From: Actinomycetes bacterium
GTDB lineage: Bacteria > Actinomycetota > Actinomycetes > S36-B12 > GCA-2699445
DNA: 37,077 bases
Reading direction: 5' to 3'
Assembly (NCBI GenBank): GCA_022600255.1
Contig: JAHZKU010000299.1
Span: forward strand, 1-37,077
In this document: positions 1 to 37,077 of the stretch, one piece after another
Layout of the letters: every line of letters starts with the position of its first letter
How positions within the stretch are numbered: position 1 is the first letter of the stretch
Position numbers and translations under genes: made by a program
Notes under the pieces: model-generated
Told to the model about the DNA's origin: nothing
Seen by the model: only the letters and a program-made list of their open reading frames with translations
Database searches by the model: none

Positions 1-456
1 CGATACTTCTTCGCCCGCAAGACCATGTTTGTGAAGTACGCGTGTGGCTTCATTGTGCTCCCTGGTGGGTTCGGCACCTTGGACGAACTCTTCGAGGCAC
101 TCACGCTGGTCCAAACCCAGAAGGTCACAACGTTTCCTGTCGTCCTGGTGGGCAGTGAGTACTGGGCGGGTCTGATCGACTGGATCGGCACTGCACTCGA
201 AGAGGAAGGCATGATCAGCCCGGGCGATCTCGACCTCATCGACGTCACCGATTCCCCGGAGGAGGCAGTTCAGATCATCAAGAACGCCGAATCCACCCGG
301 CTGGCCCTGACCGCGGCCAATACCGCCTCCGGAGCACGAACGCCTGCATCCCAGCAGCCGGATCATTCTCCGCCGCCAAACGCGCCAGCCAAGCGGCGCA
401 GCCAAATCGAGGTCGATATCGCTCGCCGCGCTCAAGAGGGTCGAGACGGCAGTTGA
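1..456 (+). CDS. LOG family (TIGR00730-type) nucleotide phosphoribohydrolase, 5'-partial
   Basis: Frame open from base 1 (RYFFARKTMFVKY); PGGFGTLDE motif; low-complexity C-terminal tail. Confidence 0.9.
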   Translation, partial: RYFFARKTMFVKYACGFIVLPGGFGTLDELFEALTLVQTQKVTTFPVVLVGSEYWAGLIDWIGTALEEEGMISPGDLDLIDVTDSPEEAVQIIKNAESTRLALTAANTASGARTPASQQPDHSPPPNAPAKRRSQIEVDIARRAQEGRDGS

Positions 457-479
457 GCGTGCGCGCCCTCGCAACGGGG

Positions 480-530
480 ACCCGTCAACCCGTCAACCCG
501 TCAACCCGTCAACCCGTCAACCCGTCAACC
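480..530. repeat. Perfect 8-bp tandem repeat (CCCGTCAA)x6
   Basis: Six consecutive units 481-528, overlapping the dapE stop codon. Confidence 0.97.
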
Positions 531-1587
531 ATTGCATCATGATTCGTTCACACGCGACGAGATCGGAGATCGGCACGTGCTCGTTTGGCGCATGAGCCAG
601 TGTTGGATCCCCAGGACCAAAGTTCACCGCCGGAACCCCAATCTCACTAAATCGGGCGACATCGGTCCAACCAAGTTTCGGCTGTGGGGTCGCGCCGACT
701 GCGGCCACGAAGTCCGCTGCTGCAGGGCGCTGCAACCCTGGCAACGCACCGGGGGCCTCATCGACGAAGGCGACCTGATAGCCGGAGAAGACCTCCACGA
801 CGTGCTGCTTGGCCTGCGAAACTGAAAGATTCGGGGCGAAGCGGTAGTTGACCACCACTTCACAGAAGTCAGGAATGACGTTTCCGGCAATCCCCCCGGA
901 GATTCCGACGGCGTTCAGGCCTTCCCGGTATTCCAAGCCGTCAATCTGGACCCGCTGCGGCTGATAGTCCAGCAGTCGCTGCAGCACATCGATCGCATCA
1001 TGAACAGCGTTGCGTCCCATCCAACTCCGCGCACTGTGGGCACGCCGCCCAGGCACGGCAACCACTGCACGCAACGTACCTTGGCAGCCAGCCTCCACCA
1101 CCGCATTGGACGGTTCCATCAGCACCGCGAAATCGGCCGCTAGCAACTCCGGCGTGTCGCGCGCCAACCGCGCCAACCCATTCCTCTCAGCTTCGACCTC
1201 TTCGCACTCGTAGTAGACGAAAGTCACATCCCTATTGGGTTCCACCAACTGCCGGGCCAACTTCAATGAGACCGCGACACCACCCTTCATGTCACAGCTA
1301 CCCAGCCCGGATATCACTCCCTCGCTGAGCGTGTGTGGCAGGTTCCCGGCGCTGGGCACGGTGTCCAAGTGGCCGCCGATAAGCACCCGCTCGCGGCGAC
1401 CCAACTGGGTCTGGGCTACGACATTGTTGCCAACGCGAGTCACCGTAAGGCCGCTGATCTGGCGGACGGCAGCTTCTACCATGTCTGCCAGCGGCCCTTC
1501 TGAACCGGACTCGGAGGGCACGTCCACCAGGCTCGCGGTCAGTTGCACGATGTCTTGGGAGAGGTCGACGAAATCAGTTTGTTCCAC
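517..1587 (-). CDS. dapE: Succinyl-diaminopimelate desuccinylase (M20 family)
   Basis: [34 protein letters not shown] motifs; adjacent to dapD. Start set at GTG 1587 (ORF track start 1617 overlaps dapD). Confidence 0.93.
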
Positions 1588-1604
1588 CTCGATACGGTAT
1601 AACG
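1588..1604. promoter_or_regulatory. Putative bidirectional leaderless promoter for dapE and dapD
   Basis: TACGGT (1593-1598, +) lies 6 nt before ATG 1605; TACCGT (1599-1594, -) lies 6 nt before GTG 1587. Confidence 0.65.
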
Positions 1605-2543
1605 ATGAACACTGCATCTGCCGCCGCTATCCAACCTGCTTCGGGAATCGGCCTCGCCACCGTTTGTGATGGCCACATTCTTGACGTTTGGTACCCCAAC
1701 CCAACCCTCGGCGAAACAGCGGCTGATGTTCCGGACATCTCCACCGGGATTCACACCGACTCGCTGCGTCAGGTCTCGATTCAGACCATCACCACACGGA
1801 TCGCCGACCTGAAGGCCGCGCCGGTGGACACCGCAGATGTGTATCTGCGACTGCACTTGCTGAGTCACCGACTGGTCCAGCCGCATTCGATCAACCTCGA
1901 CGGCATCTTCGGGCTACTTCCAAATGTCGCGTGGACCAGCAAGGGTCCTGTTGCCTTGGAGCGTCTGGACCGGGCCCGCCTGGCTGCCCGCGCACACGGT
2001 GAGATTCTGACTGTTCTGTCGCTGGACAAGTTTCCTCGGATGGTTGACTACGTAACCCCGACGGGTGTTCGGATCGGCGATGCGGATCGCGTGCGACTCG
2101 GGGCGCACTTGGCCGCCGGGACTACCGTGATGCACGAAGGATTCGTGAACTTCAACGCGGGAACCTTGGGGACATCCATGGTCGAAGGTCGAATTTCCGC
2201 AGGCGTTGTCGTGGGCGACGGCTCGGACATTGGCGGCGGCGCGTCGATCATGGGCACGCTATCTGGCGGTGGCAAGGAAGTGATTTCAATCGGTCGTGGC
2301 TGCCTCATCGGGGCCAACGCCGGTTGCGGTATCTCCCTAGGCGACAACTGCATCATTGAAGCAGGTTGCTACGTTACGGGCGGCGCCAAAGTCGAGCTCC
2401 CCGATGGCGAAATCGTCCGGGCCCGCGACCTCTCCGGCGCATCAGACCTGCTGTTCATTCGGAACTCGGTCACCGGAGCGATCCAAGTGAAGTCCCGCAC
2501 CGGAAACTGGGGCGGCCTCAACGAAGCGTTGCACCAGAACTGA
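1605..2543 (+). CDS. dapD: Tetrahydrodipicolinate N-succinyltransferase (actinobacterial type)
   Basis: [20 protein letters not shown], hexapeptide repeats [29 protein letters not shown] end. Confidence 0.96.
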
Positions 2544-2565
2544 CGCACTGGGACGTGCGGGATGT

Positions 2566-2964
2566 TCAGTCTTCGTCCTCGTCAATGCCGGTCGAACCCA
2601 CCGCACCTAATCCCTCCCCTTCACCAACTTGGGCGACTCGGCTGAATGCACGGTCGGTCCAGGCTGCGCTTGCTGTGACGGCGTCGCGTGCCTCCTGTAG
2701 GTCAGCGGCCACCGCTAACAACATGGCATTCGCATCGTCGTGGCCCGTGGTGCGGAAGAACCTGTCGTCGTCTCCGGCGGCATCTTCCACCTGCTCAGCA
2801 ATGTGCTCGGTCGCCTCGCTTAAGCTAGCCAAGAGAACCCGAAGGACACCTAAGCTCTGGTACCAGTCGGCGACATCAGTGGGGGGTACGTCGGACAAGG
2901 CCGTGCGCACATCTTCTGCCGCCGCATTCAGCCGCAACGCATATTCACTCATAGTTGCCAGCAT
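2566..2964 (-). CDS. Hypothetical acidic alpha-helical protein
   Basis: 132-aa Ala/Asp/Glu-rich ORF; AGGAGG upstream; start may be ATG 2952. Confidence 0.65.
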   Translation of the reverse strand: MLATMSEYALRLNAAAEDVRTALSDVPPTDVADWYQSLGVLRVLLASLSEATEHIAEQVEDAAGDDDRFFRTTGHDDANAMLLAVAADLQEARDAVTASAAWTDRAFSRVAQVGEGEGLGAVGSTGIDEDED

Positions 2965-3048
2965 CCTCCTGTTCGCCCGGGTAGGCGAGTTGCGGCCTGA
3001 CCGTTAGCGCCCCAAGCGGAAAAAGCGTCGGGCCAGCCAACACCTGGC

Positions 3049-3702
3049 TTACGGGATTGCGTCGAACGTTTGCTTGCGCGCCTGGTACTTGCGGGTCATG
3101 ACGGGTTTGGCGACGAGGCGTACGAACCAAGGCAGGGTGTCCCAAGCTGCCGTCTGATCGTCCTGCGTGGCGCCATCACAAATCCACGGAAATACCAGTG
3201 CCGCGTCCGGGCCAGACCGGGTGTATTTGTGAAACTCATCCAGGTCAGCCGCCCTGATGTGCCGTTGCAGCACCTTGGTGGCGTCACGCTCTTCGTGCTG
3301 GCAGTGCCCAACCAAGATTGTGGTTAGTTCCACCAGGTTGGAGCGCATCTGCGCCAAGTCGACCGACCGACCAGCACCCAAGTCAGCGAACTGCACATCA
3401 AGCTTGTGGAGTTGCCCCGACAGCGCCGCGTGTTCGGCTTCCATGGCAGTCAGCACGACCTGCTCCTCCGGACGTGACGATCGTTCCTGCGCCAGCGGCC
3501 ACAAGTACTTGTCTTCACCCATGTGATGGTGCTCGAGTTGCTCCGAGAAGAAATTCCACCGCTGCACCAAACCGGTCGCATCGAGTTCGGGATCATCGGC
3601 AAGCGCCACAACTCCAGCAGTGATGCGGACCAACTCCCGCTTGAACGCTCCGTGCAGGAGTTGGTTCATCTTGAAATCAAGAGGTTTGTCGCCCACAGTC
3701 AC
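3049..3702 (-). CDS. Hemerythrin/HHE cation-binding domain protein
   Basis: HGAFKRE, HHHMGED..LWP, MEAEH, HCQHEE ligand pattern; GTG 3702 overlaps gltA stop (GTGA). Confidence 0.85.
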   Translation of the reverse strand: MTVGDKPLDFKMNQLLHGAFKRELVRITAGVVALADDPELDATGLVQRWNFFSEQLEHHHMGEDKYLWPLAQERSSRPEEQVVLTAMEAEHAALSGQLHKLDVQFADLGAGRSVDLAQMRSNLVELTTILVGHCQHEERDATKVLQRHIRAADLDEFHKYTRSGPDAALVFPWICDGATQDDQTAAWDTLPWFVRLVAKPVMTRKYQARKQTFDAIP

Positions 3703-4985
3703 CGCCCCAGAATGGGCTGATAGTTGCGCTCGGTGGCTCCCACGTACAACTGCCTCGGACGCCCAATCTTCGTTTCGGGATCGTCGATCATCTCGCGCCA
3801 CTGCGCAATCCAGCCCGGCAACCGACCGAGCGCGAACAAGACGGTGAACATGCGCGGGGGGAAGCCCAAAGCTTTATAGATCAGGCCGGTGTAGAAGTCG
3901 ACGTTGGGGTACAGGCTGCGTGACACGAAGAAATCGTCTGCCAGCGCCACCTCTTCCAGTCGCAGTGCAATGTCTAGCAGCGGATCGCGAATCTGCAGCA
4001 ACTCGAAGATCTCGTGCGCCTTTTCTTTAACGATCGCGGCGCGCGGATCGTAGTTCTTGTAGACCCGATGGCCAAAGCCCATGAGCTTAACGCCGTGATC
4101 ACGGTTCTTGACCTGACGAATGAAGGTGTTCACCCCGCCCCCGGACGCGTGGATTCCCTCCAGCATTTCCAACACGGCTTGGTTGGCACCGCCGTGCAGT
4201 GGTCCGAACAAGGCGTTGATGCCAGCGGAGATAGAGGCGAACATGTTCGCATGCGACGAGCCCACTAGGCGTACGGTTGACGTCGAACAGTTCTGCTCAT
4301 GATCGGCATGCAGGATCAGCAGCATGTCCAGGGCCTTGGCGATCGCCGGATCGACCTCGTAGTCTTCCGCCGGGACCCCGAATGACATCCGCAGATAGTT
4401 CTCGACGTAGGGGTAGGCATTGTTCGGATACAGGAACGGTTGGCCCACGGACTTCTTGTAAGCGTAAGCGGCAATGGTGGGGACCTTGGCCAGCAAACGG
4501 ATTGTGGAAATCTCCACCTGCTCAGGGTCGAGCGGGTCAAGGGAGTCTTCATAGAACGTTGACAGGGCACTGACGGCACTGGACAAGACCGGCATAGGGT
4601 GAGCGTCTCGGGGGAAACCGTCGAAGAGTCGGCGCAGATCTTCGTGCAGCATCGTGTGTCGCCCGATCCGTCCGGTGAAATCGGCCAACTCGGACTCGGT
4701 GGGCAACTCCCCGTAGATCAACAGATAAGCCACCTCTAGGTAGGTGGATTGCTGAGCCAGCTGTTCAATCGGATACCCGCGATAACGCAAGATGCCGGCG
4801 TCGCCATCGATATAGGTAATCGCGGAACGACACGATGATGTGTTCACGAATCCGGTGTCCAACGACGTCATACCGGTGGTCTTCAGCAGACTGCCAGTTT
4901 CAACCGCAGAGGCCCCCTCGGTTGCGAGAGCTACTGGCATATCCAGCGTCCCTCCGGGGTATTCCAGGGATACTTCATCGCTCAC
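3699..4985 (-). CDS. gltA: Citrate synthase (type II)
   Basis: LHADHEQNCST, GPLHGGAN, GFGHRVYK, YPNVDFY; GGAGGT RBS before GTG 4985. Confidence 0.97.
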   Translation of the reverse strand: MSDEVSLEYPGGTLDMPVALATEGASAVETGSLLKTTGMTSLDTGFVNTSSCRSAITYIDGDAGILRYRGYPIEQLAQQSTYLEVAYLLIYGELPTESELADFTGRIGRHTMLHEDLRRLFDGFPRDAHPMPVLSSAVSALSTFYEDSLDPLDPEQVEISTIRLLAKVPTIAAYAYKKSVGQPFLYPNNAYPYVENYLRMSFGVPAEDYEVDPAIAKALDMLLILHADHEQNCSTSTVRLVGSSHANMFASISAGINALFGPLHGGANQAVLEMLEGIHASGGGVNTFIRQVKNRDHGVKLMGFGHRVYKNYDPRAAIVKEKAHEIFELLQIRDPLLDIALRLEEVALADDFFVSRSLYPNVDFYTGLIYKALGFPPRMFTVLFALGRLPGWIAQWREMIDDPETKIGRPRQLYVGATERNYQPILGR

Positions 4986-5072
4986 AGCGATACCTCCACA
5001 GGGTTTTAGACTCTTCACCCAACACGTTCCACGTTACCGGCTGACCCAGTTGGCTGCGTCTTGGCGGTCGAG

Positions 5073-6263
5073 TTACGACGAATCCGATACACCCGCGGCG
5101 CGGTTAACCGGGCCGGCCGCGACGATGCGCTGCACCGCGGTCGCCTGCTCCGCCGGCGAGCCCGTAAGAGAGATTCGGACGTGCTCATGACCAGACGGGC
5201 CGTAGAAACTGCCCGGTGCCACCAGAATCCCGAGCGCCAAGAAGTGCTCGACCAACTGCATGTCAGGGGGCAGGTCACTGCCTGGAGCCCCGGCATCGGT
5301 GCGGTCCGGATTCATGTGGGGGTTCGCCGGGTCCGCGCGGACCCATAGAAAGAGCCCTTCGCTAGGCGACTGCACCACAAATGCGGCTTCAGTCAAAGCC
5401 GCAGCAAGGTCAACCCGACGTTGCTGATATTGCTGGGCGGCCAATCTCACATGATCATCGTCGTTCCAGGCGGCCGTCGCCGCCGCCTGGATGGGCTCCG
5501 GCACGATGAGGCCCGCGTTGCGCCGCTGGGACGCGAGATCGGCGATGAGTCCAGGATCGCCACTTACCATCCCCTCGCGGTAGCCCGCCATTGCGGATCG
5601 CTTTGACAGTGAGTGTACGGCGAGCAAGCCGGTCAGATCCCCGTCATTCACTTCCGGGGACAGAATCGAAGGTGCTGGGGAATCCGGTTCGGCCAACTCC
5701 AGGTAACACTCATCACTTGCCACCACACACCCCGAGTCTCGGGCCCATTGGACCACCTTGCGCAGGTGCTGCACCGGCAGCGTCTTCCCGGTGGGGTTGG
5801 ACGGCGTGTTGAGCCATAGAAGGTTTGGCCTACTGGGCCCGAATGCTAAGAGGGAGTCGCTGCGGATCACCTGAGCGCCCACGCGCAGTGCGCCCACTTC
5901 GTACGTGGGATAAGCCAGCGCAGGAATGCCCACAAGCGAAGTGTTGGACAACCGCAGCAGTCGAGGCAGGTCCGCGATCAGTTCCTTGCTGCCAATCGTG
6001 GCCAGCACTGCATCGGGTTGGATCTCCACCGATAGTCTGCGTTGCGCCCAAGCCGCATAAGCCTCCCGCAATGGCTGGGAGCCCACCGATTTGGGATAAC
6101 CCGGGGCGTTGGCCGCGACCCGGAGCGCCTCCTGCACAACGCGCGGAGTCGGTCCGGTTGGAGAACCTTGCCCAAGATCAATGGTGGGCTGCTGTCCGGC
6201 CGTGGCACGCTGCCGCAGCAGGGCGCTGAACTCGCTGATGTTCCACAGGCGCTGGGCCATCAC
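5073..6263 (-). CDS. dapC: N-succinyldiaminopimelate aminotransferase (PLP class I/II)
   Basis: IGSKELIA, AYPTYEVGA, NTPSNPTG, SDECY, HSLSKRS (PLP lysine); dap cluster context. Confidence 0.88.
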   Translation of the reverse strand: MMAQRLWNISEFSALLRQRATAGQQPTIDLGQGSPTGPTPRVVQEALRVAANAPGYPKSVGSQPLREAYAAWAQRRLSVEIQPDAVLATIGSKELIADLPRLLRLSNTSLVGIPALAYPTYEVGALRVGAQVIRSDSLLAFGPSRPNLLWLNTPSNPTGKTLPVQHLRKVVQWARDSGCVVASDECYLELAEPDSPAPSILSPEVNDGDLTGLLAVHSLSKRSAMAGYREGMVSGDPGLIADLASQRRNAGLIVPEPIQAAATAAWNDDDHVRLAAQQYQQRRVDLAAALTEAAFVVQSPSEGLFLWVRADPANPHMNPDRTDAGAPGSDLPPDMQLVEHFLALGILVAPGSFYGPSGHEHVRISLTGSPAEQATAVQRIVAAGPVNRAAGVSDSS

Positions 6264-7240
6264 GATCCTCGGCTCAGGACGAGATCGAAGTTGCCCTGCT
6301 GCGTCGCAAACTCCACCACAGCAGTCCCTGAGTCACGAACACTCAGCAACTGCTGCAACAGCTCCGAGGCTGTCAGGTCCGCGCTGGCCTCGCGGGTTGG
6401 TTCGGTGACGGCGCCCTGCTCCACGCGCAATGTATGGGCGGCACGTAGCCATTCAATTAGGGCTGCAGTGTCACAAGCCTCTAGCAGCGCGGCTGCGCGA
6501 TTCAGTTCCGCCGCAGCCTGGCGAGCGCGCAGCGCGGCCTCGCCGGCGTTGGCCGCAAGGAACTCTGCGGTTCTTTCCACGGGTGCCGCACTGATACGGT
6601 TCAAGTCCCGAAAAGACCCGGCGGCAAGTCGCACCGCCAGTAGATTGGGGCCAGGGGCAACCACCACATTGCCCAGTGCCCCGGCAAGCAGATGGGGCAG
6701 GTGGGAGATCTCCGCCACGGATTGATCGTGCGTTTGCGCACTCACGGGAATCGGCTGGCCACCTAACGCTGTGATGATCTCGAGCACGCTGGCCAAGGCC
6801 GCAGCATCAGTCTGCGTTGTCACGACCACTGGCCAGGGCGCTTCTTGGAACAAGTCAGCGCGTCCGGCCGCGAACCCCGCTTCTTCTGATCCGGCCATTG
6901 GGTGCGTCGCAACAAACGGAAAAGTCGGGTCAACCGCGAGCCAGGCGCCGACAATTCCAGACTTCACTGAGCCAGCATCCATCACGACAGGTCGAGACCC
7001 GCTTGCCATCAGTTCCTGCAGCAGTACAGTGTTGCTTTGGGTCGGGGCCGCCAAGATCACGACGTCACAGGTGGCCAGTCCCGCTATCGATTCCACCGGC
7101 CGTACCCCGAGGTCAGCGGCCGCGCGTCGAGCAGCAGCATTGGGGTCGAACGCCGTCACGCTTGCGCTCGGTGCTAGGCAGCGTGCGATCGAAGATCCGA
7201 TCAGACCAAGGCCGGCGACCCCGACCACCGATTCACGCAT
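6260..7240 (-). CDS. tyrA: Prephenate/arogenate dehydrogenase (TyrA family)
   Basis: GLGLIGSS Rossmann motif, DAGSVK, HPMAGSE, HD..VAEISHLPH, GSFRD. Confidence 0.9.
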   Translation of the reverse strand: MRESVVGVAGLGLIGSSIARCLAPSASVTAFDPNAAARRAAADLGVRPVESIAGLATCDVVILAAPTQSNTVLLQELMASGSRPVVMDAGSVKSGIVGAWLAVDPTFPFVATHPMAGSEEAGFAAGRADLFQEAPWPVVVTTQTDAAALASVLEIITALGGQPIPVSAQTHDQSVAEISHLPHLLAGALGNVVVAPGPNLLAVRLAAGSFRDLNRISAAPVERTAEFLAANAGEAALRARQAAAELNRAAALLEACDTAALIEWLRAAHTLRVEQGAVTEPTREASADLTASELLQQLLSVRDSGTAVVEFATQQGNFDLVLSRGS

Positions 7241-7243
7241 GAC

Positions 7244-8188
7244 TCAGGTCGCGAGCGACTCGGGGGTCAGCAAGGTGGCAATCCAGTCCGGCAATGCGTC
7301 AGCGGTCACCGATCCAGGCGGGGCTGACTCGCCGCCACGACGATCACCTCCGCCATTGAGCGGGTAGGAACCGAGGATCTTCAGTTCCGACGGCAATTCA
7401 GCGGCAGCCTGCAGGGCTTCCTGGATGCGCTCGTCGGCGATGTGTCCGCGCGCGGTTAGGAGAAACGAGTACTCCCCAGCCCGGGTCTTCAGGGGACGGG
7501 AACTGATCGATGTGAGTGCGATGTCCCGAGCGGCGAAGCATTGCAGGATCTCGACTAACACTCCCGTCCGGTCCCCGATCGGGGTGACCACGATCGACGT
7601 GCGATCGTGCCCAGTGGGCTCGGACACGCGTCGGCTGAGCAGCGCCATCCGCGTTGACACACCGCTGTGATCCTCAGCCACCCCGCGCAGAATTGCCAAC
7701 TGTTCCTGCTTTGCGGCAATCGCTGTGGTCAAGGCAGCGTGCTGGCTGTTGTCGGCCCCAGCCACAGCAGCGCTGGCCGCTGCATTAGATGCCACTAGTG
7801 TCACCGTTGCGTCGAGTGACTCCACAAACCGCCGACACTGCGAAAGCGCCGCGGATGTCGTGATGAGCTGTGTGACCTCACTCAGCCGACTGCCTGCCTG
7901 GCCAGCGGCCACGTAGTTGATCGGCACGATAATTTCTTCGTTGATAAAACACATGGAGGAACGAAAGATCAGCTCATCGATCGTGCTGGAGACGTCACCC
8001 TCGACCGAGGTTTCTAAGGGCACGACGCCGGCAGCGGCCTCCCCTGATTCCACGCTGAAGATGACATCGGCCACTGATTCGCGGGGTTCGACGCTGCCCG
8101 CCCAAGGTTTACCCAGCAGGTCCACAGCGCCGTGCGTGAACGTGCCAGGCGGCCCAAGGTAGGTGAGTCGCGGCTTAGGATCCGTCAC
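7244..8188 (-). CDS. pheA: Prephenate dehydratase-family protein with ACT domain, divergent active-site motifs
   Basis: YLGPPGTFT, PLETSVEG, SQCR, TRM, SSRP, GHI, LGSYP. Confidence 0.82.
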   Translation of the reverse strand: MTDPKPRLTYLGPPGTFTHGAVDLLGKPWAGSVEPRESVADVIFSVESGEAAAGVVPLETSVEGDVSSTIDELIFRSSMCFINEEIIVPINYVAAGQAGSRLSEVTQLITTSAALSQCRRFVESLDATVTLVASNAAASAAVAGADNSQHAALTTAIAAKQEQLAILRGVAEDHSGVSTRMALLSRRVSEPTGHDRTSIVVTPIGDRTGVLVEILQCFAARDIALTSISSRPLKTRAGEYSFLLTARGHIADERIQEALQAAAELPSELKILGSYPLNGGGDRRGGESAPPGSVTADALPDWIATLLTPESLAT

Positions 8189-8517
8189 TCGTCGTGTTCC
8201 TGAGGTGGCAAGGCCGTGATGAACGGTACGTCCTTCTTGAATGGCCCGTGCTTGGCCGCGCCGCCGAGATCCGATTCCGGTATGCCATCGAAGAAGTCGA
8301 CGTTGGCCGCCGTGTACTGTTCTTGATCCTCGGGCACATCATCTTCGTAGTAGATCGCTTCCACCGGGCACACGGGCTCGCAGGCCCCACAATCGACACA
8401 CTCGTCCGGGTGGATGTACAGCATCCGTTCACCCTCGTAGATACAGTCGACCGGGCATTCATCGATGCATGCCTTGTCCTTAAGATCTACACATGGTTGT
8501 GTGATGACGTAAGTCAT
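8185..8517 (-). CDS. fdxA: 7Fe ([3Fe-4S][4Fe-4S]) ferredoxin
   Basis: MTYVITQPCVDLKDKACIDECPVDCIY...CVDCGACEPVCP; AAGGAGG RBS. Confidence 0.96.
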   Translation of the reverse strand: MTYVITQPCVDLKDKACIDECPVDCIYEGERMLYIHPDECVDCGACEPVCPVEAIYYEDDVPEDQEQYTAANVDFFDGIPESDLGGAAKHGPFKKDVPFITALPPQEHDE

Positions 8518-8866
8518 CAGGTGCCTCCTTGCGAGCAGCAGATGATCTGGAGATAGGCCCAGACCAGATTCGTTGGCCAGAAATCGATTTGACTGTTAGT
8601 ACGCCACGTTCGGCGATAAGAATCGCCTTCGGTGCTCAGGACACGAGACCGGTCACGGATTTCAGACCCATCGCGGATTCGTACCCTTACTACCCCACTA
8701 GAGTATCCGAACTCGCGTACGGATCGGGTCAGCTAGTCCGATGCGCCCATTGGCATCCGCACGGAACCAGTCAGCATACGCACGGAAACCGTTCAGTCAC
8801 GACCGGTGACCTGGGAGCCGGTCAAGATCCAAACACTGGCTGCATTTCCCTTGTTACCCTTGGCAG

Positions 8867-10183
8867 ATGTATCGGGCACTTCTCAGATTCGGCGTGGCCA
8901 TGTGTGTGGCTGGGGTCACCCTGACGACCGCACAGCAGGCGACCGCGGCAGGTGGCACCATGCCACAGCGAGCCACGACCGCGCCCGCCCAAGCAGCCCA
9001 GCTTCCCGCAAGCGCTGGAGCGCAGGTGACCGCACGGGTCGATGGCAAGAAGGGCAAGATAGGCTCAGCGGACTTCGGCATTCATTCGTTCCAAGGCACC
9101 CCCGGTGTTGCCGCCGGCTCTGTCCGACTCGCGTGCGCACCGACCTGGGCCGCGGTGAATCCTGCCCCCGGGGAGTACGACTGGGAGCAGATGGACTACT
9201 GGGTAGATCGGGTCGAGAACTACGGCTACTCCGACATTCTGTTCGCATTCTGCTCCACCCCGGAGTGGGCGGCCAAGCCCGTCGCGAGGCCGGATGATCG
9301 ATACTTGCCGGGCAGCGTCGGCCAACCCCGGAAGATGTCCTACTGGCGCGACTTTCTGGAACAAGTTGTGCAGCGGTACCGCGGCCGAATCACCTCATAC
9401 GAAACCTGGAACGAAGCGACCTCAAGGTTCCTGTATCAGGGCTCACCCAAGGCAATGGCCAAGATGACGCGGGTCCTATACGAAGTCGTACAGCAGTACG
9501 ACTCGTCGGCCCAGGTCTTGGCCGCCAACGTACAGGCGAGTCGGCAGATCAATAGTCGAGACTGGTTATTCACGTTCTGGCCGCCGTACCTGAAGAAATT
9601 GAAGCGCATGAAATGGCCAGTGGACGCGCTGTCTATCCACTCCTACGCCGATATCCGCAACTACCCCAAGTACCGCAAAAAGGGCCAGACCTTACGACCA
9701 GATCTCATTTCCGGGGCCCTGAAAATCCTGCGGCGTTATGACCCGCCAAAGCGCCTTCAGATTTGGGATACCGAAACCAACAACTTGGAGAAGTTCAATG
9801 CTCGAGGCCAGCGAGCCGTCGTCGCGCGCACCTACCTGGACTCCTTTCGCTTAGGCATTGACCGTACCTACTGGTACATGTGGACGACCAAGTTCGATCC
9901 CTGGATGGGAACACAAATGATGGCGGGCACAGCTTCGGTGGCCGCATATGACCAGGTGCGAGCTTGGACAAAGGGCAAGAAGCTCCGCAACTGCCAAACT
10001 GAGCGCCGGCTGACCACCTGCCGCATCTTGCCAGGCAAGGCCATCGTGGCCTGGTCCGAGCGGGGGGAGTCCAAACTGAAGTTGGGGGGTAAGCGCCAGG
10101 TTTGTGATTTGGCCTCCGATTGTCGCAAGGTCAAGCGTAAGCTCAAAGTGCGCGTGGATCCGGTCTGGATCAACCGCCGCTAG
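8867..10183 (+). CDS. Secreted clan GH-A glycoside hydrolase (GH39/GH5-like)
   Basis: Signal peptide; YETWNE acid/base and IWDTE nucleophile motifs; SIHSY; YWYMW. Confidence 0.8.
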   Translation: MYRALLRFGVAMCVAGVTLTTAQQATAAGGTMPQRATTAPAQAAQLPASAGAQVTARVDGKKGKIGSADFGIHSFQGTPGVAAGSVRLACAPTWAAVNPAPGEYDWEQMDYWVDRVENYGYSDILFAFCSTPEWAAKPVARPDDRYLPGSVGQPRKMSYWRDFLEQVVQRYRGRITSYETWNEATSRFLYQGSPKAMAKMTRVLYEVVQQYDSSAQVLAANVQASRQINSRDWLFTFWPPYLKKLKRMKWPVDALSIHSYADIRNYPKYRKKGQTLRPDLISGALKILRRYDPPKRLQIWDTETNNLEKFNARGQRAVVARTYLDSFRLGIDRTYWYMWTTKFDPWMGTQMMAGTASVAAYDQVRAWTKGKKLRNCQTERRLTTCRILPGKAIVAWSERGESKLKLGGKRQVCDLASDCRKVKRKLKVRVDPVWINRR

Positions 10184-10325
10184 CGAACAACAGTGCAGCC
10201 GGGGCCAAGGGATAGATCCGAAGCCCTAGCAGCGCGAGCGCAAATCAGACCCTCGGTTCTCAACACACATCCGGCACCGTTCCCTTAGGATTCAAGCGAA
10301 GAATCGCCGAGCACCAGGAGAACCC

Positions 10326-11327
10326 TTGCTGTTGTTTCCCACCGGAAGGGCCCCCTTCAACGCCAGTCCCGCTGATGTCGGGCGGCGGGTGCGCGTGGAC
10401 TTCAAGCCAACCAGTTTTGGGGCAGACCCCCAGACGCTAGAAGGGGTACTGTTCCGCTGGAGTGGGGGCGTGAAGGATGGAATCCTGCGCCTGCGTGACC
10501 GGAACGGAGTCGATACCGGAATCCGTAGCAGCGAGATCACCGAGATCCGGGTCATGCCACCAGAGGTGAGCGCCTACGACATGGAACGACTGGCCCAACA
10601 GGGGTGGCCGTCGATCACGACCGAAGCGCTCGGAGATTGGGATTTGCGTTACGCGTGCGGTTACGGGGATCGCGCCAATAGCGTGCGGGTGGCGGGGAAT
10701 CCCACCAACAAGTCACTCAAAGCCACGCTCAAGGCTGTCGAGGACTGGTACGAGGAACGTGGCTCATCGGGGCTCCTGCAGATTCCGATTCCGTTCGACG
10801 AAGCACCATTCGAAGCGCTCGGCTGGACGGCGCAGCGAAAGGGTCGCCTGATGGTCAACTCGGTGGCCCGCTTTCTGAATGCCACCGCACCAGCGCGGGA
10901 ACGCATCGATCTAGACATCACGGTTGAGTCTGTGCCCGACCAGCAGTGGCTAGATCTCGTCAGCGGCTATACGCCACAGCGCGCTGAAGAGTTTGACTAC
11001 ATCATGGATTCGGTACGACCGGCCGCGTTCATCTACTGCCGCAACCTGGACGGTGAACTCCTCGGGATCGGGCGCGCTACCTTGCAGGACACCTGGTGCG
11101 GCGCGACCACGATCGACACTGTGCCGCAATCTCGACGGCGTGGGATCGCAACAGCCATCAGCGCGGAAATGGCCATTTGGGCCGCCGAGCACGGCGCACG
11201 CGACTGGTATCTACAGGTCTTTCACGACAACGCCGCTGCCCGATCTTTCTTTGAGAACCTCGGCTTCACGACCCATCATCAGTACGAGTACCGCCGCAAG
11301 GACGTCGACATCGCACCGACTCCCTAG
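10326..11327 (+). CDS. GNAT family acetyltransferase with N-terminal beta-rich domain
   Basis: RRRGIA acetyl-CoA motif, YLQVFHDNAAA..FFENLGF, RANS; AGGAG RBS before TTG. Confidence 0.85.
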   Translation: MLLFPTGRAPFNASPADVGRRVRVDFKPTSFGADPQTLEGVLFRWSGGVKDGILRLRDRNGVDTGIRSSEITEIRVMPPEVSAYDMERLAQQGWPSITTEALGDWDLRYACGYGDRANSVRVAGNPTNKSLKATLKAVEDWYEERGSSGLLQIPIPFDEAPFEALGWTAQRKGRLMVNSVARFLNATAPARERIDLDITVESVPDQQWLDLVSGYTPQRAEEFDYIMDSVRPAAFIYCRNLDGELLGIGRATLQDTWCGATTIDTVPQSRRRGIATAISAEMAIWAAEHGARDWYLQVFHDNAAARSFFENLGFTTHHQYEYRRKDVDIAPTP

Positions 11328-11396
11328 CCAACCAAACCGCAGGGAGCGTAGCCCTACCTCGGCCAGCAGTGCCAGCCAACGCCGACCGGCGGACTG

Positions 11397-11936
11397 CTAG
11401 GGCTGCGACCCGGTGGCCAGTTCCCGATATTGTGTGCGCCAGTATAGGAGCGGCTGAGTACCAGACCCCCGGTCTACCGACGTGACCCGACCGATGACAA
11501 TGTCGTGATCACCGGCGCGCAGTTGCTGCTGGGTTTTACACTCTAGGGTCGCCAGGGTTTGGTCCAACACTGCGGTACCGGACGGGGTGCGGTGATGCGG
11601 CACTGAGTCCAACTGCCCAGCCAACTGCCGCCCCGAAGTGGCAAACCACTCCGCATGAAGCTTGGCCTCCGCCGACAAGACCGAAACGGCCCAGGTCGGC
11701 GCACTAGAGATCGCTGCATGAAAGCGGGCGCTGCGATTGACACACACAAGGATGAGAGGGGGATCCAGGGATACCGAGGAGACCGCCGATGCGGTCATGA
11801 CGTGATCCATCCCGTTGGCCACACAGCTGACAACCGTAACGCCGCTGGCAAACGATCCCATCGCATGCCGAAACAGTTCCTCGGCTTCTATATCAGGCGC
11901 CTTTTGACCCTGCGTGGCTTCGGCTTCGTCAGGCAT
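11397..11936 (-). CDS. Flavin reductase-like protein (HpaC/RutF family)
   Basis: FRHAMGSFASGVTVV, SVSLDPP, AGDHDIVIG; start ATG 11936 overlaps upstream stop. Confidence 0.9.
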   Translation of the reverse strand: MPDEAEATQGQKAPDIEAEELFRHAMGSFASGVTVVSCVANGMDHVMTASAVSSVSLDPPLILVCVNRSARFHAAISSAPTWAVSVLSAEAKLHAEWFATSGRQLAGQLDSVPHHRTPSGTAVLDQTLATLECKTQQQLRAGDHDIVIGRVTSVDRGSGTQPLLYWRTQYRELATGSQP

Positions 11937-12387
11937 TCGAGTTGCCTCGAATGGCCGCGTTGGTTTCTTCTTTGCTCGGGCCCCGCGCACCTAGTGCCGC
12001 GGGCAGGCTGACGAATGTTGAGCCGAGTACCACGCCGCCAAAGAAGTAGAACACCTGAACCGCACCGTCTGCGATGACTTGGTCGCCACTAGGCAGCGGT
12101 AGCGCCAGCACGATTGAGGCGATCAACCAGCCCAAGAAGAAGACTGAGCCTGGCTTGCGACTGCCGTAGGAAACAGTGATTGCCCGAATACTCACCAGGA
12201 GGGTGAGCATAACTAGGATCGCCCAAACCGGGATCGTGACTGGACCAACCTCAAAGGTCGCGGCCTGCAGGAATGCCCCAATCATTCCCAATACCAAGCC
12301 GGCCAGGAGCGCCCATCCGAATGTCCACCCGGTAATTGGGGTGATCGAACCCGTCCGATCGGGTGAACCTACTCCGTCTGCGCTCAT
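11929..12387 (-). CDS. Four-TM membrane protein (DUF6113-like) downstream of mshB
   Basis: Four hydrophobic segments, PSGD loop; GAGGAAGGA RBS. Confidence 0.75.
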   Translation of the reverse strand: MSADGVGSPDRTGSITPITGWTFGWALLAGLVLGMIGAFLQAATFEVGPVTIPVWAILVMLTLLVSIRAITVSYGSRKPGSVFFLGWLIASIVLALPLPSGDQVIADGAVQVFYFFGGVVLGSTFVSLPAALGARGPSKEETNAAIRGNSNA

Positions 12388-12430
12388 GTTTCCTTCCTCG
12401 CTACCGATGACTCTAGGGCACTCAATGAAC

Positions 12431-12472
12431 CGGGGCCGATCCGTGAGCCGGATCGGCCCCGTATTTTCTTTT
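12431..12472 (+). terminator. Intrinsic terminator-like hairpin
   Basis: Perfect 13-bp stem CGGGGCCGATCCG/CGGATCGGCCCCG, 5-nt loop, then TATTTTCTTTT on + strand. Confidence 0.75.
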
Positions 12473-12480
12473 CCGGCTTG

Positions 12481-13362
12481 TCAGCCGAACAGCCCGATCT
12501 CACGACCGTCCTGGTCCAGTGGGCCACTCGGGACGCCCTTCACGAGCCGGAAGTATTCTTCGCTGAAGATTGGGGAACCGATGTTGTTCGACAACGCGAA
12601 GAACCCCTCCTCCAAGTTGACCTGGCTCGCATGCGCCCGGAAAGCTGCGACCTTCTGGGGCAGTTGGGCCGAAACATCCACCGCCGTGGTCACCGCAGAA
12701 TCCGGGATAGCGAACGGGAGATCGTCTGGATCTCGGGCGGCAAATGCGGATTGATCGCCACGCTCACGTAGCGCCAGGATTCCGGCGCGGATCGCACTGG
12801 CGGGAAAACAGATCCAGTAGATCTTCGCGATATCCCAGGCTGGCCCGAGGTCGGGCCGATACGAGGCAACAGCGGCGAGTTGAGAGGCATACATCGCGAC
12901 GCGATGCGCCTGGATGTGATCGGGGTGCCCGTACCCGCCAAAGTCGTCGTACGTCACCAGAACGATTGGTTGAGTCTGGCGAATAATCTCTACCAGGATC
13001 GTCGCTGCTTCGCGCAGGTCCGCCTGCCAAAACGACTCCGGGACAGCGTTCGACGGCTCGCCCATCATGCCAGAGTCCCGGTAGTGGCCCGCTCCGCCTA
13101 GGAACCGACTGTCTTGCACGCCTAGCGCGGCGACCGACCCGGCGAGTTCGGTGATCCGGTGAGGTCCGAGGCCATCAGTCTGGTCGGCGGCCAGATGAGC
13201 AATTTCTGGCAACAGGATTTCGCCCTCTTCCCCCAAGGTGCAGGTCACCAATGTGACCTGGCCACCCGCAGCGGTGTGTTTGGCAATCACCCCACCGGTA
13301 CCAAGGACCTCATCATCGGGGTGGGCGTGGACAACCAACATGCGATCAGTTTCTTGCACCAT
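12481..13362 (-). CDS. mshB: GlcNAc-Ins deacetylase (mycothiol biosynthesis)
   Basis: VHAHPDDE, CTLGEEGE, YRDSGM, GGYGHPDHIQAH, FALSNN; start set at ATG 13362. Confidence 0.92.
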   Translation of the reverse strand: MVQETDRMLVVHAHPDDEVLGTGGVIAKHTAAGGQVTLVTCTLGEEGEILLPEIAHLAADQTDGLGPHRITELAGSVAALGVQDSRFLGGAGHYRDSGMMGEPSNAVPESFWQADLREAATILVEIIRQTQPIVLVTYDDFGGYGHPDHIQAHRVAMYASQLAAVASYRPDLGPAWDIAKIYWICFPASAIRAGILALRERGDQSAFAARDPDDLPFAIPDSAVTTAVDVSAQLPQKVAAFRAHASQVNLEEGFFALSNNIGSPIFSEEYFRLVKGVPSGPLDQDGREIGLFG

Positions 13363-13546
13363 GTCTACCGACAATACGCGCGTCTGCAGGCTGCCGTTGC
13401 CGATGGGAGCTGCCGCCCAAGGCCAATCCGCAACCACGCGGCGCTCATCCCCGATAGTGGACCGGCCCATGCGGGGGCAACCGGCAGGTGCGGCCGGATC
13501 AGTCCCGGGTCTTGGACGGGAGGTGCCGGCACGTCACACTTGGACA

Positions 13547-15799
13547 ATGGCGCACCCAGACCCAGGCAGACCCACACCCCCGCAGCCAGGCCCAGCCGAT
13601 GTCAGCAGCGATGCTGCAGCGGAATCGCCAGCGCAACAGTCACAACGCCAAACCCTGGAGCAATTCCCCCGCGAGCGGGCCGCCACACAATCATTCCGCG
13701 CCGGTGCGCCCCGTGCGGTTCGTATTGCGCGCGATCATTCCCAGGCCCTCTTCTTGCGATCCGAAGCCAGCGACGACCCCGTACTAAATCTGTGGCGAGT
13801 CGACCTGACGCAGACCCGGGCGGACGACGCCCAAAGCCCAGAAACCGTAGTGGCACATGCCCGGACGCTGGCCACCGACAACATCGACAGGCTGCCAGCG
13901 GCGGAACGCGCTCGCCGAGAGCGCCTGCGAGAAGCCGGTCAAGGCATCACTGACTACTCCACGGACAATGACCAGACAAAGGTCTGTTTTGTGCTCTCGG
14001 GCAGCCTGTGGCTATTGGATCTGACAAACGGCACCTCTGCACTTCTCGTGGAAGCTGGGGTGACGTCGCCAACGATGGATCCGACGGGAACCTGGGTTGC
14101 TTTCAATCAAGACAGTGGCCTACACGTGATTGCGGCCGACACAGCCGCAGCACCGCAACGCCGAACACTGTGCAGTGAGCCCGCACCCGAGGTGACCTGG
14201 GGTCAGGCCGAATTCTTGGCCGCGGAAGAAATGGGCCGGTACCGCGGTTTCTGGTGGGCGCCAAGCGGCGACCGGCTTCTCGTGACTCGAGTCGACGAGT
14301 CGCCTGTCAGCCAGTGGGTTCTGGGCGATCCCGCCAATCCGGCGCAGTCGGTGCGCACAGTGCGGTATCCAGCAGCGGGGACCGCAAACGCAGTGGTGCA
14401 ACTTCACTTAGTTTCGTTGGATGGGTCCACCACTGCGGTGACCTGGGATGTCGATGAATACGAGTACCTAGCCTCGGTCAGCTGGTCGCGATGGGGGCCA
14501 CCACTGGTCTGTGTTCAGCCGAGGGATCAACGCTGTGTGGTGACGCTCAGCGTGGATCCAGAAACCGGTACCACCACTGAGCGATCGCGTCGCAGCGAGC
14601 CAGACTGGACTGATCTGATTCCCGGAGCACCGGTCTGGACTGCGAGCGGCATTGTCGATACCGACGTTGACGTAGCCACCGATACCAGAAGGCTTGTCAT
14701 TGGCGCTGACCGTGCGGCGCTGACACCGGCTGGCTTACAGATACGCGCCGTCGTGGCGGCCGACGCCCACGCCGTGACCGTGCTGGCCAGCGCGAACGCC
14801 ATCAGCCAAGGCTTCTACGCAGTGGCGCTACCTGACCCCACCGAAACCGCCGTCCAAACTGGGTCAGCTGTGCAGCCAATGTTACTGAGCGAGCCGGGGG
14901 GCTGGGCTGTTGGCGCAGGAACGGCCAGCGCCTTTGCTATCTCCCGCGCCGATCCAACAGCACCGAGAACGCGCACGACCGTAACCTCAAATGGCCACAC
15001 CATCGAAATTGCGAGTATGGCCGCAACGTCGGCCATTCGCCCCAGTCCCACCTTCTTTGCGGCCGGTGACGTCGGCCTAGACACAGCGGTTCTGTGGCCA
15101 ACCGACTACGACGGCCACCGGGAACTTCCAATCATCATGTCGCCATACGGCGGCCCCCACGCTCAGCGCGTGATTGACGCAGCTTCGGCCTACCTCACCG
15201 AGCAGTGGATGGCGGACCACGGTTTTTGTGTCATCGTGGCCGATGGCCCAGGAACGCCGCGAACGCCAGATTTCGAGCGCGCGGTGCACCGGGACTTGGT
15301 GACCGGTCCGTTGCACGGGCAGGTCGCGGCGCTGGAAGCGGCCCTGGCGCGCTATCCGGGGCAACTCGATGCCAAGCGGGTCGGAATCCGGGGTTGGTCG
15401 TTTGGTGGCTACCTAGCGGCGCTCGCCATCTTGGAGCGACCAGATGTCTTCCAGGCTGCTGTTGCGGGAGCGCCGGTCACCCAGTGGGCGCTCTACGACA
15501 CCCACTACACCGAGCGTTACCTTGGGACGCCACAGGATCATCCGGAGGCTTATGCCGCCAGTGACCTGACGCTGCACGCTGAGGCATTGTCGGGCCAACT
15601 ACTGATCGTGCATGGACTCAATGACGACAACGTCTTCGCAGCACATACGTTGCGGTTGTCCTCCGCCCTCTTGGCGGCGGGCAAGCCACACACGGTCCTG
15701 CCATTAACTGGCGTCAGTCATATGACACCGCAAGAGGTCGTTGCCCAGAACCTACTGCGCCTTGATCTGCAGTTTCTGCAACAGGCACTGCAACACTGA
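13547..15799 (+). CDS. S9B dipeptidyl peptidase IV-family serine peptidase
   Basis: AEEMGRYRGFWW, YGGP, GWSFGG nucleophile, YDTHYTERYLG, DDNV, C-terminal His; start uncertain. Confidence 0.9.
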   Translation: MAHPDPGRPTPPQPGPADVSSDAAAESPAQQSQRQTLEQFPRERAATQSFRAGAPRAVRIARDHSQALFLRSEASDDPVLNLWRVDLTQTRADDAQSPETVVAHARTLATDNIDRLPAAERARRERLREAGQGITDYSTDNDQTKVCFVLSGSLWLLDLTNGTSALLVEAGVTSPTMDPTGTWVAFNQDSGLHVIAADTAAAPQRRTLCSEPAPEVTWGQAEFLAAEEMGRYRGFWWAPSGDRLLVTRVDESPVSQWVLGDPANPAQSVRTVRYPAAGTANAVVQLHLVSLDGSTTAVTWDVDEYEYLASVSWSRWGPPLVCVQPRDQRCVVTLSVDPETGTTTERSRRSEPDWTDLIPGAPVWTASGIVDTDVDVATDTRRLVIGADRAALTPAGLQIRAVVAADAHAVTVLASANAISQGFYAVALPDPTETAVQTGSAVQPMLLSEPGGWAVGAGTASAFAISRADPTAPRTRTTVTSNGHTIEIASMAATSAIRPSPTFFAAGDVGLDTAVLWPTDYDGHRELPIIMSPYGGPHAQRVIDAASAYLTEQWMADHGFCVIVADGPGTPRTPDFERAVHRDLVTGPLHGQVAALEAALARYPGQLDAKRVGIRGWSFGGYLAALAILERPDVFQAAVAGAPVTQWALYDTHYTERYLGTPQDHPEAYAASDLTLHAEALSGQLLIVHGLNDDNVFAAHTLRLSSALLAAGKPHTVLPLTGVSHMTPQEVVAQNLLRLDLQFLQQALQH

Positions 15800-16163
15800 C
15801 TCGATCCCTGTGCCCAGTCACTGTCCCTCACGGGGTCGGCACTGAGCTGGCTACCAGGCGGCAGCCTGGGCGATCCGTCCCTTGGGCAACTCTCCCGGCT
15901 GCACGGCAGCCAGCCGGGTACCAACCAGATGCGAGGCCCCAACTGAGACCGGGAGCTCCTAGCGAATCCAGCCAGGTAGGTTGCGGACCCACTTCAAACC
16001 AACAGGGCTGGACCGGCGAGACATTAGGTGGCCTGGCGGCTGGGCCCGCCTGCCAGCTTCCGCGGATATCGGGGTGCTTCTTCCCCCGCGCTCCTGCGAC
16101 ACTGAAGTTAACCACCGTTGCTTGACGCTGGTCGCCAATCCCACGTAGAGGGTCAAATAGAAC

Positions 16164-17339
16164 ATGAATTCGACCACGACGGACGTTGAGCAGACTCCCA
16201 GCCTGTTCCGCACCGACTGGCTCCTGGTGGTCGTGATTGGCATGGCTGTCGCGTTCACGTTTTGGGGCGGCGACTGGATGGCAGACCTTTCCGGCACCGG
16301 GAAACTGCTGTTCTTTTTTGCGGTTCTTTTCTTCACAATCCTGATCGCGGCCTTTGCTGTGGTCCGGCATGCCGATGCGTTGGCGGTTCGGTTGGGCGAG
16401 CCGCTGGGCACGCTGATCCTGACACTGTCGGTCATCACGATCGAAGTCATGATGATCTCCGCAGTGATGCTCACGGGCAAGAGCCAACCCACGGTGGCCC
16501 GGGACACGATGTTTGCCGTGGCGATGATCGTGTTGAACGGCTTGATTGGCGCAAGCCTGCTCCTAGGCGGGCTGAAACACCATGAGCAGAAGTTCAACCT
16601 GCGCAGCGCCAATGCCTATCTGGCCGTCATCGTGCCGCTGGCCATCCTTGGCCTCGTTTTGCCCTCTTTCACCACCACGACAGAGTCCGGAACGCTGAGT
16701 GTTGGGCAAGAAGCGGTGTTTGCGGTGCTATTCCTAGCGCTGTACGTGGTGTTCCTAGCGATTCAGACGGTGCGACACCGGGATCACTTTGTCGCCCCCG
16801 AAACAACAACCTTGCCCGTTGTCGGTGACCGGCCCCCGAAGATGAACCCCGAGGAACTCAGTGAACACGGCCACGCGGGCCAAGTGATTCGCAGTGTGCC
16901 TGTGCACGCTATCCTGCTGATCGCCTACATGGCACCGGTGGTTCTCCTGGCCAAAGAACTGGCTGTTCCGATCGACGCCGGCATCAACCAGTACGGTGCC
17001 CCGGTTGCTTTGGGCGGCTTTCTCGTGGCTCTGCTGATTCTGTCTCCGGAGGCCTTGAGCGGGCTGAAGGCCGCATCGGCCAACAAATTACAGCGGGCGG
17101 TAAACCTGTATCTCGGCTCGGTCGCGGCGACGATTGGCCTGACCATCCCGGCGGTTCTGGTGATTGGCGTCATCACGGGCCAAGAAGTGATCTTAGGACT
17201 CGACCCAGCCGAGGCCATTCTGTTGGCCACGACCTTGATCGTCACCCAACTGACGTTCGAGTCGCGCAAGACGAACGTGCTGCATGGGGCGGTCCATTTG
17301 GTGCTTTTTGCGATGTATCTCGTGTTGATCTTCGACTAG
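16164..17339 (+). CDS. chaA: Ca2+(Na+)/H+ antiporter, CaCA family
   Basis: GEPLGTLILTLSVITIE, ARDT, LSPEALS, GSVAATIGLTIPAV; about 11 TM segments. Confidence 0.9.
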   Translation: MNSTTTDVEQTPSLFRTDWLLVVVIGMAVAFTFWGGDWMADLSGTGKLLFFFAVLFFTILIAAFAVVRHADALAVRLGEPLGTLILTLSVITIEVMMISAVMLTGKSQPTVARDTMFAVAMIVLNGLIGASLLLGGLKHHEQKFNLRSANAYLAVIVPLAILGLVLPSFTTTTESGTLSVGQEAVFAVLFLALYVVFLAIQTVRHRDHFVAPETTTLPVVGDRPPKMNPEELSEHGHAGQVIRSVPVHAILLIAYMAPVVLLAKELAVPIDAGINQYGAPVALGGFLVALLILSPEALSGLKAASANKLQRAVNLYLGSVAATIGLTIPAVLVIGVITGQEVILGLDPAEAILLATTLIVTQLTFESRKTNVLHGAVHLVLFAMYLVLIFD

Positions 17340-17444
17340 CTTGGGCACATCATCAGGCAAGAGCGGCTCATCTTGCCAACCGATGCCTCGGCTGCTTGAC
17401 CGGGTTCCGGCTCCATCCGGCCCGACCAAAGAGAGGACGTATTC

Positions 17445-17945
17445 ATGGATTCGGTAGGGCTCAACCTGGCCACCAGTCACCGCGACGCGGGGACGATCAA
17501 TGAGATCAGTCACGCGCAAGCCCAGCAAACCGACACGTTGCAGGACATCGCCGAAACCGTGTTCGTCGAAATCAGCGCCGGCGCCGATGGCGGCGATGCA
17601 CGCGACCGGTTGGTGGGTTTTGCTATAGACGCACTGTTACCCAGCCTCGCGGCCGAATCTGCGACTTACCTGACCGCCGCCAGCCAAATCCCCCCACGGG
17701 GGGTCCTCGCCGACGCCATGCGGGCCGAACTCGACGCCATCGCACAACTCGTTGATGATCTGCTAGAGGCGCAGTATCCCGGCGAGATCACGGCCGCCAC
17801 GGGCGGGTTGTGGTCACTCTATCGTGCCTACTCTGAGCAACTCGCCCGCCACGTACTGCCAGCCCTCGCGGCAACCCCCGGCGTCTCACTGACCACCCTA
17901 TTCGCTGAGCAGCAATCCCTGGCGTCGGTGGCTGACGAATCCTAA
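17445..17945 (+). CDS. Hypothetical protein, degenerate hemerythrin-like four-helix bundle
   Basis: GAGAGGA RBS; ARDRLV..LLPSLAAE..AMRAEL..VLPALA pattern resembles actinobacterial hemerythrin domains. Confidence 0.65.
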   Translation: MDSVGLNLATSHRDAGTINEISHAQAQQTDTLQDIAETVFVEISAGADGGDARDRLVGFAIDALLPSLAAESATYLTAASQIPPRGVLADAMRAELDAIAQLVDDLLEAQYPGEITAATGGLWSLYRAYSEQLARHVLPALAATPGVSLTTLFAEQQSLASVADES

Positions 17946-18166
17946 GCCCGCAGCAGGAAGGCGGGCCAGCAGTCCTGTGCCCAGCACGCGCACCGACCGT
18001 GCGAAGAGTATTACGTCATTGGGAGGACTCGTAGACCCGCTTTGCCGAGTAAGTCTGCGTCACAGTCGCGGCCTTGGGGGCGTTCGCGCAGGCGCGGACA
18101 GTCCGGCGTCGCTCGCCGATTGGCTTTGCGAGCCCTGCTTCTTCCGGCGGAGATAATATCGAAGCG

Positions 18167-18700
18167 ATGTACCCAACGCTCGGGGAGGCCGACTGCGAAC
18201 GAATCACGACTGGGTTGCTGGCACAGCCGATCAACGCCGCCTCCAGCCTGAGCTACCTGCTGGTGGCAACTGGCCTGCTGCTCTGGGGGGCGCGCACGCG
18301 ACGCTTGTCTGTTGGGCTCCTTTGGTACTCAGCCTTGTTGGCGCTTGTGGGGATCGGCAGCGTGGACTATCACGGCTTCGGATCGCCGATTGCACAATGG
18401 CTCCACGACATTCCCATTCTGGCGCTCCTGGCACTGGCAGTCCTGACTCCAATCGTGCGATGGCGGCGTGCAGAACCCGTCTGTCCCGGCGCTGGTGCCG
18501 GCTTGCTGACTCTGATCGGAGCGGGGTTCACCGTGGGTCTGGTGACGTTCGCTTTGGGAGGGACCGGGTCACCGTGGTGCCAACCCGATGATCTTGTGCA
18601 ATACCACGCGTTTTGGCACATGATCACCGCAGCGTCCTTGGGCGGTTGGGCTGTAGCCCTCTTCGGCGGCGCAGCGGAATCCGATCGCCGAGCGGATTGA
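18167..18700 (+). CDS. CREST/ceramidase-like membrane hydrolase (short form)
   Basis: CE, QPINAASS, SxxxH (SVDYH), HD, HAFWH; TAATAT 7 nt before ATG 18167. Confidence 0.72.
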   Translation: MYPTLGEADCERITTGLLAQPINAASSLSYLLVATGLLLWGARTRRLSVGLLWYSALLALVGIGSVDYHGFGSPIAQWLHDIPILALLALAVLTPIVRWRRAEPVCPGAGAGLLTLIGAGFTVGLVTFALGGTGSPWCQPDDLVQYHAFWHMITAASLGGWAVALFGGAAESDRRAD

Positions 18701-18847
18701 AGCCCGTCGGCGGCCATCGGTAGCTCAGAGGGCCGCTGGCACCTGCCGTGACGACACCAGAGTCGCAGCCGTGCGCGTGCGCTGGGCCGGTGCTAGGTTT
18801 CTGCCTGGCACGCCCTGCGTGTGTCCAAACGGCCAATCATCCAAGGG

Positions 18848-19873
18848 CTACGGGGCAGGGTCCTGATCCGGGGCTGCGGCGCTATCCGATCCCGGGAAAT
18901 GGCAGGCGACTTCGTGGCCCGCACCGGTGTCGGATAGCTCCGGTCGCACAGCACCACACAGGTCCGTGGCTTTCCCACAGCGCGATCGAAAGCTACAGCC
19001 CTCTGGCGACGATGGATCATCCGGCACGACGGTCTGGGGCTGGCCGGGCTGCTGACTGCGGTCACGATCTCGGCTGGGTACAGCCGCCAGTAGTTGCAGC
19101 GTGTAGGGGTGCTGTGGCGACGCATAGATCGCAGCCGCTGGGCCGGCCTCCACGATCCGGCCCTGATACATAACGGCAATTCGATCGGCAATCTGCCGAA
19201 CGACCGCCAGGTCATGACTGACAAACACGTAGGACAGTTGGTGACTGTCTCGCAGGTCAAGCATCAGATTGATGATCTGGGCTTGAATAGAGACGTCCAA
19301 TGCCGACACTGGCTCGTCGGCGATGATGATGTTTGGGCGAAGCGCCAAGGCGCGGGCGATTCCGATTCGCTGCCGCTGCCCACCGGAAAACTCGTGCGGG
19401 TATCGATTGATGAGCTCGGGGTTCAGACCAACAGTAGCCATCAGTTCCGCCACCGCTTCGGTCCTGGATTTTCCAAGCGGCAATCGGTCGCGGTGAATCT
19501 GGAAGGGTTCCCCGATGATTGCTTTCAGCGTCATCCGAGGATTCAGCGATGTGTACGGGTCCTGCAGGATCAACTGGATGTTGCGTCGTTTGGCGCGCAG
19601 CTGCCCTGATGACAGTTGCGCCAAGTTGTCTCCGGCAACCTCAATCGATCCGCTCGTCGGTGTTTGCAGCCCTATCAGCAGTCGAGCCAACGTGGACTTT
19701 CCCGAGCCGCTCTCCCCCACAAGGGCCAAGGTCTCCCCACGCCGGAGTTGTAGGCTTACGCCAGCCACGGCTCGGACGGCCCCGATCTGCTTCCGCCGAA
19801 TGATTCCGCGAGTGAGGGGATACTCCAGGGATACCGCATCGGCCACCAGCACGACGTCGTTAACTTTCGCCAC
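18848..19873 (-). CDS. oppF: Oligopeptide ABC transporter ATPase
   Basis: GESGSGKS, FSGGQRQR, DEPVSALD, HPYT, Cys-rich tail; AGGAGGTG RBS. Confidence 0.9.
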   Translation of the reverse strand: MAKVNDVVLVADAVSLEYPLTRGIIRRKQIGAVRAVAGVSLQLRRGETLALVGESGSGKSTLARLLIGLQTPTSGSIEVAGDNLAQLSSGQLRAKRRNIQLILQDPYTSLNPRMTLKAIIGEPFQIHRDRLPLGKSRTEAVAELMATVGLNPELINRYPHEFSGGQRQRIGIARALALRPNIIIADEPVSALDVSIQAQIINLMLDLRDSHQLSYVFVSHDLAVVRQIADRIAVMYQGRIVEAGPAAAIYASPQHPYTLQLLAAVPSRDRDRSQQPGQPQTVVPDDPSSPEGCSFRSRCGKATDLCGAVRPELSDTGAGHEVACHFPGSDSAAAPDQDPAP

Positions 19874-20858
19874 CGGATAACACCTCCTGTGCAAACCAGC
19901 AACGCGCCTGTCGGTCCGACTTCACAAGGTCTAGGTCCGGCCCAGGATGCTGACTACAGCAACGCTGGGCAACTTCGCAGCGTGGGTGAAACGAACAACC
20001 TGGTATCGGCTCCAACGGGTTGGGCGGTCGACCGGGAATACTTGGCAACCGGTCCACCCGTTCGGTCATGCTGGGCACAGCACGCAGCAGTGCTGCTGTG
20101 TATGGGTGCGCTGGTTGGTCAAGGACGGCACGCGCGGATCCCTGCTCAACGACTTCTCCCGCGTACATGACTAGCATGCGTTGCGCCATTTCAGCCACAA
20201 CACCCAAGTCATGTGTGATCAGCAGTAAGCCCATATTGGTCTCGGTCTGGATCTGGGCCAGGAGTGCCAAGATCTGCGCCTGAACGGTGACATCCAGGGC
20301 CGTGGTGGGCTCATCCGCAATCAGGAGTTTGGGCTGCAACGCGATCATCATGGCAATCATGATCCGTTGCCGCATCCCCCCAGAGAACTGATGCGGATAA
20401 TCCGAATATCGTTGGCGAGCGCCCGGGATTTGCACGCGCTGCATCACTTCGATCGCAGCATTGCGTGCCTGCTCTCGACCCATATTCAAGTGGCCGCGAT
20501 ACATTTCGGCGATCTGCTCGCCGACGCTGAGCACCGGATTCAACGCCGAGAGAGCATCTTGGAAGATCATACCGATCTCTACCCCCCGCACGGCCCGGAG
20601 TTGCTTCTCAGGCAGTCCACTCAGCGCGCGCCCCTCCAAAAAAATCTGGCCGCGGCTAATCCGAGCCGGTGGTGAGTCCAAGATCCCCATCACGGCTTGG
20701 GCCGTGACACTTTTTCCGGAACCGGATTCACCCAGGATGGCCACGGTCTCACCCGGGTTCACCTGGAAAGAAACGCCATCCACAGCTCGCACCACCCCAT
20801 CGCGGGTGTGGAAATCAACGGCAAGATCGTGAACGGCCAGGAGTGGAGTTGCCGTCAT
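19860..20858 (-). CDS. oppD: Oligopeptide ABC transporter ATPase
   Basis: GESGSGKS, YPHQFSGGMRQR, DEPTTALD, GCSFHPRC; ATG overlaps oppC stop. Confidence 0.9.
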   Translation of the reverse strand: MTATPLLAVHDLAVDFHTRDGVVRAVDGVSFQVNPGETVAILGESGSGKSVTAQAVMGILDSPPARISRGQIFLEGRALSGLPEKQLRAVRGVEIGMIFQDALSALNPVLSVGEQIAEMYRGHLNMGREQARNAAIEVMQRVQIPGARQRYSDYPHQFSGGMRQRIMIAMMIALQPKLLIADEPTTALDVTVQAQILALLAQIQTETNMGLLLITHDLGVVAEMAQRMLVMYAGEVVEQGSARAVLDQPAHPYTAALLRAVPSMTERVDRLPSIPGRPPNPLEPIPGCSFHPRCEVAQRCCSQHPGPDLDLVKSDRQARCWFAQEVLSGGES

Positions 20859-21796
20859 CAGGCCCGCCGTGCCTTGGGATCTAACGCATCGCGCACAGCG
20901 TCCCCGAGCAGGATGAATGCTAGGACCGTCATACTCAAGAACGCTGCCGGAAATAGCAGTGTCCAGGGCGCCGCAAAGAACACGCTCTGGGCATCGGAAA
21001 TCATCGTGCCCCAACTGAATACCGGCGGCTGAATCCCCAAACCCAAGAACGAGAACGTCGCTTCGACGGCGATGAACGCCCCCAGACTGATGACAGCCAA
21101 CACGATGCTGGGACCAATCGCGTTAGGCAAAATGTGGCGGAACATAATTCGGCCATCGCTCGCGCCGAGCGCCCGCGCCGCCAACGTGTAGTCCTGGTTC
21201 TTGCCTTCGATCGTGGTCGAGCGTACCAACCGTGCTGCTGGCACCCAACCCAGCAACGTGAGCACTAGGACCACCCCCCAGATGCCCGGCAGCCGTACCG
21301 CGGTCAGGAGCACAATTCCCCCTAATATCAGCGGCAGGCCGTAGAACACATCCACGATGCGAGACAGCACAGCATCCACCCACCGCCCGAAGTACCCGGC
21401 CGTCAAGCCGATCACCACCCCGATCAGCGTGGTCGTCACTACCCCGATGACCCCAACGGTCACGCTTGGTCTGGCACCAAAGACCGTCAGGGCGAAGACG
21501 TCGCATCCCTGCTGATCTGTCCCGAACCAATGCTCAGCGCTCGGGGCCTGAAGCGAATCACTGAGTTGGCAACCCCCGGTGAGCGACGACGTCTTCTCAG
21601 CGTCGGCGACCAGCCCCGGGACGAGGACAAGCAGCAGCACTAGGGCGATGAGAATCGCGCTGATCCAGAACATGGGACTTCGGCGAAGTTCCAGCCAGGC
21701 ATCACCGAGCAGCCCGCGGCCAGTGACTGTTCCGGTACCGGTGCCGGTGCCGGTGCCGGTTAGGCTCAGCTCAGCGGCCGGGGTGGGGTCACTCAT
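20858..21796 (-). CDS. oppC: Oligopeptide ABC transporter permease
   Basis: HWFGTDQQGCD, AARALGA, RHILPN, SFLGLG, GDAVRDALDP. Confidence 0.92.
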   Translation of the reverse strand: MSDPTPAAELSLTGTGTGTGTGTVTGRGLLGDAWLELRRSPMFWISAILIALVLLLVLVPGLVADAEKTSSLTGGCQLSDSLQAPSAEHWFGTDQQGCDVFALTVFGARPSVTVGVIGVVTTTLIGVVIGLTAGYFGRWVDAVLSRIVDVFYGLPLILGGIVLLTAVRLPGIWGVVLVLTLLGWVPAARLVRSTTIEGKNQDYTLAARALGASDGRIMFRHILPNAIGPSIVLAVISLGAFIAVEATFSFLGLGIQPPVFSWGTMISDAQSVFFAAPWTLLFPAAFLSMTVLAFILLGDAVRDALDPKARRA

Positions 21797-22724
21797 AACG
21801 AATCCTCGGGTCCAACACGCCGTAGAGCAGGTCCACCAGCAGGTTGACCAGCAAATAGATGATCACCAAGGCCGTCACAAGACCCACAACAACAACGGCC
21901 TCGCCGAGCCGGATTGAGGAGTACAGTTGCTGGCCGATCCCGGGCACATTGAAGATTCCCTCAATCACAACGGCGCCACCCATTAAGGCGGCCAAATCCG
22001 CGCCGAGGAAGGTGACAACCGGTATTAGCGAGTTGCGCAACCCGTATTTGCGCAGGATGGTCCACGGTGGCAGCCCCTTCGCGCGCGCGGTGCGGATGAA
22101 GTCGCTGTTCAACGTTTCGAGCAAGCTCTGTCGCGTCAGTCGGAGCACGTAGGCCAGCGATAACGCCGCCAGCACGATAGCTGGCAAGATGTAGGCCATC
22201 GGCCATCCAGCCGAGATCCCAGCGACCGGGAACCAACCCAGTTTGACCCCGAACAGCCATTGAGCGACATACCCCAAGACGAACACGGGGATGGAGATCA
22301 GAATCAGGCTGCCCGCAAGCGAGAGGTTGTCGATAAACCGGCCCTTTCGCAGTGCAGCCCAAACCCCGATGCCAACGCCAAGCAGTGCCTCGAACACGAA
22401 CGCAGTCAGGGCCAGTTTGAGCGTGACGGGGAATCTTTCCACAAATATCTCCGCAACCGACTGCCCGCGAAAGGTCTGACCCAGGTCTCCTGTGAAAATC
22501 CCCCCTAGATACTTCAAGTACTGCACGAAGAACGGGTCATCTAGATTGAACTGCTCCTGCAAGTAAGCCAAATAGGCGGGGTTGGCTTGTTTGCCGACGG
22601 AGAGGTTGGCTAGCGGATCTCCCGGCAGGGCAAACATCAGAAAGTAAACTAGAAAAGTTGTGCCGAAGAACACCGGCACGAACTGCAATCCGCGTCGGGC
22701 GGCGTACCTACCCACGATTGCCAC
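21789..22724 (-). CDS. oppB: Oligopeptide ABC transporter permease
   Basis: PGDP, GDLG, DFIRTARAKGL, DLLYGVLDPRIR. Confidence 0.92.
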   Translation of the reverse strand: MAIVGRYAARRGLQFVPVFFGTTFLVYFLMFALPGDPLANLSVGKQANPAYLAYLQEQFNLDDPFFVQYLKYLGGIFTGDLGQTFRGQSVAEIFVERFPVTLKLALTAFVFEALLGVGIGVWAALRKGRFIDNLSLAGSLILISIPVFVLGYVAQWLFGVKLGWFPVAGISAGWPMAYILPAIVLAALSLAYVLRLTRQSLLETLNSDFIRTARAKGLPPWTILRKYGLRNSLIPVVTFLGADLAALMGGAVVIEGIFNVPGIGQQLYSSIRLGEAVVVVGLVTALVIIYLLVNLLVDLLYGVLDPRIRYE

Positions 22725-22739
22725 ACAGAGCGTGCGCCC

Positions 22740-22768
22740 GGCTGGAGTGACGCCGGTTCATTCCAGCC
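22740..22768 (-). other. Intercistronic stem-loop between oppA and oppB
   Basis: GGCTGGAGTGA/TCATTCCAGCC inverted repeat (10 of 11), 7-nt loop. Confidence 0.55.
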
Positions 22769-22804
22769 CAAGCAGCCGGCCTGCGCAGTCTGGGCGCCAC
22801 TGGG

Positions 22805-24469
22805 CTAGCTCTGCTCGGTAACCGAAATCTTGGGAATATTGATCATTCCGAGGGGATTCACCACCACATTGTCGATGCGGTTGGACCAGCCCGCCACCGT
22901 GTTGCGCATCTGATAGGGGTATGCGTAGAAGTCTTCCAGAATCAGCTGCTCCGCCTCCACCCACTTCTGCTGCTGCGTCGTGGGATCACTAGCCACGTTG
23001 CCTTCAGCGATCAGACGATCGACCTCGGCGTTGCTGTACTGAATGTCATTTGCGAAGTTGGAGCTCTCAAAGATCGTAATCATGGCTTGGATGGTGGGGT
23101 GGTCGGCCACCCAACCAAGCGCGTAGATGAAGTTGTCGGGGGCATCACCGGAGGAAAGGAAGTCCAGATACTCGCCGAACCCACTGAACGTCTTCAAGGA
23201 ACACTTGATGCCCAGATTGGTCTGCAGTTGATTACAGGCCGCCGTCTGGGTGTCCTTGGAGTCACTGGCAATCACGCCAATCTCGACCGAGCCGCCGGGC
23301 AAGCCGCCAGCGCCGTCAAGCAACGACTTGGCCGCCGTGGCATCAAAGACACACTTGTCACCACACAGATCGGTGCCGCCACCGGGAATCGTGTCCGGGG
23401 CGAAACTCGTGGCCGTGGACCTAGTGTCGAACCAGATCTTCTCGTTGATCTCAGACCAGTTAATGGCCTTTGAGATGGCGATCCGAACGTCCTTTTCCTT
23501 AAAGGTCTTGGAGTCTGATGCGAATCCGTAGAAGCTGTACGAGAGTGCCCCCGGATCATTCACATATCGATCCCCCAGCACGGATGAGGCACTGGAAAGC
23601 GCATTGTTGGGCAGATCCGGGATGAGATCCAGATTGTCGCCCTGCAGATCGGCCCACATCGTTTGTTTGTTCTCGTAGACCCGGAAGTCCACGCCGTCAG
23701 CCAACCCGGCCGTCCCGGCGTAGTCGGGATTCTTGACGACCTTGATCTCTTGGCCAGTCCGAGGCTCAGCCATCATGTAGGGGCCATTGCCAATCAACTG
23801 CTTGTCGAATGCCTTCGGGTCCTTCAACCCCACCGTCGGCATCGGCATGATCTGCGGTCCGGCCAAGAAGTTCTGGAAAATTTCCGGACTGAGCGCCTTT
23901 TCTAATGTGACCTCGATGGTCAGGTCGTCGTCTTTTGCCACGGCCAAACCTGACATGGTTTCCCCTGTCGTCTTGGGTCCCGAGACGTCCTCGTACCCCA
24001 CGACGTTCAAATAAGACGGACTGAACACAAATCCCAACTGTTGGCCGTTGCCACCATTGGCGGTGTAGTTCCAAGTATCCACGAACGTACTCGCAGTCAC
24101 CTTCTCATCGTTCGTAAAGGTGAAGCCAGGATTCAGGGTGATCTCCCAGTTCTTCCCATCATCGGTTGTTTCGACCGAGTTGGTCAGTTCACTGGGCGTA
24201 ACCTCGTATGCGCCTGATTCCCCGGCCTCAAAGGTGAACAGACCGGTGTATGTCGCAGACAGGACCTGCTGGCAGTACAACTCATAACAATCCGTTGGCA
24301 CAATGGTCTGGGGGTCTTCGATCGCGATGGAGTACGTTCCACCGGAGACGGCACTCGGGCTTGATGATGCGTCGGTGTCCGTACCACTGCTGCTGCAACT
24401 CCCCAGGAGCAGGGCGCTGGCCAAGGCGACCCCACCGATGGTGAACTTCTTGCGGGCCTTTGTAAACAC
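22805..24469 (-). CDS. oppA: Oligopeptide ABC transporter substrate-binding lipoprotein (family 5)
   Basis: Lipobox LLGSC, Ser-rich linker, IGNGPY, VRIAISKAIN; GGAGA RBS before GTG 24469. Confidence 0.88.
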   Translation of the reverse strand: MFTKARKKFTIGGVALASALLLGSCSSSGTDTDASSSPSAVSGGTYSIAIEDPQTIVPTDCYELYCQQVLSATYTGLFTFEAGESGAYEVTPSELTNSVETTDDGKNWEITLNPGFTFTNDEKVTASTFVDTWNYTANGGNGQQLGFVFSPSYLNVVGYEDVSGPKTTGETMSGLAVAKDDDLTIEVTLEKALSPEIFQNFLAGPQIMPMPTVGLKDPKAFDKQLIGNGPYMMAEPRTGQEIKVVKNPDYAGTAGLADGVDFRVYENKQTMWADLQGDNLDLIPDLPNNALSSASSVLGDRYVNDPGALSYSFYGFASDSKTFKEKDVRIAISKAINWSEINEKIWFDTRSTATSFAPDTIPGGGTDLCGDKCVFDATAAKSLLDGAGGLPGGSVEIGVIASDSKDTQTAACNQLQTNLGIKCSLKTFSGFGEYLDFLSSGDAPDNFIYALGWVADHPTIQAMITIFESSNFANDIQYSNAEVDRLIAEGNVASDPTTQQQKWVEAEQLILEDFYAYPYQMRNTVAGWSNRIDNVVVNPLGMINIPKISVTEQS

Positions 24470-24645
24470 AGTCTCTCCACAGTTCGTGAACGGGGACATG
24501 CCGATACGTCGTGAGACTAGCCGGTTGTGAGCATTCTTGCCTGCCGAAACGTTCGTAGAGCAGCAACGGCGCTGACAGCGACCCGTTGGGAGACGGGCAA
24601 TGACGGTAACCTTCTTGGGCAAGTCTGCTGACCTAGGAGGACGCC

Positions 24646-25119
24646 ATGAGCCGACGAGAACTGATACGGATGACGGGCGACGAAGTCACGCAGTTCTTGG
24701 CCGCGTCACGCACGATGACTTGTGCCACCAACGGCAAGAACGGATGGCCCCACACGATGCCATTGTGGTTCGTCGTGCGCCAAGGCGTTCTGTGGGCCTG
24801 GACCTTCGCGAAGTCTCAAAAAGTGCGCAACTTGGAGCGCGATCCCAAGGCGACCGTGCAAGTGGAGGCCGGGGAAGAGTACGCCGAGTTGCGCGGCGTG
24901 ATGTTGCAGTGCGAGGTCCGAATCCATCGCGAGAGGACCCAAGTGGCCGGTGTTGGACTCGACATCGCCGCTAGATATGGCGGTGTTTCCCGCGACGAGA
25001 TGCCTGCTGAAGCACACGCGTTGATCGAGAAACAAGCTGCCAAGCGGGTGGCTTTGGAGTTTGTTGAGGTGCACCGAGCGACTTGGGACCATCGCAAACT
25101 CGGCGCGGGTACCTACTAA
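24646..25119 (+). CDS. Pyridoxamine 5'-phosphate oxidase-like split-barrel protein (possibly F420-dependent)
   Basis: CATNG..GWPH, KSQKVRNLERDP, YAELRGV, WDHRKL; AGGAGG RBS. Confidence 0.88.
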   Translation: MSRRELIRMTGDEVTQFLAASRTMTCATNGKNGWPHTMPLWFVVRQGVLWAWTFAKSQKVRNLERDPKATVQVEAGEEYAELRGVMLQCEVRIHRERTQVAGVGLDIAARYGGVSRDEMPAEAHALIEKQAAKRVALEFVEVHRATWDHRKLGAGTY

Positions 25120-25228
25120 AAGCACCTTGCCGCAGCCCGCCCGGGTCGGCTGATCGGTGGGCAGAACTGCGTGCGGCCTAGATTTCCCAACGCCGAGCCG
25201 GAATCCAGCTAGCGAACGCTAGGGGGCC

Positions 25229-26245
25229 TCAGAGAACGTCCGAGAAGGTCTTAACGGGCATCTTCAACTCTTCCAGCAGTTCGATGTCAGCCGACGGTTC
25301 CCGGCCCAGAGTGGTGAGGTAGTTGCCGACAATCACGGCGTTGATACCGCCCATCAAGCCTTCCTTCGTGCCGATGTCCCCCAGGGTGACTTCACGACCG
25401 CCCGCGTAGCGCAGGATGGTCTTTGGCAGGGCGAGTCGGAAAGCGCCGATCGCTCGCAAGGCGTCCCCTGAGCTCAAAGTTGGTACGTCTGCGAACGGCG
25501 TGCCTGGCCGCGGATCCAGGAAATTCATGGGAACTTCGTGGGGGCTCAGTTCAGCCAACTGTGCCGCGAACTCGGCCCGTTGCTCAACGGTTTCGCCCAT
25601 CCCCAAGATGCCACCGCAGCAGACCTCCATGCCCACCTTGGCCACGAGTTGCAGCGTCTCAACCCGCTCCTCCCAAGTGTGCGTCGTGACGACCTGGGGA
25701 AAGTAGGAGCGAGCAGTCTCCAAGTTGTGGTTGTAGCGGTGCACGCCCATGTCGACCAACTCGTCCGCCTGTGCTGGTGTGAGGATCCCCAGGCTGCAGG
25801 CAATATCGATCTCGACCTCAGCGTTGATGGCCTCGATCCCTTCGCGTACCTGTTTCATCAGACGCTTGTCTGGCCCACGAACGGCCGCAACAATGCAGAA
25901 CTCCGTGGCACCGGTCTTAGCGGTCTCTTTCGCCGCTTTGACCAGTTCGGGAATGTCCAACCGCGCCACCGTGACCGGGGCCGGGAAACGCGCGGACTGG
26001 GAACAGAAATGGCAGTCTTCTGGACATCCGCCGGTCTTGAACGAAATGATGCCTTCGACCTCGACTTCTGGGCCACACCATTTCATCCGAACGTCATGCG
26101 CCAGTTGCAGCAAATCACCGATCCGGTCGTCCGGCAGTTGCAATACCTTAAGGATCTCCGACTCAGGCAGCGGTTCGCCGCGCTCGAGCACACTCACCCG
26201 GGCGCGCGCCAGCACATCGTCAGTCAGATCAACGGTTTCACTCAT
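25229..26245 (-). CDS. bioB: Biotin synthase
   Basis: CPEDCHFC radical SAM motif, [24 protein letters not shown]. Confidence 0.97.
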
Positions 26246-26973
26246 GAGTTCTCCTGTCGCTTTGCATATGATCCCATTGACTCCCCTGACCTCACACGAC
26301 CCCCCACAGATTCGGACAACGCGGCTCGCGCGGCTGCGAGGAACGCGCCACGATCAGCCGACCCCAGCCCCTCGGGAAGCACGCCTAGCAAGGGCCGCCG
26401 GGCCAGATTGGGTAAGTCCTGCAGGTTTTCCTGCGCAGCGATGTCGGGTGCGCTGGGCCAGGAACCGACGATTAGGCCGGCGATGGGAATTCCACGGTTG
26501 CGGGCAACCTCCAGCGTTAGCGCCGTGTGGTTCAACGTCCCGAGGCCAGCGGCGACAACCACGATGGTCTCCCCGCCCAACAGCGCCGCGAGATCGGAGA
26601 ACGTTTCTCCTGCAGCGTTGATTCGCACCAGCAGTCCGCCAGCACCTTCCACCAACACCAGATCGAAGTCGCCCGAAAGCCGCTGGATCGCCGTGACCAA
26701 CTCGGTAGCCGTGACTTCGGCCAGACCACTCCGGCGGGCGGCCGCCTCTGGACTCAGCGGATCCGGGTAGCGGACGAATTCGAAGATGTCGGTGACTCCG
26801 GCTAGGCGTGTTACATCGGCCAAGTCGCCCGGTTCGCCCACCCTAAGGCCAGTTTGAATCGGCTTCACCACGGCCACCCGTTGCCCAGCGTCGGCCGCCA
26901 CCGCGGCCAGGGCGGCCACCGCGATCGTCTTGCCCACGTCGGTGCCCGTCCCAGTCACCAGAGTGACGTTCAC
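26242..26973 (-). CDS. bioD: Dethiobiotin synthetase
   Basis: [27 protein letters not shown]; 4-nt overlaps on both sides. Confidence 0.95.
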
Positions 26974-28193
26974 GACTGTCGCACTTCTGCGACGGGGTCG
27001 CTCAAATCCACGCTGGACTCCACACCGAGCGGGTTGTCCCGGTACGTTGCGGGCGCTGGGGGGCCGGCGCGCAGCAACTCCTGCACTTGTGCCAACTCGT
27101 TGGCCGTGAGACCAGCCTTGGCGGTGATTCGGAGCCGGGAGATGCCATCGGGCACCGACGGTGGCCGGAACACACCTACGTCGACGCCGGCCGTTCGCCA
27201 ACGCGCTTGTTCCCGGACCGCCACCTCGGGGTCTCCGATCTGCAAAGACAGCACCGCACCGCTCGGGGCGACGCTGGTCCAGCCTGCCGCCACCGCGGCC
27301 CTAAACAACTGGGTCGTATGGCTCCACAAGCGCTTGGGCAGGTCTGGCTCGCGGTTCAGTAACCGCAGCACCGCGGCGCTAGCCGCGACCGACGCTGGCG
27401 GCAACGCGGTGTCAAAAATGAAGGTACGCGCGGTGTCCACCAGATGATCGATCACGACCTGCTCACCCAACACTGCACCACCGGACGCTGCCAGCGATTT
27501 TGACAGCGTAGCGGTGATCAGTACCCCGGGGGCCCCAGCCAGCCCTGCAGCCGCGACCGAACCCGCTCCGCTGTCACCGACCACCCCCAGACTGTGGGCT
27601 TCGTCAACCAGCATCGCCGCACCGTGCTGTTCACAAACCCGGTGCAGCGCGGCCAAGTCGGCGGCATCACCGTCCACGCTGAAGATGGACTCAGTGACCA
27701 CCAGCGCCCGCGGCTGTGTCCGGGTCGCCAGAACCTCCGCCACTGCTGACACCGAACGGTGCGGCACCACTGCAACCTCGGCACGCGACAAGCGAGCCCC
27801 ATCAATGATCGAGGCGTGGTTGTAGGCGTCTGAGACGATCAGCGTGTCCGCGTCGCACAGTGCGGTCATGACACCAAGGTTGGCGGCATAGCCAGTGCTG
27901 AACACTAGGGCCGCTGCGGCGCCGGTGTGCCGGGCCAAGTCATGCTCTAAGTCAGCGTGCGCCTGGGTCGACCCCGCGACCAAGCGAGAGGCCTTCGACC
28001 CGGTTCCCCAGCGTGCCACTGCATCGGCTGTGGCTGCCATGATGCGCGGGTCTTGGCTCAGGGAGAGGTAATCGTTGCTAGCCAGGTCAATCAGCTGCTG
28101 ATCGTGCTTCCTAGCGCGCAGCGTCCGACGCAGCCCAGCCCGGTCACGGTAGCGGGCGTGATCTTCTAGATGTTGCCAGCGGGGATCGGTCAT
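26970..28193 (-). CDS. bioF: 8-amino-7-oxononanoate synthase
   Basis: ASNDYL, GYAAN, NHASIIDG, FSVDGD, DEAH, TLSKS; ATG overlaps bioA stop. Confidence 0.95.
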   Translation of the reverse strand: MTDPRWQHLEDHARYRDRAGLRRTLRARKHDQQLIDLASNDYLSLSQDPRIMAATADAVARWGTGSKASRLVAGSTQAHADLEHDLARHTGAAAALVFSTGYAANLGVMTALCDADTLIVSDAYNHASIIDGARLSRAEVAVVPHRSVSAVAEVLATRTQPRALVVTESIFSVDGDAADLAALHRVCEQHGAAMLVDEAHSLGVVGDSGAGSVAAAGLAGAPGVLITATLSKSLAASGGAVLGEQVVIDHLVDTARTFIFDTALPPASVAASAAVLRLLNREPDLPKRLWSHTTQLFRAAVAAGWTSVAPSGAVLSLQIGDPEVAVREQARWRTAGVDVGVFRPPSVPDGISRLRITAKAGLTANELAQVQELLRAGPPAPATYRDNPLGVESSVDLSDPVAEVRQS

Positions 28194-29572
28194 CGAACCA
28201 CGGCGTCCACGGCGGCTGTGACAGTCGCGGTCAAGGTGTCGACCTCGGCGGGTTGGATCGCAAGTGGAGGCATGAGGATCACCACATCCCCCAGCGGCCG
28301 CACCCAAACCCCGTGGCGGCGCGCCCACTGGCAGACGTCGAAGCCAGTGCGCTCCGTCACCGGGTGCACCTCAATGCCGGTCATGGTGCCAATGCGGCGA
28401 ATCTCCATGACCCCAGGATGATCGGCGAGCGGCGCTAGGTTGCGAGCCAGCTGATCGGCCACGTCCTGCGCGTTTGCCAGTGTGTTGTCCGTGGCCATCA
28501 AATCCAGATTGGCCAACGCGGCGGCGGCCGCTGGCGGATTGGCCGTATAGGAGTGGCCGTGGAAGAACGTTCGTGCCGACGCCGGGCTGCCCAAGAAGGC
28601 CTCGTAGATTTCCTCGGTGGCCAGCACCGCCGAAAGGGGCAACATCCCGGCGGTGACGCCCTTGCCGAGCGTCAGCAAATCTGGCGAAACACCCGCGTGA
28701 TCCACTGCCCACATCTTTGCGGTCCGGCCAATGCCCGTGGCTACCTCGTCCGCAATCATGTAGGCGCCAGTGTCATCGCAGATTGCGCGGATGCCCTGCA
28801 CGAAGCTCGCGTCATGGGTGAGCATTCCGCCGGCACCCTGCACCATCGGTTCGATGATGATGGCGCAGACCTGATCCACGTGAGCCGCCATCAGATCACG
28901 CAACTCTTGCAGCACCTCGGCCGCCCGCGCCTGCGCAGATTGCTCCGCTGACCGCACCCCCGGACTACCAACTTGGCGCGTTTCCAGCATGATCGAGCGA
29001 TAGGTCTGGTGAAACAGTTCAATGCCACCAACACTGACGGCTCCCAGTGTGTCGCCGTGATAGCCCTCGGCGACGTGAACGATCAAGGGCCGGACCCCAC
29101 CGTTTTGTGCGTGCGCTTGGTAGGCCATTTTGATCGCTGCTTCCACAGCACTACTGCCATCACCGGCGTAGAAGACCCGATTCAGACCGCTTGGCGCGAG
29201 TTCCGCAAGCCGCTGCGCCAACTCAATCCCAGGCTCGTGTGTCAGGCCTAAGAACGTGGTGTGATCCAACCGCTGCAGTTGGGAGGTGACGGCCTCCACA
29301 ATCTTGGGGTGGGCGTGCCCGTGAACGTTGACCCAGAGCGATGAGACACCGTCCAAATATCGGTTACCGTCGGTGTCCCAGAAGTACATGCCTTCGGCGC
29401 GGTCCACAACCAACGGATCGTCCCCGAGCCAACGGCTGTGTTGGGTGAAGGGATGCCACACGTGAGCCGCGTCTTTGGCCACTAACGCTTGGGTACGGGC
29501 CCTCCTATTGGCTGTGTCCGTCACATCTGTCACATCACCACGCGCTGCGTTGGTGGTCCGCATGCCAGTCAT
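28190..29572 (-). CDS. bioA: 7,8-diaminononanoate aminotransferase
   Basis: WHPFTQ, SSLWVNVHGH, YHGDT, ADEVATG, LGKG, HGHSYTANP; GAGAGAGGG RBS. Confidence 0.94.
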   Translation of the reverse strand: MTGMRTTNAARGDVTDVTDTANRRARTQALVAKDAAHVWHPFTQHSRWLGDDPLVVDRAEGMYFWDTDGNRYLDGVSSLWVNVHGHAHPKIVEAVTSQLQRLDHTTFLGLTHEPGIELAQRLAELAPSGLNRVFYAGDGSSAVEAAIKMAYQAHAQNGGVRPLIVHVAEGYHGDTLGAVSVGGIELFHQTYRSIMLETRQVGSPGVRSAEQSAQARAAEVLQELRDLMAAHVDQVCAIIIEPMVQGAGGMLTHDASFVQGIRAICDDTGAYMIADEVATGIGRTAKMWAVDHAGVSPDLLTLGKGVTAGMLPLSAVLATEEIYEAFLGSPASARTFFHGHSYTANPPAAAAALANLDLMATDNTLANAQDVADQLARNLAPLADHPGVMEIRRIGTMTGIEVHPVTERTGFDVCQWARRHGVWVRPLGDVVILMPPLAIQPAEVDTLTATVTAAVDAVVR

Positions 29573-29738
29573 CGCGCCACACCCTCTCTCTGATCGATAG
29601 TGCCATCTTGCCCACCCCACACCCAATTCCCGCAGCCCGGCGTCGCACCGATCCGGCGCGGCTCAGGTTCCCTCCGACACGGCCGTGGCGGAAACTCGGG
29701 CAGCCACACCCGGTGGCTTTGTGCCAAGATTCTGGTCC

Positions 29739-30785
29739 ATGGACCCCAAACCTCCCCTCCGTGTTGGCCTCGTCGGATTTGGTGTGGCAGGAGCCGCTTT
29801 TCACGCCCCCATCATCGCCGCCACGCCCGGGTTGGTGCTTACTGCCGCGGTCGCCACGAATCCGGTGGCCAAAGAGAAACTAGGCGAGCGGTACCCCGAC
29901 ACCCAGATCCTTGCCTCGGTGGACGATCTGGTTGCGCTCGATCCCGACATCGCGGTGGTTGCCACCCCCAACGAAACACACTTCTCCATTGCCCAACAAC
30001 TCCTCCAGGCGGGCATCGCCACGGTCGTGGACAAACCCCTAGCCACGAGCGTCTCAGAGGCGCAGGCGCTGATCGACACGGCGACCGGGTACGACACGCT
30101 GCTCACCTGCTATCTGAATCGGCGTTGGGATGGCGACTTTCGCACCGTTAGGGAACTGATCGATAGCGAAACCCTGGGTGACGTGTTCCGCTTTGAGTCT
30201 CGCTTCGAGCGTTGGCGGCCTACCATCAAGCCGGGCTGGAAAGAGCGTCCCACCGCAGGCAGTGGTGTTCTGTTCGACCTTGGGCCCCATCTGATCGACC
30301 AAGCGATCCAGTTGTTCGGGCCCCCCACCAAGGTCTACAGCGAGATTCGGACGATCCGGGCGAACGCTGAAGTCGACGACTCCGCTTTCTTGGCCCTGTC
30401 CCACGCCGGTGAGGTGACGTCTCATCTGGCGATGAGTGCGATCACCGCCGTTCCCGGGCCTCGCTTCCGGGTTCTAGGCAATGATGCGGGCTACCTGAAG
30501 TACGGGTTCGATCCGCAGGAAGCGGACCTGCGTGCCGGCGGGCGACCCGATGGGGTGGGGGCGTGGGGTGAGGAGCCCAAGAGCAAGTGGGGGGAGTTGT
30601 GCCAGGGCGAAGAGCGCAGCCCGGTAGCGACACTTCCCGGCTGCTACCCGACCTTCTACACCGAACTCGCCAAGGCCGTCAGAACGGGGGGTGAGCCCCC
30701 GGTGGACCCGCAAGACTGTGTGATCGCGCTGAAGGTTATCGAGCAGGCTTTGGGTGAATCCCAGTACCGGTTCCCGACACTGTGA
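29739..30785 (+). CDS. Gfo/Idh/MocA oxidoreductase (YdgJ/IolW-like)
   Basis: GLVGFG..FHAP, VATPN..H, VDKP, NRRWDGDF, DLGPHLIDQA, DPQE. Confidence 0.9.
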   Translation: MDPKPPLRVGLVGFGVAGAAFHAPIIAATPGLVLTAAVATNPVAKEKLGERYPDTQILASVDDLVALDPDIAVVATPNETHFSIAQQLLQAGIATVVDKPLATSVSEAQALIDTATGYDTLLTCYLNRRWDGDFRTVRELIDSETLGDVFRFESRFERWRPTIKPGWKERPTAGSGVLFDLGPHLIDQAIQLFGPPTKVYSEIRTIRANAEVDDSAFLALSHAGEVTSHLAMSAITAVPGPRFRVLGNDAGYLKYGFDPQEADLRAGGRPDGVGAWGEEPKSKWGELCQGEERSPVATLPGCYPTFYTELAKAVRTGGEPPVDPQDCVIALKVIEQALGESQYRFPTL

Positions 30786-30912
30786 ATCTCTTCTAGCGAC
30801 TTGACCCTGTCCTGGGCGACGGGGTCGCGAACAGTGGGAATCTAAGCCTTGCTGTTGGTCGCCTTCTGGCGTTGCACCCCAAGTGACCCGGACTCATTGA
30901 GCAGTGGAGACG

Positions 30913-31686
30913 CTACCCCAATACGGCCGCAGTGCCAGATTCGATCGCGAGCACCACCAGATTGGTGAATGCGAAGCCCAACAGGACCAAGGAGCCCAAG
31001 CCCACCAGCGTGGCGGCGATCGAGGCCCCCGGACGCCGCTGGCCAGAGCGCTTTGCTGTTCGCTTCGCGCGGCCAGCCACAACAAACCCGGTAATAACAA
31101 CCGCGGCCGCGAGCAGTGCGATGGTTAATCCCGCCCCACCAAACGCCACATAAGACAAGTACAGCCCTGCACCGGACACACCCAACGCCAACCAACCCAG
31201 CAGGGATCGGCTGCGGCGGGTTCCGGGGCTACGCCCGGCACCTGCCTGGACTGATCCCGTGGCGTTAGGAGTTCCGGTCGGCGGTGCCAACGCGTTTGGG
31301 TTTGGGGCCGGTGCAGTCGGGTCGTAGGTGTAACCAGCCGGCGGGGGTGGCGGGCTTGCAGCTGCGCCGGGCTCGGGCGCCATCGGCCGGCCACAATGCA
31401 CGCAGGCCGGAGCAGACCGGCTCACCTGCCCGCCACAATCGGGGCAGGCGCGTAGCGCGGTCACCGGGTCGGGAGCCACTGCACCGCCCTGATTGGGCGT
31501 CGGCATCGCCACGGTGGCCTCCGTGTCTTCTGGAGGCCTTGGCGCGGCTGGGGTCTGCATCGTGCTGTCTCGCACGTCGTTGGTCCATTGTTGGCCATCC
31601 CAGCGCCGGGTCATCGCTTTCGGACTCAGAGGATCGGGATACCAGCCAGCTTTCAAGATGGTTTCCCGTTCATGTTGCATACTCAC
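30913..31686 (-). CDS. DUF2510 + zinc-ribbon + Pro-rich membrane protein
   Basis: AGWYPDP..RRWDGQQWT, CPDC..CVHC, three C-terminal TM segments. Confidence 0.8.
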   Translation of the reverse strand: MSMQHERETILKAGWYPDPLSPKAMTRRWDGQQWTNDVRDSTMQTPAAPRPPEDTEATVAMPTPNQGGAVAPDPVTALRACPDCGGQVSRSAPACVHCGRPMAPEPGAAASPPPPPAGYTYDPTAPAPNPNALAPPTGTPNATGSVQAGAGRSPGTRRSRSLLGWLALGVSGAGLYLSYVAFGGAGLTIALLAAAVVITGFVVAGRAKRTAKRSGQRRPGASIAATLVGLGSLVLLGFAFTNLVVLAIESGTAAVLG

Positions 31687-31917
31687 AGTCTGCTCCGTGG
31701 CGGCTGGCGCAAACCAAGCCGGTGGCTCCGTTATAACAATGCGCGGGAACCGTTAACAACCCGCAATCGAGTGGAAGTTGATGTTCGGCGACGGGCCGCG
31801 GGGCCAACCCTTACTGGTTGCGGGCAGGATCGCAGGGGCGTTCCGCCGCCGCGCCGTCACCAGCGGCAGCTCGGCCTGCTCCACCTCCGTGCTGCACGCC
31901 ACCAAGACCGGCCCAAC

Positions 31918-32997
31918 TCAAACGTTGAATCGGAACTCCACGACGTCGCCGTCCGCCATTGTGTAGTCCTTACCTTCGATGCGCAGCACACCCTTACTCC
32001 TCGCCGCGGCTAGCGATCCGGCTGCCACGAGTTCGTCGAATGAGATCACATCAGCCTTGATGAAACCTCGCTCGAAGTCCGTGTGAATCACGCCTGCGGC
32101 TTGTGGGGCCGTGGCGCCCCGCGGGATTGTCCAGGCCCGAGACTCCTTGGGGCCTGAGGTCAAGTACGTCTGCAGGCCCAGGGTGTCGAAACCGACCCGT
32201 GCCAGCGCACGGATGCCAGATTCCTCTTGTCCGATACTACTGAGCAACTCTGCGGCTTCCTCCTCGGAGATTTCCACCAGTTCGGACTCCACTTGGGCGT
32301 CCAAGAACACCGCTTCAGCGGGAGCCACAAGCTCGGTCATCGTACGGCGGAACTCTGGATCCCCCAACTGCTCCTCGTCGGCGTTGATCACATATAGAAA
32401 CGGCTTGGCAGTAAGCAGAAATAGTTCACGGATTGGGGTGGTGTCCATGTCGGAGGCAAACAGCGTTTGACCCGAATCCAGCACCGCTTGCGCCTCTTTG
32501 GCCGCCTCCAGCACCTCGACGCGCGTCTTGTCGCCGCGGGCTTCCTTCTCGAGGCGTGGAATCGCCTTCTCGAGCGTTTGTAGGTCGGCCAGGATCAGTT
32601 CAGTATTGATCGTCTCCATGTCCTCAGCAGGAGAAACCTTTCCATCCACATGCACGACGTCGGGATCGCTAAACGCGCGCAAGACCTGGCAAATCGCATC
32701 GGACTCGCGGATATGGGAGAGAAACTTGTTCCCAAGCCCTTGCCCTTCGCTAGCGCCACGAACGATTCCCGCGATGTCCACAAATGTGACCGTGGCCGGG
32801 ATTGTCTTTGCCGAGTTGCTGATATCTGCGAGTCTGTCGAGGCGGTCGTCCGGAACCGGCACCACGCCCGTATTGGGTTCGATGGTTGCGAAGGGGTAGT
32901 TCGCGGCCAGGGCTCCGTCTGAGTCGTGCGTCAACGCGTTGAACAGGGTGGATTTTCCGACGTTGGGCAGCCCAACGATTCCAATGCTTAGTGCCAC
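31918..32997 (-). CDS. ychF: Ribosome-binding ATPase YchF
   Basis: GLPNVGKS, NYPFATIEPN, DIAG, IHTDFERGFI, TGS tail EFRFNV. Confidence 0.97.
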   Translation of the reverse strand: MALSIGIVGLPNVGKSTLFNALTHDSDGALAANYPFATIEPNTGVVPVPDDRLDRLADISNSAKTIPATVTFVDIAGIVRGASEGQGLGNKFLSHIRESDAICQVLRAFSDPDVVHVDGKVSPAEDMETINTELILADLQTLEKAIPRLEKEARGDKTRVEVLEAAKEAQAVLDSGQTLFASDMDTTPIRELFLLTAKPFLYVINADEEQLGDPEFRRTMTELVAPAEAVFLDAQVESELVEISEEEAAELLSSIGQEESGIRALARVGFDTLGLQTYLTSGPKESRAWTIPRGATAPQAAGVIHTDFERGFIKADVISFDELVAAGSLAAARSKGVLRIEGKDYTMADGDVVEFRFNV

Positions 32998-33244
32998 GGA
33001 ACTCAGTGTAGGTGCGACCTAGCCCTTGGAATGAATCGAACGCCGCACAGGAGGATCGAAGGTCAGCCAGCGCTAGCGGAATCGCCATGGAGGCCCGGTG
33101 GAACGGCGTGCCACACGCCGAGTTGCATGCGCAAGGTAAGCCGGTTAGCGCGAGGGGTCCGGACGACATTCGACCATTGGCCAGAAGGGGTGCGGCAGCC
33201 CGATCGGTCGGATGTCTGGCCGAAGGGCCGGTTCACCGCACCGG

Positions 33245-33266
33245 TGTCGGACCCAAGGCTCATACT
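33245..33266 (+). promoter_or_regulatory. Candidate PafBC-dependent (RecA-NDp) promoter upstream of rmuC
   Basis: TGTCGG-N10-CATACT versus consensus TGTCGG-N10-TANNNT. Confidence 0.5.
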
Positions 33267-33334
33267 CCAGATGAGGCGAGATCAGGCCGACTCCGTTCGA
33301 GCAGCACTGGTCGTCGGGCCGGTTCTGCTCGAGA

Positions 33335-33408
33335 AGTACCGATCTTCGAGCAGCACCGATCTTCGGCCAGTACCGATCTTCGGCCAGTACCGATCTTCGG
33401 CCAGTACT
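33335..33408. repeat. 17-bp tandem repeat AGTACCGATCTTCGGCC, about 4.3 copies
   Basis: Units start at 33335, 33352, 33369, 33386, partial at 33403; first two carry 2 and 1 mismatches. Confidence 0.95.
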
Positions 33409-33465
33409 GCCCTGGGGCCTTTACTGCTCGTCGGGACACATCCAACAGGTGAGGAGACAACGGGT

Positions 33466-34809
33466 ATGGAAGCAACAACGGGAACAGGGTCAACCCTGGG
33501 TTTGGTGCTGGCGATTCTCATCGCGCTGGCGGTTGGCCTCATCATCGGCGCCCTTTGGGTTCGTTCCGTGACGACGGCTCGGGGCAAAGCACAGGCTGCC
33601 CAGTTGGCTGCAGAGCGGGCCGAGTGGGCGACCGAGCTAGGCAAGGAGCAGCGTCGTACTGATCTGTTGACCGGGCAACTCAACAGTGAACGAGCCAGCC
33701 TTGGCCAGGCCCGCACGGAGTTGGAGCGGGAACGTCTGAACAGCAAACAAATCGATCAGACGATGGCCCCGTTGCAGGCCTTGGTGAATCGGCTCGGCGA
33801 ACAGCAGTCCAGCTCCGAACGGGCGCTACAACGGTCAAACGCGGAACTGAAGGATCAGGTGACAAGCCTGGGAAGCCAGCTCACACAAGCCACCCAAACC
33901 TTCGATGCTGCCAGTAAGGGGGTGGGGGCAGAGACGCGTCGCCTGACACAGGCACTTTCCCGGTCCGAGACGCGCGGGACCTGGGGAGAAATGCAGCTGC
34001 GCCGCTTGGTGGAAGCCGCGGGCATGATCAATCACGTCCACTTTGTGGAGCAGGACCACATCAAGACCGAATCCGGTACCCGTCGCCCGGACATGGTCGT
34101 GGACCTCGCCGGCGACCGCCGCATTGTGGTGGACTCCAAAGTGCCGCTGGACAGTTTTCTGCGCATGAACCCTGACACGTCCGAGGCCACCGAACCTCAT
34201 CAGCGAGCGGCTCACGCCGATGCGGTGGCCGGCCATGTGAAGGAACTCTCGAAGAAGTCGTACTGGAAACAGTACGACTCCCCCGATTTTGTCGTGCTCT
34301 TCTTGCCTGCGGAGAGTCTGCTCAGTACGGCTCTGACAGCGCGGCCCGACTTGCTGCAAACAGCCTTTGACGCGAACATCATTTTGGCCACCCCAACGAC
34401 GCTCCTGGCACTGCTACGCACCGTGGCTTACGCCTGGCAGCAACTCGAGGTTGCCCGGCAAGCCAAAGAAATCCAGGAACTTGGCAAGACGTTGCATGAT
34501 CGGCTCCGCGTGATGGCGCAGCACTTCCAGAAGTTGGGGGTGTCCCTCACCGGATCCGTAACTGCCTACAACCAGACCGTGAGCTCGATGGAGTCTCGGG
34601 TATTGCCGACAACACGGAAGTTCGCAGACCTAGCGGCAACGCCGGATCCGCTTAGTGACCTGTCCACACTCACAACCAACCCACAGGCACTCGCGGAACA
34701 ACGGTGGGAGGTGGAACTCACAACCGTCGCTGATCCGATCCCTGATGCAGAGGTGGCCGATGTCACCGCTCCCGAACCCGCAACCGCGGAGGAACGCCGA
34801 ACCGCTTAG
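33466..34809 (+). CDS. rmuC: DNA recombination protein RmuC
   Basis: N-terminal TM, coiled coil, RGTWGE, RPD, VDSKVP, LFLPAE, TPTTLLALL; GAGGAG RBS. Confidence 0.92.
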   Translation: MEATTGTGSTLGLVLAILIALAVGLIIGALWVRSVTTARGKAQAAQLAAERAEWATELGKEQRRTDLLTGQLNSERASLGQARTELERERLNSKQIDQTMAPLQALVNRLGEQQSSSERALQRSNAELKDQVTSLGSQLTQATQTFDAASKGVGAETRRLTQALSRSETRGTWGEMQLRRLVEAAGMINHVHFVEQDHIKTESGTRRPDMVVDLAGDRRIVVDSKVPLDSFLRMNPDTSEATEPHQRAAHADAVAGHVKELSKKSYWKQYDSPDFVVLFLPAESLLSTALTARPDLLQTAFDANIILATPTTLLALLRTVAYAWQQLEVARQAKEIQELGKTLHDRLRVMAQHFQKLGVSLTGSVTAYNQTVSSMESRVLPTTRKFADLAATPDPLSDLSTLTTNPQALAEQRWEVELTTVADPIPDAEVADVTAPEPATAEERRTA

Positions 34810-34927
34810 CGAGGATCGCTGTGGCGTTGGCCGGGCTAGGGCCGCTCGCCTTGCCGTATTCGGCCACTCCCAAGACATGCCGACCCCGCTGCCCAATTCC
34901 GGTGCAGCGGGAACATATCTTTGAGAC

Positions 34928-35479
34928 GTGGCATTCAGCTCCCCGGCCCACCCACGGCCATCAACCCCGCCCGGACCGGATTCGACGGCGCCGGAACTTG
35001 TGGTGTCGCAATCACCCCAGTCCGAGCTCGACCCGAGCCCGATGCCGCAGTCGGCCAGGCCGGAAGAGCGCTTCCAGCCGATCATCAACCTGAATGGTCG
35101 GGGTGTTTTGCTTTTCGTCCTTTTCGCCACCATGGTCAGCGGCGCGATTGGTCTCGTCGTCAGCGGCGCAACGGTGTTTCCACCGCTCGCCGGCTGGGGC
35201 ATGTTGCTCTCGACGGTGCTCGGTGCAGCAGTTGTGCGCAGGCCAGACCGCTTGGTTGCGTTGTGGTGCGGCCCAGTGGTCCTGGCAATCACGGTTGCTG
35301 TGCTGGGTCAGATCACCTTGCTCGGGGCGACACCCACTCTGGTGCGGGAGTTTTCCATGTTTTGGGCCGCGATGTCGTCCGCTGCTCCCCTGCAGCTCCT
35401 CGCCGTTGCCTTGGCTGCGCTGGTCACCCGGTGGCGCTTCAGCGGTAGCACACCCGACCGGAAATCTGCGACGAACTAG
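34928..35479 (+). CDS. Four-TM membrane protein (DUF6542-like)
   Basis: Pro-rich N-terminus, four hydrophobic helices; TATCTT 6 nt before GTG. Confidence 0.7.
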
Positions 35480-36474
35480 GCACGAGCCGCTTTCGCGCGA
35501 TTTCGGGTTCGCAACTCCTTCGGCAATGAAAAGACCAGCGTCTCTTCCATCGCTGCGACCTCTTCGATATCGGCATAACCTCGCTCGGCAAGCCAGTCCA
35601 GCACGCGGGTCACCAGCAACTCCGGGACTGAAGCGCCGCTGGTGACACCGACTGTGGTGACGCCGTCCAAGATGTTCTTAGGCAATTCCTTTGGATCATC
35701 CACACGGATCGATGATCGAGCTCCCGCCTGGAGCGCGACTTCAACCAGACGAACACTGTTGGACGAATTAGCGGAGCCAACAACGATCAGCAGGTCACAA
35801 CGCTCCGCCAGAATCTTTACGGCCGTCTGCCGGTTCTGCGTTGCATAGCAGATGTCATCACTGGGCGGGTCCACCAAATGCGGGAACCGGGAGCGCAGGA
35901 TCTCTACGGTCTCCATGGTTTCGTCAACTGAAAGGGTGGTCTGGGACAGCCAAGCCAGTTTCTCGCCGGGGATATCGATCTCCCGGGCGTGAGCTGGACC
36001 GTCCACAATCGTGATGTGGTCAGGCGCCTCTCCGGCGGTACCAACAACCTCTTCGTGGCCTTCGTGACCGATCAGGAGGATCTGATAACCCTCCTTGGCG
36101 TACCGCTTAGCTTCATTGTGCACCTTGGTCACTAGTGGGCAGGTCGCGTCGATCGCCTGCAGGTTGCGCTCCGCGGCCTCCTCGTGGACCGTAGGAGCCA
36201 CGCCGTGGGCTGAGAATACGACAGTCTCCCCACGTGGCACCTCGTCAGCTTCCTCAACGAAGATGGCGCCTCGACCCTGCAGATCCTCCACAACATGGCG
36301 GTTGTGCACAATCTCTCGGCGGACGTACACGGGTTGGCCCCGCACCTCAATGGCTTTTTCCACCGCTTCGATTGCCCGCTCGACGCCTGCGCAATACCCG
36401 CGGGGCGCGGCCAACAGCACCTTCCGACCAGAGTTCTTTGCCTCAGCGAGCGACGGACCGGATTCAGCAGACAT
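35476..36474 (-). CDS. ispH: 4-hydroxy-3-methylbut-2-enyl diphosphate reductase
   Basis: [33 protein letters not shown]. Confidence 0.97.
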
Positions 36475-36683
36475 GATCTCATCGTAGGCGCTGCGACCAC
36501 TCTGCGAAACTCTCGTTCACTGCCACCGAAATCCCCGCTGGCACCCAACTCCGCCGACTGGCACGATACGGTGCCACTACGTGCAACTTCGCGTTGACAC
36601 TGAACTCGTTTCAGCAGATTGAGATTCAGTTGGCGTATGCGCTTTGGCGAATAGACAGAAGGACCGGTTTTGGGGGTGGTCGC

Positions 36684-37077
36684 GTGGTCGCGAAGAGCTC
36701 ACCAGAGCAGCCGATGCCGGTCCGGACCGCCTCGCGACTGCTGGGGGATTGGATTCGGCGCACGGGTGCGATCTGGGTGGAGGGGCAAATCTCGCAGTTG
36801 CGCCGCCGCGGCAGCACCGCTTGGATCACGCTGCGCGACACGGACGCCGACATGTCGATTCCGCTCGTAACGGCCACGGGCAAACTTATGGGCGAGCACG
36901 GCGTGGTCAATGAAGGTGACCGAGTGATCCTGCAGGCCAAGCCGGACTACTTCGCGAAGCAGGGAACGCTCAACTGGCGGGTCTCGGAAATCCGCCCGGT
37001 CGGCATCGGGGCCCTGCTGGCTCAGATCGAGCAACTGAAGCAAACGCTGGCGGCCGAGGGATTGTTTGACGCAGACC
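36684..37077 (+). CDS. xseA: Exodeoxyribonuclease VII large subunit, 3'-partial
   Basis: Read by hand (absent from ORF track): SSPEQPMPVR..WVEGQI..TLRD..GIGALLAQIEQLKQTLAAEGLFD; divergent from ispH. Confidence 0.9.
   Translation, partial: MVAKSSPEQPMPVRTASRLLGDWIRRTGAIWVEGQISQLRRRGSTAWITLRDTDADMSIPLVTATGKLMGEHGVVNEGDRVILQAKPDYFAKQGTLNWRVSEIRPVGIGALLAQIEQLKQTLAAEGLFDAD

Follow-up and report, generated by a model that had tools for sequence, protein, structure and literature searches.

The window, i.e. the whole stretch of 37,077 nucleotides that was analysed, carries four successive minus-strand open reading frames without real spacers between them, as read from the ORF listing and the sequence: fdxA, a pheA-like gene, tyrA and dapC. 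The block and the genes that serve as anchors around it are as follows:

517..1617, minus strand: dapE (TIGR01900, 492 bits)
1605..2543, plus strand: dapD (TIGR03535, 470 bits)
3699..5018, minus strand: gltA (citrate synthase), downstream synteny anchor, 54 nt past dapC (NF004126, 678.6 bits)
5073..6263 (or 6260), minus strand: dapC, actinobacterial succinyldiaminopimelate aminotransferase, last gene of the block (TIGR03539)
6260..7240, minus strand: TyrA-family dehydrogenase (prephenate/arogenate), 326 amino acids, second inserted gene (PF02153 and PF20463)
7244..8188, minus strand: pheA-like gene, prephenate-dehydratase family with C-terminal ACT domain, 314 amino acids, first inserted gene (PF00800)
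8185..8517, minus strand: fdxA, actinobacterial ferredoxin, 110 amino acids, first gene of the block (NF045480 FdxA_Actino, Fer4 domains)
8524..8530, minus strand: Shine-Dalgarno sequence AAGGAGG, 6 nt upstream of the fdxA ATG (read from the sequence)
10326..11327, plus strand: homologue of the CG3035-type N-acetylglutamate synthase (NAGS), upstream anchor, under the model's cut-off
12481..13470, minus strand: mshB, upstream anchor (profile match); a flavin reductase is also among the upstream anchors (10326..13470)

The AAGGAGG before fdxA is the only strong ribosome-binding site preceding the four-gene block. The fdxA and pheA-like genes overlap by 4 nt (GTGA) and the pheA-like gene is separated from tyrA by a 3-nt spacer (TGA-gtc-ATG), both as described in the original prediction. 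The 4-nt overlap that had been given for tyrA and dapC (junction GTGATG) holds only if dapC starts at GTG 6263, which yields a protein of 396 amino acids. With a start at ATG 6260 the overlap is 1 nt and the protein has 395 amino acids; this ATG has the better Shine-Dalgarno sequence (GAGGA, 5 nt upstream) and agrees with the database entry for this very protein (P0241), which has 395 residues. Because overlapping junctions are ordinary in the operons of the window, the tight packing alone is not unusual; it is the gene content that is unusual. A scan for promoter-like and terminator-like sites stayed at chance level (1 versus 0.7 expected and 3 versus 2.2 expected, respectively). The Rfam scan of the whole window gave no matches and hence no leader or riboswitch upstream of fdxA, and a tRNA scan found none. 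The GC3 values of the two inserted genes (0.71 and 0.66) lie within the range of their neighbours (0.66-0.76) and thus do not point to a recent foreign source; a recent acquisition of the insert by horizontal transfer was considered and is unsupported by this measure. Elsewhere in the window, the overlap is 4 nt between bioD and bioB and 8 nt between the two opp permease genes.

The outer genes of the block are readily assigned. FdxA scores 178.4 bits with NF045480 (cut-off 125), covering profile positions 1-106 of 107. DapC reaches 374.9 bits with TIGR03539 (DapC_actino; cut-off 355.65) and stays below the cut-off of the hisC model (92.5 versus 276.55). The TIGR03539 match is split in two stretches due to a 20-residue insertion in the window's DapC. 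The surrounding genes belong to core metabolism only (dapE, dapD, gltA, mshB, bio, ispH, ychF); no biosynthetic-cluster genes are present in the window, and a scan of 31 window ORFs detected no aro genes.

A genome scan queried with the window's DapC alone returned 17 loci, the best with 51% identity. In all five other loci from the class Actinomycetes (L001, L002, L003, L004, L010), fdxA directly precedes dapC, with 66-112 nt from the end of the fdxA match to the start of the DapC match, and the window's fdxA is 66-73% identical to these genes. The expectation that fdxA and dapC are usually adjacent in actinobacteria was thus borne out by this synteny survey. Matches to prephenate dehydratase (PDT) or TyrA were absent from all 17 fetched loci, and in the five Actinomycetes loci none lies within 10 kb, so the pair can indeed be described, as had been proposed, as an insertion into a conserved gene pair. 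In tblastn comparisons, gltA follows dapC also in L003, and dapD and dapE lie beside dapC also in L004 and L010; matches to NAGS and mshB flank fdxA in L002, L003 and L010. The position of the window's dapC, after fdxA and near dapD and dapE, is the same as in the five loci except for the two inserted genes. The window therefore corresponds to the usual block mshB-NAGS-fdxA-dapC-gltA/dapD-dapE with an insertion of two genes.

The insertion is apparently not unique. Gene order in relatives was derived from metagenomic contigs of equal size and same source across three protein searches rather than from DNA. Among the 33 close TyrA matches (P0002-P0034), 11 share size and source of their longest contig with a close PDT match, 7 pair in the same way with a top DapC match and 6 with both, whereas two TyrA/PDT size matches with differing sources (2860 and 3344) indicate the chance background. 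Of the 3275 nt of one shared contig, 3051 nt are required for its three genes, which leaves no room for others. A single clade of 21 out of 120 tips (support 0.96) contains all 12 contig-linked DapCs, among them that of the window. No such contig links were seen in a more distant PDT subgroup (P0162-P0171, 48-54% identity). The original prediction had regarded an arrangement common in relatives as evidence against it; judging from the contig matches, the arrangement does recur in relatives, but only within one uncultured clade.

The dehydrogenase possesses both TyrA domains above cut-off (PF02153, 76.4 bits; PF20463, 52 bits), and its solved relatives are 3dzb, 3b1f, 3ktd and 2f1k. It remains below all NCBIfam equivalog cut-offs (141.8 versus 414 and 140.2 versus 290), and beyond its own clade scores fall to at most 138 bits. 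The residues H113, H183, R211, D212 and R215 align with the solved TyrA proteins and are kept in all 33 clade members; among the motifs concerned, the His of HPMAG, the second His and the Arg of GxFRDxxR are presumably those with catalytic and binding roles. Only three positions discriminate strongly between this clade and other actinobacterial TyrA proteins. The Pfam core ends at residue 266 of 326, so that a C-terminal extension follows. All 33 members also carry D32 at the pyridine-nucleotide discriminator position, where Asp marks the use of NAD+ according to the excerpted text of Song et al. 2005 (PMC1173090), in which the characterised actinobacterial enzymes are classed as TyrAa. In the portion of PMC11971909 available, TyrA of C. 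glutamicum is described as arogenate-specific, “a trait shared among Actinobacteria”. A specificity rule based on an acidic residue 222 was considered for the window's TyrA and is inapplicable; it covers TyrA clades I and II, while the enzymes of Bifidobacterium, Synechocystis and Aquifex form clade III with mixed specificities. As the rule excludes the clade III group, the substrate choice of this TyrA cannot be read from its sequence, and the authors of GapMind, in the accessible part of their paper, likewise call arogenate and prephenate activities of TyrA hard to distinguish.

The pheA-like protein shows PF00800 at residues 9-187 (111 bits) and an ACT domain at residues 206-263 just under the cut-off (25.4 versus 27 bits). 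Its best NCBIfam model is PRK11898 (199.2, below the cut-off of 219), and its best solved relative is the prephenate dehydratase 3mwb (E 5e-38), aligned end to end. All clusters retrieved by a search of the ESM Atlas were prephenate dehydratases from Actinomycetota. The protein differs from canonical dehydratases in hallmark motifs. In the TRF motif, which is described as critical (PMC13217925), T179 is kept in 50 of 51 clade members and R180 in all, and F181 is replaced by Met in all 51; Phe occupies this position in 59 of 60 outgroup sequences, and among 150 library representatives 140 have TRF and 4 have TRM. The ESRP motif has become SSRP in 49/51, with the Glu found in 55/60 outgroup sequences; the Asn of ENS is Thr in 35/51 (N60T), charge swaps occur (E19H, R84E), and the window's protein has GVLV where the regulatory motif GALV of the ACT domain is expected. 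The clade equals a single 50%-identity representative at 458 bits, followed by the next representatives at 232 and 184 bits, and NCBI labels its members “prephenate dehydratase domain-containing protein” or “hypothetical protein”. Based on these motifs, the enzyme may not be an ordinary PheA, and the changes could equally affect feedback regulation only. To our knowledge, the characterised actinobacterial PheA enzymes other than that of C. glutamicum are prephenate dehydratases. The C. glutamicum pheA is likewise called a prephenate dehydratase in the literature. The predicted arogenate branch to phenylalanine is unsupported, as we found nothing in favour of an action of the dehydratase on arogenate.

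We know of no sequence determinant for prephenate aminotransferase activity in the DapC class. The contig-linked DapCs share eight group-specific substitutions, which may be purely phylogenetic. The idea of a moonlighting DapC, which the original prediction stated correctly, is not new: Rv1178 of M. tuberculosis has prephenate aminotransferase activity in vitro (cited in the excerpt of PMC10977890), and deletion of dapC in C. glutamicum leads to tyrosine bradytrophy (PMC11971909, in excerpt). The available parts of PMC9309667 and of the GapMind paper make no mention of DapC in this role.

Taken with modest confidence, our preferred explanation is that the housekeeping genes pheA and tyrA have become part of the fdxA-dapC operon and are expressed together with an arogenate-making aminotransferase. 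In the ancestor of one uncultured Actinomycetes clade, the organism's own pheA and tyrA would have been relocated between fdxA and dapC, resulting in one translationally coupled operon fdxA-pheA-tyrA-dapC inside a conserved lysine/TCA neighbourhood. The data establish the gene identities at family level, the junctions, the insertion in comparison with other Actinomycetes and its recurrence within one clade. We infer that the four genes are co-transcribed and that the organism has no pheA or tyrA besides the two inserted genes; the substrate specificities of all the enzymes are assigned in the same way. DapC would retain its role in the lysine pathway and, like other actinobacterial DapCs according to published reports, would also convert prephenate to L-arogenate. 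TyrA, of the NAD type, would form tyrosine from arogenate by oxidative decarboxylation, and the dehydratase with its ACT domain would convert prephenate to phenylpyruvate for phenylalanine. With these proposed roles, the operon would co-express three enzymes competing for or following prephenate, and fdxA would be a bystander that provides promoter and ribosome-binding site.

The adjacency of fdxA and dapC is itself conserved without known metabolic logic or shared pathway, so conserved adjacency at this locus is no proof of a functional link. It is conceivable, albeit rather unlikely in our estimation, that a chance rearrangement in a compacting genome placed pheA-tyrA between fdxA and dapC and that simple inheritance followed, in which case the proximity to dapC would be meaningless and other aminotransferases would transaminate prephenate. 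Overlapping junctions are common in the window (bio and opp genes), and since the contig-linked relatives all belong to one DapC clade, a single event followed by vertical descent accounts for the recurrence with no need for selection. C. glutamicum, moreover, employs several aminotransferases, and its dapC deletion causes bradytrophy rather than auxotrophy (excerpt of PMC11971909). However, the neighbour of the inserted pair is the one aminotransferase class shown, in the excerpted sources, to make arogenate in actinobacteria, the cluster has outlasted divergence to ~ 50% TyrA identity, and linkage of an aminotransferase with tyrA and pheA recurs elsewhere, e.g. in the hisHb-tyrA supraoperon (excerpt of PMC1173090).

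We consider it improbable that, as in the original prediction, the remodelled dehydratase acts on arogenate, which would let DapC feed both the phenylalanine and the tyrosine branch. The clade-wide changes in motifs conserved in other dehydratases, the rarity of TRM and the isolation of the clade would fit such a function, and M. tuberculosis PheA is predicted to act on arogenate as well (PMC10977890, in excerpt). Yet plant arogenate dehydratases retain TRF, GALV and ESRP, so that the TRM and SSRP changes do not amount to a recognised mark of arogenate use; the designation of the C. glutamicum enzyme and the possible effect on regulation alone also speak against it. In its most far-reaching form, to which we give an equally small chance, the one operon would encode the full arogenate pathway, with DapC as sole prephenate aminotransferase, TyrA as NAD-dependent arogenate dehydrogenase and the dehydratase (E19H, N60T, R84E, F181M, E229S) as a bacterial arogenate dehydratase of a new type whose feedback control has changed. 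If this were true, the synthesis of lysine, phenylalanine and tyrosine would depend on one aminotransferase and one promoter. Very improbable is a pair of paralogues that uses a prephenate-like intermediate of another product in a variant or specialised pathway, with canonical pheA and tyrA elsewhere: both proteins are under every NCBIfam equivalog cut-off, NCBI offers only generic names and the dehydratase motifs are altered, but the context is core metabolism, TyrA retains its key residues with few discriminating positions, and no canonical dehydratase named from Nanopelagicales is among the 120 PDT matches listed, a weak point as few of them carry names.

Returning to our preferred explanation of relocated housekeeping genes, the closest known systems are M. 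tuberculosis Rv1178 and C. glutamicum cg1253, which belong to the same DapC_actino family and occupy the same place after fdxA; the dual lysine/arogenate role proposed for the window's DapC is taken by analogy from these two cases. In both organisms dapC is not beside pheA or tyrA, in contrast to the three genes in one predicted operon here, and the window's DapC, with its predicted role, differs by the 20-residue insertion and a longer C-terminus. The Proteobacteria supraoperon aroQ-pheA > hisHb > tyrA > aroF, as given in the excerpt of Song et al. 2005 (PMC1173090), also links an aminotransferase, pheA and tyrA on one strand, and would share with the window the logic of co-expressed post-prephenate enzymes. 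Unlike there, the window has a DapC-class aminotransferase instead of HisH/HisC, aroQ and aroF are missing, and the context is ferredoxin and lysine genes. TyrA shares its core domains, the discriminator Asp and the C-terminal extension with the NAD-type TyrAa of the Streptomyces group described in the same excerpt, and lies far below all NCBIfam TyrA equivalogs. The dehydratase has the PDT and ACT domains and the Thr and Arg of TRF in common with the canonical enzymes 3mwb, 2qmw and 2qmx, and departs from them by TRM, SSRP, GVLV instead of the GALM/GSLH type and the charge swaps at 19 and 84.

The cluster provides independent genome-context support for the dual role of DapC, so far based on in vitro assays and one deletion phenotype, and represents an actinobacterial counterpart, with a different aminotransferase class, of the aminotransferase-tyrA-pheA linkage in Proteobacteria. 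It further defines discrete subfamilies of dehydratase (TRM/SSRP) and TyrA that standard models leave unnamed. Since these models miss them, phenylalanine or tyrosine auxotrophy could be called wrongly when the metabolism of these abundant uncultured actinobacteria is reconstructed automatically. Phenylalanine auxotrophy has been predicted for Nanopelagicus in one paper.

Four consecutive ORFs on the minus strand, identified from the ORF listing and from reading the sequence, carry the family matches and junctions listed below; the arrangement described in the original prediction is real:

8517-8185, minus strand: fdxA, 110 aa (NF045480 FdxA_Actino, 178.4 bits vs. a cut-off of 125)
8188-7244, minus strand: pheA-like dehydratase (PDT), 314 aa (PF00800 with 111 bits, plus ACT; best NCBIfam model PRK11898 with 199.2, below its cut-off of 219)
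7240-6260, minus strand: TyrA-family dehydrogenase, 326 aa (PF02153 and PF20463; best NCBIfam equivalog 141.8 vs. 414)
6263-5073, minus strand: dapC, 396 aa (TIGR03539 DapC_actino, 374.9 vs. a cut-off of 355.65)

The junctions read, in order, GTGA, TGAgtcATG and GTGATG. The ATG at 6260 is the more likely dapC start, being preceded by GAGGA at a distance of 5 nt and agreeing with the 395-aa length under which the window protein is stored in the database (P0241); this start reduces the tyrA/dapC overlap from 4 nt to 1 nt. The sole strong Shine-Dalgarno sequence, AAGGAGG (8530-8524), is located 5' of fdxA. Overlapping junctions are also common in the other operons of the window; therefore the packing of the block is ordinary and its gene content is the striking part.

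A genome scan with the window DapC as query yielded 17 loci (top identity 51%), which were searched by tblastn with eleven window proteins. Five loci belong, by title, to the class Actinomycetes, namely L001 (Mycobacterium), L002 and L010 (Aeromicrobium), L003 (an Actinomycetales MAG) and L004 (Nakamurella). In all five, a gap of 66-112 nt separates the end of the fdxA match from the DapC match that follows, and the surroundings resemble the window with mshB in four, the homologue of CG3035-type N-acetylglutamate synthase (NAGS) in three, dapD in two, and gltA and dapE in one locus each. No PDT or TyrA match was found in any of the 17 loci (tblastn, E up to 1e-5). The window thus represents the standard block with two inserted genes, and the proposed insertion into a normally adjacent fdxA-dapC pair is borne out. 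In L005-L009 and L011, assigned to five Acidimicrobiia and one "uncultured Actinomycetes", DapC identity is 34-35%, dapC stands beside dapE and/or dapD, and tblastn gave no fdxA match near dapC, so that among the 17 loci the fdxA-dapC pairing seems to be restricted to the class Actinomycetes. The other six loci are proteobacterial.

Although specific to one lineage, the insertion is not unique to the window: the 17 loci lack it, but it recurs in relatives within the clade. Gene linkage in relatives was deduced from protein matches with the same longest-contig size and a shared source, not from DNA. There are 33 close TyrA matches (P0002-P0034, 44-70% identity), beyond which scores fall from 226 to at most 138 bits, and 51 close dehydratase matches (P0121-P0171, 48-91% identity). 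Eleven of the 33 TyrA proteins share contig size and source with a close dehydratase (32888, 4156, 3275, 51245, 4770, 5905, 2241, 12303, 14123, 106226 and 9705 nt), seven with a top-ranked DapC match (32888, 4770, 5905, 51245, 77577, 3275 and 4156 nt), and six with both. Four further dehydratase-DapC pairs come from the same source (contigs of 3447, 11456, 4847 and 9607 nt). On the 3275-nt contig the genes must be contiguous since three full-length genes need 3051 nt. Chance coincidences of size were seen across different sources, with TyrA sizes 2860 and 3344 matching unrelated outgroup dehydratases and sizes 1772 and 3059 matching between dehydratase and DapC. No contig links were found for the distant dehydratase subgroup P0162-P0171. 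Twelve contig-linked DapC proteins, including that of the window, fall into one clade of 21 tips with a support of 0.96 (FastTree, 120 DapC sequences), and the inserted genes, with GC3 values of 0.71 and 0.66, stay within the range of their neighbours (0.66-0.76). Together, the contig links, the single DapC clade and the GC3 values point to one old insertion inherited within the clade. Names are attached to only a few clade members and read "Candidatus Nanopelagicales bacterium" (MAGs) or "Actinomycetales bacterium"; with about 0.62, the GC content of the window clearly exceeds the values of cultivated Nanopelagicales (40-51%). The window is assigned to Actinomycetota by the mycothiol gene mshB together with its matches to the actinobacterial models for DapC, DapD and FdxA.

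We consider it somewhat probable that housekeeping pheA and tyrA genes moved into the fdxA-dapC operon. Such a relocation would lead to co-expression of the three putative enzymes, DapC as prephenate aminotransferase, TyrA as arogenate dehydrogenase and the prephenate dehydratase, while fdxA would be a bystander. An operon linking DapC to the aromatic branches, as originally predicted, fits known DapC and arogenate biology; the functional idea is in agreement with that biology and is not new. Rv1178, the DapC of M. tuberculosis, "may synthesize L-arogenate", an in vitro activity credited to Graindorge et al. 2014 (PMC10977890). Deletion of dapC in C. glutamicum causes tyrosine bradytrophy, DapC being one of its arogenate-forming aminotransferases, and the TyrA of this species is specific for arogenate, "a trait shared among Actinobacteria" (PMC11971909). 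The aminotransferases of the pathway are listed as dapC, ilvE and aroT, with pheA as prephenate dehydratase (PMC12125101). In Proteobacteria, linkage of an aminotransferase (hisHb) with tyrA and pheA is an old theme, and the actinobacterial TyrA proteins characterised are specific for arogenate (PMC1173090). No published description of a pheA-tyrA-dapC cluster and no publication on arogenate in Nanopelagicales was found, in a search with subscription literature mostly outside its coverage. The main rival, possible though unlikely in our view, is a neutral fusion passed on by descent alone: conservation of the fdxA-dapC pair is itself unexplained, and adjacency here thus need not carry metabolic meaning.

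By score and position the window DapC is an ordinary family member. Residues 314-333 form a Pro/Asp-rich insertion of 20 residues, and the C-terminus is extended (386-396); both regions correspond to gaps in over 90% of 91 relatives. At the site of the insertion, P0242, a 77% identical DapC, carries another one. No close solved structure was found, the best match being 2x5d (E 8e-36).

TyrA aligns with solved TyrA proteins and retains H113, H183, R211, D212 and R215 in all 33 clade members. Its nucleotide discriminator is likewise invariant and is an Asp (D32), a residue that Song et al. 2005 (PMC1173090) treat as a reliable indicator of NAD+. Strong differences between the clade and other actinobacterial TyrA proteins are confined to three positions. 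The rule of an acidic residue 222 was rejected for reading the substrate, as it was established on TyrA clades I and II, whereas Bifidobacterium, Synechocystis and Aquifex TyrA proteins belong to clade III with mixed specificities.

In its sequence, the dehydratase is more unusual than the TyrA of the same block. TRF is changed to TRM (residue 181) in 51/51 clade members (outgroup: 59/60 with Phe) and ESRP to SSRP (residue 229) in 49/51 (outgroup: 55/60 with Glu); in the ENS motif Asn (residue 60) is replaced by Thr in 35/51, and the charge swaps E19H and R84E are further changes of the clade. When 1.84 billion representatives were searched exhaustively, 219 proteins matched at E up to 1e-30; the clade collapses there into a single representative scoring 458 bits, and the next ones reach 232 and 184 bits. 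Among the 150 best representatives, TRF occurs in 140 and TRM in 4, ESRP in 105 and SSRP in 7. These odd motifs are the sole pointer to a full arogenate route that includes phenylalanine. However, TRF, described as critical for catalysis, and the regulatory GALV and ESRP are all kept in plant arogenate dehydratases according to PMC13217925, so that the changes are not an arogenate signature and we regard this route as improbable. The clade also has a C-terminal tail containing a conserved PPG (residues 290-292), which the mostly Acidimicrobiia outgroup lacks.

One flank of the block contains dapE, dapD, a hemerythrin-domain ORF and gltA, and the other a 438-aa ORF, the NAGS homologue, a flavin reductase and mshB; a specialised paralogue pair is disfavoured by the core-metabolism context and is very unlikely. 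No tRNA and no Rfam families were found in the window by the respective scans. Further features are:

8867-10183, plus strand: ORF of 438 aa whose N-terminus resembles a signal peptide; it is flanked by fdxA and the divergent NAGS gene
10326-11327, plus strand: NAGS homologue, 141 bits with the CG3035 family model (cut-off 280 bits)
3049-3801, minus strand: hemerythrin-domain ORF (PF01814), after gltA on the same strand
25229-29626, minus strand: complete biotin operon (bioA-bioF-bioD-bioB) whose ORFs overlap

The NAGS assignment is a putative one, based on family resemblance and conserved position only. In L002, L003 and L010, NAGS and fdxA are directly divergent with 243-437 nt between them, which makes the 438-aa ORF a second insertion in the block; it matched no Pfam or NCBIfam family and gave only a weak Glyco_hydro_42 hint (E 0.0065). 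The hemerythrin ORF as listed overlaps the gltA ORF (3699-5018, minus strand) by about 100 nt, and its true start is probably further downstream. The listed bioD and bioF ORFs have long N-terminal extensions, probably due to starts called too early.
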